The notes: a model not told the origin generated them from the letters alone. Counted from the first letter of the stretch, positions 1 through 64,000 are shown. The stretch: DNA of 64,000 nt from Candidatus Kapaibacterium sp. (GCA_963665665.1 OY762428.1:704001-768000); one strand, 5' to 3'. Numbers and translations: made by a program.

Positions 1-564
1 AAGCCAGCTGGCACAGCCGTAATCATCAAATTTTTTCCTGATTTCCAGATGTAAATGATCGTATCTGCCATTCAATTTTCTTGTTTCCTGCCTTGAATAA
101 AGCCTTGCAATTTTGGTATCCTTATTTACCTGCCGGCCTATGTTAACAAAAACCTGGGCTAAATGCTTATACGAAGAATAGATGGTTTTGCCATTAAAGT
201 CTTTATGTTTCACAACTATTGTTTTATGAGGGGCACCAAGATGAATTGAACAAACAACTCCGTTAGCTATTGGATAAACATACACAAAGGAATCTTTCCC
301 GGCGGGGATGCAGTCAAGCCCGGTATGGATATGCCCTTTTTTATATGAATTCCGGGCAGATCCGAATGTACTGATAACTTGCAGCTCCTTCAGGTTTTTT
401 CGTGTAGCTGTGGTAAAAGGCAGATACCATTTGTCCGCAATTTTAGCTGGAACAATATTTTTAAAATATGGCTTCCATCTGTTTTTATCCTGATCAATAA
501 AATTTCCTGCCCACAACTGTATGAAAATCAGCATAAATAGTGTTGGAAATATCAATTTCTTCAT
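1..564 (-). CDS. M23 family metallopeptidase, secreted (3' end runs off the window)
   Basis: Not in the ORF track. Manual translation from ATG at 564 gives MKKLIFPTLFMLIFIQLWAG (signal peptide) ...GHIHTGLD... YSSYKHL ...DHLHLEIR, containing the HxxxD and HxH zinc motifs of M23/LytM. Confidence 0.8.
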   Translation of the reverse strand, partial: MKKLIFPTLFMLIFIQLWAGNFIDQDKNRWKPYFKNIVPAKIADKWYLPFTTATRKNLKELQVISTFGSARNSYKKGHIHTGLDCIPAGKDSFVYVYPIANGVVCSIHLGAPHKTIVVKHKDFNGKTIYSSYKHLAQVFVNIGRQVNKDTKIARLYSRQETRKLNGRYDHLHLEIRKKFDDYGCASWL

Positions 565-690
565 ATATCACGATCCATTCAAATTCGTAATCCAAAACAA
601 GAATACAAAATTTTTATGAAAAGACAACTACAAATCTTGCCGATTGTCTATAATTTCTTTAATTTTATCAAATTTGATTATTGAAATTTA

Positions 691-2331
691 ATGATAGAAA
701 TGAATTATCAGGACTTAAGTAAAGATCAGTTAATTGAAAAAATAAATCAACTTAATACAAAAATTGATTCACTTTGTTCAATACAGCAAAATGAAAAACT
801 TGCCGATGATATTGGTTTTCGTCTTTCGGCTATTGTGGAAAGCTCCGAAGATGCTATCATAGCCGTTGATTTTGATACGGGCGTAATACTAACCTGGAAT
901 AAAGGAGCAAGAAATATATTTGGTTATGAATTTCAAGATGTAAAAAACAAACATATAACTTTTCTTTTTCCGGAAAAATCAGATGAAGTTTTGGCAGAAA
1001 TCCGGAAAAAGCTGAATAAAGGGGAGGCTCTTGAAAGGTACAAAGCTATAGGTACAAAAGGTAACGGAGAGCTAATAAATGTTTCTCTAACTATGTCGCC
1101 GATTCTGAACAGGGAAGGGGAAATGAAAGCCGTTTCGATGATTGCAAGGAATATAACCGAAAGGCTTATATACGAGGAAGAATTAAAAATTTCCGAACAA
1201 AAATTTCGAAAAGCCAGCCGCCAGATGTCCTCGATAATTGAATTTCTGCCGGACCCCACCTTTGTTCTAAATAAGAACAGAGAAGTGATAGCGTGGAACA
1301 AGGCTTTGGAAGAAATTACCGGAGTTGAGAAAACAAAATTACTTGGAAAAAATAATTATGAATACGGTAAAGTAATTTATGGCCTGAAACGCCCTATCAT
1401 TGTTGATTTAATATGGGAAGATAACGAGGATTTCCGGTCGGAATACAATTATATCAGGCAGGAAGGCAACGTAATTTTTGCAGAAACAATAATAAAAAAT
1501 ATCAGGGATAAAAAGTCTGTACACGTATGGATAGCAGCTTCGCCAATATATGACGAGAATGGGGACTTGATTGGCGCCATTGAATCTTTTCGTAATGTAT
1601 CCGAATGGCGGGAAATGGAGGACAAACTTCTTCAGGCCAAAAGAATGGAAACAATAGCTCAGCTTTCAGCCGGTGTGGCACATGAAGTTAGAAATCCACT
1701 TAATTCCATAATGGCCCTGGTTGAAGTTCTGAACCAGGAATTAGAGGACAAGGAGGACTTCGGAATTTTTCTTGAACAAATCAACATGCAGGTACACCGC
1801 TTAGCAAGCTTAATGGAAGATCTGCTTGACCTCGGCAAGAGTTCCAGGGCGGAGTCCTTTTCATCAACAACAGTTAAGCAGGTTTGCAACGAGGGAATAA
1901 ATCTTTGGGAAGACAGTCCCGGAGGTGCCCAGGGCAAGGTAAATCTTGATATCCTTGACAATTTAGATGATGAAATGATAAATATTGATACATCAAGATT
2001 TCCACAGATAATTATTAATCTTTTGGATAATGCTGCCCAGCACAGCCCGGAAAACAGTACTATCAGTATTAAAGTCAGTAAAAAGTTTTCGGGACGGGAA
2101 ATACTTTTCAGGTTCATTGATTGCGGTACCGGAATTCCACCGGAAAATATGAAGAAAATCCTGGAACCATTTTTCACGATGAGAAAAAAAGGTACGGGCC
2201 TTGGATTGAGTATAGTAAACAATATAGTGAAGGATCACGGCGGGGCAATGAATATTTATAATAACGATTCAGGGATTGGATGTACGGTTGAATTTACATT
2301 ACCTTATGCGATTAATCTGGAGGTTAAATGA
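691..2331 (+). CDS. PAS-domain sensor histidine kinase (NtrB-like)
   Basis: Two PAS domains, H-box AHEVRNPL, N-box NLLDNA, G-boxes DCGTGI and GTGLGL. Confidence 0.92.
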   Translation: MIEMNYQDLSKDQLIEKINQLNTKIDSLCSIQQNEKLADDIGFRLSAIVESSEDAIIAVDFDTGVILTWNKGARNIFGYEFQDVKNKHITFLFPEKSDEVLAEIRKKLNKGEALERYKAIGTKGNGELINVSLTMSPILNREGEMKAVSMIARNITERLIYEEELKISEQKFRKASRQMSSIIEFLPDPTFVLNKNREVIAWNKALEEITGVEKTKLLGKNNYEYGKVIYGLKRPIIVDLIWEDNEDFRSEYNYIRQEGNVIFAETIIKNIRDKKSVHVWIAASPIYDENGDLIGAIESFRNVSEWREMEDKLLQAKRMETIAQLSAGVAHEVRNPLNSIMALVEVLNQELEDKEDFGIFLEQINMQVHRLASLMEDLLDLGKSSRAESFSSTTVKQVCNEGINLWEDSPGGAQGKVNLDILDNLDDEMINIDTSRFPQIIINLLDNAAQHSPENSTISIKVSKKFSGREILFRFIDCGTGIPPENMKKILEPFFTMRKKGTGLGLSIVNNIVKDHGGAMNIYNNDSGIGCTVEFTLPYAINLEVK

Positions 2332-3653
2332 GCGCAAGGATAATATTAATTGATGACGACGACGGTATCAGGTTCAGTTTTAAAAGATATCTTGATAAAT
2401 CAGGGTATGAAGTAGAAACAGCAGAATTGCTGGCTGACGCCAGGGACAAAATGGAAAGAAATGATTTCGAGATCGCTTTGCTGGATGTTAATCTTCCTGA
2501 CGGCAGCGGTATCGAGTTTGTTAAAGAACTCAGGGAAAAATACCCGGCCATGGCAATTGTGCTAATTACCGGCCACGGTAATATATCTCTGGCAGTTCAG
2601 GCAATGAAAAACGGTGCTGACAATTTCCTTACAAAGCCGGTAAATATGACTGAACTGGATATTTCCTTACAAAAAAGTGATGAACTTCATAAACTCAGGC
2701 ATAAAAATCTGACTCAGCAAAGATTGAAACAGCAGGAAATTATACCTTTCTGGGGAACCAGCCCGCTGATGCAAAGAGTAAAGAAACTCGCGGAAATAGC
2801 CTGCCAGAACGATTCTACTGTATTGCTTTACGGAGAAACAGGAACCGGTAAGGAAGTAATGGCAAGGTGGGTACACAATAACAGCCTGAGAAAAGATAAG
2901 CCTTTCGTGGAAGTAAACTGTGCCGGACTTAAGGACGAATTGCTTACAAGTGAACTTTTCGGCCATGCTAAGGGCGCTTTTACTACTGCCCTGAAAGACA
3001 GGCAGGGCCTGATAGAAGCTGCCAACGGAGGCACTCTTTTCCTGGATGAAATATCAAGCATGAACATGAATATCCAGGCCCAGCTGCTAAAAGTAATCGA
3101 GGAAAAAACATTCCGCAGGCTTGGCGAAACAAAAGTCCGCAGGAGTGATTTCAGGTTGATATGCGCTACTAACAGGGATATTAGAACAGAAGTTGATAAC
3201 GAACGTTTCCGTGATGACCTTTATTTCAGGATCAATATATTTCCTCTCGATTTGCCGCCCCTGAGGGATTTGCCTGATAATCTTCCTGCATTTATTCAGC
3301 ATCTTCTGGCAGGAATGAATTACAACTATCCTAACGTATCACTTGAAGTCATGGAATTGCTTACTTCCTACGGATGGCCGGGCAATATCAGGGAAATGAA
3401 AAATGTATTGGAAAGAGCCGTTATTCTGTCTCTTGGGAAACCCCTGTCGGTAAATGATTTTCCGGGAATAATCAATCGGCAGAATTTTGACAGTATGAGG
3501 GAAATAAAAGAACTTAGTAATTTCGAGCTGGAATATATTAATTATGTAGTAAGGCACTTTAATAACGATACAAAAAAAGCAGCCGATGCTCTTGGAATTT
3601 CACGCGCATCGCTATACAGGAAATTAAATAAAATAAAAGATGAACAGAAATAG
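2328..3653 (+). CDS. Sigma-54-dependent response regulator (NtrC/AtoC family)
   Basis: REC domain, Walker A GETGTGKE, ELFGH-GAFTTA, FLDEI, WPGNIRE, C-terminal Fis HTH; overlaps the kinase stop codon. Confidence 0.93.
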   Translation: MSARIILIDDDDGIRFSFKRYLDKSGYEVETAELLADARDKMERNDFEIALLDVNLPDGSGIEFVKELREKYPAMAIVLITGHGNISLAVQAMKNGADNFLTKPVNMTELDISLQKSDELHKLRHKNLTQQRLKQQEIIPFWGTSPLMQRVKKLAEIACQNDSTVLLYGETGTGKEVMARWVHNNSLRKDKPFVEVNCAGLKDELLTSELFGHAKGAFTTALKDRQGLIEAANGGTLFLDEISSMNMNIQAQLLKVIEEKTFRRLGETKVRRSDFRLICATNRDIRTEVDNERFRDDLYFRINIFPLDLPPLRDLPDNLPAFIQHLLAGMNYNYPNVSLEVMELLTSYGWPGNIREMKNVLERAVILSLGKPLSVNDFPGIINRQNFDSMREIKELSNFELEYINYVVRHFNNDTKKAADALGISRASLYRKLNKIKDEQK

Positions 3654-3685
3654 ATTAGATTGTATTATAAATTGATCAAAGCATT

Positions 3686-6577
3686 ATGAATATTAAAAAA
3701 ATTACTACCATAGCAGTTCTACTTTTTGTTACGCTGTCTCTGTCAGCAAATGATAATAAAAAGCCGCTCAGCCACGATGATTACGATCAGTGGAAAAGTG
3801 TGCAGAACTACAAAATAAGCAACGACGGGAAATGGGTTTTATTCGAGATAAACCCACAAAGAGGTGATTCAGCACTGCATCTTACAAATCCCTCGGATAA
3901 TTTTGAAACAATTATCGAGCGCGGGGGCGGCGGACAGTTTTCTTTTAATTCAAAATTCATGGCTTGTAATATCGAACCGCAGTTTGATACTATTAGACAA
4001 ATGAGGCTTGATGAAGTGAAAAAAGATAAAATGCCTAAAGATACCCTTGGTATATTTGTTTTCGAACATGATTCGCTAATGAAGATAGGCAGGGTAAAAT
4101 CTTTCAAACTTCCTGAAAAAGGTTCCTCATGGATAGCTTACCTTCACGAGAAAGAACTTCCTGCCCCGAAAGATACTACTGAAGTGAAAGACTCAACAAA
4201 AGTTGAAGAAGAAGAAACAGCCGAAAAGAAAGAAGAAGAATCCGAAGCTAAAAAGGAAGAGGAAAAATCCGATGAGAATAAGGACGAAAAGAAAAGTAAG
4301 AAAAAGTACGAAGGCACTAAATTTGTGATATATAATCCGGAAACCGGTGATAAACACGAATTCGAAAATGTTGAATCGTATGCTATTTCCGATAATGGAA
4401 AATTATTCAGCTTCGTTTCAGTTGTGAAGGATAGCGTTGACAGTGTTTATGTTTATTCCTTCGATACTGAAAAACAGGAAAAATCCCTTATCTGGGATAA
4501 TATCGGTGCTATCAAAGGCCTTACAATTGACGAGCAGGGCAAACAGGCAGCTTTTGCATTTTCAACTGATACATCAAAGCGGAAACTTTTTTCACTTTAT
4601 TATTGGGAAAAAGGGCAAAAAAGAGCGGCCTCTGTAGTTGATTCTTCCAACCAGGCAATGCCGGACGAATGGACTGTAGCAGAAAAGGGCAGGTTAGGAT
4701 TTTCCGAGGATGGCACAAAATTGTATTTCGCCACTGTGGAAAAGCCGGAATTTGAAAAGAAGGACACACTGCTTCCCGAAGAAAAAGCCAAGCTTGACGT
4801 TTGGAACTGGAAGGATCCTTACCTCCAGACAATGCAGCTTCATAATTTGAAAAAAGATAAAAGCAAAACATACAAAGCTGTTTACAGGATAAACGACAAG
4901 AAAATGATACAGATAGAGACCGAGGAAATCCCCGATGTTAAAACACTGAGAAAAGGAAACAGCGATAAAGCAATCGGCCTTGAAAATATGAAATACCGCC
5001 AAATGGTAACATGGGAATACCCTGATTTTAAAGATATTTACATGGTTGACCTGAAAACCGGAGATAAAAAACTTATCCTTGAAGCGCAGCAGTATGAATT
5101 TGATGTCTCGCCGGATGGAAATTATATTGCTTACTACAGGCCTGAAGACAGCACATGGAGATCGCTTAACGTGAAAACAGAAAAAAGTGTTGTACTGACA
5201 AAAGGTATGAAAGAGATTTTCTGCGACGAGGAAAATGATGTCCCTGCCGAAGCATATCCCTACGGAGTTGCCGGATGGACAGAAAAAGAAGCAAAAGTAC
5301 TGATCTATGATAAATATGATATCTGGGCATTCGACCCGTCCGGAAAAGAAAAACCGATTAACCTGACAAATGCTTACGGCAGAAAAAATGATATCAGCTT
5401 CCGCTACATGAAACTTGATAAAGAAGAAGAATTTATTCCTGCCGGAAAAGAATCAATGCTGAAAGCGAAAAACAAAGTTAATATGCAGGAAGGTTTCTGG
5501 GCAAGTAAGCTGCAAAAAGCGAAAAATCCTGAAAAACTTATGATGGATGACTACTGGATGCCATCAATTTCAAAAGCTAAAGATGTTGATCAGTATATCT
5601 TCCGCAAGGGAAACTATTATATTTATCCTGATCTGTATTACACCGAAGATTTTGAAGACACTGAGAAAATATCAGATGCCAACCCGCAGCAGAAAGATTA
5701 TCTCTGGGGTACTGTGGAAATGATTGAATGGACTGATATGGAAGGCATAGAGCGTAAAGGCCTTCTATACAAACCTGACAACTTCGACCCGAATAAAAAA
5801 TACCCGATGATAGTATACTTCTACGAAAGATATACCGAATCTTTGCACAGGCACTACGTACCCAAGCCTACAGCCTCGATAATTTATCCTAATCTTTACG
5901 CAAGTAATGATTATGTGGTTTTCATTCCGGACATATATTACGAAAATGGTTTCCCGGGTAAATCGGCATATAATGCAATTATGAGCGGTACTCATTACCT
6001 TATCAATAAGGGCTTTATTGATAAAGACAGAATGGGGCTCCAGGGACAAAGTTGGGGCGGATACCAGACTGCATTCCTTGTAACACAGACGAACCTGTTT
6101 TCCGCAGCTATGGCTGGCGCACCCGTAAGCAACATGACAAGCGCTTATGGCGGAATTCGTTGGGGCAGCGGTATGTGCAGGGCTTTCCAGTATGAAGTAA
6201 CACAAAGCCGAATTGGCGGAACACTCTGGGAAAAACCTGAGCTATATATCGAAAATTCACCGCTTTTCTTTGCAGACAGAGTGGAAACCCCGCTTCTGAT
6301 TATGCACAATGATGGCGACGGAGCTGTTCCATGGTATCAGGGTATCGAATATTTCAATGCCCTAAGGCGGCTGCAAAAACCTGTATGGATGCTGAATTAC
6401 AATGGCGACGAACACAACCTGATGAAAAGGGCTAACCGTATGGACCTGAGCATACGCATGATGCAGTTCTTCGACCACTTCCTTAAGGATTCTCCCGCTC
6501 CGGAATGGTTGGAGTGCGGTATTCCGGCGGTGGATAAAGGCGACAATTACGGGCTTGAACCGGCTGAGAAGAAATAA
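3686..6577 (+). CDS. S9 family prolyl oligopeptidase / dipeptidyl aminopeptidase, secreted
   Basis: Signal peptide, beta-propeller region, nucleophile motif GQSWGG, DGAVPW and GDEH catalytic motifs. Confidence 0.92.
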   Translation: MNIKKITTIAVLLFVTLSLSANDNKKPLSHDDYDQWKSVQNYKISNDGKWVLFEINPQRGDSALHLTNPSDNFETIIERGGGGQFSFNSKFMACNIEPQFDTIRQMRLDEVKKDKMPKDTLGIFVFEHDSLMKIGRVKSFKLPEKGSSWIAYLHEKELPAPKDTTEVKDSTKVEEEETAEKKEEESEAKKEEEKSDENKDEKKSKKKYEGTKFVIYNPETGDKHEFENVESYAISDNGKLFSFVSVVKDSVDSVYVYSFDTEKQEKSLIWDNIGAIKGLTIDEQGKQAAFAFSTDTSKRKLFSLYYWEKGQKRAASVVDSSNQAMPDEWTVAEKGRLGFSEDGTKLYFATVEKPEFEKKDTLLPEEKAKLDVWNWKDPYLQTMQLHNLKKDKSKTYKAVYRINDKKMIQIETEEIPDVKTLRKGNSDKAIGLENMKYRQMVTWEYPDFKDIYMVDLKTGDKKLILEAQQYEFDVSPDGNYIAYYRPEDSTWRSLNVKTEKSVVLTKGMKEIFCDEENDVPAEAYPYGVAGWTEKEAKVLIYDKYDIWAFDPSGKEKPINLTNAYGRKNDISFRYMKLDKEEEFIPAGKESMLKAKNKVNMQEGFWASKLQKAKNPEKLMMDDYWMPSISKAKDVDQYIFRKGNYYIYPDLYYTEDFEDTEKISDANPQQKDYLWGTVEMIEWTDMEGIERKGLLYKPDNFDPNKKYPMIVYFYERYTESLHRHYVPKPTASIIYPNLYASNDYVVFIPDIYYENGFPGKSAYNAIMSGTHYLINKGFIDKDRMGLQGQSWGGYQTAFLVTQTNLFSAAMAGAPVSNMTSAYGGIRWGSGMCRAFQYEVTQSRIGGTLWEKPELYIENSPLFFADRVETPLLIMHNDGDGAVPWYQGIEYFNALRRLQKPVWMLNYNGDEHNLMKRANRMDLSIRMMQFFDHFLKDSPAPEWLECGIPAVDKGDNYGLEPAEKK

Positions 6578-6599
6578 TAATTTTGCACAATTGCTAATA

Positions 6600-6630
6600 A
6601 TTCATCCGGTCACTTCGTGATCGGATGAAT
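6600..6630. terminator. Hairpin between convergent genes, probable bidirectional terminator
   Basis: ATTCATCCGGTCAC-TTC-GTGATCGGATGAAT stem-loop. Confidence 0.65.
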
Positions 6631-6641
6631 ATTAAATAATC

Positions 6642-7493
6642 TCAATCATTAATATCAAACTTATTTACTGCTTTTATTCCCCTCTCTCCTATTTCAATTT
6701 TTGAAGCTGTTGTAAATGCATCATGTTCATATATGATAGTCCAATCATCTTCTGCAGCCATGGTAAAATATTTCTTCTTCTCTTCAAGAGCTTTTAGAGG
6801 CTCGTTGTCATAGCCAAGAACAAATACAGGCTTAACATGTGCTGACGTTGGCGCAAGGTCGGCTGAGTAAAGGAATTTACCTTCACCGCTGTCAATTTTC
6901 ACTGTTTGCATAGCTTTGGTATGTCCGTCAACTGTTATCAATGAAATACCGGGAAATATCTCGCCCGGCCCATCAATAGATATGAGCATTCCGTCATTTT
7001 CCAAGGGCTTCCAGTTATCAGGGATATAGGATGCCTTGTCTTTATCCGTTGGATTATTCGCCCAGTCGAGCTGGGCTTTCTGAATATAATGCCGGGCATT
7101 TTCAAAAACCGGTACAGGTTTGCCGTCAACATATTTTGTCAGCCCTCCGGCATGGTCAAAATGAAGGTGGGTAATAATTACATCAGTAATATCATCGGCT
7201 TTCAAACCATATTTGGCCAGCGCAAGCTCTATATCAGTTTTTTCGGCGTCAATTCCATATATCGAGCGCAGTTTTTCATTCATTTTCGTTCCGTTTCCGG
7301 CATCCACAAGTATTGTCTGATTTTTCCGTTTTATCAGCAGGGGCCTCGCTGCCAGGGGTATCCTGTTTTTTTCGTCACCCTCGTGATAAGCCCTTGACCA
7401 CATTACTTTTGGAATAACGCCAAACATAGCGCCGCCGTCAAGATGGAAAATCCCCGTATCAATTGAATATATCTCAAATTCGCCAGTTTTCAT
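6642..7493 (-). CDS. MBL-fold metallo-hydrolase (YtnP-like)
   Basis: LDGGAMFG, THLHFDHAGG, GHT, ADL and HD motifs. ATG at 7493; the track starts at the TTG at 7496. Confidence 0.9.
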   Translation of the reverse strand: MKTGEFEIYSIDTGIFHLDGGAMFGVIPKVMWSRAYHEGDEKNRIPLAARPLLIKRKNQTILVDAGNGTKMNEKLRSIYGIDAEKTDIELALAKYGLKADDITDVIITHLHFDHAGGLTKYVDGKPVPVFENARHYIQKAQLDWANNPTDKDKASYIPDNWKPLENDGMLISIDGPGEIFPGISLITVDGHTKAMQTVKIDSGEGKFLYSADLAPTSAHVKPVFVLGYDNEPLKALEEKKKYFTMAAEDDWTIIYEHDAFTTASKIEIGERGIKAVNKFDIND

Positions 7494-7644
7494 CAAATTT
7501 CCATTTTAATAATACAACTGATTCATTTACGAAAAAAAGTATCATTTATTGATTATCAGCTTGTATGAAATATTTCCTGAGACCTTTTTCAGTTTTCCGT
7601 GTTACTAATAAAAACAAGTTAGCAAAACCCCGAACGGAGCTGAA

Positions 7645-10600
7645 ATGAAAGCGCTGCCAATTCTTATCCTCTCCATCCTGCTTATAACTGCAGCAAATAT
7701 CTATGCCGATAACCACTGGATTGATAAAGGCCAGTATTTAGAAAATGACCAGGATGCGGGGAGTATATCCTTCATCCGCTATTCAGATGATGGAAAATTG
7801 ATTTATACTTTCAGCAATGGTTCAACCCTCCGCTTCTGGGACAGGGAAACAGGAGAAATTCTTTTCGAGAAGGATTTTAAGGAGTATGTTGAAGGAAAAA
7901 TTCTAAATGTAGATATAAGTCAAGATGCAAGATTTTTTGTATTTACTTATACCGAAAAATATGGCCACGAACCATATCTGTTCATCATAAACTTGGAGAC
8001 AAATGTTATTTTTAGTGATATTGCAGTTTTTATTTTATCCGATCCCAGCAGAGAAGAAATTCATCTTCTTGATCATAGTATCCCGTTAATTGATAATAAA
8101 AACAAGAAAGTAGTTGTTTCCAGTATGGTGTATATATATATGGAATGGAATGATATAAGCGCTAATCATTGGTTCGAAATAGATTTAACTAATGGGGATA
8201 CGCTAAGTTATACTAATGAGAACAAAGGCGGAGTTTTTTCTGTTGGATCAAATGAAGATTTTTATTTTTTATTCAGACACGGTGGATATTTTGTTCCTGA
8301 AGGGCATGGAGGTCAGAACTCAAACGATTTTATATCATATATTGAAGGAAATATGGTTGACTCAACAATAATATTATTTCACCAGAAATGTGGAACAGGT
8401 TCAGATTGCAGTTATCTTGATTGGGTTCTCGGCATTGCTCAATCATATGATAATACGATCTTTGCAACGTTTGGAACAAAAAATATTCTTAGAGTCTGGA
8501 AGAGAACCGATCAGGTGTGCGAATTGATCTGTGAAACAAATCTTGATTTTCTATACTATTTTTCATCACATAGTATGGCAATATCAAAATCGAACAAATT
8601 CGCATTATTGCCGTTGAAATCATTTGATCCGGATTATAAAACGGAACTCGCTTTGTGGGATTATGAAAACGGAGTTAAAGCAGATTCAATCATGCTAGAT
8701 TTCGGGAACGAGCTTGTATTTGCATATTATCCGGGAATCAGTAATGAAATAGCCCTTGGATCAAGAGAGAATAAATTAGTTCTTCTTAATAAAGGACTTT
8801 TTTCAGACAGCTTATCAGCAAAATTCAGATATTATGAACCAGTTATTTTCAAAGATTCATTAGTCAAATTTTATAATTATTCAACCGGTAGTCCGGATGA
8901 ATTTTTATGGAATTTCGGAGACGGGCAGACAAGCAGTGAAGAAAATCCGGTTCATACATATCACAGTTCCGGTACTTTTACTCCAACTCTGATTGTCCGA
9001 AAAGGAGCTCAATCAGATACTCTAAGGAAAGAAAAATATATTGTGGTTCATGAACCAATATATGCTGATTTTGAAGCAGATATTCAAACAGGTTCTTCTC
9101 CATTACAGCTAAAATTTACAAACAAGTCACAGGGAAATATCAAATCTTTACGTTGGTATTTTGACGACGGCACATTCAGCGATGAGTTTAATCCTGTTCA
9201 TGAATTTAGTGAGCCAGGAAACTACAGTATTCGTCTTGATGTAGAATTTGATCTGGGAAACAGATTTTCTGAAAGGAAAAAATTTATATCTGTTTATGAT
9301 GAATCCGGATTGTTTGTTAAAGACGAATACAATGCTATTCCAAAAGATTATGCATCAGAAGGCCAAACGCTGGTAGAAACTGATGATGGCGAAATAGCTT
9401 GTATCAGGTGGAACTATTATAATCCTCACAGTTTTATAACTGACGCATTTTATAGTCTGGATTGGTTAGATAATAATTTGAATTTGATATGGCATTATGA
9501 TTTTGATCCAACTACTGCCAATTATCAAAAACGAACCCGAGTTGGTGAAATCTATATAACTCAGAACAAGCAAGTTTGCTTTTATTCTTTTTGGGGTTCA
9601 AAAGATCCGGACAGTGATTCTAAAAGCTTCTCAATGGGAAGATCATGTTTTAATAACAAAGGCCTCGAATATGAGAAGACATATTTTCTTTATACTGATA
9701 CTTTCTTTTATATTTATGAATTCAACCCAAATATATTTTTTACTTACCAGTTTTCTGAATTTACTCATAACTATTTTACCAATATATATGATTCAAATAT
9801 GGTAGCAGTTAATTCAATTAAACCATATTTTATCCAAACAGGAGGAGGTTATAAGAGAGTAATCAGAAAGCTCGACAATAGTTTCATACTTTTATCAAGA
9901 AATACTTATGCCGGATCACTATGTGAAGTTGATATTGTTGATGGAGAACTATGGGGAAACACATACGATACAAGCATTGATATTTGTCCCCTCGACGGAG
10001 CATATATACCTGAACAGGGGTATATATTAACAGGATTTTCCTGGATGAATGATGTTAAGTATTCCTCCTTCAACCTTACTAACGAAAAAGGTATTGTTAT
10101 TGATACGATACTTAATGCTGAAAACTCAGTATTATATTCTATTGTAAGCCTGAATGACAGCCTGTTTGCTGCCGGAGGTAATATTGACGGTAAAATTTGC
10201 CTTACCATAGTTGATAAGCATGGTAATATTGACGGAAATTACAAGTTGAAGAACAAACAGGGTTCGGTTTGTCAATTGATTAAATCAATTGACGGAACAC
10301 TTCTTGCTGTTTGTACAACAAAAGATTATCGGGACAGCAGTTGCGCATCCGTGATGAGAATTGAACTTCCTGAAAGAATTCTAAGTTCCGTGAAGCATCC
10401 GAAAGATGATGTAAATATTGATATCTTCCCTAACCCCGCCTCCTCAATTATAAACATCACAGGCATTGAAATTTCGCGATGCAAAGGCAATACCACCATA
10501 TACAACCGCCTTGGTCAGGATGTGAGCGGGCTTGTTGAGTTTGCAGGCACTTCTTCGATAAATATATCCGCCCTGCCGGACGGGGTATATTATATCAGGG

Positions 10601-10650
10601 TAAATATCGATGAACAAATTATTGTGCGGCAGATGGTAGTTGTGAAGTAG
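7645..10650 (+). CDS. T9SS-secreted protein with WD40-like propeller, two PKD domains and a C-terminal sorting domain
   Basis: Signal peptide; WNFGDGQTSSEENPVHTY and WYFDDGTFSDEFNPVHEF (PKD); IFPNPASS...LPDGVYYIRV (T9SS CTD). Confidence 0.85.
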   Translation: MKALPILILSILLITAANIYADNHWIDKGQYLENDQDAGSISFIRYSDDGKLIYTFSNGSTLRFWDRETGEILFEKDFKEYVEGKILNVDISQDARFFVFTYTEKYGHEPYLFIINLETNVIFSDIAVFILSDPSREEIHLLDHSIPLIDNKNKKVVVSSMVYIYMEWNDISANHWFEIDLTNGDTLSYTNENKGGVFSVGSNEDFYFLFRHGGYFVPEGHGGQNSNDFISYIEGNMVDSTIILFHQKCGTGSDCSYLDWVLGIAQSYDNTIFATFGTKNILRVWKRTDQVCELICETNLDFLYYFSSHSMAISKSNKFALLPLKSFDPDYKTELALWDYENGVKADSIMLDFGNELVFAYYPGISNEIALGSRENKLVLLNKGLFSDSLSAKFRYYEPVIFKDSLVKFYNYSTGSPDEFLWNFGDGQTSSEENPVHTYHSSGTFTPTLIVRKGAQSDTLRKEKYIVVHEPIYADFEADIQTGSSPLQLKFTNKSQGNIKSLRWYFDDGTFSDEFNPVHEFSEPGNYSIRLDVEFDLGNRFSERKKFISVYDESGLFVKDEYNAIPKDYASEGQTLVETDDGEIACIRWNYYNPHSFITDAFYSLDWLDNNLNLIWHYDFDPTTANYQKRTRVGEIYITQNKQVCFYSFWGSKDPDSDSKSFSMGRSCFNNKGLEYEKTYFLYTDTFFYIYEFNPNIFFTYQFSEFTHNYFTNIYDSNMVAVNSIKPYFIQTGGGYKRVIRKLDNSFILLSRNTYAGSLCEVDIVDGELWGNTYDTSIDICPLDGAYIPEQGYILTGFSWMNDVKYSSFNLTNEKGIVIDTILNAENSVLYSIVSLNDSLFAAGGNIDGKICLTIVDKHGNIDGNYKLKNKQGSVCQLIKSIDGTLLAVCTTKDYRDSSCASVMRIELPERILSSVKHPKDDVNIDIFPNPASSIINITGIEISRCKGNTTIYNRLGQDVSGLVEFAGTSSINISALPDGVYYIRVNIDEQIIVRQMVVVK

Positions 10651-10692
10651 GTTTTGATTATCCATTGGGATGACACAAAAGTTAGAAGATCA

Positions 10693-11319
10693 GCCATCCT
10701 GAGCGAAGCGAAGGATGCATTCTTAATACATTATCTGCGAACAAAGATGGATTCTTCCGTCGCAAGCACCGGATAATTCCCCTCCCTTGGAGGGGACTAA
10801 AGGGGTGGTTTTATTTCTTTCTGATGCTAAATCTCTATCCATGAGCTAAAGCACGTGGCTATTGAATTTGACGATTATAAGGCTGGAAGGTCATTCTGAG
10901 CGCCAGCGAAGAATCCATTCTTATTACACTATCTGCGAACAAAGATAGATTCTTCGGTCGCTTCGCTCCGTCAGAATGACGGATGGGAATGTCCCCCGCT
11001 GGCGGGGGTGTCCGAAGGACGGGGGTGGACTTCCGGAAAATTCCCCTCGTTGAGGGGTGGCGAGCGCAGCGAGTTCCCGACACGTCGGGACAGGCTGGGG
11101 TGGATTCTTTTTCTTTGCCTCCGCACCTTGCACATTTATCCACGAGCTAAAGCACGTGGCTATTGAACTTGACGATGGTAAAACTGCATGTCATCCTGAG
11201 CGAAGCGAAAGATCCATTCTTCATACATCATCTGCGAAGGAAGATGGATTCTTCGGTCGCAAGCTCCGGAAGCCTGCCCCTGCCTGCACCGATTTATCGG
11301 TGACGTGTCGGGGAATGAC
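10693..11319. repeat. BIME-like mosaic of REP-like palindromes, about 300-bp period
   Basis: Unit A, GTCAT(C/T)CTGAGCG..GCGAA.GA.CC..., at 10693, 10890 and 11190. Unit B, CCCCTC..GAGGGG..GGGGTGG, at about 10776, 10991 and 11040. Unit C, TATCCAYGAGCTAAAGCACGTGGCTATTGAA, at 10836 and 11137. Confidence 0.85.
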
Positions 11320-11459
11320 AACATAATACCTCCTTCTCCGGCCCTATCCCCCAGTTCTTCCACCCAAATGAACAGGCCGCCGGCCTTAATTCCCCAACCT
11401 GTGGTTTCAATGAATCGAATAATTTCCTTAATTCAAGGCTGTTTCGAACCAGAATCCTG

Positions 11460-12222
11460 ATGTTTGGGCTAATTGCTTTGTTAGCAGGGCTTTATACTGC
11501 CTTGGCTGGAGTTATTGAACTACTGTTTGGCCTTAATGTAGTGAAATTTGGCCTCATTGAGGACTTGTTTAGCCTTATTGAGGACTTGGTTGACTTTACT
11601 GAGGACTTGGTTGACCTTACTGAGGACTTGGTTGGCTTTACTGAACACTTGGTTGGCTTTACTGAACACTTGGTTGGCTTTACTGAACGCTTGGTTGATC
11701 TTACTGAACACTTGTTTGACCTTACTGAACGCTTGGTTGATCTTACTGAACGCTTGGTTGATCTTACTGAACATGTTCTTTGCCTCCGACCAAGAGTTCA
11801 ATGCCTTCAACCAAGGCATCAATGACTCCGACCAAGGCAGCAATAACTCCGAACAAGGCAGCAATAACTTCGAACAAGGCATCAATAACTTCGAACAAGG
11901 CAGCAATGACTCCGAACAAGGCAGCAATATCTTCAACCAAGGCAGCAATAACTCCAACCAAGGCAGCAATAACTCCGACCAAGGCATCAATGACTCCGAC
12001 CAAGGCAGCAATAACTCCGACCAAGGCAGCAATAAAGCAAAACATTGCTGCAATAGTGTCGACCAAGAGTTCATTATCTTCAAACAAGGCGGCAATAGCT
12101 TCAAACAAGAGTTCATTATTATCAAACATCGGTGCATTGCTTCTGACCCCTCCCAAACCCTCCCCGAAGGGGAGGGCTTTGAAGTAAAACAAGGCAGAAA
12201 TGGATTCAAACATTGGTGCAAT
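11460..12222. repeat. Two head-to-head tandem arrays of a degenerate 21-bp unit
   Basis: Left arm about 15 units (e.g. TTGGTTGACCTTACTGAGGAC). Right arm about 17 or more units of the related reverse complement (e.g. CCAAGGCAGCAATAACTCCGA). Centre GAACATGTTC at 11769-11778. Confidence 0.9.
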
Positions 12223-12500
12223 GCCGCTGCACCTGCCTACCTCCCCCCGGCCCCCTCCTTCGAAAGGAGGGGGAGTTAATTCTATGATATTTAACTTCTT
12301 ATCCCCTCCTAAAGTAGGAGGGGAATACAGGGGTGGTTTTCTTGCTTTGCTTACGAACAGGGCATTATTATCCACGAGCTAAAGCACGTGGCTATTGAAT
12401 TTTGATGATGGACGGGGGTGGAGTTCCGGAAAATTCCCCTCCAGTGGAGGGGTGGCGAGCGAAGCGAGACGTGGTGGATTCTTCATGCATTATCTGCGAG
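12146..12500. repeat. Second cluster of REP-like palindromes
   Basis: CCCTCCCCGAAGGGGAGGG, CCCCCTCCTTCGAAAGGAGGGGGAG and CCCCTCCTAAAGTAGGAGGGG hairpins; third copy of unit C at 12369-12399; unit B variant at about 12410-12480 matching 11018-11105. Confidence 0.85.
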
Positions 12501-12514
12501 AGAGGCTGGAATTT

Positions 12515-13096
12515 TTACATTTCATCATCTTTCAGGCTTTCATAAAGGAGGTCTATATGATATGAAAATCCGGGAATAAGTTTGAATCGCCAGGCATCGT
12601 CCATGTATATAATACCATTGCAGAGTTCCGCCACTGCCGAAGCTATAAGCCCGTAGCTGATTCCCCAGAGATTGACACTGCCTTCGTACCTGGAAAAACG
12701 CCATAGTTTATTTACTTCTCTGGCTTTTTCCAGATGCATATCAATATCTTTTATTACCTGGTTATTTAGCTTTATTTCATCAATGAACCACCATGGGTCG
12801 CTGTCCTCCCAGCTTTTATCATAAAGCGTTTCGTTCTCGATTTTTATCTTTATTCCATTATTAATATAATTTACTTTGCAGTATTCATTTGCTTCCCAAC
12901 AGAAAGGCTGCCCTGTTTCAGGAACGATAATGCCTTTATTTTTGTCAGGGGAATGAATTTCAACGGAAAGCTCCACAGGCTGGTTAAAACTGAAAAGATG
13001 AAGCAGGCTGTTAATTTTCTTTTGGCTCAATTCCAGAACATCGCCAAATGTGAGAATATTGTTTTCTGTAGCGACAACTTCAAATATTTTACTCAT
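12515..13096 (-). CDS. Hypothetical protein
   Basis: 193-aa ORF with ordinary composition downstream of the vor terminator; no family recognised. Confidence 0.7.
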   Translation of the reverse strand: MSKIFEVVATENNILTFGDVLELSQKKINSLLHLFSFNQPVELSVEIHSPDKNKGIIVPETGQPFCWEANEYCKVNYINNGIKIKIENETLYDKSWEDSDPWWFIDEIKLNNQVIKDIDMHLEKAREVNKLWRFSRYEGSVNLWGISYGLIASAVAELCNGIIYMDDAWRFKLIPGFSYHIDLLYESLKDDEM

Positions 13097-13117
13097 AAAA
13101 TCTTATATAATTTTTAG

Positions 13118-13149
13118 AAAAAAAGCCGCCCGAAAAAGGAGCGGCTTTT
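13118..13149 (-). terminator. Intrinsic terminator of the vor operon
   Basis: AAAAGCCGC...GCGGCTTTT stem with A/T tracts, just past the gamma subunit stop. Confidence 0.75.
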
Positions 13150-13170
13150 AAAAATATTATTTATCCCTGC

Positions 13171-13707
13171 TTATTTGATAAGGCTCTGGCCAACGGCAAA
13201 AGCTTCAAGGTTCAGCGGGATAAGTTTGTGGTGGCGTTCCGGAAGCACTTTGTACAGAGCTTCTTCAACTGTTTTAGGAGAAACTGTTCCCCTTGCTTTG
13301 ATGAAAGCGCCCAGGATAATCATATTGAGAACTTTCATGTTTTTCAGCTTAAGAGCTTCTTCACTACCTGGAATGGCATATATATTAATATCTTCCCTTG
13401 TGGGGGGATTAATAATATTCGTGCTGTCGAAAATAATGTTGCCGCCGGGTTTAACTTTTTCTTCGAATTTATCAACCGAAGGCTGGTTAAGCGCAACAAC
13501 TGTATCGAAAGTAGTAATAACCGGTGAACTAACCATTGTATCGGAAATAATCGTGATACAGTTGGCAGTACCGCCCCTCATTTCCGGCCCGTATGACGGG
13601 AACCAGCAAACTTCCTTATTTTCCATCATTCCGGAATAAGCAAGCATCATACCCATTGAAAGGACACCCTGTCCTCCGAATCCTGCGAAAATTGCTTCTT
13701 CTGTCAT
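13171..13707 (-). CDS. 2-oxoacid:ferredoxin oxidoreductase gamma subunit
   Basis: AGFGGQGV and SYGPEMRGGTAN motifs. Confidence 0.92.
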   Translation of the reverse strand: MTEEAIFAGFGGQGVLSMGMMLAYSGMMENKEVCWFPSYGPEMRGGTANCITIISDTMVSSPVITTFDTVVALNQPSVDKFEEKVKPGGNIIFDSTNIINPPTREDINIYAIPGSEEALKLKNMKVLNMIILGAFIKARGTVSPKTVEEALYKVLPERHHKLIPLNLEAFAVGQSLIK

Positions 13708-13709
13708 AA

Positions 13710-14513
13710 TTATTTGCCCTCCGGAACTTTTAAATCACCAAGCGGATAGAAAGGAATCATTTTTTCTTCAATGAATTTCATTGTCTGAAGCGGAGTCATT
13801 TTCCATGCCGACGGGCAATTGGAAACAACTTCTACAAGACAAAAGCCAAGTTCTTTTTGCTGATACTGGATAGCTTTTTTCAAAGCTTTCTTTGTCAGCC
13901 TTGCGTTCTTTGTTGTATGAACGGACTGGCGTGTAACATAAGCAGCACCCGGGAGCTGAGCAAGCAGTTCAGTAATTTTCAGCGGGTGGCCCTGGTCTGC
14001 AACGTCGCGTCCGAAAGGTGAAGTTGTAGAAACCATACCCGGCAGAGTTGTAGGAGCCATCTGGCCGCCTGTCATACCGTAAATACCGTTGTTTATAAAT
14101 ATTGCAAGGAAATTTTCACCCCTGTTAGCAGCATGAATAGTTTCATTACCACCAATAGCAGCAAGGTCACCGTCACCCTGGTATGTATAAACGATTTTTT
14201 CCGGCATTACCCTTTTAATGCCTGTTGCCACTGCGCAGGCACGGCCGTGAGCTGCCTGCTGCATATCAACATTCATGTAGTGGTATGCAAAAACGGAACA
14301 TCCAACCGGAGCAACACCAATTGTGTCGTTCTGAAGCCCCATTTCGTCAAGAACTTCCATGAAAAGCTTGTGTACTACTCCATGGCCGCAACCCGGGCAG
14401 TAGTGCAAAGGAGTATCAGTAAGAGTTTCCGGCCTTCTGTAAACCAGGTTTTCTTCCTGAATAATATCTTCCTTTGTAAGTTTCTCAGCATTTATATTAG
14501 CATTGTCGCTCAT
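13710..14513 (-). CDS. 2-oxoacid:ferredoxin oxidoreductase beta (TPP-binding) subunit
   Basis: YCPGCGHG, GDGD...NNGIYGMTGGQ TPP motif, CP. Confidence 0.92.
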   Translation of the reverse strand: MSDNANINAEKLTKEDIIQEENLVYRRPETLTDTPLHYCPGCGHGVVHKLFMEVLDEMGLQNDTIGVAPVGCSVFAYHYMNVDMQQAAHGRACAVATGIKRVMPEKIVYTYQGDGDLAAIGGNETIHAANRGENFLAIFINNGIYGMTGGQMAPTTLPGMVSTTSPFGRDVADQGHPLKITELLAQLPGAAYVTRQSVHTTKNARLTKKALKKAIQYQQKELGFCLVEVVSNCPSAWKMTPLQTMKFIEEKMIPFYPLGDLKVPEGK

Positions 14514-15583
14514 TACTCGCCTCCGTTGATAAATGTTTTTTCAAAATAATCAAGGATTTCGTCCGGTGTCGGGATCATTCCGCCAGTTCTGCCATAATGT
14601 TCAATCCTGGTTTTACCCTCAACGGCGAGCCTGACATCTTCGATCATCTGACCGAAGTTCATTTCCATATCAAGAATACCTTTTACTTTCGGAGCCAGGT
14701 CTGCATATATCTGGTAAGGGAAGGGATAAACAGTGATTGGCCTTACAAGGCCGATTTTGTAGCCTTTTTCCCTGCCAAGTTCCATAGCTTTCGAGCAAAT
14801 TCTTGCTCCAAGGCCATAACCTGTGAATATATAGTCGGCATCATCGGTGTTAAATGTTTCATAACGTACTTCGTTAGCTTCAATTTCCCTGTACTTTTTC
14901 TGGAGCCTGAGGTTTACCTGTTCCATTACTTCCGGTTCGATGAACAGAGATGTAATATAAACTCTGTCTTTATCTTCTACTTTACCGGTTGTTGCCCAAT
15001 CAAGAGGTTCGGTAACTCTTTCCATCTGATCGAAAAGTTCAACTTTTTCCATCATCTGGCCGATAGCACCGTCTGCTAATATCATAACAGGGTTTCTGTA
15101 TTTCATGCTGATTTCAAAACCAAGCTTAACGTGGTCAACCATTTCCTGTACACTTGACGGAGCAAAGGAAATAAGTTTATAATCGCCGTGGCCGCCGCCT
15201 TTTGTAGTCTGGAAATAATCACCCTGTGAAGGCTGAATAGTACCAAGACCGGGGCCGCCCCTGTTAACGTTTGCCAATACGCAGGGCAACTCGGCGCCTG
15301 CTATGTATGACAGCCCTTCCTGCATAAGGCTTATGCCGGGGCTTGAGGATGTTGTCATTACACGTTTACCACAGCCTGCAGCACCATAGATCATATTAAT
15401 AGCCGCAACTTCTGATTCAGCCTGGAGTACAACCATGCCGGTTCTGGCTTTTGCTTCCCTGGCAAGATATTCCAAAACTTCTGACTGCGGAGTGATAGGG
15501 TATCCGAAGTAAGCGTCACAACCCGCGCGAATCATCGCTTCGGCCAGCGCTTCATTGCCTTTCATCAACCTAATTTCGCCCAT
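14513..15583 (-). CDS. vorB: 3-methyl-2-oxobutanoate / 2-oxoacid:ferredoxin oxidoreductase alpha subunit
   Basis: GNEALAE, YFGYPITPQSE, QAESEVAA, TSSSPG, RGGPGLG. Confidence 0.88.
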   Translation of the reverse strand: MGEIRLMKGNEALAEAMIRAGCDAYFGYPITPQSEVLEYLAREAKARTGMVVLQAESEVAAINMIYGAAGCGKRVMTTSSSPGISLMQEGLSYIAGAELPCVLANVNRGGPGLGTIQPSQGDYFQTTKGGGHGDYKLISFAPSSVQEMVDHVKLGFEISMKYRNPVMILADGAIGQMMEKVELFDQMERVTEPLDWATTGKVEDKDRVYITSLFIEPEVMEQVNLRLQKKYREIEANEVRYETFNTDDADYIFTGYGLGARICSKAMELGREKGYKIGLVRPITVYPFPYQIYADLAPKVKGILDMEMNFGQMIEDVRLAVEGKTRIEHYGRTGGMIPTPDEILDYFEKTFINGGE

Positions 15584-15627
15584 TTCTTCTCCTATTGTAT
15601 TATTTCGTTTTTAACTTTTGCTTAAAA

Positions 15628-15864
15628 TTACTGTTTCGGTGTTTTAATTATTTTTCTGTAAACAGTAATGATCGCTTCCGGACATACTATCGCGCAGTTT
15701 GCGCACCCGGTGCATGAATCGTTAACGTTAACGGCGTAGTGATAGCCCTTTTGGTTTATCTTGGTTGCAAGGTCCAGAGTTTCCTCGGGGCATGCAGCAA
15801 TACAAAGCTCACAGCCTTTGCACTTTTCGATATCAATGACTATCTCGCCCAATACCTTAGCCAT
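15628..15864 (-). CDS. 2x[4Fe-4S] ferredoxin (delta subunit)
   Basis: CKGCELCIAACP and CTGCANCAIVCP. Confidence 0.92.
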   Translation of the reverse strand: MAKVLGEIVIDIEKCKGCELCIAACPEETLDLATKINQKGYHYAVNVNDSCTGCANCAIVCPEAIITVYRKIIKTPKQ

Positions 15865-16130
15865 GTCCGTTACCTCTTATTATCTTAAAAAATTCTTAAT
15901 TAATCACTTAAAGTACAAAGCTTCGCGAATATTTTACTATTCAAACAGCTATAAAAAACAAAATTACAATATTTGAGTATATTTTCAAAAAAAATCCAAA
16001 CGAAAATCTTTGAATCTTCGACAATTAGAAAAAAATATATTAGCCTTAGCAATACTTGTTTTTAGTATATACTATTTTATTAACAGTGATGCATTCGTTG
16101 TTAATCAAAATGTTGGGAACAAAAAAAAAT

Positions 16131-16173
16131 AAAAAAACCTTCCTCAGAAATTTTATTCCGGGGAAGGTTTTTT
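16131..16173 (-). terminator. Intrinsic terminator
   Basis: AAAAAAACCTTCC...GGAAGGTTTTTT downstream of 16207..17436. Confidence 0.7.
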
Positions 16174-16206
16174 ACATTTCAATATTATTGTGCTAAATCA
16201 GCATTA

Positions 16207-17436
16207 TTATTTCATTTGTAAAGAACCATCAGAAGTTTTGTAGGTGGCATATTCTTTCCAGAAATACGAGCCTTCTTCTCTGGCAGGTGCCCAGAATATA
16301 TAATCGGCATATTTTCTGTCACCGGCAGCGTTGAATGTAGTTTCGCCGGTTGCGCCTCCATAGTGGTCTGCCTGGTAGATAAGGCTTTCCCTGGCAGTTT
16401 CAATATCAGCATTATAGCCGGCACGTTCATAAGTTAATGCCAGCAGTCGTACTGCATCGTAGGCAGCATAAGCATATACATCAGCTTCATGCCCCAGCTT
16501 TGCAGTCAGTTTTTCTTTTACCGGGCCGTAAGCATACTCAAATTCTTCATCCAGGCCGAAAACGGGACATGGCAGGCCGGCCAGGATAGCAAGATCAACC
16601 GCATTCTGGTTTGATAATAGATTACCGTCCTGCGCAAAGGCAGAACTTCCGTACCATTTTACTTCGGACATATAATCATAAATTTTGTCATCGTCATCGG
16701 TTACATCTTCAAGTATATCCATACCCTCGTCAAAGCAAATCATGTATATTGCAATATCATCTGCAGGTATACCATACTGATTTTCCGTATGCGACTGAAG
16801 TGATGTCAGGGTTCCGTTGAAATTATCTACGTTAGCATTATATGTTTCCTCAACATCAACCTGTATCCCAAGTGCTTCCATTTCATTCTTTGCCTGGGCA
16901 TAGAGGTCATCAGACCAAACATCTTCAATTCTGATGGCTGCTACTTTTTTGATTCCGTCATGCTCCAGCATTTTGGCAATTGCTTTAGCCTGGTGTATGT
17001 CGCTTGGTGTAAGACGGTAAAGATTGTCATCTTCAATGGCCAGCGAAATTGCAACACTTGTCGGGCTAAGCAAAATGATACCGTTTTCATTGGCATATTC
17101 CAGTACTGCCGCGCAATTATTGCTAAGCTGCGGCCCGATAACAATATCTATACCCATTGAATGCAGGGCTTTCAACTGCTTCAGAGCTTCGTTCGCATCT
17201 GACTGTGAATCAAACACTGTAAGTTCCAGCTCGAAACCGGCAGAATTGTCTTTCAGGTAATCATTTGCATCGCTAAGGCCAATCTTTAAAGCTTCGTTTG
17301 CGCTTTCGCCGAGTGATGCACCATGGCCTGTAAGGCTAAGAATAGCGCCGATTTTTTTCACACGTGTTACCTCGTCATCCGAACAGGAATAAATTCCCAA
17401 CGCAAACAGTAATAAAAATATTGATAATTTTTTCAT
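16207..17436 (-). CDS. Type 1 periplasmic-binding-fold lipoprotein (branched-chain amino-acid binding / LivK-like)
   Basis: Lipobox-like IYSC, KIGAILSLTG, VIGP, YRLTPSD..QA, AYDAV, GATG...FNAAGDR. Confidence 0.8.
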   Translation of the reverse strand: MKKLSIFLLLFALGIYSCSDDEVTRVKKIGAILSLTGHGASLGESANEALKIGLSDANDYLKDNSAGFELELTVFDSQSDANEALKQLKALHSMGIDIVIGPQLSNNCAAVLEYANENGIILLSPTSVAISLAIEDDNLYRLTPSDIHQAKAIAKMLEHDGIKKVAAIRIEDVWSDDLYAQAKNEMEALGIQVDVEETYNANVDNFNGTLTSLQSHTENQYGIPADDIAIYMICFDEGMDILEDVTDDDDKIYDYMSEVKWYGSSAFAQDGNLLSNQNAVDLAILAGLPCPVFGLDEEFEYAYGPVKEKLTAKLGHEADVYAYAAYDAVRLLALTYERAGYNADIETARESLIYQADHYGGATGETTFNAAGDRKYADYIFWAPAREEGSYFWKEYATYKTSDGSLQMK

Positions 17437-17445
17437 AGTACTCTC

Positions 17446-18441
17446 TTATGATTTTAAAATTTTACCGATAACTACCGGTTTTTCGGATTTTAATATTTCA
17501 AGCACATTGTTTGCTTCTGATTCTCGAACAATTAAAATCATACCAATACCAAGATTGAAAGCATGACGCATTTCTTCAATATCCACATCGCCTTCTTTCT
17601 GTATCAGTTTAAAAATTGGCAGCCATTCCCATGAATTCCAGTCAATATCCATTGCTGTTCCTTCAGGCAAAACTCTTGATGTATTGCCGATAATACCACC
17701 GCCTGTAACGTGAGAAATTCCCTGAATAAAACCTTTGTCAATCAGTGGAAGCACAATGTGCTGGTATGAGCGGTGAATTTCAAGCAGTGATTCACCCACT
17801 GTTTTACCAAGCTCATTAATATATGTATCAGCTTTGAATTTCGTTAGCAAAACTGCCCTTGCAAGTGAATAGCCGTTTGTGTGGAGTCCGGTGGAAGGCA
17901 GGCCTATCATCACATCTCCGGGTTGAATTGTTTTGCCGTTTACTATCTTATTTTTATCTACTACTCCGACAATAGTACCGGACATATCGTATTCGCCTTC
18001 CTGATACATTGACGGCATTTCGGCTGTTTCACCGCCGATAAGGGCGCAACCGTTTTGCTTGCAGGCAATTGTAAATCCACGGACAACTTCTTCTGCTACT
18101 CCCGGATCAAGTTTACCTGTTGCAAAATAATCCATGAAATACAGAGGCTTTGCGCCGCAGGCCAATATATCATCCACACAGTGGTTTACAAGGCACTGCC
18201 CCACCGTATGATGAGTATTTGTTGCAAAGGCAAGTTTAAGCTTTGTACCCACTCCGTCCACACTTGAAACAAGTATCGGGTGCTCATATTCTTCGAATTT
18301 TGCATCGAAAAAACCGCCAAAAAGGCCAATATCTGTTAGAACTTTATCGTTAAATGTTGACCTGACAAGAGGTTTGATTCTGTCAACAGTTTCATCGCCG
18401 GCTGCTATATCCACACCAGAAGATTTATAAGTTACTGCCAT
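17446..18441 (-). CDS. purM: Phosphoribosylformylglycinamidine cyclo-ligase
   Basis: YKSSGVDI, DGVGTK, GGETAEMP, GLHTNGYSL, HVTGGG, FNLGIG. Confidence 0.96.
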   Translation of the reverse strand: MAVTYKSSGVDIAAGDETVDRIKPLVRSTFNDKVLTDIGLFGGFFDAKFEEYEHPILVSSVDGVGTKLKLAFATNTHHTVGQCLVNHCVDDILACGAKPLYFMDYFATGKLDPGVAEEVVRGFTIACKQNGCALIGGETAEMPSMYQEGEYDMSGTIVGVVDKNKIVNGKTIQPGDVMIGLPSTGLHTNGYSLARAVLLTKFKADTYINELGKTVGESLLEIHRSYQHIVLPLIDKGFIQGISHVTGGGIIGNTSRVLPEGTAMDIDWNSWEWLPIFKLIQKEGDVDIEEMRHAFNLGIGMILIVRESEANNVLEILKSEKPVVIGKILKS

Positions 18442-18674
18442 TATTCCACTCTTAAATTATCTAAAACAATAAATATAATAATTATTGCAAAATTAATAAA
18501 TAAATAGCTTAAAGCAGAATAAATAAGAATAAAATCAGTCGCCCATATTAAATATTACTTCAATTTTTTTTAAAATCCTTCTATCAATATTCTAAGAAAA
18601 GTGACAAAAAATGCTTAGAACTGGCAAAAGAATGAGATAAAAAAAGCGTTTACGAAGCATAAGCCGAAAAAGTG

Positions 18675-18709
18675 AAAAGCCGCTACAGTTCTTACTGTAA
18701 CGGCTTTTT
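18675..18709 (-). terminator. Hairpin just outside the distal att copy (probable original tRNA terminator)
   Basis: AAAAGCCGCTACAGT-TCTT-ACTGTAACGGCTTTT. Confidence 0.6.
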
Positions 18710-18712
18710 ATT

Positions 18713-18739
18713 TTTTGTGATCCCGGCAGGACATGAACC
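18713..18739 (-). repeat. att site: duplicated 3' end of tRNA-Lys
   Basis: TTTTGTGATCCCGGCAGGAC (18713-18732) is identical to 42652-42671, followed by 2 mismatches and GAACC. Confidence 0.92.
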
Positions 18740-18937
18740 CAACTAATATTATTAAACATTATTTTACTTAACCATATTATTATTTTGTTATTTAACAAGT
18801 ATTTAGTAAATTACTTCTGTAAAATAATATTTATAATTATTGCTTATTATTAAGCAATTCTTTATGGAATATCTATAGATACTGAACAATAACTTCTGTG
18901 GACAGTAATATCCTTCAACTAAAAAAGAGCAGATATT

Positions 18938-20143
18938 ATGGGAACATCTATAAATTTTTATCTGAATAATGACAGAAAAAGCAAAAACAAAGAGCTGGCT
19001 ATTTATTGCTTTATTAGAGACAGCGGTAAAACAATTTCCCTTCATGCAAATGAGAGAATTGAAAAAAAATTCTGGGACAGCAAAGGGCAGAAAGCTAAGA
19101 GATCATATATTGGACATCCCGAGCTAAATGATTATTTGTATCGATTCCGCGAAAAAGTAAAACAAGTAATAAGAAATGCTAAAATTGAAAATCCTCTTAT
19201 GCCTTTTGATCAATTGAAAGCATATATAATTAAAGAATTCAAGAAAAAAACTGACTACAATTTCTTTCAGATTCTTGATGTTTTCATTGATACCCGAAAA
19301 AGTACAGTTAGTAAGGCAACAATAACCAGATTCCATACTTTTACCAAACATCTTGAAGATTTCAGCAAGACTGAGCAATTGGATATTGCCCTTGATACAA
19401 TTGATCTAACATTTTTTGATAAACTCCAAAGCTTTTTTATTTCGAAAAATTTGAGCAATAATTATATCTATAAACAAATGCAATTCCTCATATCTTTTCT
19501 TAAATGGGCCTACGAAAGAGAATTTACTAAAAATAACAAATTCGAAAAATATCAGAATGTAAAGAAGACACCATCTGATCAAATTGCACTGACAAAAGCT
19601 GACCTGAAGAAAATTATGGATGCAAAAAATCTTGGTGATAAACTTGAGAAAGTAAGAGATATGTTCCTGTTTCAGCTTTATACCGGCCAGCGTTATGCGG
19701 AAATTGCAAAATTCGACATCAGAGACGTTCATAATGGAGTTTGGAATCTGTATCAGGACAAAACCAAGAAGAAAGTTGAAATACCGTTGATCTCCCCTGC
19801 CCTGCAAATTGTGGCAAAGCATGGCAATAAACTGCCGATTATAACAAACCAGAAGCTGAACAAATATCTCAAGGAACTGGGCGAAAAAGCAGGGCTGGAT
19901 GAAATAATAACTGTTGCAAAATTCTCCGGTGGCGAGAAAATCGAACAGAAGCTGCCGAAATACAAACTGCTGTGCACACATACAGCGCGGCGTACTTTTG
20001 TTTCTCTGGCAGGTTATTCGAATATCAATCCCGATGTTGTAAAATCATTCACCGGCCACAATACGGATAAGATGGTCAGCGTATATTTCAAAAAGAATAC
20101 AGAGGACAGCCGGAAAGCCATTGAAGGAATATTTTCGAATTGA
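18938..20143 (+). CDS. Tyrosine recombinase/integrase (Bacteroidota arm-binding type)
   Basis: N-terminal arm-binding-like region; TGQRYAE (R), KT (K), HTARRTF (HxxR), TGH and Y; adjacent to att. Confidence 0.93.
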   Translation: MGTSINFYLNNDRKSKNKELAIYCFIRDSGKTISLHANERIEKKFWDSKGQKAKRSYIGHPELNDYLYRFREKVKQVIRNAKIENPLMPFDQLKAYIIKEFKKKTDYNFFQILDVFIDTRKSTVSKATITRFHTFTKHLEDFSKTEQLDIALDTIDLTFFDKLQSFFISKNLSNNYIYKQMQFLISFLKWAYEREFTKNNKFEKYQNVKKTPSDQIALTKADLKKIMDAKNLGDKLEKVRDMFLFQLYTGQRYAEIAKFDIRDVHNGVWNLYQDKTKKKVEIPLISPALQIVAKHGNKLPIITNQKLNKYLKELGEKAGLDEIITVAKFSGGEKIEQKLPKYKLLCTHTARRTFVSLAGYSNINPDVVKSFTGHNTDKMVSVYFKKNTEDSRKAIEGIFSN

Positions 20144-20210
20144 TAAAAACGACAAAATAATTATTATTGGAATAATTTTAAGGTGTTATAGAAATGAGGA
20201 TTTTGAAATT

Positions 20211-21758
20211 ATGAACAAATATGAAGTAAAATTGGCTGAAGATTTTAGGAACAACCCTTTAGATTGTGACAAAATTATTATTGAAACCCCACCAATAATT
20301 ATTAACAGTATTCTTGATATAGCAAATGAATTTATTATTGATTTTTTCGAACTTTATAATGAAGTATCAATGAAATTTATCAATAATACACATTTGATTG
20401 CACAGAAATACAACTCGATATTAAAATTATTTATTCCACTATTAATTTTATATGCATCAAAAGAGGAACAATTTCATAACAGAATGTTTTATAAAACAAA
20501 TAGTCAATTACGCTCATATCCAAGAATATTTATTCAATTTTTTAATTTATTGATAAGTTCAAATAAGCAATACAGAACAACACAACAAATACTTGAAGAA
20601 TTTCTCAATGCATATCAAAATAACATAAAACCGAATTATAAATTTGAAAACAGAATTAATTATACTATGGGAGTTTTTAATATTGGATTAGATTCATTTG
20701 GGACAAGCAGTCAAGTAAATATTCATTCTATTGAAAAATATGTTAAAACTTTCTTAAAATCAATAATAAGTGGATTAAAATCATTAAGTCACAATAGAAC
20801 CCCACATTGGAATTATAATATTGAAATTATCAAGTTATATTGTAATAACAATCTGAAGAAGAATGAGGTATTCAAATATCTATCAAAATTATACGAAGAT
20901 TTGTCTATTGAAGAAAATCAAAATATTTATGACAATTGGATAGATCTAAAAAGAGAAATAAAAGAACTTAATGAACATTTCATTTTAAGGTCAAAAAATA
21001 TAAAACTTGATCAGGTAGCAAAAATTAAGGAATCTGTAAGAATAATTGATTCCAATTCAAAGGACACACGGATAGTTGTTGATTCAAGCGAACACACATT
21101 AGCCAGAATAATTATGTTTGCAATCCAGTCAGGAATTATTCTCAATCAATCTTCATTTTTAGATATTTTCAAGCACTTTAAGTTCAAGGATGATGAAGAG
21201 GATACAAGAACAAACCAATTCTATGAAAATTGTGATAATCTTATTAATGAAATTCTCAATGGGAATTATGATGAAATTCATGACAATCAATTTTATGAAT
21301 TTACAAAATCATGCGCAACGAAGGTATTAAAAATTGGAAATATTGAAGAGTTTATTATTGAGCTATTAAATCATAATATCCATAAGAACGTTAATAATCA
21401 TATAGTTCATGATGAGACCAGAAATCATTTAAACAGAATCATTATCAACACAGCACAAGCTACATTTATTAGATTTTTAGATTTACTTATTAAGGCAAAT
21501 ATTATTAAAGATCAACCCTCTTTAATTCATATCATTAAAAATTTTAAACTAAATAATGACCCCGATAATCAAAAAACGCAAAAATTAAATGATTCCATTT
21601 ATAAAAAGTTTGATGAAATTAGTGGAAATGATAGAAATATAATTTTTCGTAAATTCACCAAATTATGCATGATGGATTTGAAAATACCAGATTTAGAAAA
21701 TTTGCAGATTGCAATTGAAGAAGAGATAACAAAAAGAAAAAATAACAAATTTTTATAA
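20211..21758 (+). CDS. Hypothetical protein with a tandemly duplicated C-terminal domain
   Basis: Very AT-rich long ORF. ATG at 20211 preferred (GAGGA upstream) over the TTG at 20121 overlapping the integrase. Two related repeats of about 100-120 aa. Confidence 0.75.
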   Translation: MNKYEVKLAEDFRNNPLDCDKIIIETPPIIINSILDIANEFIIDFFELYNEVSMKFINNTHLIAQKYNSILKLFIPLLILYASKEEQFHNRMFYKTNSQLRSYPRIFIQFFNLLISSNKQYRTTQQILEEFLNAYQNNIKPNYKFENRINYTMGVFNIGLDSFGTSSQVNIHSIEKYVKTFLKSIISGLKSLSHNRTPHWNYNIEIIKLYCNNNLKKNEVFKYLSKLYEDLSIEENQNIYDNWIDLKREIKELNEHFILRSKNIKLDQVAKIKESVRIIDSNSKDTRIVVDSSEHTLARIIMFAIQSGIILNQSSFLDIFKHFKFKDDEEDTRTNQFYENCDNLINEILNGNYDEIHDNQFYEFTKSCATKVLKIGNIEEFIIELLNHNIHKNVNNHIVHDETRNHLNRIIINTAQATFIRFLDLLIKANIIKDQPSLIHIIKNFKLNNDPDNQKTQKLNDSIYKKFDEISGNDRNIIFRKFTKLCMMDLKIPDLENLQIAIEEEITKRKNNKFL

Positions 21759-21775
21759 TATTTTAAAAAAACAAC

Positions 21776-21800
21776 AATCACAGGTGTGAAACCTGTGATT
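21776..21800. promoter_or_regulatory. Perfect inverted repeat upstream of the excisionase promoter (putative operator)
   Basis: AATCACAGGT-GTGAA-ACCTGTGATT, followed by TAAATTTG (TAnnTTTG promoter element) near 21822. Confidence 0.55.
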
Positions 21801-21872
21801 ATGCTCAGTAATTACAATCGTAAATTTGCTCCATAATTATTTTGTTCAACAAAATTAGATGGGGCTTTTTTT

Positions 21873-22166
21873 ATGTCCAGCTCTCTTATTCTAAAAGAAC
21901 TCACCGCAGCCGACCTAAAAGAAATGATGGTTGACGCTGTGAATTCGTGCCTTCAGCAAAGCGAACCGAAAGAATCATCAACCGAAAAGGATGATGATCT
22001 GATTACAATCGAGCAGGCAGCAAAGCTACTGCATATATCCAGGCCCACACTACACAAATGGAAAAAGCAGGGTACAATCCAGCAATACCGATTATGCGGA
22101 CGTGTATATTTCCGCAGGTCTGAAATTTTAAATTCATTAAAAACAATTAAAAGAAAGGAAATCTGA
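21873..22166 (+). CDS. Excisionase-like HTH DNA-binding protein
   Basis: LITIEQAAKLLHISRPTLHKWKKQGTI...GRVYFRRSEI (HTH_17/MerR-like); directly precedes the primase. Confidence 0.85.
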   Translation: MSSSLILKELTAADLKEMMVDAVNSCLQQSEPKESSTEKDDDLITIEQAAKLLHISRPTLHKWKKQGTIQQYRLCGRVYFRRSEILNSLKTIKRKEI

Positions 22167-22168
22167 TT

Positions 22169-24472
22169 ATGAGGTTCATATGCAGTACTAACAGAGGAAT
22201 TATCGATAAATCGTTCAACCGCAATGCAGATATTAGCATGTGGAAGAATGTTGAGCTATCCACCGAAGAACTGAAGCACAACCTGGCTGATGGTTTTGCA
22301 TTCTGCCCGGTTGTATGGAAAGATCCGGCGGCAGGCAGAAGCGAAGATAATTATTCAACGAACCAGATTCTGGCAATTGATATTGACAATGATATTTCTA
22401 TTAACGGGCAAAAGCGAAAAAAACTGGATGAAGAAGGATACTTCAGTTTTGATGATGCCTGTAATGACAGGATGATCAGGCAGAACTCGGTGATGATATA
22501 CACAACTTCCTCCCATACTGATGATCACAACAGGTTCAGGATCATTTTTTCGTTTAACAAGTCTCAATCAAGCAAGGTTTTTTACCAGGATACTTTAAGA
22601 ATGCTCATTCGTAAGTATGACGCTGACCCAAATTGTTCTGATATTGTTAGATTGTTCTATGGTTCCTCTAACGGAAAGTTTCGAATATTTAATAATATAA
22701 TGAGCAAAGATTTTCTTGAAATGCTTAAACATTCCGACCGCTTTGAGAAAAGAAATTCTGCTGAATACACAAAAAAATCAGGCAGATTAATTGATCCGGC
22801 ACAGATTGAGGATATACTTAATACAATACCACCCAATCCGGGATATGATGTATGGTTGAAGATACTATCCGGAATAGGGAATCATCTTGAGGATGATGAG
22901 ATCACTACCGAACTAATTGATAACTGGTCTCCGGATAAGAATCAGGGAACAAACTATAAAGTAAAGCATCGCTTAAGGAAGATCGGAATAGGGACAGTGA
23001 TATATTACGCCCGTATGTATGGCTATGATATATCCACACTGCCCGGCCTGGAGGAACTGACCGAAAAATACCATGAACTTACAGAGATGGGCAATGCCCT
23101 TAGAATATACGACGAATGGCGCGATATTCTGGCATACAATCATACCCGCGACAAGTGGATGATATGGAACGGAAGATATTGGAGCATTGACGAGACATGC
23201 GAACATGAGCAGCTTGCGAAAAGAACAATCCGAAACATCATAAAGATAGAAGCAAAAAAAGAAAAGAACGAAGAAAAGAAGAAAAAAATTCTGAACTGGG
23301 GAAAAAACTCTCAAAAGCGGTCGATATTTACGGCTTCATTGAAATTTGCAAGGACAGAAACTGACTTCGTAACAGTTGAAAAGCACTACAATAGGAATAA
23401 TAACCTGTTCAACCTTGCAAATGGCACTTATGACCTGAAGAACCAACGATTCAAAGACCATAATCGAAAAGACTATATCACCAAATTTGTGGATGTGGAA
23501 TACAAGCCCGAAGAGGATGACGGAATATCCTGGGCCCTCTTCCTGGATACAATTTTCGACGGAAATATTGAGCTTATTGATTTTGTTCAGCGAGCTGTTG
23601 GTTACAGCATGTCCGGCAATATCAGCCATGAGGTTCTTTTCTTCTGTCATGGTAAGGGTAATAACGGAAAATCAATATTCTTTAATGTCCTGGATCACAT
23701 GTTTGGCACTTATGGTGTGAAGATGGATGCATCTACACTGATGCAGAAAAAACAAGATTCAGCTTCAAATGACCTGGCAAGGCTTGTTGGCAGAAGATTT
23801 GCAGTCAGCTCTGAGATTGAAGAGAATAAACGGCTCAATGAATCTCGCGTAAAGAATTTAACCGGCCACGACAAAATCTCAGCCCGCTTTCTCTACCAGG
23901 AGCATTTCGAATTCGTGCCGGTGTTAAAACTTTGGATGTATGGCAACCATAAGCCGGTTATCAGAGGGACAGATGACGGAATTTGGCGCAGGATAATGCT
24001 TATTCCATTCAATGTCAGCATACCAAAGGAAGAACAAAGGCCGGCAGATGAACTTCTTGAAGAATTGTTATCGGAAGAAAGCCAGATTCTGAACTGGATG
24101 CTTGACGGCTATAAGAAATATAAGGCAGTTGGCCTTAATCCTCCCCGGATTGTAAAGATGGCAACAGACGAATACAAGAATGACAGCGATCAGTTGATGG
24201 AATTTATTGAACAAATTTGTAATACTGACGACACAACGAAGTGTATAAAAGTAGCAACTTTATTTAAAGTTTATCAATTCTGGTGCAAAAATAATAGTGA
24301 GTTTTGTATCGGAAAAAAAACATTCGTTAGTCGTATTGAGGAAAAAGGCTTCCCTAAGAAAAAAGGAGCACACAATTATCCGGAATTCAAGGGAATTTCT
24401 ATTCGCCAGGAAGTGATTGACCAGATGAACCAGCAATCCGACAAGAATAATGATGACAAACTGAAATTCTAA
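22169..24472 (+). CDS. Phage/plasmid primase-helicase (AEP-like primase, PriCT-2, D5/P4-family SF3 helicase)
   Basis: AIDIDND, YTTSSH...RFRIIF, GYDVWLKI, TEMGNALR, Walker A GKGNNGKS, NHKP...DDGIWRRI. Confidence 0.9.
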   Translation: MRFICSTNRGIIDKSFNRNADISMWKNVELSTEELKHNLADGFAFCPVVWKDPAAGRSEDNYSTNQILAIDIDNDISINGQKRKKLDEEGYFSFDDACNDRMIRQNSVMIYTTSSHTDDHNRFRIIFSFNKSQSSKVFYQDTLRMLIRKYDADPNCSDIVRLFYGSSNGKFRIFNNIMSKDFLEMLKHSDRFEKRNSAEYTKKSGRLIDPAQIEDILNTIPPNPGYDVWLKILSGIGNHLEDDEITTELIDNWSPDKNQGTNYKVKHRLRKIGIGTVIYYARMYGYDISTLPGLEELTEKYHELTEMGNALRIYDEWRDILAYNHTRDKWMIWNGRYWSIDETCEHEQLAKRTIRNIIKIEAKKEKNEEKKKKILNWGKNSQKRSIFTASLKFARTETDFVTVEKHYNRNNNLFNLANGTYDLKNQRFKDHNRKDYITKFVDVEYKPEEDDGISWALFLDTIFDGNIELIDFVQRAVGYSMSGNISHEVLFFCHGKGNNGKSIFFNVLDHMFGTYGVKMDASTLMQKKQDSASNDLARLVGRRFAVSSEIEENKRLNESRVKNLTGHDKISARFLYQEHFEFVPVLKLWMYGNHKPVIRGTDDGIWRRIMLIPFNVSIPKEEQRPADELLEELLSEESQILNWMLDGYKKYKAVGLNPPRIVKMATDEYKNDSDQLMEFIEQICNTDDTTKCIKVATLFKVYQFWCKNNSEFCIGKKTFVSRIEEKGFPKKKGAHNYPEFKGISIRQEVIDQMNQQSDKNNDDKLKF

Positions 24473-24473
24473 T

Positions 24474-24588
24474 TACTATCTTTGTTATCCATTGTGATAC
24501 TTTTGACCAAACTCCCCTATAGGGAATATTAAAAAATCTCTATATAACAGTTTAGTAAAAAACGTCACCAAAAGTAACAAAGATAGTA
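24474..24588. other. Putative replication origin: long imperfect palindrome after the primase
   Basis: TACTATCTTTGTTA (24474-24487) and TAACAAAGATAGTA (24575-24588) form a perfect 14-bp IR; inner IR matches 15/20. Confidence 0.55.
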
Positions 24589-24752
24589 CAAGACAGCATA
24601 ATTTTTCCAGAAAATAACAATCCGGGCCCGGATTTTCGATTTAACTAAGCTTTTCAACCCGCTTTTTTAAAAAGCAGGACGGGAAGGTATGTGCGTAAAG
24701 TTCGTAAAAAATCAATTTATAAATCAGGAGTTAACAATGGCCAACGATGTTA

Positions 24753-25283
24753 CTATAATTTTTTGTATTCGTTAAAAAACTGTCTGAACATCCGGCACAA
24801 TGAAATATTTTCATTGTCATTTTTATTAAGTTGCTTGCAGTGATCATCATTGCTTGCAATTAATTTCTTCACCATCTCTTCAAAATTTTTATTAAACTTA
24901 GTATCTTTTGAAATAATCTGCCAGGCATCACGAAATGCCTTTTTCGTCAGTGCATATTTCATTCCACCCTTCCATATATCGAAAATATCTTCTGTTATAT
25001 AGCATTTATCACGAAGATCAAATTCCTCACTGCAAAGATCGAAATATACTCTCATGTATCTCATTGTTTTATCATGAGTTCCTTCATTATATTTTTCATC
25101 TAAAATATTGAAATCAAAATCTGACTGATTTATATTTTCAGGAAAATTTAAAATAATCTCCTGATAACGTTTTGTATAATCCGCGAAAATTTGAATTTGG
25201 AGCTGTTTTTTATAGCTTCGAATCGTATAAACAAGTGCAGCTAATGCTACTAATAAGGCTCCAAGCTGTATCCAGTCACTCAT
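24753..25283 (-). CDS. Hypothetical protein with one N-terminal TM helix (DUF4760-like)
   Basis: WIQLGALLVALAALVYTI, then the helical YTKRYQEII...YFDLCSEEF...IW region; last gene of the R-M operon. Confidence 0.65.
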   Translation of the reverse strand: MSDWIQLGALLVALAALVYTIRSYKKQLQIQIFADYTKRYQEIILNFPENINQSDFDFNILDEKYNEGTHDKTMRYMRVYFDLCSEEFDLRDKCYITEDIFDIWKGGMKYALTKKAFRDAWQIISKDTKFNKNFEEMVKKLIASNDDHCKQLNKNDNENISLCRMFRQFFNEYKKL

Positions 25284-25362
25284 ATCATGTCTTTCAAAGT
25301 AAAATATTTATGTTTGCTTTCGATATAGATAATATATTTGCTTGTCGGTTATGCTTTTCATT

Positions 25363-26889
25363 TCATTCCCCTTCATTCCCGTTTATGGTTTCCATTATCT
25401 CTTTGAAGCTTGCCAGCCCCGATTCAATGTTTTCTATTATTTCGGCTGCCAGAATATCCGGATCGGGAAGGTTATCCAGGTCGGTCAGGCTTTTGTCCTT
25501 CAGCCAGAAAATATCCAAATTGGTTTTATCTCTTGCAAGTATTTCTTCATAGCTGAATTTGCGCCATCTGCCTTCAGGGTTCTCCTCGCTCCATGTGTCT
25601 TTTCTTTTGTGGCGGTTTTCCGGATTGTAACATTTTACAAAATCTTCCAGATCCGCGGTTGTCATCTGCTTTTTCTTCAGTGTGTGGTGCACGTTGGTGC
25701 GGTAATCGTAAAACCATATTTCTTTAGTATGAGCTTCTTTACTCGCGGCTCTATTATCGAAGAAAAGAACATTCGCTTTCACGCCATGTGCATAGAACAA
25801 GCCGGTTGGCAAGCGTAAAATAGTATGCAGATCAGCAGTCATCATTAATTGTTTGCGTACTTCTTCGCCTGCGCCGCCTTCGAACAATACATTATCAGGA
25901 AGCACTACTGCCGCCTGGCCGGTTACTTTCAGCATGGTTTTGATATGCTGTAAAAAGTTCAATTGCTTGTTGGATGTGGTTTCCCAGAAATCCTGTCTGT
26001 TGTATGTCAGATCTTCTTTTTCTGCTTCGCCTTCAGCGTTGGTAACAGTGTAGCTGCTTTTCTTGCCGAAAGGGGGATTTGCAAGCACGTAATCGTATCG
26101 GCTGCCGTCGTCGGCTACTAAGGCATCGTTTGAAGATACAAAACTATCTCCGCCCATTTCGCCTATGTTATGCAGGTACATATTCATCAGGCACAAGCGC
26201 CGGGTATTGGCTACAATTTCGTTGCCATAGAATGTACTGTTTTTCAGAAACTCTTTTTCATCACGGTCGAGCTGGTTGTTTGTAGTTATCCAGTCGTATG
26301 AAGCCAAGAAGAAACCGCCAGTGCCGCAGGCAGGATCGGCTATTGTCTTCATTGGTTTTGGCCGGACACATGCAACCATCGTCTTGATCAGGGCACGTGG
26401 AGTAAAGTATTGTCCGGCGCCGGATTTTGTATCCTCAGCATTCTTTTCCAACAGGCCTTCGTAAATTTTGCCCTTTATATCGGCTCCCATCAATGACCAT
26501 TCTTCCTGGTCAATCATATTGATTACACGCAAAAGCTTGGCCGGATCCTGAATTTTATTCTGGCTTTTGGTAAATATTTGACCCAGCATACCTTTTTCGG
26601 TACTCAGGCTGCGTAAAAGCTGTACATAAAACGATTCCAGTTCTGCGCCGCGTTTCGCCGCCAATGTTTCCCAATCGCATAGCTCGCTGTTTTCTATTTC
26701 ATTTCCTTCAACATCTTTCAACCTGGGGAATTTTAAGCCTTTGCTATATGGTGGTTTATTTAATTCATCCGCCATTTTAAGGAAAAGTAGATATGTGATT
26801 TGTTCTAAATAATCACCGTATCCAACCCCATCATCACGCAGTACATTCGCGAGGTTCCATATTTTTGATATTATTGCTGTATCTGACAT
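25363..26889 (-). CDS. hsdM: Type I R-M methyltransferase subunit (m6A)
   Basis: LRDDG...YLLFLKM, GQYFTPR, DPACGTGGF, NPPF. Confidence 0.95.
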   Translation of the reverse strand: MSDTAIISKIWNLANVLRDDGVGYGDYLEQITYLLFLKMADELNKPPYSKGLKFPRLKDVEGNEIENSELCDWETLAAKRGAELESFYVQLLRSLSTEKGMLGQIFTKSQNKIQDPAKLLRVINMIDQEEWSLMGADIKGKIYEGLLEKNAEDTKSGAGQYFTPRALIKTMVACVRPKPMKTIADPACGTGGFFLASYDWITTNNQLDRDEKEFLKNSTFYGNEIVANTRRLCLMNMYLHNIGEMGGDSFVSSNDALVADDGSRYDYVLANPPFGKKSSYTVTNAEGEAEKEDLTYNRQDFWETTSNKQLNFLQHIKTMLKVTGQAAVVLPDNVLFEGGAGEEVRKQLMMTADLHTILRLPTGLFYAHGVKANVLFFDNRAASKEAHTKEIWFYDYRTNVHHTLKKKQMTTADLEDFVKCYNPENRHKRKDTWSEENPEGRWRKFSYEEILARDKTNLDIFWLKDKSLTDLDNLPDPDILAAEIIENIESGLASFKEIMETINGNEGE

Positions 26890-26939
26890 ATTATATTCTG
26901 TTTATATTTTTATTTAGTAGTTTTTTTCATCTTCCCTGA

Positions 26940-27647
26940 TCAAAGAAATGATACTTCCCGATACATGATAATCAAATCTCTTGATCTGATTGTTGCTTTA
27001 TATGTATCCTCTCCTAAGTAAGCAGCATTGATGCGTCGCATAAAGGTGTAAAAATCTTTTTTATTATCGCAGCCTTTTTCAAAATTATATTCCTCGGTTT
27101 TAAAAATCAGGATAAGCAGAACATTGATATTTGCATCTGAGATAGTGCCAACAGTTGAGTAAAGAAATTGATAACGCAAATTAAAATCTTCTTCCGTTAC
27201 CCGGTTCAAATTTTCTTTTAGCAGATTTTCGATTCTTTCAGGAGCATTTGTACTCTTGCCATTTAATTCATTAACTTTTGCTTTATGATAAACAGTGGCC
27301 ACAGTGTCTCCGAATGGTTCGTCAACTTTTGCCTCAAGCCCGATAAAAATTGATTGATTTGATTCTGTTTTGCCCCATATACCTAAATCATGTTCTCTGC
27401 CGTGACCGAATTCATCAAAACGAACTTCATATTCGATTTCGGCTTTATCTAATACAACCTTTGTTTGAAGGGCATCAGATAACATTGTCTCTAATCGAGA
27501 TATTCCATTTCTATTTAGAATAAAATCAGCAAGGGAGTACGAGCTTCGATATTTCTTCCAGTGTTTTCTTTTTTTACCACTTGTAAAAGCAGCATTTTTC
27601 CAATCATCAATGTTTTTTATTTCAAGGTTTCTGTATTCAATTTTCAT
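26940..27647 (-). CDS. DUF6946-like putative PD-(D/E)xK nuclease
   Basis: HWKKYRSSYSLA, EHDL...IGLEAKVDEPFG, LRYQFL; start overlaps the hsdS stop (ATGA). Confidence 0.6.
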   Translation of the reverse strand: MKIEYRNLEIKNIDDWKNAAFTSGKKRKHWKKYRSSYSLADFILNRNGISRLETMLSDALQTKVVLDKAEIEYEVRFDEFGHGREHDLGIWGKTESNQSIFIGLEAKVDEPFGDTVATVYHKAKVNELNGKSTNAPERIENLLKENLNRVTEEDFNLRYQFLYSTVGTISDANINVLLILIFKTEEYNFEKGCDNKKDFYTFMRRINAAYLGEDTYKATIRSRDLIIMYREVSFL

Positions 27648-28903
27648 TTCTTTTTCTCCTTTTTAATCCTTTCCAGCAGCACGCTTGCTGGTTCATAATC
27701 TGCTTCTTGTTTGCATTTTTCTATTTCTTCTTCACTTAATAGTTTTCCTTCAAATGCTTTTTTTAGAATGCTTTGGCGCAGGGCTTCTGATTTTTCTAAT
27801 GCTTCTGCTATGCTTTGTTCTACCTTGTCGCATACGGACAGGCGTGATTCGATTTCTTTGACTATTTGGTGCTGTAAATTTACAGGTGGTAACTTTAACT
27901 CCAAGTTGAGAAAGCGATTTTGCGTTAAATTCACACCACTATCATTACCGCCAGTTTTAATCTCTTCAATTTTAGTAAGAAATTCAGATGAATTCATATT
28001 ATACATAAAATAATCATTTAGTATATTATCAGATAAACGAAGACGATATACTTTATCACAATTGATAAGTTTTGGTCTTGTTTTCTTAATAAGGCAACAT
28101 ACGCCAACCCTGTTTCTTGGACCAGCTCGAGTAATTAAAATATCGCCATACTTAATTTCATGTTGTTTTCTTGGTTCTAAATTCTCAGGTAAAACTTTGT
28201 TTTCATTTTCATTAAAAAATCCATGTTGAATCGAAGAGGTTTTAATAACTGCCCATTCCTCATCATTTGTTGAACTCATATTCTTACATTTAGGACTCCA
28301 ACCCTGTGATAATTCATCAACAACACTTTTCAGTTCTACAATCTCCCATTCCCCCTCAAAAGCCTTTTTAAGCACTGCCTGACGGTATATCTTCAGTTGT
28401 TCCTGTGCTTTTTTTAGGTCTGCAATACCTTTATCGAGCGAGGCTAAGAGGTTCTCGATTTTTGTAACTATTGCCCGCTGGATGGGGAGGGGAGGGAGAG
28501 GGAAATACTGTTTTTCAATATGTTGATAATGTCTTGCATAACCTTTATCTTTTATTTTAAAAACAAGAATTTCAGTTAATAATGCAATATACTTGGGAAT
28601 TAATCCATTTTTAGGTTCTAATACTTTTGTTCCATCAGCACCTGGAGCAAAATGAAAATCAATGAGTTTGATTCTTTTGGTATGATCACCAAATATAATT
28701 ACCGGCAAACGACAATTTAAAATCCTATTTTCATCTTCTGTATATCCTCCTATGGTAGATTGACCTTGATCTACAACAGGAATTCTCCCGGATTGTAAAT
28801 AATCTTTTTGTTTCAGCTTGGTTTTTGTTGTAGATACTTTATAAACAGCATCCTTGTATAGTATCTCTACCCAATCTTCAGATATTATATTTTTATTTGT
28901 CAT
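27644..28903 (-). CDS. hsdS: Type I R-M specificity subunit
   Basis: Two TRDs with conserved PLPPLPIQRAIV and LPPVNLQHQIV, QSILKKAFEG, EPASVLLERI; likely start MTNK at 28903. Confidence 0.93.
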   Translation of the reverse strand: MTNKNIISEDWVEILYKDAVYKVSTTKTKLKQKDYLQSGRIPVVDQGQSTIGGYTEDENRILNCRLPVIIFGDHTKRIKLIDFHFAPGADGTKVLEPKNGLIPKYIALLTEILVFKIKDKGYARHYQHIEKQYFPLPPLPIQRAIVTKIENLLASLDKGIADLKKAQEQLKIYRQAVLKKAFEGEWEIVELKSVVDELSQGWSPKCKNMSSTNDEEWAVIKTSSIQHGFFNENENKVLPENLEPRKQHEIKYGDILITRAGPRNRVGVCCLIKKTRPKLINCDKVYRLRLSDNILNDYFMYNMNSSEFLTKIEEIKTGGNDSGVNLTQNRFLNLELKLPPVNLQHQIVKEIESRLSVCDKVEQSIAEALEKSEALRQSILKKAFEGKLLSEEEIEKCKQEADYEPASVLLERIKKEKKK

Positions 28904-29813
28904 TATCGTTATCTTTCTTTTCAGAAAATAGATCATAATTTTGAGGATGGGGTCTTAATATTGTTAAATATTCAGGAAATTTTTCAAATACTTTTTGAAC
29001 GAACCTTGTAGTATTTATATATTTATTCTCTGTGCCTTTTGGTACGCTATAATTCTTAATAAGAGAATAATATACACCCAGGGCATTTAACATCGGATCG
29101 ATATTATCTTCCGGCAATGTACCCTGTGTGGCTAATGACACAGGCCAATTAATAATCCACCCGGGGATCTGGTTGTTTTTCAACGGTATGATCGAAGACA
29201 AAAATAATTTTTGAAAAACCTTTTTGTTAAATATTTGAGAATCAATCAAATCAGTTTGTAATTTTGAATTAACATCATTCAAATAATTAGTAAACTTCGG
29301 GGTTGAAATTGCGCCCATAAGGTCTGGTTGTTCATACCATGCGGAACAATCATTTATTGCTTCTCCGAAAAAGAAATTTTTCTCATATTCATAATAATTC
29401 CCGTAAGACAAAGCCCCTCTGAATAGCATATGGTTCACAAATGAGATAGAAATATAATACTGAACTATTGTCCCAAAATAATTTAAATATTTTACCAAAT
29501 TATCTTCCTGTCCCACATCTAATGTAATAATAACTGTGTCCTGAAAAATAAAGAAATCAGGTTGAATTATTTCAACATCTTTGCCCAAGGTATCAATTTG
29601 GGCTAACATTTGGTGAAAGTCTTTATTCGAAATCATCTCTTTAACAAAAATATGGGATATCAGAAACTGCTTAATTTCATCAAAATTTGCATTTTTTGTA
29701 CCAAGAGCATCTAATATGGCAACAAAACCGTATCTACTCTTTATTTTTTCTTCTTTTACTAAATCAATAACAGTTTCTGTATGGCTATTCTTATCAATTA
29801 ATATTTTTTCCAT
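28893..29813 (-). CDS. Class III nucleotidyl cyclase-like protein (uncharacterised)
   Basis: FVAILDALG and FQDTVII (two metal-binding Asp positions), FRGALSYG, GEAIND..WYE, NWP, KYINT; stop overlaps the hsdS start. Confidence 0.6.
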   Translation of the reverse strand: MEKILIDKNSHTETVIDLVKEEKIKSRYGFVAILDALGTKNANFDEIKQFLISHIFVKEMISNKDFHQMLAQIDTLGKDVEIIQPDFFIFQDTVIITLDVGQEDNLVKYLNYFGTIVQYYISISFVNHMLFRGALSYGNYYEYEKNFFFGEAINDCSAWYEQPDLMGAISTPKFTNYLNDVNSKLQTDLIDSQIFNKKVFQKLFLSSIIPLKNNQIPGWIINWPVSLATQGTLPEDNIDPMLNALGVYYSLIKNYSVPKGTENKYINTTRFVQKVFEKFPEYLTILRPHPQNYDLFSEKKDNDNDK

Positions 29814-30152
29814 TTATGGTTTTCTTACATTCACTTCAACAATAATTTCTTTTGGTAATTAATCAAATAATTCAAAATTTTCCTTGTTTTTCATCGTTTA
29901 AATATATAGATTTAAACATCTCATCAACCACGAGTTGAAAGAGAAAAGAAGCCGTCCTGATTAATCATGGCGGTTTTGGCTTTTAAAGGCCTCGTATTCT
30001 TTCAATAATTTTCTTTCCAAATAAATAGTTCTTGCATTTTATCGTCAATTATTATAGATTAGATAATAACTCTGTTTCGACCGAATCCTAACGTTATGCG
30101 TCAGGGGTATATGTAGGTCAAATGGGGTTATTTTTTTTGTAATTTTTTAAAA

Positions 30153-31238
30153 TTACCACAATTCCACTTTCTTTATATACTCCGTTCCCTCATTGAACTC
30201 AATCAATTTCCTGTGCTGCAAACGCCCGACAATAACAGCAGGATGTGTATTGAATTTCTTCGCGAATTCAAGAATATCTTCATCTGTCAATTCATCCCTG
30301 CTTACAATTTCCATTTCTTCTTCTTCCTTCAGTAGCCAGTCGGCGGCAAATTTATCGGCTTCCCGCTCTTTCTTTTCATCTTTGTCTTTATGGTTCTCAC
30401 TTTCAAGGAATATATCCTTTTTCCCATGCAGAAGGATATGTCCCGCTTCGTGGAAAAATGTAAACCAGAAAATATCATTTCTCCTGTACCTGCCGGACAG
30501 TTGTATAAGCGGCGTGTCGTTTATCCATCTTGTACAACCGCTAATTGGGGCTTTGGGAAGGCAAGGTGTGAAAACTGTTTTAACACCGGCATCTAAACAA
30601 TAGTTCTGCAATTTTGTAAAGAAGTCATCGGGATGCCGAGCCATCAATGATTTAAATTTTTTCAAAGCGGTTTTGAATTTACTTTGATTGTATTCAGGAG
30701 CTTCTATTTCTTTCGACAACAGATCGCCCTGACGCAGCCAGGCAGAAACTGAATGTGCTTCTTTTGTATGTTTCAGTGATATACGAAACGCTAATTTCAG
30801 TTTTTCTTCATAATAATAGTTCTCCCATGCTTTATGGGAAGAAAAGCTGAAAAACTTCAACAAATATTCTGCTTTCTCTTCAATTTTTCGCGTTGCAGGC
30901 AAGCCAAATAATTTAGCCATATCAGGATACGGAAAACTTTTTGCCCATTCCACTGCCTCGGTAATAGCTTGCTTGAAATTTTGTTTTGCAACCGCTTCAT
31001 TATATTTCTGCTGGTAATTCAACCAAAAATGAGCAGGGATATTCAACACATTTTCAAATTTTACTGCCATATCAGGCGTAATAGCACTTTGGCAATTAAG
31101 GATTGCAGTGATAGTCTTTTCAGGTTTTCCGGTTCTGACAGCAAATTCTTTCGGCCCCATCTCTAGTTCCGCCAGTTTTTCCCTCAGTGTTAATCCGGGA
31201 TGAGTAAATGATTCGGGACTATATTCGCTCTTCATCAT
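30153..31238 (-). CDS. higA: HigA antitoxin fused to an ImmA/IrrE (M78) metallopeptidase domain
   Basis: HPGLTLRE...ITPDMA...FWLNYQ HTH; FWFTFFHEAGH...EREADKFA. Confidence 0.85.
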   Translation of the reverse strand: MMKSEYSPESFTHPGLTLREKLAELEMGPKEFAVRTGKPEKTITAILNCQSAITPDMAVKFENVLNIPAHFWLNYQQKYNEAVAKQNFKQAITEAVEWAKSFPYPDMAKLFGLPATRKIEEKAEYLLKFFSFSSHKAWENYYYEEKLKLAFRISLKHTKEAHSVSAWLRQGDLLSKEIEAPEYNQSKFKTALKKFKSLMARHPDDFFTKLQNYCLDAGVKTVFTPCLPKAPISGCTRWINDTPLIQLSGRYRRNDIFWFTFFHEAGHILLHGKKDIFLESENHKDKDEKKEREADKFAADWLLKEEEEMEIVSRDELTDEDILEFAKKFNTHPAVIVGRLQHRKLIEFNEGTEYIKKVELW

Positions 31239-31241
31239 GTT

Positions 31242-31583
31242 TCACCTTTTTTTATGATAGTCCGTAATTTCAATTATTTCGACAGCCACAATTTCAATCC
31301 AGATATATTTTCCATCCGGATCTGTAGGTATAGGCTTTTCTCTTGGTTCAAAAATCAACCTGTAAGGTTGATCCAGATCACAAGCCCATTGCCCTTTTCT
31401 ATTATCTGTCAATTCATGATATTTACCCGGCAGAAAACGAACATCTTCAAGATTTTCAGCGACATCTAACTGGTCAAGGCGTAATTTATACAAATCGCTA
31501 CGTCTTTGACCAAGCTTTGCTCTACTTTTCTTGTCGTTGTTGGCATATTGTTCCAACTTCTTATCTGCAAAAGTAATAATCAT
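31242..31583 (-). CDS. higB: HigB/RelE-family toxin (killer-suppression type)
   Basis: ITFADKKL...HELTDNRKGQWACDLDQPYRLIF...IIEITDYH; upstream of higA, with TATATTTG promoter element at 31591-31598. Confidence 0.85.
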   Translation of the reverse strand: MIITFADKKLEQYANNDKKSRAKLGQRRSDLYKLRLDQLDVAENLEDVRFLPGKYHELTDNRKGQWACDLDQPYRLIFEPREKPIPTDPDGKYIWIEIVAVEIIEITDYHKKR

Positions 31584-31650
31584 ATCTGTACAAATATACG
31601 AAATTAATTTACATATAGTGTTAATTATTTTAAATCACAGATTAATATTC

Positions 31651-34464
31651 CTATGCTGCCAATACTTCATTAAGTTCATCAATTATATTACTCATCTCTT
31701 TACCGAAAAGCTGGTACATCCTGCCCCGGCCTCCCCGCGCGTCAAAAGGAGTGAAATCAAGATCATCTATTTCAATGTGGTATGAGCTGACCACATGGTC
31801 TTTAATCATTCTCAGCCAGTCCATTTGCTCCTGGGTAAATCGGTTGTGCTGCCCTGCATTCTGCCTGAAAATCCAGTTCTTAAAGTTTTCGTCAATGGTT
31901 TTATCAAACGGTTTCAGTTCTTTATCAATGCCGCATACGCGCCGGATAAGGGAAACCAAAGCAGTCAATTCGTCTTTTGGCTGCCTGCTTTTTACCTTAC
32001 CAACTGTATGATATGCTTCCCAAACATAATTCGGGGCAAGCATTGGTTCTTCAAGTTTCAGCTTTTCCATAATCTCCCGAATCATTTTAAATGTAATGTA
32101 ACGACGATTATACGGCTGATCATAGAAGATGCTAAGGGCTTTTATTTCATCCTTGTTCTTTTCGATGTATGCTGTAAAATCCCGAATGGTTTCTTCAGCC
32201 TTTTTGGTAGTAAAGCTGTCCCATTCAGACTTTGTGACGGTATCAATATTAATATGATCAATAATCTGTTCGTGTTCTTTGCGAACATTCTCCAGATATT
32301 CATTCAGTTCGCCGTTGAATGTACCTGCCGCCTGCCGGATCAATCCTTGCTGTGCCTTTTCCTTGGCTTCTTTTACCAGAGCCGGAGTCCTGTCAATTTT
32401 CGGAATTTTTTCAATTTCCTTTTGTGCAATTTTATCTATCTCATCCTGATCATAGGCATTGATCAGCTCTTTGGTTATTTGTTTCAGGTCTTTGCCGCCG
32501 GAATATTCCGGAAGTTTTTCCTTTTCTTTTTTGGTAATCTGCTTTTCAAGGCGTATTAAACGGTTTGCCAGAGACAGGAAGAGGTCTTCTTCTTCAACCC
32601 CCATTGTAATTGCGCCGAGCAAATCTTTTAAAGTAACGGAATGCTTCCGCTCCAAAGGCCGGCTGTCGGTTTTCTTCGATTTTGTAACGCCAACAGCATC
32701 AACAACAACAAAGTGGGTTTTGCTATTGGCAGTACGGGTAACCTGCATTAATTTATCGCTGTCAATAGTGCGCGTACCACGGCCTTTCATCTGCTCAAAG
32801 TAATTTTTACTTTTAACATCGCGCATAAACAATAGAACTTCAAGAGGTTTTACATCAGTTCCAGTGGCAATCATATCCACGGTAACGGCAATCCTCGGAT
32901 AATATGAGTTGCGGAAACGGTTCAGAACAGATTTTGGGTCTTCGTCAATTTTGTAAGTTACCTTTTTGCAAAACTCGTTTCCTTCGTCAAACTCTTCGCG
33001 TACAATTTTTATAATATCATCGGCATGGCTGTCAGTTTTAGCAAAGATCAGTGTTTTTGGAACTTCATAGTCAGCATTCTCATCAATGCGGTTGGGGAAA
33101 ATCTCTTCGCGCAAAGCTCGTCTGAAGTCACGTATAATATTTCTGATCTGACTGGGGTTAACAACCTTTCTATCTAAATCATTATTTTTATATTCAATAT
33201 CTTCATCTTCCTGTTGCCAACGCCTTTCCCGGGTCAGTTTATCCCTGCGGTCAACAAACCAGCCTGCCTTTATCACATTACCTTCTTTAGAAATTTCAGT
33301 CTCGATAGTATAAACATCGAAAGGAACATTTACGCCGTCAGTAACAGAATCCTCATAGGTGTACTGGCTTACAACATTTTCGTTAAAGAATCCGAAAGTA
33401 CGTTTATCCGGAGTAGCCGTCAAACCTATCAGGAAGGCATCGAAATAGTCCAATACCTGTTTCCAAAGATTATAGATTGATCTGTGGCATTCATCAATAA
33501 CAATAAAATCGAATTGCTCAATTGGCACTTTGCAGGAATATTCAACAGGAACTGCCTTTTTGTTATTTATTTGTTCCTGCATCCAAGTGCTATCGTTAGG
33601 GTTATCAAGTTCTGTACTTTCCTCTAATTCTTTTCCCTTTAGTATAGAGTACAAACGTTGAATAGTAGAGATACAGACCTGGCTGTCTTGTGTTATATAA
33701 CTTGATGAAAGCCGCTGAACATTGTATAGTTCGGTAAATTTTCTATTGTCATCTGTTGGTTTAAAAGTCATGAATTCCTGTTCGGCCTGTTCACCTAAGT
33801 TTTTGGTATCCACCAGAAACAGAATTCTCTTTGCATCGGCAAACTTTAATAAACGATAAATAAATGTTGTAGCAGTGAAAGTTTTTCCAGCGCCGGTAGC
33901 CATTTGGATCAATGCTTTAGGCCGATTGTTCTTAAAGGAATTTTCAAGTTGTTCAATAGCAATAATCTGAGCCGGTCTGAGGCCTGAAGGATCAAGCACC
34001 GGTAAATCGTTAATTCTGTCCCTTAGGCTACGGCTTTTTTTGAGCCATTCAGCCAAAGTTTCCGGCTTATGAAAACTAAAAACATTTCTACCTCTCGGTT
34101 TCGGATCTCTGTAATCAGTAAATCGGGTAATTACGCCCGTGCTTTCATAAACAAACGGCAAGCTGTCATTATCCAGGTATTTAAGTTTTGCAGTAGCATA
34201 ATCTTTTGATTGTTCCTCAACTACAGTTAACCGGTGTCCTTCTTCTTCTCGTTTAGCCTCGATTATACCAACCGGCTTGCGGTCAACAAACAAAACATAA
34301 TCCGCCGGCCCGACATCAGTCTGGTATTCTCTAATGACCACTCCCTGTTTTGCAGAAAGATCTATTTTGTTTTTGGATTGTACCAACCATCCTGCATCTA
34401 CTAACATTTTGTCGATTCGGTCACGTGCAATTTGCTCGGGATTTTGGTTGATGTTATCAGTCAT
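31651..34464 (-). CDS. hsdR: Type I R-M restriction subunit (EcoEI_R_C type)
   Basis: ADYVLF...IIEAK nuclease motif, MATGAGKT, DECHR, LTATP, QMKGRGTR, C-terminal FTQEQMDWL...PF. Confidence 0.95.
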   Translation of the reverse strand: MTDNINQNPEQIARDRIDKMLVDAGWLVQSKNKIDLSAKQGVVIREYQTDVGPADYVLFVDRKPVGIIEAKREEEGHRLTVVEEQSKDYATAKLKYLDNDSLPFVYESTGVITRFTDYRDPKPRGRNVFSFHKPETLAEWLKKSRSLRDRINDLPVLDPSGLRPAQIIAIEQLENSFKNNRPKALIQMATGAGKTFTATTFIYRLLKFADAKRILFLVDTKNLGEQAEQEFMTFKPTDDNRKFTELYNVQRLSSSYITQDSQVCISTIQRLYSILKGKELEESTELDNPNDSTWMQEQINNKKAVPVEYSCKVPIEQFDFIVIDECHRSIYNLWKQVLDYFDAFLIGLTATPDKRTFGFFNENVVSQYTYEDSVTDGVNVPFDVYTIETEISKEGNVIKAGWFVDRRDKLTRERRWQQEDEDIEYKNNDLDRKVVNPSQIRNIIRDFRRALREEIFPNRIDENADYEVPKTLIFAKTDSHADDIIKIVREEFDEGNEFCKKVTYKIDEDPKSVLNRFRNSYYPRIAVTVDMIATGTDVKPLEVLLFMRDVKSKNYFEQMKGRGTRTIDSDKLMQVTRTANSKTHFVVVDAVGVTKSKKTDSRPLERKHSVTLKDLLGAITMGVEEEDLFLSLANRLIRLEKQITKKEKEKLPEYSGGKDLKQITKELINAYDQDEIDKIAQKEIEKIPKIDRTPALVKEAKEKAQQGLIRQAAGTFNGELNEYLENVRKEHEQIIDHINIDTVTKSEWDSFTTKKAEETIRDFTAYIEKNKDEIKALSIFYDQPYNRRYITFKMIREIMEKLKLEEPMLAPNYVWEAYHTVGKVKSRQPKDELTALVSLIRRVCGIDKELKPFDKTIDENFKNWIFRQNAGQHNRFTQEQMDWLRMIKDHVVSSYHIEIDDLDFTPFDARGGRGRMYQLFGKEMSNIIDELNEVLAA

Positions 34465-34793
34465 TAAAATCTATTCTTTGTTTTACAAATTCAATTTTTT
34501 TATTTATCAAACCACGAAAAACACCAGTCAACTTAGACTGCCGCTTTGATTAAATTTTTTCTACCCTTCGCTCTGCCATTGCCGGAATACTCCCCCGCGA
34601 GCATTCAATTCCCAATATCGCAAATTTTCAGGAGAAAGGCAAGGGAAGGAATATACAAATCTTAAAATAAATTTTCCTTTATATCCAATAATATATTGTA
34701 ACAAATATCGTTTTTATAGGTTAATATATATATAAGTAATTGAATTTATTATTACTTACAGTATTTTACAACAATTGACAAGGATTTACCATT

Positions 34794-35180
34794 ATGCAAA
34801 ATTTTGCGATGAACGAAGCCTCGAAAATGGGAATTTCACAGCTCGTAAGGGTAAGTGAAAAGCTGGGTTTTGCCTGCCTGACAAAAAATAATTTGCCGTC
34901 AGCAATACTTTTCCCTCTCGCACCGGAAAAAGAGGCCATTGACCACCTTGCCGATATGCTTAGAAAGCAGCACGAAACAAAACGCCTGAGCATGGAGCAC
35001 GAAGTTCTTGCCAGCCCTGATTTCTACCGCAGCTATCTTCAGGATTTTCTTATGTTGGCGTTTGCCTGCATGAATGAAATCAAACTCAGTGATGATATGC
35101 TGAAAGAACTCACGGACGAGCTTTTCCGTTTCCTCGAAAATGCCCCGAAGTTGTTCCCGAATGCCCAGGAGGAACTATGA
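34794..35180 (+). CDS. Hypothetical protein
   Basis: 128-aa ORF with higher GC than its flanks, ACAAGGA upstream; no family recognised. Confidence 0.55.
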   Translation: MQNFAMNEASKMGISQLVRVSEKLGFACLTKNNLPSAILFPLAPEKEAIDHLADMLRKQHETKRLSMEHEVLASPDFYRSYLQDFLMLAFACMNEIKLSDDMLKELTDELFRFLENAPKLFPNAQEEL

Positions 35181-35442
35181 AAGCCATATTTGGGGATATA
35201 ATCGGGGAAATTACTGCCGGACTTGGAATTAGCGCCGTATTTAACCACTGTGATGATTTGGATGCAGGGCTATGGTTTTAATCGAAGACTGCGGCTAAAA
35301 TGGCTCTGAGAGCGATTATGAAGGCAGAATTTTTAAAACGAATATAATTTATTTTATTACTAACTATAAGATAATTGTATTCATGAATAGCTTCAATCAA
35401 ACATGAAACACGAACATATAATTAATAATAGAAAGACAAATT

Positions 35443-36447
35443 ATGTTTCACGACAACCTACCTCCACTGACAGGAGAAGAATTCCGACGGCTGAGGGAAT
35501 ATTTCGGGCTTAGCCAGGAAAATGCTGCACGGCTTCTTAACATGAGCAGTAAAAGTCAGATTTCCAGAATGGAACGAAAAAAGCAGGAACTGGTTCCGGC
35601 GAACATTGTGCAGAACTTCGTGCAGGGCCTTACCGAAACCGGCGGAGCTGCAGAATACGCCCCGGACGCGATTAACAGAATTAAGCAGACAATGGAATAC
35701 GAGAAACAACTGAAACCTGCCTCAAAAACTAAGGAAAATCCGATGGAACAATTAAACGACGACGAATATACACGATACCTGACAAATGAAGTGCGTAAGG
35801 GAGAAAGTAAGATGGATAAGCTGGAAAGCCGAAATTATAACCTGACGCAGGAGCTTCAGGACGAAAGGCTGAAGAATATGCAGGTTATCCGCGAGGTTGA
35901 CCACATGAAATACCTGTTCGAGAACTTCCAGAACAATATTAACGGCAAAATTCAGGATCAGGTTATGAATCTTGAAATTGTAATGGATGAAAAGCTGAAA
36001 ACTAATAAGGAAGAAATCCGGAATTTGATTACTGAGATGGTTGAGAACAGGATAATTGAATTCGGTGACGAGATCCAATTAGAAATCGACAGGGTAATAG
36101 CTGAACTGCGTAAGAACTCAGATAAAGAAAGCGGCGGACTTTCCGGCCTGCTCGACAAACCGGGTGTGTCCGAGTTGCTTAAAAGCCTGGGCGAGAACAT
36201 CGGGCCGAGCATCGCGCCGAAACTTGTCAATACATTTTCGAATATGTTCGCTGCCAAACAGCAACAGGCTGCAACGCCAATGCAACAACAGGCAAACTAT
36301 CAGCAACCTGAGCCAATTGACTATGCAACTTACCCTGATTTGCCGGATGTGGATGACTTTGATGACGGTTTTGATACAATTGTTGCAGATAGTTCCACAA
36401 ATACGAATGCAACAGGTGAAAAATTGCAGAATGTTGCAGAAAGTTGA
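35443..36447 (+). CDS. XRE-type HTH protein with central coiled coil and Q/D-rich tail
   Basis: FRRLREYFGLSQENAARLLNMSSKSQISRME HTH; heptad-rich middle; QQQAATPMQQQ...DVDDFDD tail. Confidence 0.75.
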   Translation: MFHDNLPPLTGEEFRRLREYFGLSQENAARLLNMSSKSQISRMERKKQELVPANIVQNFVQGLTETGGAAEYAPDAINRIKQTMEYEKQLKPASKTKENPMEQLNDDEYTRYLTNEVRKGESKMDKLESRNYNLTQELQDERLKNMQVIREVDHMKYLFENFQNNINGKIQDQVMNLEIVMDEKLKTNKEEIRNLITEMVENRIIEFGDEIQLEIDRVIAELRKNSDKESGGLSGLLDKPGVSELLKSLGENIGPSIAPKLVNTFSNMFAAKQQQAATPMQQQANYQQPEPIDYATYPDLPDVDDFDDGFDTIVADSSTNTNATGEKLQNVAES

Positions 36448-36510
36448 TAAAAGTTGCTACGCAGTGCTCTTTGTTGCAGAAAATCAACAAAATGTTGCTT
36501 AAAAGTTGTG
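36261..36510. repeat. Helically phased GCAAC/GTTGC motif arrays
   Basis: GCAAC at 36261, 36271, 36282 and 36303; AAATTGCAGA-ATGTTGCAGA-AAGTTGATAA-AAGTTGCTAC-GCAGTGCTCT-TTGTTGCAGA with an exact 10-bp period at 36421-36480. Confidence 0.6.
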
Positions 36511-36635
36511 CGAGAATCGCAATTCTACGCCGTTTCTACTGAAAATTAGCGGAATATCATGGCATAATGTACTCAGAAGAGGTTCTTTAGCTCCTTATTT
36601 TCTATTAGTTAATGGTTTGCCATGCGTTCCTTAGC

Positions 36636-36666
36636 AAGCCGGGAAGAAATTCCCGGCTTTTTTTTT
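36636..36666 (+). terminator. Intrinsic terminator, copy 1 of a 29-bp direct repeat
   Basis: AAGCCGGGAAGAAATTCCCGGC followed by T9. Confidence 0.85.
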
Positions 36667-36868
36667 GGTGGGAAGGAAGGGGGGACTTTGGAGCTAAATT
36701 TACATTCAAGTGAAAGACAAAAAAAATGTGCTAAATTATCTTAAATTTGTTATATCCAAATTTTATCGTAATGAAAAATATAATTTGGCAAAATAATTGT
36801 TAACAATTTGACATTCACGTAATTTCATTTGAAGCTAAATTGAAATATATAAAAAGAAGGTTTCCGTA

Positions 36869-39049
36869 ATGGCTATTCTTTACCCAGATTGGAACACAAT
36901 TTATAAATTACATCAGAAACCAACAGCTGGTGAATTGCATTTATTGCATTATCTTGATGATAATTTAGATGATGATTATGAAATATTTTTTCAGGCAAAT
37001 ATTAATGGGGATAGGCCGGATATTGTGTTAATGAGAAATAATTCCGGTGTATTAATTATTGAGGTAAAGGATTGGAATTTGAATTCTTATAGGAATCAAA
37101 ACGGTGAGTGGTATGTAAAAAAAGATGGCAGGGAATATTTGAAACTATCACCTTTTGAGCAAGTTAAAAAATACAAAGAAAACCTGTACGATTTGAACGT
37201 ACCTTCATTGCTTGAAAAAAACATCAAAAATTCAAAAATGTTTTCAGTTGTTGGATGTTCTGTTTATTTCCATAATGCCAATAAAGAGCTGCTAAATAAA
37301 TTTCTTAATAACGAGAATTTAGATAATAAAAAATTTATACGTATCTTCTGTAAAGAAGAGCTAACAAAATATTTTTTGAATAACCGAATTCTATCTAAAT
37401 ATTACTTAAACAGACAATCAAAGTTATTTAGTGATGACTTATATGATGAATTCAAGAGGATGCTCAAACCACCTTTCCACACAATGGATGAGGGCATAGA
37501 TATTAAATATTCAAAGGAACAGCAACTTTTAATAAAAAGCTCCGAAGTTCATCAGAAAATAAAGGGAGTAGCTGGATCAGGAAAGACTGTTGTATTAGCC
37601 AAAAGAGCAGTCAATGCTCATCTCAGAACCCGAGAAAAAGTATTGATATTATGTTATAATATTACTTTACCGAACTATATTCATGATCTTATCAGTAAGG
37701 TAAGAGAAAATTTCGATTGGCAAAACTTCGAAATTTCAAATTATCACCAATTTATTAGTAGTTCATTAAATAATTTGGGAATTTCTCCGAAGCATCTATT
37801 CTTAGAATATGTTAGAAACGATAGCATTTTAGAAAAATATTGGGAAGACTTCCCTGATTTTAACAATTTTCTAATTTATCTCAGAGAAAAAATTGGACAT
37901 GATAAAGTGTCGGAGATTTGGGAAAAAGCAATTTACTCGAATCAAGAGCTTTTTGCAAAAATTACTTCTTCTAACATTGAATCTGATGATCAACCTGATG
38001 GTGAAAATACTAAAAAAATAGAAAGATACAATTGTATTTTAATTGATGAAGTTCAGGATTATAGCTATAAATGGCTTGAAATTCTCAAAAATAATTTTTT
38101 GGATCCAAATGGTGAATACGTACTGTTTGGAGATGAAAAACAAAATATCTACGGAAGGGAATTAGATTTTGAAAAATTAACAAAAACAAATGTGAAAGGT
38201 AAATGGAACAGATCACTAAATAAAACATATAGAATTCAGGAAAAAATTGCAAAATTAGCTTCAGAATTTCAGGATATTTTTTTCAAGAACTATACCCCGG
38301 AAATAATATTACCAACCAATCAATTAGATCTGTTTGGAAATTTTAACCTAAATATTGAGTATTATGAATACAATCGTTTCGATTATACCAGTATTTCAAA
38401 TTTTATTATAAATTATATTAAATCAAATCAGATACATTCCAATGATGTTTGTTTATTGGGAACTCATGTCCGTCCATTAAGGCAGATTGATTATTATTAC
38501 CGAAATAATTGCAGGGAAAAAACTACTACTACTTTTGAAACAGAGGAAATCTACAAATTACTTTTCAAACAAAAGATTCAACAAAAAAATTGGAATTCAA
38601 ATGTTAATCCAAAGCCATCTTATCTTGAAGATGATTTGCAAATTGCCTTAAGGAAGGTAATTGATAAGCTTGATTTAAAAGAAAATGAATCCCAAAATGA
38701 TGTCTCAATTATTGAAAAACCCAATAATACGAGAATCGATGAATTAGTAGATGTAATTACTCCTCGAATCGAATTGGAGATAGAAAAAATTAGAAAAAAT
38801 AAAAAATTCAACTTTTGGATGGATTCTGGCCATTTCAAAATCTCAACGGTACATAGTTTTAAGGGCTGGGAGATCCCCGTTTTGTTTTTATTACTTGACC
38901 CATCAATCAATAAATATCCAAAACATGAATTGATCTATACAGCACTGACGAGATGCAAATTTAATTTAGTTATTATAAATATGGGATCAAGGATTTATAA
39001 TGACTTCTTCAAAGAATACGCTGATATTGTTGAACAAATTGAGGAGTAG
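36869..39049 (+). CDS. NERD nuclease fused to a UvrD-like SF1 helicase
   Basis: GE...RPDIVL...IIEVKDW (NERD); GVAGSGKT, DEVQD, GDEKQ, STVHSFKGWE, YTALTR. Confidence 0.88.
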   Translation: MAILYPDWNTIYKLHQKPTAGELHLLHYLDDNLDDDYEIFFQANINGDRPDIVLMRNNSGVLIIEVKDWNLNSYRNQNGEWYVKKDGREYLKLSPFEQVKKYKENLYDLNVPSLLEKNIKNSKMFSVVGCSVYFHNANKELLNKFLNNENLDNKKFIRIFCKEELTKYFLNNRILSKYYLNRQSKLFSDDLYDEFKRMLKPPFHTMDEGIDIKYSKEQQLLIKSSEVHQKIKGVAGSGKTVVLAKRAVNAHLRTREKVLILCYNITLPNYIHDLISKVRENFDWQNFEISNYHQFISSSLNNLGISPKHLFLEYVRNDSILEKYWEDFPDFNNFLIYLREKIGHDKVSEIWEKAIYSNQELFAKITSSNIESDDQPDGENTKKIERYNCILIDEVQDYSYKWLEILKNNFLDPNGEYVLFGDEKQNIYGRELDFEKLTKTNVKGKWNRSLNKTYRIQEKIAKLASEFQDIFFKNYTPEIILPTNQLDLFGNFNLNIEYYEYNRFDYTSISNFIINYIKSNQIHSNDVCLLGTHVRPLRQIDYYYRNNCREKTTTTFETEEIYKLLFKQKIQQKNWNSNVNPKPSYLEDDLQIALRKVIDKLDLKENESQNDVSIIEKPNNTRIDELVDVITPRIELEIEKIRKNKKFNFWMDSGHFKISTVHSFKGWEIPVLFLLLDPSINKYPKHELIYTALTRCKFNLVIINMGSRIYNDFFKEYADIVEQIEE

Positions 39050-39100
39050 AAGAATGCTTTGTGATATAATGATGCTAACTATAAGTTTAAAAATATTTAT

Positions 39101-40096
39101 TTACTGCAATTCAAAAAACTTAGATTTTATTTCTCCATTTGCGCTGTAATAATCCCCGATATAATCAGAGTTTAGCCCTGAGTTAGTATTATCTTTCATT
39201 TTTTTCAAGTCAGATATTTGTCTTTTAATTTCATTCAAATGATTGAGCATTCTTTCCGGATTGATTCTAATATTGGACTCCAGATTCATCTCAATTTCAC
39301 TATTATTCTTTAACCTTCCATCCTGGGATAATGATTGAAGTGTATGATTCATATTTATTCGGAAATTGTTAGTTATCATAAATCGGTCATTAATAATTTT
39401 GTTCTTAATTAATAAAACTGATATTTTCATCGAACCCCTTTTTTTATCCTGCAAATTATCAATAATAATGTTGTAAATTCTTTGGGCATCAGAAATTGCT
39501 TTGCTATCAAACAAAGTTGAAATTAACAAGATCTCTGAATTTGATGAAAATATTTCGGAATTCAAAAGAACAATGACATTGTTTTTTATCGTCTCTTCAT
39601 CTTTCAAAAGATAAGGATCGTAAATAATTGCTTCATTGCAAAGTAAGATGTCTTTGTAATTATTCCAATTAAAAATATTATCTCTCTTTTCACCAAAATA
39701 TTCAATAACTTCCGGCTCTACAAATTTCTCAAAAAGATTAATAAAACGTTCAAAATTAAATATTATAAATCCGGTTTTGCTTTCAATATTATTGATAAAG
39801 CTATGAGGCTGCTTGATAAAATAGATTTTAAATAAATTATCCTTTTCGAAAAAATTTTTTGGAAGGAAACAACCTTTAACTTTATCTTCTGTATTCAATT
39901 TCGGTGGATCTTCAAATAACCGAATTATTTCATCAGACCTTTTTAATTTTTCATTATAAAATATATTGATTTTTTGTTTGTTGTTGTTATAAAATCGGCG
40001 AAATAAATAGAATATATCATTTTCAGAAGAATATTTTAAGTTCAGTATCTCCCTGAAAATATCCGGTTGGAAGTAATAATCATATTTTATTTCCAT
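39101..40096 (-). CDS. Hypothetical protein, partner of the ATPase; possible degenerate PLD-like C-terminal domain
   Basis: IIYDPYLL...NDRFMITN resembles DxY...HDRxxxTN proteins; starts 1 bp after the ATPase stop. Confidence 0.6.
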   Translation of the reverse strand: MEIKYDYYFQPDIFREILNLKYSSENDIFYLFRRFYNNNKQKINIFYNEKLKRSDEIIRLFEDPPKLNTEDKVKGCFLPKNFFEKDNLFKIYFIKQPHSFINNIESKTGFIIFNFERFINLFEKFVEPEVIEYFGEKRDNIFNWNNYKDILLCNEAIIYDPYLLKDEETIKNNVIVLLNSEIFSSNSEILLISTLFDSKAISDAQRIYNIIIDNLQDKKRGSMKISVLLIKNKIINDRFMITNNFRINMNHTLQSLSQDGRLKNNSEIEMNLESNIRINPERMLNHLNEIKRQISDLKKMKDNTNSGLNSDYIGDYYSANGEIKSKFFELQ

Positions 40097-40097
40097 A

Positions 40098-41825
40098 TCA
40101 ATTATCGCTTTCTAAATCCCAAAGTGATGAAATCAATCGGGAAGCTTCATCAAAAAAGCCTTCTCCGAAATCAGGGTTTAATCTGCCATTTTTATCAATT
40201 TTTATTTCTGTTATATAATCACTTTTTTTAGGATCGTTACCAAAATAATAAATTGAAATATCTTCTTTTTTCAATATTCCTTTTGCAACAAGATACTGAA
40301 ATTTTCTGATTAGGTATTCGCTATGCGTTTCGATAATAAATTGATTTTTAGAAGAATGAGACGGACTATTAGATTTATCTAAAACATCAACAAAGAAATC
40401 AGCTAATCGGGATTGTAGTGCAGGATGCAGGTTTGATTCAGGCTCCTCAATCCATTGTATTTTATCATAAGCTATACTTCCTTTTGAGCTGAAAATAATA
40501 TTTAATATTAAAGAAATGATGCTATTAATACCGAAACCTTCATCTTTCAAATTGATCTTTTTACCATTTTTTAATAAAAATATCACTTTCCCATAACCTT
40601 CAATATCACGAAATTCGATCCCGTCAGATATTTTAAAAAACTTAAGCCATTTTTCCCAATCTTCAATATCAGATTGGCTTAAATTACTTAAAGAGCGACA
40701 ACCTGAAGGAAGAAAATCTGAAATAAAATCTCTATTTGATAATATCCTTTCTTCGATGTGTTTTGGCTTTATAGTATTGCCAATTTCGTTAAAACTTATT
40801 AAATCAATAAAATATTCAATTCTAGTAAAAATTGATTCGAAGAATTCCGAAACTTCACCTGCTTGTTCTATGTAGAAATTTTGAATATTATTATTAAATT
40901 GTGATAAAATCATATCTTTTTTAAAATAATATTCATCATTAATTTTAACTTTATTTCTGAATATCTGATGAAATTCATGAGCCAGACCACATTCCTCAGC
41001 AAATGTTGATAAATTAAATAATTGAAAAACATTCATATGGGCATTAGTGTTGGGTTGTAGCAAATCAAATCTATTCAAAGTGATCATTTCCAAATCACCA
41101 TTGATCTCAATTACTTCCGGAAATTCGAGTCCGAACTTATTTATGTCTATAGGATCAATGAACCATGAAAAATTAAAAAATGGCTTATAGTTGATTAATT
41201 GGATATAATCAGGTATTTCTATTTCTTTGTCAAATGTCTTTATATATTTGTCTGATTTGTTTATATAATCAGGTATATAATCAAAATCTCTAAAAAATGA
41301 ATTCCTAAAATCTGATGAAGTAAAATCTGATTTCAAATTAATAATAAAATCATAGTTTATAAAAAATTTTTCGAAATCAATGTTTTTACTTTCCGTATCA
41401 GCCGCTATAGAAAATATTGGAATCATTTCATTTTCGCTAAAACAGCTTAATTGAAATTCAATGAGTTCCAATTTATATTTACCTTCAATATGATAAATAT
41501 ATCTATAATTAAATTGATTAATTATACAATTATTAAAAATAATTTTATCATCATGATGAGTTATTGAAACTTCAAGCTCCAAATTATCCTCATCAATATT
41601 ATTTGATCTTATATCGCTGATAGTACCCAGACTTACATTTTCAAGATCAATCATGGATAATGCAGATAACTTCTGTGGCGTAAACACATTAAATAATCGT
41701 TGTACATTTGTTTTTCCGCTTCCATTTGGGCCGGTAAAAATGGTTATTGGTGAAAATTTAAAGTCAGCTTTTTTCCCATTCATTCCGAATGTTTTAAAAT
41801 TCTTTATATTTATGCCACTTATCAT
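40098..41825 (-). CDS. ABC-type (AAA_15/AAA_21) ATPase with DUF3696-like C-terminus
   Basis: IKNFKTF, GPNGSGKT, GFGIN, IEEPESNLHP, IIETHSEY, IDKNGRL...GFFDE. Confidence 0.85.
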   Translation of the reverse strand: MISGINIKNFKTFGMNGKKADFKFSPITIFTGPNGSGKTNVQRLFNVFTPQKLSALSMIDLENVSLGTISDIRSNNIDEDNLELEVSITHHDDKIIFNNCIINQFNYRYIYHIEGKYKLELIEFQLSCFSENEMIPIFSIAADTESKNIDFEKFFINYDFIINLKSDFTSSDFRNSFFRDFDYIPDYINKSDKYIKTFDKEIEIPDYIQLINYKPFFNFSWFIDPIDINKFGLEFPEVIEINGDLEMITLNRFDLLQPNTNAHMNVFQLFNLSTFAEECGLAHEFHQIFRNKVKINDEYYFKKDMILSQFNNNIQNFYIEQAGEVSEFFESIFTRIEYFIDLISFNEIGNTIKPKHIEERILSNRDFISDFLPSGCRSLSNLSQSDIEDWEKWLKFFKISDGIEFRDIEGYGKVIFLLKNGKKINLKDEGFGINSIISLILNIIFSSKGSIAYDKIQWIEEPESNLHPALQSRLADFFVDVLDKSNSPSHSSKNQFIIETHSEYLIRKFQYLVAKGILKKEDISIYYFGNDPKKSDYITEIKIDKNGRLNPDFGEGFFDEASRLISSLWDLESDN

Positions 41826-41934
41826 TATATTACCACAAATTAAATGTTAATTTCGTTCATTATGCAAGATAAATCTTTCTCAAATGATTTCAAAGTCATA
41901 TCAAATTTGATTATATTTTTTTAAAAGCTGGACA

Positions 41935-42471
41935 ATGCTTATCAAGAGAATAACATATGACATAATTTACATTGTGAATATTTCATTTGTTGCCGATACA
42001 AGTTTCAGCACATTAAGCTATAACTTTATAAATGGCGGTGGAGAAGAATACAGGGTTATGTTCCTTCTGAAACGAGGATTGAACAGCTATACCGAAAGCC
42101 TGATTGTCAATCCTGACCTTGATAACGAAAGTTCTGCAAAACGCCCGATGTTTGTTTCACTCGTAAACCTGGGCGACAATGTAAACGAGTATGAAAACAA
42201 AATTTATCTCGGACTTCACCCCAACCCTGCCGAAGATGTTGTTTATATCACGGCATTTACTCCGGCTTCTTCTGATGAAAACCGCCTAATAAATATTGAG
42301 ATAGTCAATCAGCTTGGCTCTGTAGTATTTAAAACAAAAGCTCGTCCCGGAGAAGAATTAAGAGTAGCTCTTGATGATATTCCAAACGGATTATATTACG
42401 TCCGTTCTTCGATTAATTCCGGTACTCATGGGTTTATGCCCGGCGTTAAGACATTGATAATAGAAAGGTAA
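41935..42471 (+). pseudogene. C-terminal remnant of a T9SS-secreted protein
   Basis: LHPNPAEDVV...NQLG...IPNGLYYVR CTD but no signal peptide; in-frame stop 27 bp upstream of the ATG. Confidence 0.55.
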
Positions 42472-42490
42472 TAGTTCGATAATTTTATTG

Positions 42491-42519
42491 AAGCCGGGAA
42501 GAAATTCCCGGCTTTTTTT
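42491..42519 (+). terminator. Intrinsic terminator, copy 2 of the 29-bp direct repeat
   Basis: AAGCCGGGAAGAAATTCCCGGC followed by T7, identical to 36636-36664. Confidence 0.85.
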
Positions 42520-42609
42520 GTACATTTTAAATAATCCAGGGTTCAATTATTAGATTATGCTAAAAAATGTACTGAAAATGTTTATGGAATATTTGAGTAA
42601 AAAGAAGGA

Positions 42610-42642
42610 AAGCCTTTGTAAATTATTGTATTACAAAGGCTT
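42610..42642. terminator. Hairpin downstream of tRNA-Lys, inside the element end
   Basis: AAGCCTTTGTAA-ATTATTGTA-TTACAAAGGCTT. Confidence 0.55.
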
Positions 42643-42656
42643 AGTGTTTTGTTTTG

Positions 42657-42729
42657 TGATCCCGGCAGGACTCGAACCTGCGGCCCTTTGATTAAAAGTC
42701 AAATGCTCTACCACCTGAGCTACGAGATC
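42657..42729 (-). tRNA. tRNA-Lys(TTT), integration target
   Basis: GATCTCG acceptor stem pairs with CGGGATC; anticodon loop CTTTTAA; GGTTCGAGTCC T arm; CCA not encoded. Confidence 0.96.
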
Positions 42730-42822
42730 ATCAAAAGAACGAGCACAAATATACGACTATTTATAATACTATGCAAGTCTTTTTTTGTTTTTGTGCATTT
42801 TCTTTAAGTTTTTCAATGTGCG

Positions 42823-42897
42823 TGGGCCCTGCGTGATTTGAACACGCGACCTCTACCGTGTCGAGGTAGCGCTCTGGACCAGCTGAGCTAAGAGCCC
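42823..42897 (-). tRNA. tRNA-Val(GAC)
   Basis: GGGCTCT/AGGGCCC acceptor stem; CTACC-TCGACAC-GGTAG anticodon arm; GTTCAAAT T loop. Confidence 0.94.
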
Positions 42898-42953
42898 CAA
42901 GAACAAGACTAACAATATAATGCCATTATATTGGCCTTGCAAGAAAATTTCAA

Positions 42954-43514
42954 TTAATCATCCATCAATTCTTTTTCTTTGGCATCGAGGATTTCATCAA
43001 TTTTTTTGACGAATTCATCAGTTATCTTTTGAACTTCATCTTCGCCCCATTTACGGTCATCTTCGGAGAAATCCTTATTTTTTTCTCCTTTTTTCAAAGC
43101 ATCCATCTGATCCCGGCGAATTGAACGAACAGCTATTTTACCGTCTTCTGCATACTTCTTAGTCATTTTAACGAATTCGCGACGTCTCTCTTCTGTAAGA
43201 GGCGGAACAGAAATACGGATCACATTGCCGTCATTCTGTGGATTAAACCCAAGATCAGCCTGTTGGATAGCTTTTTCAATTACCTGAATGGTATTACGAT
43301 CCCATGGCTGAATCATGATTGTTCTTGCATCAGGTGCTGATACAGTAGCCATTTGTGAAATAGGTGTAATTGTTCCGTAAAAGTCGGCTTTTACATCATC
43401 AACCAAAGAAGTAGAAGCTCTACCGGTTCTGACTTTTGATATCTGGCTTTTACAATATTCCAGGGATTTGTCCATTGCGGCCCTGGCGCCGTCAAGAATT
43501 TCCATCACATCCAT
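42954..43514 (-). CDS. frr: Ribosome recycling factor
   Basis: RTGRAS, NPQNDG, PPLTEERR, RSIRRD. Confidence 0.97.
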   Translation of the reverse strand: MDVMEILDGARAAMDKSLEYCKSQISKVRTGRASTSLVDDVKADFYGTITPISQMATVSAPDARTIMIQPWDRNTIQVIEKAIQQADLGFNPQNDGNVIRISVPPLTEERRREFVKMTKKYAEDGKIAVRSIRRDQMDALKKGEKNKDFSEDDRKWGEDEVQKITDEFVKKIDEILDAKEKELMDD

Positions 43515-43530
43515 GACTTATCCTGATAAA

Positions 43531-44247
43531 TTATTTCATATCAACTATTGTTCCAATATCATCCCCGATCAACAGGCGTTTCAGATTGCCTTTTTCAAGT
43601 ATATTGAAAACAACGATCGGAAGATCGTTTTCTTTGCAAAGTGTAATTGCAGTTTGGTCCATTACGCGAAGATTTTTCTCAATTACCTCGTTGAACGAAA
43701 TATTGTCATACCTTCTGGCAGATTCGTTCTTTTCGGGGTCGCTGTCATAAACACCTGAAACCCTGGTACCTTTGATAATAACTTCTGCGTCAATTTCTAT
43801 AGCCCTGAGAACAGCAGCTGTATCGGTTGTGAAATAAGGGCTTCCAATACCGGCGGCAAAAAGTACAACCCTGTTTTTTTCAAGGTGGCGTATCGCACGT
43901 CGGCGTATAAAAGGTTCGGCTATTTCACGCATTTCAATTGCTGACTGAAGCCTGGTTGCGACACCAACCGCTTCAAGTGCATTCTGGAATGCTATACAGT
44001 TCATTACTGTTGCAAGCATACCCATGTGGTCGCCTGAAACTTTGTGAATTCCATGTGCTGCTGCCTGAATTCCCCGAAATATATTGCCACCGCCAATTAC
44101 AATACCGATTTGAGCGCCGAGGCTATATACCTCGGCGATCTCTTCGGCAAAAGACTTAAGCATTTCGGGGTCAATCCCGAATTGCTGGCGGCCCATCAGG
44201 GCTTCACCGCTTAATTTTAATAATAATCTATTGTACTTAAGTCCCAT
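43531..44247 (-). CDS. pyrH: UMP kinase
   Basis: [32 protein letters not shown]. Confidence 0.97.
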
Positions 44248-44258
44248 TTCAAATCCAA

Positions 44259-45116
44259 TTATTCTTCGCCAAGGAAATAACGGCGGAATTTTGTAATCTT
44301 AACTTCACTGCCACATTCGTTAGAGATTTCTTTAAGAACATCAGAAATTTTCTTTTTTGAATCTTTAACGAATACCTGTTCTACAAGGCACTGTTCCTGG
44401 AAGAATTTACCAAGTTTACCTTCGGCAATTCTTTCAGCTATATCAGCGGGTTTCCCGGAATCAACAGCCTGCTGAATGTAAATCTCTTTTTCTTTTGCAA
44501 GAACATCGGCAGAAACTTCATCGCGGGTGATAAACATAGGATTCATTGCAGCTATCTGCATTGCAATATCCCTTGTCAGCGCTTTTGAATTATCATTTAG
44601 TTCTGCTGCAGTAACTTCAAGAAGAACGGCAAGTTTATTTCCTGCATGGATATATGCTTCGATATAACCTTCAGTAGTAACTTTTTCGAATCTGCGGATA
44701 CCGATATTTTCACTGAATTTTGCAAGAATTTCATTATGAAGGCCTTCAACAGTATCATTATCAACAGAAACTTTCATCAAATCTTCTACAGTTGCTGCAT
44801 CACTGCTAAGAGCAGCCCGGCAAACCTGGTTAGAATATTTTTCAAATTCTGCATTTTTTCCAACAAAGTCTGTTTCGCAGTTAACTTCTACTATGGCTGC
44901 TGCTTTGCTGTCATCATTAACCATAGCAATAACACAACCTTCTTTAGCAGCGCGGTCAGCCCTTTTAGCTGCTGAAGCAGCGCCTTTTTTGCGGAGAAAT
45001 TCGATGGCTGCCTGAAGATCGCCATCTGTATCTACAAGTGCTTTCTTGCAGTCTCCCATGCCGGCTCCGGTTTTTTCTCTGAGCTCTTTGACCATTTGTG
45101 GAGTGATCTGTGCCAT
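44259..45116 (-). CDS. tsf: Elongation factor Ts
   Basis: [28 protein letters not shown]. Confidence 0.97.
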
Positions 45117-45171
45117 TATAGTTATTCCATTTATAATTAATAATTATTTGTCATTTTATCCCGAAACAACT

Positions 45172-46035
45172 TTATTCTGCTGAATCAGCTTTTGCTTCTT
45201 CTTTGTTTTCAGTAGTTTCTTCGTTATCTGATTTTTTGCCTTTACGTTCACGCATTTTCCTGCGAACAACCGGAACTTCTTCCTTATTCTCTGTTTCGTT
45301 TTCTTTTGTTTCCCTGTCGCTGCCAGCGCTGAGTTCAGCCATTCTTGCTTTTGCAATCTGAGTACCTTCGTTAATTGCTTCGGCAAGGATTTTTGTAACG
45401 AGTTCTACAGTTCTGATCGAATCGTCATTAGCCGGTATCGGATAATCAACCAGTTCCGGGTCGGCATTTGTATCAACAATTGCTATAACAGGAATTCCAA
45501 GGATCTTTGCTTCTTTAATAGCAAGGTGTTCCTTTTTAATATCTACAACGAAAAGAGCTCCCGGGAGCCTTGTCATATCTTCAATTCCACCGAAGAATTT
45601 GCGAAGTCTTTCGCGTTCGCGGCCGAGCATGAGCCTTTCTTTCTTGGTGATTTTTTCAAAAGTACCGTCAACTTCCATTTTATCGATTGCGCTAAGTCTT
45701 TTGATTGATTTACGAATTGTCTGGAAATTAGTAAGCATACCGCCAAGCCAGCGTTCAGATACGAAATTCATACTGCAGCTTTTTGCCTGTTCTTCTATTG
45801 TGGCTTTGCTCTGGCTTTTTGTTCCAACAAAAAGGACAATTTTGCCTTTTGATGCAATGTCGTAAATCACTTCTCTTGCTATGTCGATAAGGACTTGGGT
45901 TTTCCTAAGGTCGATTATGTGAATGCCGTTTCTTTCACTGAAAATGAACTGTTGCATTTTAGGATTCCAACGACGTGTCAGGTGGCCAAAGTGGGCTCCT
46001 GCTTCCAACAATTTTTCAATTGATGCGTAATGCAT
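45172..46035 (-). CDS. rpsB: 30S ribosomal protein S2
   Basis: [30 protein letters not shown]; true start ATG at 46035 after AGGAGA (the track's upstream extension is leader). Confidence 0.96.
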
Positions 46036-46180
46036 TTGTTTCTCCTGTGTTGTCTCTTCTGTTCCCTTCTTCTCATCCTTAAAACATTTTGATGCCACAC
46101 CAGGATAATCCGGGAACATGATTTTTTAAAATTTTTAATTATTATATGCCGCAAAAGTGCTCTGTTCTGAAATAAAACGA

Positions 46181-46567
46181 TTAACGTTTAGAGAACTGGA
46201 AGCGTTTACGGGCTTTTTTCTGACCGTATTTTTTACGTTCAACCATCCTGGGGTCACGGGTTAACAAACCGTGCCTGCGAAGCCTTGAACGAAATTCTTC
46301 ATCGTATTGCAACAATGCCCTGGCGATACCAAGCTGCATAGCGCCTGTCTGGCCTGTCATGCCGCCGCCTTTAACTGTAACAAATACATCGAAGCTGGCG
46401 TTAAGGTCAAGAACTGTAAGCGGACGAATAGCTAAGGTACGGTTCAATTCAACAGGAAAGAATTCTTCAAACTCTCTCTTGTTTACTCTCACTTTGCCTG
46501 TGCCGTGAGTAAGGCGTACCTGTGCAATCGCATTTTTTCTCCTGCCAGTTGCTATATAAGCCTTCAT
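46181..46567 (-). CDS. rpsI: 30S ribosomal protein S9
   Basis: [19 protein letters not shown]...QFSKR. Confidence 0.98.
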
Positions 46568-46607
46568 CTAATAAGAACTCCAAATTTTATTGAAAAGAAT
46601 TTAATCA

Positions 46608-47054
46608 TTATTTAACGTCGAAAACTTCAGGTTTCTGAGCTGAATGAGGATGCTCGCTGCCTTTGTAAACTTTCAATTTCTTGAAAATCTGCCTGCCGAG
46701 TTTATTTTTCGGCAACATACCTTTTACGGAATGTTCGATAATGAATTCAGGATGTTCAATCAGCAAATCTTTAAATTTGCGGAATTTTTCCCTTCCGGGA
46801 TAACCGGAGTGCGAGAAATATTCTTTCTGCTGAATCCTTTTCCCTTTCATTTCAACTTTTTCCGCGTTAACAACGATGACAAAATCACCGCAGTCAACAT
46901 GTGGTGTGAACCAAGGCTTACCCTTGCCGCGTAATAATGTGGCAACATGGGTTGCAAGGCGTCCGACAGTCATACCTTCAGCGTCAATCAGCCACCAATT
47001 GCGCTCTACGTCTTCTTTTCTCATTGATCTGGTTATTTTTGCTGACGGTTCCAC
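46608..47054 (-). CDS. rplM: 50S ribosomal protein L13
   Basis: [33 protein letters not shown]; GTG start. Confidence 0.98.
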
Positions 47055-47273
47055 GGAAAACTCCTATGTTAATAAAATCATTATAATAAATTTCTGCTAT
47101 ATAAGCAGTTGCAAAATTTAAATTTATTGCTCCGTCCCACGGGAGCAGCCCGGAAATCTTGCATACCGGACGTCATGCTCGGGTTAGACTTGCAAAATTA
47201 ATACTTTTTTGGGACTTAGAATAATTTTTATTGTGAATTTTTTAAAATTTTAGCAGATATTTATAAAATATTT

Positions 47274-49334
47274 TCAATTTTTTTGTATTTGAATTGCCCC
47301 CATCCCACTATCAGACCTGGCAACAAGGTAATAATTACCCGATGGAAGTATAGAAAGCAACTTATGTCCATTGAATTCATTCATTCCCGTGTTTAAATTC
47401 AAATCCTTCATAGATGAAATTTCCGCTCCGCTGTTATCGAAAATATAAATTGACACAAGCTCCTGTTTTGTCATCTCGATACTGATAGTTGATGACAAGC
47501 TTACAGGATTGGGTAATACCTCAATACTTTTTAAGGCACCGTATGGCTCAATCAGCCTGGGGCCGCCTTCCCGGCAAAAATCCTTAAGGTTAAACTTTCC
47601 GTTTTTTGAATTAATTACCCTGAAAAAGTCGGATTCAATCCTGATATTTTTTATTTGCAGGTCTGTAATCGTGTCGTTGCCAAGACCAACCTTGAAATCC
47701 AGAAGAGCAAATACATTTTCCGTTTCATTATGCGAAAACAATGAAAATGGCACTTTATAGCTTGATGTTCGAATATCATCCCGAACAGAATGCTTATCAG
47801 AATTCAAAGGGAAAAGCATGGAAAATTTGTATGAAATATCAAAACTGATACTGTCGGTTTCTTTCAGATTCAATTCAGGTACACTATTAAAATAAACCGG
47901 TATTTGAATTTCTGACGATTGCTCTGCTGAAGAACTTCCTACCGTAACCGACGAATAGGAACGTGAATCCATGATTTTCCACAGGAAAGAAGAATTTGTA
48001 CCGGAACTTATCTTGATACTATCACCAAAATCAGCATTTCCCGTAAAAGCACCTGTGGTATATATTTCCGTGGAGTAATCGCCATATTCGGTTTTCACAG
48101 AATATCCAATATCATTTAGCCCGGGAACCTGGTTATCGCCTCCTGCGTCCAAAATCCAACGAACATTTCCATTTGTAAGCATTTTTGCTAAAAAAATGTT
48201 ATTTTGTCCTACAGAATGAATTGTATCAGTTTCAAATGGAATTGTTCCGGAATATGTGCCTGTAACATATAGCGCATTTTTTTCATTACAATTTATGCTT
48301 GTGGGGATAGAATAAAAATCACTTCTAAATTTTTTTCCCCATTTAACCTTGCCGTTTTTATCAAGGCTTAATACAAATCCATCAGTATTTGTTGACAATA
48401 TATTGACGGTATCCCAATTAACAAAACCATAGAAATTTCCACAAATAAAGATATTTCCTTGATTATCAATATCTATGGCTTCGCTAAAAGCTAAAGATGT
48501 TACAGGGGCTGTAAGCCATTCTACATCTCCGTCCATAGAATATTTACAAACGAACGGGGTTTCATCCGGATTTGCCGGGGATAATATATATTCGTTAAAC
48601 CGTGTTTCTCTTTTCGTGTATCCGGTAATCACAATCTCCTGATCGAATATCTCAGCATCAGCAACTATATTTGTGTCAGGGCCGCCAACAGTTCTAACCC
48701 ATTCGGGAGACCATTTTTTATCGAACAGGACAAGCAATCCGTCTTCATTTTTTAAGTTAAAAACATCAAAATCCCCAATCCTGAAACTTTGCAAAAAACC
48801 GCCTATAATCAGGTATTTATTATTTTCAGTTTCAAGAACCTTCCGGCAAATTTCACTGCCGTAGCCACCATAATTTCTGGCAAATATCCATTCTCCGTTC
48901 GTTGAAATCCCCGCTATATACATATCCGAAGATCCGGCGGATTCGAGTGTAAAAGGGCCGAATTCTGCCGTTTGGAAGAAATGCCCCGAAATGATCAGAT
49001 TATTTTCTGAATTAAGCATTATATCCGACACCCCGTCGTTAAGTTCGGAACCACAGCTCTTAGCCCAAAGACATCTTCCTGATGAATCGAATTTTGCGAT
49101 GAAAACATCATAGTATTCATTGGATTCTAATGTGTTTCCGTCAAAATTTATTGTACCGGCAAAAACGCCTGTAATATAAATATTCCCATCGGCATCCTTT
49201 ACCAGGTCTATTCCATAGTCAAAAGTATTTCCCCGGCTTGCCTCGGCCCACACAGTAAATGGTCTTCTTTCGCCTGAATAAGAGCTTGCTGTTACGAACA
49301 GCAAGAAGAAAATATATATTATCAGATTTTTCAT
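47274..49334 (-). CDS. T9SS-secreted beta-propeller (SBBP-like) protein with cohesin-like domain
   Basis: Repeated D..GNIYITG.F, DVFIAKFD..G...WA; CREGGPRLI followed by PNP CTD. Confidence 0.8.
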   Translation of the reverse strand: MKNLIIYIFFLLFVTASSYSGERRPFTVWAEASRGNTFDYGIDLVKDADGNIYITGVFAGTINFDGNTLESNEYYDVFIAKFDSSGRCLWAKSCGSELNDGVSDIMLNSENNLIISGHFFQTAEFGPFTLESAGSSDMYIAGISTNGEWIFARNYGGYGSEICRKVLETENNKYLIIGGFLQSFRIGDFDVFNLKNEDGLLVLFDKKWSPEWVRTVGGPDTNIVADAEIFDQEIVITGYTKRETRFNEYILSPANPDETPFVCKYSMDGDVEWLTAPVTSLAFSEAIDIDNQGNIFICGNFYGFVNWDTVNILSTNTDGFVLSLDKNGKVKWGKKFRSDFYSIPTSINCNEKNALYVTGTYSGTIPFETDTIHSVGQNNIFLAKMLTNGNVRWILDAGGDNQVPGLNDIGYSVKTEYGDYSTEIYTTGAFTGNADFGDSIKISSGTNSSFLWKIMDSRSYSSVTVGSSSAEQSSEIQIPVYFNSVPELNLKETDSISFDISYKFSMLFPLNSDKHSVRDDIRTSSYKVPFSLFSHNETENVFALLDFKVGLGNDTITDLQIKNIRIESDFFRVINSKNGKFNLKDFCREGGPRLIEPYGALKSIEVLPNPVSLSSTISIEMTKQELVSIYIFDNSGAEISSMKDLNLNTGMNEFNGHKLLSILPSGNYYLVARSDSGMGAIQIQKN

Positions 49335-49339
49335 AATTT

Positions 49340-51274
49340 CTACGGATTAATTAATATTTCAACAGTTCTGCTGTAGATTCTTCCTTCGGGATATTTGTTG
49401 TCATATAATTGTTTTGTTTCACCATAAGAATTTACTTCTGCATTCCTGGCTCCGATTTTATCAATCAGGATTCTTGCTCTTGCTTCTGCACGAAGATTAT
49501 TTGTTTCTTCAAAACCGGTTTTGTCGGTATACGAGTTAACTACTATCTTGTCGCCTGGTTTGATACTGAGTTTTATCAGTTCGGCAATTCTGTCGTTCAG
49601 CTGGTTCAGGTTCAGACTTTCATAATCCGGAAAAAGCAGAAAATACCTGTCTGTTTTCTTCTCGCTGTATTCTACGGGTATTTTTACGGTATCAACCCGG
49701 CTGAACGAATTATAATTTTTATTGGGGTGAACATTATATATATAAACAAGCTCATCATCAATCATTTTAACGTTATTTTCTGCACCCGAAAAACTATATT
49801 CAATACTTTCCGGCATCCAGCCCTTTTTTTCAACAGAAGCTATTTCAATTCCTTTTTTAATCACAGACATTTGCCATGATTTAACCCCGTCAGGAAAATC
49901 AATATCCGGAACAAATTTTATCCCCGAGCTAATCAATTCGGAATCTTCATTTTCAACAAACAAAGGAGCCATCAGATCCCAGGAATCGGGTATGATCTCC
50001 ACCCTGTCCTTTTCTATTAATATAGCAGCATCTTCCATCTCTATAGCATTGCTGCTTTGTATATCAGAATCCATTGTTTTATTAACATTTACTGCGATTT
50101 TTATTCTGTCAGGTTCTATTTTCCAGTTTTTTACAAGATACAATTTTATGGATTCAGCTCTTTTCTGAGAAATTTCATCCGGATCAGAATATTTGTTCAG
50201 CACAGAAACCCCGGTTTTCAATCTAATCCCAACATCCGGATTTACCGTCATTCTTCTGCCAAGAATGTTCAGAACGTGATAATAAGTTTCCAGTGCTGAT
50301 TTTTCCGACAAATCCTCTTCGTAAAATTTTTGGGTTTCAGATTCCTCTAAAAGTTCATACCGCTCAGGAATTTCATAAGTATCAGGCTCAAAGAAAATAT
50401 AGTTTAGAATAGGTTTCATAGTAACTTTAAGATTTTTTCTAACCATAATACTATTTTGCGGATTACCAAGTGAATCATAAGCAAAATAGACTACTGAACC
50501 ATTCAAGTCAGTAAATTTTTTCAGGTAAGAATCAATAGTATATTTGGCTGAAACACCGAAAGATAATAAGTCACCGGTTAAGTCCTGATCGGAAAGATGG
50601 CTGCTCATTCCAAATTGATAAAAAATTTCCGGTGTAATAGTTAAATCCTTAGTTTTGGTTACAACAAAATCATAAGAAGCACCTAAAAGAAGATTTATAC
50701 CCAGGGCTTTTGAATTCGACACAGACCCTGAATACTCATTTCTCCTGACAGTTCCGGAAGTAAAGGTAGAAATATTTTGTGATTTCAGCATTTCATATTG
50801 ATCGAATTTCAATCCGGTCCGGTAACTCAATCCAATACCGGACATAATATTGGCACTTTTAAAAAACCTAAAACCGAGAAGATAATCAAAATCAACTGCA
50901 GAGGATTTTATTTCAAGGTAATGCCTGATAAAAGCTTCCTCGTATCTGTCATTATAAATAATTGTTACCGGCTCTTCATTGTTCAGTTCTGCATTGAAGG
51001 ACACAAAAGAAACCCGGAATTCTGAAAAGAAGCTTTTCGTCATCGGGTAATCAACAACAAATCCAAAGTCAAATCCTCCGCCATTTCCCTCTGAAAATAG
51101 CGGGCAGCAATTGGGGTAACGGCCAATTTTCCTAATATCAGTTTGCACCGAAGATGAAATTTTACCGGCATTTATACCCGCTCTGAAGCCATAAAAATTC
51201 TCTTCGCCGGCATAAGTAGCATTGGCAGGAAATATTAATAAAATAACTAATATGTAATATTTATAAAATTTCAA
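49340..51274 (-). CDS. Outer-membrane beta-barrel protein with OmpA-like C-terminal domain
   Basis: Signal peptide, amphipathic beta strands, PILNYIFF, YTDKTG...N..RA...EGRIYSRTVEI. Confidence 0.7.
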   Translation of the reverse strand: MKFYKYYILVILLIFPANATYAGEENFYGFRAGINAGKISSSVQTDIRKIGRYPNCCPLFSEGNGGGFDFGFVVDYPMTKSFFSEFRVSFVSFNAELNNEEPVTIIYNDRYEEAFIRHYLEIKSSAVDFDYLLGFRFFKSANIMSGIGLSYRTGLKFDQYEMLKSQNISTFTSGTVRRNEYSGSVSNSKALGINLLLGASYDFVVTKTKDLTITPEIFYQFGMSSHLSDQDLTGDLLSFGVSAKYTIDSYLKKFTDLNGSVVYFAYDSLGNPQNSIMVRKNLKVTMKPILNYIFFEPDTYEIPERYELLEESETQKFYEEDLSEKSALETYYHVLNILGRRMTVNPDVGIRLKTGVSVLNKYSDPDEISQKRAESIKLYLVKNWKIEPDRIKIAVNVNKTMDSDIQSSNAIEMEDAAILIEKDRVEIIPDSWDLMAPLFVENEDSELISSGIKFVPDIDFPDGVKSWQMSVIKKGIEIASVEKKGWMPESIEYSFSGAENNVKMIDDELVYIYNVHPNKNYNSFSRVDTVKIPVEYSEKKTDRYFLLFPDYESLNLNQLNDRIAELIKLSIKPGDKIVVNSYTDKTGFEETNNLRAEARARILIDKIGARNAEVNSYGETKQLYDNKYPEGRIYSRTVEILINP

Positions 51275-51275
51275 A

Positions 51276-54020
51276 TTATTTTGCCTGATTTTTAAAATTT
51301 TCGAGTTTAATAATTATCGATTTGAAATCTTCAAGCTGACCTTTAATTTTCTGACGGTTAAAACTCTCAACAAATTTTGTAAGATCCTTAGAATATTTTA
51401 ATATGATACTATTATCAAATTCCGAACCAAGTTCTTTCAGCTCTGTTGCAAATTTTGAAATAGCACCAATCTTTAAGCCCTTGGCCAAAGAATCCGCCTG
51501 TGCCAGAAAATCATTTTCCAGCTTTGAAAGGATCATATCAATGTTCTCAAAACTTTTCCCCGAAATATTTGATTCGTCATAGATCTCGGAACCCGAACCG
51601 GGCATCTTTTCAGATTCTTTAATCTCGTGGCTGATAAATTTCCCAATTTCCTTAAGTAATACTTTTTTTGTTGTCGGCTTTTGTACATATCCGTCAAATC
51701 CTGTTTCTTCAATTTTTTTCTTATCCTGCTTCATCGCCGAAGCGGTTAGTGCTATTACAGGAATAGCGAAGGTTTTTTTGCCTGATTTTATATTTTCTGT
51801 TGCTTCAAATCCATCCATCACAGGCATTCTTAAATCCATAAGGATAATATCCGGGGTGTGTATTCTTGCCAGTTGCAGGCCTTCCTCGCCGTTAACAGCT
51901 TCTATCACTTTAAGATTTGTTTCATCAAGGTATTCTTGAATAAGTTGCCTGTTATGATCAATATCATCAACAAGAAGAACTGTTCCCGAATTAAAAATTA
52001 TTTGTAAATCATCATCAATTTCAGATAAAATATTTTCAGGGTCTTTGCTGGAAATTTTTACATTTGGAATAACAATCGAAAATATACTACCAACATTCGG
52101 CTCACTTTCAAGTTCAATCCGACCTTCCATCATTTCAGTCAGCCTTTTAGTGATAGCCAACCCAAGCCCTGTACCGCCAAATGCTTTTGAGCTTTGTCCG
52201 GGGCGTTGCCGGAATGATTCGAATATTATCTCCTTATCGTCCTTCGGAATACCAATACCCGTATCTTCAACAGCAAATGTTATGGTACAGGTTTTATCTG
52301 CTATATCACTAACCAGACATTTAATTGTAACCTTCCCCTGTTCAGTAAACTTCAGGGCATTCCCAACCAGGTTAATTAGTATCTGCCTTATTCTGATTTC
52401 ATCAAGTATAAGAGATTTGGGAGTATTTTTATCAACATCAATAAGAAGTTCAATATTCTTCTGTTCAAATTTGAACCTGAAAATAGTTCTAATTTCTTTT
52501 ACCAATTCATTAACATCAATCGGGCTGAATTCAAGCTCCATTCTGCCAGCTTCAATTTTGGAAAGGTCCAGGAGATCGTTTATCAGGGTCAGCAGATTGT
52601 TTCCGCTGCTCACAATAGCATCAAGATAATTTTGGTTTTTACTACCGGATATCCTTTTCCTAAGCAGCTCACTAAATCCAAGAATCGCATTCATAGGAGT
52701 TCTGATTTCATGCGACATATTAGCAAGGAACTCGCTCTTGAACTGATTCGCTTTTTCGGCAGATTCTTTTGCCTTAACCAGGTTTTCCCTGGATTCCTTC
52801 AGCATAATATTGGTGTGCCGAAGTTCCTCGTTTTTATCCTCAAGGAATTGTGTATGCTTCTTCTTTAATCTGTTTCTGTAAGAAATAAATGTAACTATTA
52901 CAATAATAACAAGAATACTGACACCAACTATGATATATAACATCATTTCCTGTTTGCCTTTTTCTATCTCCAGCTGCTGAGCTTTTTTTTCTGCTCGGAG
53001 CTTCTTATTTTCCTGTTCTTTTTTCTCCCTTAGTAATTGTTCAAGTTCTTTTTGTTTTGTCAGATTTTGAATTTCCTGTTCTTTTTTTTCCCTGAGCAAT
53101 TGTTCAAGCTTTTTTTGTTTTCTAAGTATTTGATTTTCCTGTTCTTTTTTCTCCCTGGATAATTGTTCAAGTTCTTTTTGTTTTGTCAGATTTTGAATTT
53201 CTTTTTCTTTTTCCAGGCTGTCAATTTTTTTCTTATTGATTCTTTTTTCCTCTTCTCTTTTATTTTCCTCCATCTTATTAATTGAATATTCTTTATGTTC
53301 AATATAAATACTCAGCCATCTGGCATTATTCAGGTTTTTCTTCAGAATATTCAGCAAATCAGTATAAAAAATACTTTGCTCATTATCAAGGCGTTTACGG
53401 GAATTCAGAATAATCTTGTTCAGAGTATTGCTTATACCTTCTTTATCTCCCTTTTCCTCATAAATTTTCAGAGCCTGTTCTAAGTATCCAAAAGCAGAGT
53501 TAAACCTGCTGGAACGACTGTTAATATCTGCCAGTATCAACTGCGATTTTAATATACCGTCCTTATCATTCAATATTTTATAATAATCCAGAGCTTTAAA
53601 AAAATTTACTTCTGCCCTGCCCATTTCCCTTTTCGAATTATATATCCTGCCGGCTTCGAAAAGAGACTTTGCAGCTCCGTTCCTGTCCCCGCAGAGAATG
53701 AAAATCGAATCAGCTTTGATAAACTCTTCTAAGGCTTCGTCAGGCCTGCTCATTGTCAGAAAATATTTTGCATTCAGATAAGTATATTCTGCTATTCCGG
53801 TACAGTATTCCAGTTCCAAGGCAAGTTCTTTTGCCTGGTTTAAATATAACTCGGTATTCTCACCCTCTTCATTTATTGATTGGGAAACAAGTTGAAGAAA
53901 TATATCTACTTTCGGCCTTCCCTCAATCTCTTCAAGAACTTTCAAAAGTTCATTTTCATCCGCCCGAAGTTCCGGTAACAGAATCAATACAAATAATAAT
54001 ATATATGCTACTGATCTCAA
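51276..54020 (-). CDS. TPR-containing hybrid sensor histidine kinase
   Basis: Signal peptide, TPR-like helices, 21-aa coiled-coil repeats, [12 protein letters not shown], HATPase, REC. Confidence 0.9.
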
Positions 54021-54021
54021 T

Positions 54022-55182
54022 TTAGGACCATATTTTCAATATTGTAAAATCATCATCTAAGTTTTCCTTACCACCAATTTTAATTAGCAGATCATATAAC
54101 GATTTCAGATTGTTCTCGTTTTGGGCATTGTAGTCTTCCAGCCATTTTTTAAGTTCATCAATACCCCATAGCTTGTTATCAGAAATTTCAACTTCGAAAG
54201 CACCGTCAGAAAATATATACAGGCTGAAATTCTCAGACAGTTCGATATTGTCGGACTTAAACTTGTGCCCTCGAATACCTCCGATAAGAGGGTTGGCTGT
54301 TGATAATTCAATCTTTTCACCTGAATTGAATAAAATGGCAGGATGATGGCCACCCGATGCATATACAAGTTTATTGGTTTTCTGGTTTATTACTCCGTAC
54401 CAGATTGTAAAAAACAAAAAATTATTCCTGCTGATGTCATAAACATTATTCAAAGCGGTCAGAACCTGGTCGGGGTTCTTAAAATCAACATCGGGCAATG
54501 TTTGAAATTTTATGGTATTTAACACAGACACCGAATGTAGTGCCGGCCCGATACCATGTCCGGAAACATCAATAAGATATATGGCCAGGTGGTTCTCATC
54601 AATATTATGATATCCGAAAGTATCCCCGGAAAGCTGGCCCGATGGCACAAAATGCCAGTCTGCATTTAATCCCTTTGTGCGCAACCCCTCTGGAAATAAG
54701 GAACGAACATGCTGTGAAGCAACCAGGAGGTCTTCTTCAAGCTTAGCATAAGCTTTATCAAGTTCCTTAGATTTTTTTAAAATTACCTCGCGGGAGAATT
54801 TTAATTCCAAATGAGTGTGTATCCTGGCCATGAGTTCTTCTTTTTGGAAAGGTTTGGTGATATAATCAACCCCTCCGATCGTCAGGCCCTCTACAATATC
54901 TTCCGTTTCCGTTTTTGCTGTAAGGAAAATCACCGGTATATTCTTTGTTCTGTCATCTTTTTTCAATTCCTCGCAAACTTCAAAGCCATTCATCTTTGGC
55001 ATCATTATATCCAGAAGAATTAAATCGGGAAGTTCTTCTGTTTTCAGAATATCCAGGGCTTCCCGTCCATTGTTGGCCATTGAAACTTCAAAACCTTCGT
55101 CGATCAGGTTGTTACCAAGAACCTGTAAATTTTCCAGAAGATCATCTACTATAAATATATATGGCTGCTTATTCTCAATCAT
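54022..55182 (-). CDS. Response regulator with PP2C/SpoIIE phosphatase output
   Basis: REC (DIMMP); GDTF, DVSGHG, SDG and DDFT motifs. Confidence 0.9.
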
Positions 55183-55428
55183 TTTTGTTTAAATCTATTC
55201 GTAAAACTAAAGAATATAAGTTAGCAAAAACTACATCTCTTGCCAATTATTTTTATTAAAAAATCAAAAGAATTAGTCATTTTTTAATCTATATTGATAA
55301 ATAATGTTTTTGATATAAAATTTTATTAAGTATTTTACTTTTATAATTGTTTTTATTTGAAAAAAAAATAACAAACAATTCTGCGATTTTTACGTTAATA
55401 GATTTATCAGTGAATAAATTTGGGTAAT

Positions 55429-57669
55429 ATGATCGACAAACTAAAAAATTTCAGAGATGATATTGCAATGGATTTCAGAAAATCTCTTGCTAAACTGACC
55501 ATTTTATTCATTTTTATGAATTCCATATATATTCTTATGGATATTTATTTGCTTGAGCATAATCTGAAAACAATAATTATCATTAGAATATTTACCAACC
55601 TGATCATTTTCGGGCTTTATATTTTATCAAAAGTAAACAGTAAAGTCTTCAATGATTTATACCCCCACTTATATCCATTGACAGGTACATTTTTAACAGG
55701 ATTAATAACATATTTTTCACTATCCACCCACGAATATTTCACGGAATATTTTCTTGGAACTATTATTGTGTTCTTTGTATTAGCCCTGTTTATTCCATTA
55801 ACGAGGCCGCAAAGTATTCAAGCATTTTTAATAAATTATTTTGCTTTTGTAATCGCTGTTATGGCCTATTTTTATCCGCATATCAACAACGAATATTTGC
55901 TGACAATGGCATATCTTGCTTTCTTTGGCTTAACTGCATTTTTTGCATCCCAACTTCTTTATCAATACAGAATTAATGATTATCAAAGAAGAATAAAAAT
56001 GACGGAGCAAAATGAAGAGATCAAGGCAAAAAACAAACAAATAAACGAGTCCTTGAAACAATTGAAAGAAAAGGAAACCTTCCTGAATACGGTTATTGAA
56101 AATATTCCGACTCTAATATATGTTAAGGATGCAGATAATTTAAGGTATATACGTTTTAATAAAGCCGGTGAAGAATTACTTGGAATGTCCAGGTATGATA
56201 TTATCGGATCAAATGATTATGAAATATTCGATCATAACTTTGCTGATTTTCATCATAGCATTGATAAAGCTGTTCTGAAAAATCAATCACTTATAAATGT
56301 TCCCGAAGAAGTTATAAACACCAAAAGAGGTGAAACAAAATATATTCATACAATGAAATTACCAATTTCGGACGGCCACGGTATTCCAAAATTTATACTC
56401 GGAATATCTGTTGACATTACTGAACAAAAGCAATACGAACACGCACTACAGGAAAGCGAAGAAAAATATAAAAGCCTGATAAACAATGCTCTTGAAGGCA
56501 TTATTGTTATCCAGAGGGAACGAATTGTATTCCATAACCCTGTTACTGAATCGATTCTTGGCTTCAGCAGCCGCTATCTGATGGGATTCAAGTTTTATTT
56601 GAACGTTCATGCCGATGACATCAGCAGGGTCCGAAAAATTGTCAGGGAAAAAATGCAAGGAGAAAAATCAGAAGAGAACTTCATTTTCAGAATTCATACT
56701 AAATCCGGTAAAACAAGATGGATTGAAGCGAAATCAGTGCTGATTGAATGGAGTGGCAAACCTGCTATACTTTCTCTTTTCAATGATATCACCGAAAGAA
56801 AAAGTTCCGAGGAAGAAATTGCGATGCTCGTTGAAAAACTTAAAAACCAGAAGGAAACTCTTGAGGATGTTGCTAAAGAAATGCTCGACCTGAATAAAAA
56901 GCTCAGGCGGTCAGAAAAACAGTTGAAAGCTATTAATGCTGATAAAGATAAATTCTTCTCGATTATTGCTCACGATTTAAAAAATCCGATTGGCTCCTTT
57001 TTAACCGGAACAGAGCTGATGGTAGACAAGTTCAGCATGATGGAGCCACAAAGGCAAAAAAAATTCATGCTATCCATGAAGGACTCTGCAAGAAATCTGT
57101 ACAGCCTTCTGGAAAACCTGCTGGCATGGTCACGCAGCCAAAGAGGAATGATTGCATTTACACCTGTTGAATATAATTTTACAGTAACTGTAAACAGGAT
57201 TTTTTCGCTGGTAAACCAATTAGCTGCAAACAAGAATATTTCTCTGGAGTCCAATATTAAAGAAAACACCATGCTGGTAGCTGATAAAGATATGATATTT
57301 ACTGTTCTTAGAAATTTAGTTACCAACTCGATTAAATTTACCCCTGTTGGTGGAAAAATAGAGTTAAATATCGAGCAGGCAAATGGAATGTCGACCATAA
57401 CTGTAGCAGACAATGGTGTTGGTATATCAGAAGAAAACAAGACAAAACTTTTTAAAATTGACGAATCAATTAAATCAAAGGGAACCGCAAACGAAACGGG
57501 TACCGGATTAGGATTGATACTCTGTAAAGAATTCATCGAAAAGCATAATGGAAATATTTGGGTTGACAGCAAAATCAACCAGGGATCTGTTTTCACGGTT
57601 CAGATACCAAAGATCCAACCCGTCAAACTCAATGAAAAAGAAGAACCCAGCGTGAAAATCTGGAAATGA
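55429..57669 (+). CDS. Membrane PAS sensor histidine kinase
   Basis: Several N-terminal TM helices, two PAS domains, IAHDLKNP, NSIKFT, GTGLGL. Confidence 0.9.
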   Translation: MIDKLKNFRDDIAMDFRKSLAKLTILFIFMNSIYILMDIYLLEHNLKTIIIIRIFTNLIIFGLYILSKVNSKVFNDLYPHLYPLTGTFLTGLITYFSLSTHEYFTEYFLGTIIVFFVLALFIPLTRPQSIQAFLINYFAFVIAVMAYFYPHINNEYLLTMAYLAFFGLTAFFASQLLYQYRINDYQRRIKMTEQNEEIKAKNKQINESLKQLKEKETFLNTVIENIPTLIYVKDADNLRYIRFNKAGEELLGMSRYDIIGSNDYEIFDHNFADFHHSIDKAVLKNQSLINVPEEVINTKRGETKYIHTMKLPISDGHGIPKFILGISVDITEQKQYEHALQESEEKYKSLINNALEGIIVIQRERIVFHNPVTESILGFSSRYLMGFKFYLNVHADDISRVRKIVREKMQGEKSEENFIFRIHTKSGKTRWIEAKSVLIEWSGKPAILSLFNDITERKSSEEEIAMLVEKLKNQKETLEDVAKEMLDLNKKLRRSEKQLKAINADKDKFFSIIAHDLKNPIGSFLTGTELMVDKFSMMEPQRQKKFMLSMKDSARNLYSLLENLLAWSRSQRGMIAFTPVEYNFTVTVNRIFSLVNQLAANKNISLESNIKENTMLVADKDMIFTVLRNLVTNSIKFTPVGGKIELNIEQANGMSTITVADNGVGISEENKTKLFKIDESIKSKGTANETGTGLGLILCKEFIEKHNGNIWVDSKINQGSVFTVQIPKIQPVKLNEKEEPSVKIWK

Positions 57670-58893
57670 TCAATATTTATATTTATTAAGACGGAATTTG
57701 AATGTAGACCCAATACCGGATTCTGATTCAACTTCAATTTCGTGGCCGTGTTTTTTCAGGTATTCGTAGCACAAAATCAACCCAAGGCCGGAACCTTTTT
57801 CTCCTGATTTGCCTATTGAATTGGGGTTTATTTCAATTTTAAATAATTTTTCAATATCTTCCTTACTTATACCTATTCCGGTATCTTTAATTTCGAAAAC
57901 AAAATGGGTATCTGATTCAGTTAATTTAATATCAATTTTTCCGTGTTCAATATTAAAATTAATGGCATTTGAAATTAGATTTCTTAAAACATTGTTTATT
58001 TGAATTTTATCGAAATAAGCATTAGCCTGCTCCGGTAAATTTGTATTTATTGTAATATTCTTTTTCTCAGCAGCAAATCTCATCAATTTGATATTTTTAT
58101 CGATAATTGGCAGCAAATCATTAATCATCATTTCTAATTCTATTGAATCAGACTGGATTTTTGACCATTGCAGCAAATTTTCGAGCAGTTCAAAAACTTT
58201 ACCGGCCGATATATCCATATTAATAACCATGTTCTTTACTTCTTCGGCTGATAGTTTGTCGTAATACAATGTTAATAATTCAATAAGGCTTTTCAATCCT
58301 GAAAGAGGGCTTCTAAGCCCATGAGCAATTATTGACAGGAAATGGTCCTTATCTTCGTTTGATTTTTTTAATTTCAATTCTGATTCGGCTAATTTTTCGT
58401 TAAGTGATATTATTCGTCGCGAATCATTAACTATCTTTTCCTGAAATCTGGTCAGGTTTTCGTTCTGCTCCTTAATCTGATCTCTTGAAAATTTCAATTC
58501 AAGGTGGGTAAATATTCTTGCAATTAATTCTTCTGTTTCAAATGGTTTGGTAATATAATCCACTCCTCCCGATTTAAAGCCTTCAACAATATCTTCAGTA
58601 TCAGACCTGGCAGTAATGAATATAATCGGAATATCAGATAATCCGGGGGTTTCCTTCACAACTCTGGCACATTCAAATCCATTCATTTCAGGCATATTAA
58701 TATCCAGCAGGATAAGATCGGGGTGTATAGCTTCGGCAGATTTAATTGCTTGAAATCCATCCAAAGCAAACGCAAATTTAAGATGATTGTCGCGAATAAC
58801 ATTTCCCAATACCTGCAGATTCTCCGGAATATCATCTACAATTAATATTTGCACATTTTTCAAAAATTCCTCGAAGTCTTTAATCTTCTTCAT
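57670..58893 (-). CDS. REC-histidine kinase hybrid
   Basis: N-terminal REC, IAHGLRSP H-box, HATPase; likely start MKKIKDF at 58893, overlapping the upstream gene's stop. Confidence 0.88.
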   Translation of the reverse strand: MKKIKDFEEFLKNVQILIVDDIPENLQVLGNVIRDNHLKFAFALDGFQAIKSAEAIHPDLILLDINMPEMNGFECARVVKETPGLSDIPIIFITARSDTEDIVEGFKSGGVDYITKPFETEELIARIFTHLELKFSRDQIKEQNENLTRFQEKIVNDSRRIISLNEKLAESELKLKKSNEDKDHFLSIIAHGLRSPLSGLKSLIELLTLYYDKLSAEEVKNMVINMDISAGKVFELLENLLQWSKIQSDSIELEMMINDLLPIIDKNIKLMRFAAEKKNITINTNLPEQANAYFDKIQINNVLRNLISNAINFNIEHGKIDIKLTESDTHFVFEIKDTGIGISKEDIEKLFKIEINPNSIGKSGEKGSGLGLILCYEYLKKHGHEIEVESESGIGSTFKFRLNKYKY

Positions 58894-61800
58894 ATTTATT
58901 TTCCGTGTTGGTTGATTGAAACAAAGCATTGAACTCGCCAAGGAGGGTTAAAATGCTTGAGATATTAATTGTATCAGTATAATTTATCAATTGCCCTGCA
59001 AAAAACTTAAGGTCCGTATTCATATTTTTATCAGCAATACCGGTTAACTCATCAGCAAAAGCCCGAATATCATCGATTACGAGTGTTGTCATAATTTGTT
59101 TGATCTTTTGCCTGTATTTTTCTTTCAGTATCTTCATTAATGATTCATCCGCCCTTACAGAATCAAACATTTTACCTCTGTCATCTCCATTATGTGAAAA
59201 TCCCCCGGCAGATAATTCGGAATATTCCAGATATTTTGCTAATTCACTCAAAATATCATCCTTAACAACCGGTTTAGATATAAATCCCTGGCACATATTC
59301 TTTATCTCTTCCACATCATCATCAAGAGAAAAAGCTGTTAAAGCTATTACCGGAATATCGCGGGTTTTGGGGTTTTCCCTTATTTTTTTCGTAGCTTCGG
59401 TACCATTCATTAACGGCATATTTATATCCATCATAATCAATTTCGGATTTTCGTCTCTGGCTTTTTCAACGGCTTCAAGCCCGTTCAAAGCTGTTATCAG
59501 ATTCAAATTATAGAGAGACAAAAACTCAGTCATTATTTTAAGATTCGATTCAATGTCTTCAGCTATAAGAATTTTTTGTCCTTTGAACATAATTTCAGAG
59601 AAATCCATTTCCGGATTTTCCGATTTTTCTAATAGCTTTTTATCAGGGCTCTCGATATTGAACAGCGTTATTGTAAATTTTGATCCATAGCCTAATTTGC
59701 TTTCTACTTTTATATCCCCGCCCATTATGTCAAGCAGCCTTTTGGTTACTGTCAGTCCAAGCCCGGATCCTTCAGGTTTATTTCTCTCGTTGCTTTCTAT
59801 CTGCCTGAAAGCTTCGAAAATATTATCTATTTGTTTCTCTGAAATTCCTTTTCCCGTATCGGTTATTAATATTTTAAAATCAAACAGCCTGGTATTTACT
59901 GATTTCTCTGCTAATATTTCAACAGTTATTCCGCCTGATTGTGTAAATTTAACAGCATTACCAATAATATTGAATAATACCTGCCTAACTCTTTTCTCGT
60001 CAATTAGCAGATAATCCGGGAGACTATCAGAAAACACAACATTGAAGTATAATTTTCTGGCGCTAATTTTAACAGAGAATACTGATTTAAGTTCATCAAT
60101 AAGTTTCCGAATATTCACACTGGAATTAGATACGGAAATTTTTCCTGATTCAATTTTTGAAAGGTCCAATATATCATTAATAAGGGTAAGAAGTTGCTTA
60201 CTGCTTTTATTAATACCGCTGGCATAATCCAGTAGCAGGCTGTCCTTGAGTTTTGCTGCAATAAGTTCCGAGAATCCGATTATTGCATTCATAGGAGTTC
60301 TGATTTCGTGGCTCATGTTAGCAAGGAAAACACTTTTTGCCCTATTAGCTTGTTCAGCTTTTTCCTTTGCTTTCAAAATTCTTCTTTCGTAATCTTTTCT
60401 GAAAATCGCTCCGGCAATAATTTCGCCGCCAATTTTTAAAAGTTGAATTTTTCTGTCTGTCCAGATATTTTGCTTTCTTACACTGTCGAACCCAATATAA
60501 CCAAGTAAAACGTTTTCATAATATAAAGGAATAACCAGCAGGCTTTTAATATCCTGATACTCCAGAACTTCTTTTTCGAAGGGAGCAATATCTTGCAACT
60601 CTTCCAGATCGTAAATATAAATATATTCTTTCCTGATCATTTTTCCCATCCACCAGGGATATTCAATTGTTGGTATATTCTGAAGATCATCAATAAATGA
60701 CTCTATTCCTTCAGAACACCACTCATAAGAATTATTCATTAACGAAAGATCAGTATTGAAAGAAAAGATATAGCATCTGTCAACTTTAGAATATTTGCCG
60801 AGCATTTCAAGAGAAAGAGTTATCGACTTATCGAGAATATCAGTCGGTGACTGTGCAAGCATCGAGGAAATTTCGGTTATAAGGTTATTCAACCTGCTTA
60901 ATTGATCAAGCTCAATTTCAATTTTTTTTCTTGAAGTTATATCGGTAATAGTACCGGTAGTTCCGATAACATTGCCTTCTTCAGAAAAAATTGCCTTAGC
61001 GTTTAGATCAGCATATTTTATACTTCCGTCATTAGCTTTAAAAGAAATTTCAATAAAACAACTTTCTTCTTTGGTATTGATAATTGACATCAGGCCTTCT
61101 TTCAGCAAATCCCTGTATTCATTATCCACTATTTCCCATATTTCAATTCCAATACTATCTTCAATCCTATGCCCGGATAATTCCGTCCATGCAGGATTAA
61201 GAAATGTACAAAGGCCTGTTATATTAGTAGTAAACAACACCTCTTTAATATTATTTACTACCGAACGATACTTTTCTTCAGATTTTTGGAGAGCTTCTTC
61301 GAATAATTTCCTGGATGTAATATCTGTCAGTATCGACATGTGGCGGCTGTCTTCTTCTTTTTCCCCCGGTATTGGAGTTCCGATTACGGAAAAAGTTTTC
61401 ATTTCACCTTTTGCTGTTTTAAAATCAATTTCATAAGGCGGAATATCGTCTCCTTCCCATCTTCTTCGGAAATTCTCGATCATTTTGCCCCTGTCCACTT
61501 CATTAACAAAATCAATATCAGTGAAACTTTTTCCAATCCACAAATCTAAAGAATATCCAAGGTTCTGCTGGATTTGGCGGTTCGCTTCAAGTAATTTACC
61601 CTGCCTGTCAAAAATTAATATTCCTGCCGGAGACAGCTCAAAAATCCTCCTGTATTTTTCTTCTGAACGTTGAATCAATATTTCAGATTTCTTTTTATCG
61701 GTAATATCTTTAACTATACCGTAGATAAAAGATTTATTTCCAATATCAATAGCGGTTAAAGAAATATCACACCAAAACTCATCCCCTTCAGAGTCCTTAT

Positions 61801-62470
61801 GCACCCATTCGAATCTTGTTGAGCCATTTTTCAGGCTGGCAATGATTTTTTTATAAAACATCTCTTCTGAGACACTGCCGTCAGGTTGTTTGTAAGGGGA
61901 AAAGAACCCGGATTTTCTATTTAGAAAATCTTCTTTTTCATTCAGCCGGAATTTTCTCAGTGCAGTATTATTACAATCCACAAACTTATTATTATGAATG
62001 ATATAGAATATTTCATCAGATTCATAAAACAGTTTTCTGAATTTTTCCTCACTTTCTCTTAAAGCTCTTTCTATTGATAGCTTCTCATTAATATCTTTGG
62101 AAATGGCATAAAATATTTTCCTGTCAGATTTGAAAGCTGAAGTCAATTTGGTTTCAGCCGGGTATGGTTCCCCGTCAGATTTGAATAGTGGAAGTGTAAG
62201 TATAATATGCGAATCATCACCAATATTTTTAATATATGAGTATATGAAGTTCCGGTCGGAACGGGAAAAAAGCTCGGAAAAATGTTTTCCTGCCAAATCG
62301 TCGGAGCTATACCCGAGTTTATCTGTGGTAAAATCATTGATTTTTAATATGATTCCGTTTTCATCAAGAATAAACAGACAATCATTCATTAAGTTTGTCA
62401 ATTTAATAAAATTATTTTCACACTCGGGGTTGAATAAAGTTTGAAGCCTGTGTTTGGGATTTGTTGCCAT
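58880..62470 (-). CDS. Multi-PAS/GAF hybrid histidine kinase
   Basis: Four PAS domains, GAF (NSYEWC..GI), [10 protein letters not shown], HATPase, REC. Confidence 0.92.
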   Translation of the reverse strand: MATNPKHRLQTLFNPECENNFIKLTNLMNDCLFILDENGIILKINDFTTDKLGYSSDDLAGKHFSELFSRSDRNFIYSYIKNIGDDSHIILTLPLFKSDGEPYPAETKLTSAFKSDRKIFYAISKDINEKLSIERALRESEEKFRKLFYESDEIFYIIHNNKFVDCNNTALRKFRLNEKEDFLNRKSGFFSPYKQPDGSVSEEMFYKKIIASLKNGSTRFEWVHKDSEGDEFWCDISLTAIDIGNKSFIYGIVKDITDKKKSEILIQRSEEKYRRIFELSPAGILIFDRQGKLLEANRQIQQNLGYSLDLWIGKSFTDIDFVNEVDRGKMIENFRRRWEGDDIPPYEIDFKTAKGEMKTFSVIGTPIPGEKEEDSRHMSILTDITSRKLFEEALQKSEEKYRSVVNNIKEVLFTTNITGLCTFLNPAWTELSGHRIEDSIGIEIWEIVDNEYRDLLKEGLMSIINTKEESCFIEISFKANDGSIKYADLNAKAIFSEEGNVIGTTGTITDITSRKKIEIELDQLSRLNNLITEISSMLAQSPTDILDKSITLSLEMLGKYSKVDRCYIFSFNTDLSLMNNSYEWCSEGIESFIDDLQNIPTIEYPWWMGKMIRKEYIYIYDLEELQDIAPFEKEVLEYQDIKSLLVIPLYYENVLLGYIGFDSVRKQNIWTDRKIQLLKIGGEIIAGAIFRKDYERRILKAKEKAEQANRAKSVFLANMSHEIRTPMNAIIGFSELIAAKLKDSLLLDYASGINKSSKQLLTLINDILDLSKIESGKISVSNSSVNIRKLIDELKSVFSVKISARKLYFNVVFSDSLPDYLLIDEKRVRQVLFNIIGNAVKFTQSGGITVEILAEKSVNTRLFDFKILITDTGKGISEKQIDNIFEAFRQIESNERNKPEGSGLGLTVTKRLLDIMGGDIKVESKLGYGSKFTITLFNIESPDKKLLEKSENPEMDFSEIMFKGQKILIAEDIESNLKIMTEFLSLYNLNLITALNGLEAVEKARDENPKLIMMDINMPLMNGTEATKKIRENPKTRDIPVIALTAFSLDDDVEEIKNMCQGFISKPVVKDDILSELAKYLEYSELSAGGFSHNGDDRGKMFDSVRADESLMKILKEKYRQKIKQIMTTLVIDDIRAFADELTGIADKNMNTDLKFFAGQLINYTDTINISSILTLLGEFNALFQSTNTENKYEED

Positions 62471-62721
62471 TTTTGCTCATTAAAGTTATTTCTCTTCTTT
62501 AATAAGCTAATAAATAATAATATTTTATCAAAGAATTATCTTATATTTATTGCAATTTCTGGCAACTTTGAACGCTTCAGGGATTATCACTTTGCAAACA
62601 GAGTACTTTATGAGTTTTTGGAGAAAATATTATTGAACCAATAATTTAGTGAAGTATTTCGAAATTATTCGTACATTCAGATAATATTTTTAAGGACGGT
62701 TTAAAATTCCAAAGGCAGATT

Positions 62722-64000
62722 ATGATGAAAATATTAGCTTTATTGTTTTTATTCCAATATTCTTTAACTCTTGGCGGAGACATTTATTTTCCTCCGAACA
62801 ACAGTGAAGAATGGGAGCCACTTTCTCCTGCCGGGCTTGAATGGGATGAAAATGAAATTGACAGTTTATATCATTTCCTTGATAATAAAAACACCAAGGC
62901 ATTTATTCTTTTGAAAGATGGCCGAATTGTACTGGAAAAATATTTTGGCTCATTTGCGTGCGACAGCCTTTGGTATTGGGCTTCGGCGGGGAAAACAGTT
63001 ACTGCGGCACTAATCGGTATCGCACAGGAGGAAGGCTTGCTCGCAATTGATGACTATAGTTCCGATTATCTCGGTAAAGGCTGGACTTCCCTTGATGAGG
63101 AAAAAGAGAACCTTATCACCATCCGGCATCAGTTAACCATGACTACCGGACTTGACGACTCAGTTGATGATTCATACTGCACCGAAAAGGAATGTCTCGT
63201 CTATAAAGCCGATGCCGGAAATCGCTGGGCTTATCACAATGCCCCATATACACTGCTGGACAAAATACTTGAAAATGCAAGCGGGCAGAATTTCAACAAT
63301 TTTTATATAACGAAATTACGTGATAAGACAGGCATGAAAGGTTTGTGGGTTAAAAGCGGTTTCAATAATCTTTGTATTAGTGACGCAAGGTCGATGGCAA
63401 GGTTCGGTATTCTGATTCAAAACAACGGAGACTGGAATGGCAGCCCGATAATATCTGACAAAACATATTTCAATAATATGATAACAACATCTCAGGATAT
63501 AAATCAGGCATACGGATACCTGTGGTGGCTGAATGGTAAAGATTCTTTTATGCTTCCGGGCTTGCAATATAAATTCAAAGATATGCTTTTTCCTGATGCA
63601 CCGGAAGATGTAATTGCCGCACTTGGCAAAAACGGACAGTGCTTGAATATTTCCAACTCAACAGGAATAGTTTTTGTAAGAATGGGTAATTCCCCTGATA
63701 CTTTGCAATTAGCGGCATCACCAAAGTTAAGTAATGAAATCTGGAAATATATTGATAAAATAAGCGGTGGGCTGAATTCTGTTGAAGCATCAAATATTCC
63801 AAATATTGAAATATATCCTCAGCCGGCAACTGACCGGATCAGAATTGAACACAATTTAGATAATAATTTCAGGAATGGGATTGAATATAAGATTTTTGAT
63901 ATTTTAGGAAATAATATCATGTCGGGAATTTGCAAAAATTATATAGACATATCAGCACTTCCATCAAATCTTTATTATTTGTTTATCAAATCCGGTAACA
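62722..64000 (+). CDS. Beta-lactamase-family serine hydrolase with T9SS CTD (3' end runs off the window)
   Basis: Not in the ORF track. Manual translation: MMKILALLFLFQ signal peptide; WYWASAGKT (SxxK), WAYHN, YGYLWW, ALGKNGQ; IYPQPA...IDISALPSNLY. Confidence 0.88.
   Translation, partial: MMKILALLFLFQYSLTLGGDIYFPPNNSEEWEPLSPAGLEWDENEIDSLYHFLDNKNTKAFILLKDGRIVLEKYFGSFACDSLWYWASAGKTVTAALIGIAQEEGLLAIDDYSSDYLGKGWTSLDEEKENLITIRHQLTMTTGLDDSVDDSYCTEKECLVYKADAGNRWAYHNAPYTLLDKILENASGQNFNNFYITKLRDKTGMKGLWVKSGFNNLCISDARSMARFGILIQNNGDWNGSPIISDKTYFNNMITTSQDINQAYGYLWWLNGKDSFMLPGLQYKFKDMLFPDAPEDVIAALGKNGQCLNISNSTGIVFVRMGNSPDTLQLAASPKLSNEIWKYIDKISGGLNSVEASNIPNIEIYPQPATDRIRIEHNLDNNFRNGIEYKIFDILGNNIMSGICKNYIDISALPSNLYYLFIKSGN

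Follow-up and report, generated by a model that had tools for sequence, protein, structure and literature searches.

Minisatellites that are embedded in modular intergenic repeats of bacteria have been described before. The BOX element of Streptococcus pneumoniae is an intergenic repeat with the structure boxA-(boxB)n-boxC, in which a variable number of tandem boxB copies lies between conserved ends (PMC3049150). The BrickBuilt MITE of Porphyromonas gingivalis, also intergenic, carries a spacer-free minisatellite of 23-nt units, present in 1–23 copies between conserved flanks (PMC4596501). For inverted duplications, the ODIRA model proposes template switching at short inverted repeats (PMC4689423), and template switching at quasipalindromes has been described in E. 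coli (PMC7202029).

No report of mirrored arrays or of prokaryotic higher-order repeats was found among open-access papers and bioRxiv. In the REP and BIME elements of enterobacteria, GC-rich imperfect palindromes and other short motifs are assembled into intergenic mosaics of variable composition, which are frequently located at 3′ ends, and the REPs are mobilised by RAYT (IS200/IS605-like) transposases. In eukaryotic satellites with higher-order repeats, diverged monomers of the same length are in phase, and a block of several monomers is tandemly repeated at high identity. Plasmid iterons and partition-site arrays consist of direct repeats of 17–22 bp at two-turn spacing, sometimes in inverted sets. 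An event of inverted duplication comparable to template switching is the tandem inversion duplication of Salmonella.

The element described here was identified in a 64-kb window, i.e. the whole stretch of DNA that was analysed. With a probability of about 60%, we interpret it as a non-coding minisatellite within a mosaic repeat resembling BOX and BrickBuilt, which became mirror-symmetric by a fold-back error of replication. The original prediction had stated that no standard feature type explains the element. This statement could not be upheld, as minisatellites in modular intergenic repeats are described for BOX (PMC3049150) and BrickBuilt (PMC4596501).

The element is built from spacer-free, head-to-tail units of 21 bp. 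Tandem Repeats Finder identified a left array at 11573–11773 (9.6 copies, 90% matches, 0% indels) and a right array that starts at 11781 or 11810 and ends at 12035 (12.0 copies at 87% or 10.8 copies at 90% matches, 0% indels), beyond which a degenerate period of 42/21 bp extends to 12136. A CRISPR array was rejected as a candidate: the units abut with 0% indels, and there are no unique spacers. Cut in register from 11460, the left arm (11460–11774, plus strand) comprises 15 units with the core type TTGGTTGATCTTACTGAACAC and an ATGTTT module at its start. Its outer five to six units are degenerate, and those at 11460–11564 resemble the types of the right arm. The core motif A[TAC]TG-N5-[TA]TG[GT]T occurs 10 times on the plus strand and, reading the right arm on the minus strand from 12222 to the centre, 18 times on the minus strand; each set is in a single phase (10 of 10 motifs in the left arm). 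A search of the window for a four-core pattern, in which CTTGKT recurs every 21 bp, yielded 16 matches versus 0.00 expected, all of them within the element. The units vary at 10–13% of positions inside an arm, and the consensus units of the two arms differ at 9 of 21 positions.

The right arm is not uniform. It is composed of about 12–13 homogeneous units, followed by diverged units, a hairpin block, further units, and a second block, and all of these segments and GC-rich hairpin blocks hold one 21-bp phase. Its core of 13 units (11774–12054, minus strand, unit ATTGCTGCCTTGGTCGGAGTT) runs from an ATGTTT module at 12045–12054 to the centre, and the innermost units are of the GAAC type, like those of the left arm. 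Four diverged units are located at 12055–12138; they are in phase on the minus strand, read NELLVDT, IAALFED, NELLFEA, and NAPMFDN, and belong to other types of the family described below. Hairpin block 3 (12139–12180, minus strand) has a length of exactly 42 bp, i.e. two units, reads KALPFGE GLGGVRS, and is conserved in the relatives. Two more in-phase units on the minus strand (12181–12222; ISALFYF and IAPMFES) precede hairpin blocks 1 and 2 (12223–12348, minus strand), which span exactly 126 bp or six units, represent the most conserved part of the family, and contain perfect CCCCTCC..GGAGGGG stems at 12252–12272 and 12303–12323.

The two arms join at the perfect palindrome GAACATGTTC (11769–11778), which contains CATG and hence an ATG on either strand, and they are in exact mirror register around an axis at 11773.5. 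The TTGGT cores are situated 19.5 nt to either side of the axis. Out of 294 positions, 166 are complementary at the true axis, 159 with a shift of −21, 167 with one of +21, and 37–127 in all remaining registers. Independent arrays would share their phase one time in 21. Over the complete arms, 176 of 315 nt are complementary (about 56%); the two innermost units are complementary at 13 and 15 of 21 positions (28 of 42), and the count is also 28 when the innermost 44 nt are considered. The consensus units agree at 12 of 21 positions, which is weak when considered alone, as 5% of shuffles equal this value. Within the left arm, the stretch 11497–11517 is complementary to right-arm units at 19 of 21 positions. 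In addition, a module ATGTTT.G...ATTGCT opens both arms, at 11460 on the plus strand and at 12045 on the minus strand, the left arm being longer by two units. Because of the 19/21 match and the shared module, we regard the common origin of the two arms as secure.

The original prediction had derived both arms from one 21-bp unit in exact mirror register, with 15 units to the left, starting at 11460, and at least 17 to the right, with cores equidistant from a perfect palindrome and with 28 of the innermost 44 nt matching. These claims are borne out. The common origin of the arms thus stands, but the uniformity of the right arm does not, because it contains the 42-bp hairpin block at 12139–12180 and its outer units are of other types. 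The Gram-positive SOS box has the sequence GAAC-N4-GTTC. The central palindrome was also considered as an operator, a candidate that was dropped because its spacing and sequence are unlike this box or parS.

The element is located within a repeat-filled gap of 1.86 kb that separates convergent genes. The upstream neighbour (7645–10650, plus strand), whose 3′ end faces the element, encodes a protein that has a PKD domain and, at its C-terminus, a sorting domain for type IX secretion. The downstream neighbour, an ORF of 193 aa without a Pfam match (12515–13096, minus strand), converges on the element and is followed by genes for 2-oxoacid:ferredoxin oxidoreductase (13171–15583). The gap is a mosaic of the repeat families D4–D10, which are confined to 10.7–12.5 kb and absent from the rest of the window. 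The left part of the cluster (10651–11459) contains copies of D4 (10695–10773, 10893–10971, and 11192–11270) and D5 (10797–10869 and 11098–11170) as well as D7/D9/D10 hairpin modules, and the 189 bp directly to the left of the left arm (11271–11459) are unique in the window. On the other side, the region 12349–12402 consists of a unit-like stretch (NNALFVS on the minus strand) followed by the repeat CCACGAGCTAAAGCACGTGGCTATTGAA on the plus strand, a third D5 copy. The right end of the cluster (12403–12514) has a D9/D10 hairpin module (12407–12468) and a D6 copy (12475–12515). Perfect CCCCTCC-N3-12-GGAGGGG hairpins were found four times versus 0.00 expected, all at 10.7–12.5 kb, in a genome with 37% GC.

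The window contains 33 ORFs, none of them for a RAYT transposase, and the genes adjoining the element include no rep, par, initiator, partition, or regulator gene. As a point against our reading, neither a transposase nor a terminal inverted repeat was found for the element. A promoter scan retrieved 5 sites versus 4.3 expected and was uninformative. Across the window, GC skew tracks gene direction and is therefore uninformative with respect to origin or terminus.

The relatives of the element were identified as predicted proteins, and the comparison concerns change at the protein level. The minus-strand ORF at 11764–12375 has seven matches with E values of 9e-80 to 6e-29 (P0001–P0007), to which a 471-aa cluster member (P0009) can be added. 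All eight relatives are unnamed and devoid of Pfam domains. At least five are encoded on one contig of 5,458,198 bp, and the modules were recovered in independent assemblies, where they are spread over at least four contigs. The GC hairpin blocks and heptad units of the right arm recur in the relatives in mosaic arrangements. The first brick of the family reads KARKPPL YSPPTLG GDKKLNI IELTPPP SEGGGRG EVGRxxx; others are xAPMFEx IAALFFF, KALPFGE GLGGVRx, IAAMFCF, and runs of IAALVGV or IDALVEV. Between P0003 and the window ORF, which are collinear and 72% identical, the gaps measure exactly 14 and 7 aa, and all gaps in the alignment of seven sequences are multiples of 7 aa. The unit motifs share one phase modulo 7 in all nine sequences (15/15, 15/15, 6/6, 2/2, 3/3, 6/6, 7/7, 6/6, and 17/17). 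P0009 consists of about 5.5 tandem copies of a composite of 14 units, two of them array units, and thus represents a higher-order repeat. Copy number varies by whole units between related loci, as judged at the protein level. The conserved hairpin blocks outside the right arm are present in the window and the eight relatives, in contrast to the flank of the left arm (11271–11459), which is unique in the window.

A representative search with the 233-aa minus-strand ORF yielded 419 matches, and 12 sequences from the best 150 of the 419 were examined. Based on these 12 sequences and on lengths and identities, we take most of the matches to be coiled-coil or repeat noise. The one related-looking sequence among the 12 (P0021) contains the left-arm unit on the opposite strand (FSKANQV/FSKANHV, nine times, 67% identity) between unrelated flanks. 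This left-type array has no mirror partner on that side, which argues against our reading. No homologue of the left inward ORF (11460–11825) was found in 5.8 billion clusters at 66–212 aa, none of the 243-aa plus-strand ORF in the protein search, no match to the element in 72,556 plasmid and 50,697 phage records, and no usable match in the ESM Atlas. The C-terminus of P0003 is VIDYNQ followed by a stop, as GTTATTGAT-TATA-ATCAATAAC would encode, the codons being guessed. From this ending we infer an array that would run into its own reverse complement through TATA, and it provides the one hint that the mirror form recurs within the family.

A scan of genome contigs with a loose 21-bp four-core pattern retrieved at least 119 loci, most of which are unrelated to the element; the window's own genome was not among the matches listed. 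Some inverted self-match was present in 31 of them, and 11 of the highest-scoring loci were inspected by eye. A locus in a Propionibacteriales MAG (L025) has two reverse-complement arrays of 21-bp units (16/21) that meet at GTTCCGGAAC and are complementary at 100 of 140 positions; this mirror pair is unrelated to the window element. In two loci (L001, L102), a spacer of about 45 nt separates inverted arrays with a unit length of 7 nt, and five (L022, L040, L071, L099, L117) have units that are themselves partly palindromic. No inverted pair of arrays was seen by eye in the remaining three (L002, L057, L058). Tandem arrays have thus formed mirror pairs in unrelated bacteria, and at least two such cases without relation to each other were present among the small number of loci examined. 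This recurrence speaks for a general route of mutation rather than for a special function.

Such a route could have operated as follows. Arrays would grow and shrink in 21-bp quanta by slipped-strand mispairing or unequal recombination. The mirror pair may then have arisen by a template switch or a fold-back of the nascent strand at the GAACA/TGTTC of the unit itself. The arms are symmetric about a short palindrome without a spacer, and a strand switch at a palindrome inside the unit produces a spacer-less, symmetric, in-register junction by construction. Thereafter, each arm would have been homogenised separately, with the ATTGCTGCC type retained on the right and the ACTGAAC type on the left; the family contains both types. 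Separate homogenisation, which has to be assumed for arms that are 56% complementary today, would lead to arms that are 87–90% uniform inside and yet only 56% complementary to each other, and the divergence to about 56% may have let the palindrome survive. In read-through transcripts from either convergent gene, the element would form an imperfect hairpin of about 600 nt with GC stem-loops on its sides, and this structure could stop or insulate read-through. Any effect of the element is thus probably exerted at the level of nucleic acids, and we do not propose a protein product.

The strict 21-bp phase across the hairpin blocks is a feature that fold-back plus slippage leaves unexplained. The hairpin blocks of exactly 126 and 42 bp hold three segments of the array in one phase, which for arbitrary insertions would be a coincidence of 1 in 441. 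A locus from Chitinophagaceae (L079), the only possibly related one among the matches listed, shows the same behaviour: two types of 21-bp units alternate, and the phase is kept across the blocks of the other type (12 of 12 and 6 of 6 motifs). Its unit matches at 15 of 21 positions, a likeness that is not secure because six positions were forced by the pattern and at least 119 loci were screened. The phase pattern fits a higher-order satellite with monomers that diverged in place, and it also fits switching between arrays at shared microhomology. Alternatively, the phase itself could be selected. In such a selected, phase-locked satellite, which we regard as rather unlikely, the two-turn monomers, among them hairpin monomers kept at exact multiples of 21 bp, would constitute a higher-order repeat, and the mirror arrays would be a cis-acting scaffold or bidirectional insulator, or else a nursery of new heptad microproteins. 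If the phase-locking were under selection, it would indicate an unrecognised device at the DNA or RNA level in this group of bacteria.

A second alternative is that the element is protein-coding, with two convergent small genes, or at least the one on the minus strand, encoding helical proteins of heptad repeats. The product would be a hydrophobic/acidic coiled coil with a Pro/Gly-rich N-terminal part and a length that varies by whole heptads. As the original prediction had noted, five ORFs overlap the element (121–243 aa), and at the centre both strands contain the reading EHV. Four of the six frames are open in each arm, compared with about 0.71 of frames calculated for a stop-free 21-nt unit; because repetition of such a unit keeps frames open, the overlapping ORFs need no special explanation. 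Support for genes comes from the relatives, all eight of which are called in the same frame and on the same strand as the window ORF, are collinear with it at up to 72% identity, and keep a strict 7-aa phase with no in-frame indels other than multiples of 7 aa. However, a gene caller would repeat one frame choice on near-identical DNA. In the left arm, the ORF begins with an ATG exactly at the start of the array at 11460, again a point against a non-coding reading, but it is the ORF without a homologue in 5.8 billion clusters at 66–212 aa, and the gene call over this unit in P0021 is on the opposite strand.

Codon usage was evaluated with a log-odds score trained on 28 long ORFs of the window, and 12 frames were tested. 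The left inward frame scored 0.54, a value reached by 0.8% of off-frame samples of seven codons, which favours coding. In contrast, the right inward frame, which has the eight relatives in one frame, scored −0.03 and resembles off-frame sequence, and the best frames of that arm are the outward ones (0.35 and 0.29). Codon usage is thus inconsistent between the homologous arms, and a score of 0.54 is found where there are no relatives. Of the variable columns, 3 of 8 in the left arm and 2 of about 7 in the right arm are synonymous, which is near the estimated 1/4 for random changes and too few to decide; the non-synonymous differences between units are mostly radical (A/D, G/E, V/D).

No curated family in Pfam matched except ApoB100_C, which reached 29.4 bits with the left ORF (cut-off 27). 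This match covers only 30 residues of heptads, belongs to a vertebrate family, and was rejected as a repeat artefact. Alanine_zipper scored 22.8 on the outward frame, below its cut-off of 23.1. AlphaFold, applied to the alignment of seven sequences, returned a mean pLDDT of 55.9 and a pTM of 0.27. The model is of low confidence and contains no folded domain; values below 50 were obtained for the part from the hairpin blocks, and the remainder forms a single long helix (residues 87–198, pLDDT 52–87), the latter being in line with a heptad protein. The best-conserved "residues" of the minus-strand ORF are, in contrast, translations of perfect GC palindromes in a genome with 37% GC and belong to the N-terminal part that is modelled as disordered, which suggests selection or mobility at the level of nucleic acids. 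The convergent heptad peptides of the original prediction are accordingly not supported: the left ORF lacks a homologue, codon usage disagrees, and the conserved part of the right ORF consists of GC palindromes. We consider it improbable that either ORF is a real gene, and many public "proteins" with 7-residue repeats are probably translations of such arrays, which calls for caution in annotation.

A third alternative assigns a selected function to the RNA. The long hairpin in read-through transcripts would act as a bidirectional terminator or insulator, as a target of a double-strand RNase, or as a source of small RNAs. The predicted minimum free energy of the RNA is −245 kcal/mol versus −199 kcal/mol for shuffles (z = −6.5), and the DNA fold has a z of −3.6, so that the ability to fold back, which had been predicted, is supported. 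The element is also located between two 3′ ends and is flanked by GC stem-loops, one of which (12251–12273) is terminator-like with a T-rich tail. However, z-scores of this size are obtained with any inverted repeat, and complementarity between the arms amounts to only about 56%. Terminator-like sites number 8 versus 3.0 ± 1.7 expected, but most are outside the arms, and no Rfam family reaches its gathering score at the element. A dedicated RNA device thus appears doubtful.

Somewhat less probable still is a cis-acting DNA element, in which the phase-locked units would be bound by a coating or wrapping protein, as in iterons or centromere-like sites, with the arms facing a central site. This is the phased protein-binding array of the original prediction. 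It is compatible with the unit length of 21 bp (two helical turns), with the core A.TG....CTTGKT.G common to both arms, with the phase that is kept across the hairpin blocks and likewise in the Chitinophagaceae locus, and with a marginal 10.5-bp WW signal in the right arm (p = 0.046). The left arm has no such signal (p = 0.94), no rep, par, or DNA-binding gene adjoins, and neither the 72,556 plasmids nor the 50,697 phage records contain a match. In addition, the units vary by 10–13% within an arm, the consensus units of the arms differ at 9 of 21 positions, and in P0009 the array is reduced to two units per composite. The empty form of a cassette, which had also been considered, is not supported: there is no sign of a cargo site, and the arms touch without a spacer. 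An artefact of assembly or amplification, i.e. a fold-back chimera or a mis-joined repeat, is very improbable: tandem repeats longer than a read assemble poorly, so that copy numbers may be wrong, and the L025 mirror pair is located at a contig end, but a chimera would have perfectly complementary arms, in contrast to the observed 166 of 294 positions and the different unit types of the two arms, and at least four contigs from independent assemblies contain these modules.

The non-coding minisatellite thus remains our preferred reading, and the architecture of the element is curious, but it is probably neither a gene nor a new kind of machine. If this reading is true, minisatellite modules can be turned into mirror pairs, and a whole mosaic family, including its GC hairpins, can evolve strictly in steps of 21 bp, in the manner of a higher-order satellite.

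Compared with known systems, the element differs from iterons and partition sites in that it lacks an AT-rich unwinding region, an adjacent gene for an initiator or partition protein, and any match among the plasmids searched; its copy number is far higher, and its units are more variable. With REP and BIME elements it shares the GC-rich palindromes in an intergenic mosaic cluster, but BIMEs do not contain a 21-bp minisatellite module, and no RAYT gene is present in the window. The tandemly repeated composite of P0009, with its monomers in phase, resembles the higher-order satellites of eukaryotes, whereas the element is bacterial, has a length of a few hundred bases, and includes GC hairpins as monomers. 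As in template-switch duplications, the arms are spacer-less and symmetric about a short palindrome; such duplications have identical arms and usually a third direct copy, while the arms of the element are about 56% complementary and no third copy was seen.

Like BOX (PMC3049150), the element is modular and intergenic, one tandem module varies by whole copies, and ORFs are present on both strands that are probably untranslated, with folding predicted upon transcription. In contrast, boxB has a length of 45 nt, there is no sequence relation, and the element consists of two facing arrays. Furthermore, BOX has terminal inverted repeats, target duplications, and more than 100 dispersed sites (PMC3049150), while for the element no termini were identified and there is one cluster in the window. 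Membership in the BOX family cannot be claimed.

BrickBuilt (PMC4596501) also has spacer-free units of about 20 nt in an intergenic repeat and is found in the phylum Bacteroidota; it is often located beside substrates of type IX secretion, as the element adjoins a gene for a type IX secretion protein, and annotation pipelines have predicted unexpressed hypothetical genes over it. Its units, however, have 23 rather than 21 nt, and its arrays are single and not mirrored (PMC4596501). The IS5-type terminal repeat of BrickBuilt, GAGACCTTTGCA, has no match within 10.6–12.6 kb at up to two mismatches and two matches in the window, far from the element, versus 4.9 expected. BrickBuilt membership was thus rejected on the basis of unit length and terminal repeat. 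We classify the element as a minisatellite-bearing mosaic intergenic repeat, here in a mirror-paired form with 21-bp quantisation.

Outside the mirror-paired element, the intergenic gap (window positions 10651-11459 and 12223-12515) has a mosaic structure in which GC hairpins are combined with short repeats of at least five other families, none of which has a copy elsewhere in the 64-kb window. The D9/D10 hairpin module of the gap is similar to hairpin block 1 of the right-arm repeat family known from public protein predictions, and the alignment of one family member, P0009, reaches position 12483. The 193-aa ORF adjoining the element (12515-13096) is without a Pfam match.

Farther downstream, the region from 18900 to 42900 is probably an integrated island adjoining the genes for tRNA-Val and tRNA-Lys (42656-42897). 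It encodes a tyrosine integrase (18938-20143), a D5_N/DUF5906 primase-helicase (22169-24472), a type I restriction-modification system, i.e. HsdM (25363-26889), HsdS (27644-28936), and HsdR (31651-34464), an IrrE-like peptidase (30153-31238), a NERD/UvrD-like helicase (36869-39049), an AAA_15/DUF3696 ATPase (40098-41825), and a DUF6946 protein. The GC content drops to 0.27 at 20-22 kb and at 38-42 kb of the window. The sequence at 30066-30131 matches the DUF3800-VIII RNA motif (Rfam RF03075) with 54.9 bits, versus a gathering score of 40.2; the match lies directly downstream of the gene for the IrrE-like peptidase, with a 306-aa ORF (28893-29813) on its other side. Beyond the island, the gene for a hybrid histidine kinase (51276-54020) contains a 63-bp tandem repeat of 3.3 copies with 83% matches (53007-53212).

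Unnamed “proteins” that consist of 7-residue tandem repeats are numerous in public protein sets; examples among the predicted proteins retrieved with the 233-aa minus-strand ORF of the element are P0018, P0038, P0050, P0062, P0072, P0088, P0099, P0105, P0121, and P0141. They probably represent translated 21-bp minisatellites of many unrelated kinds.

Further 21-bp arrays were found on genome contigs. In a Propionibacteriales MAG (locus L025, JBBRYB010000061.1, positions 1-300), two arrays are mirror-symmetric about the 10-bp palindrome GTTCCGGAAC. This mirror pair, which is truncated by the contig end and adjoins the 3′ end of a gene, is a second case that is unrelated to the window element. 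The intergenic array of a Chitinophagaceae MAG (L079, OY970196.1, 2700-3140) is a mosaic of two 21-bp unit types in alternating blocks, with the phase kept. Because one of its units is identical to the left-arm unit of the window element at 15 of 21 positions, it may be related. Another array, in a Tannerella MAG (L022, JAISNP010000132.1, 3030-3220), comprises about 10 units of 21 bp, each containing the core TCACGTGAAACA. This core is similar to the consensus of chromosomal parS, and the array may thus be a set of partition sites.
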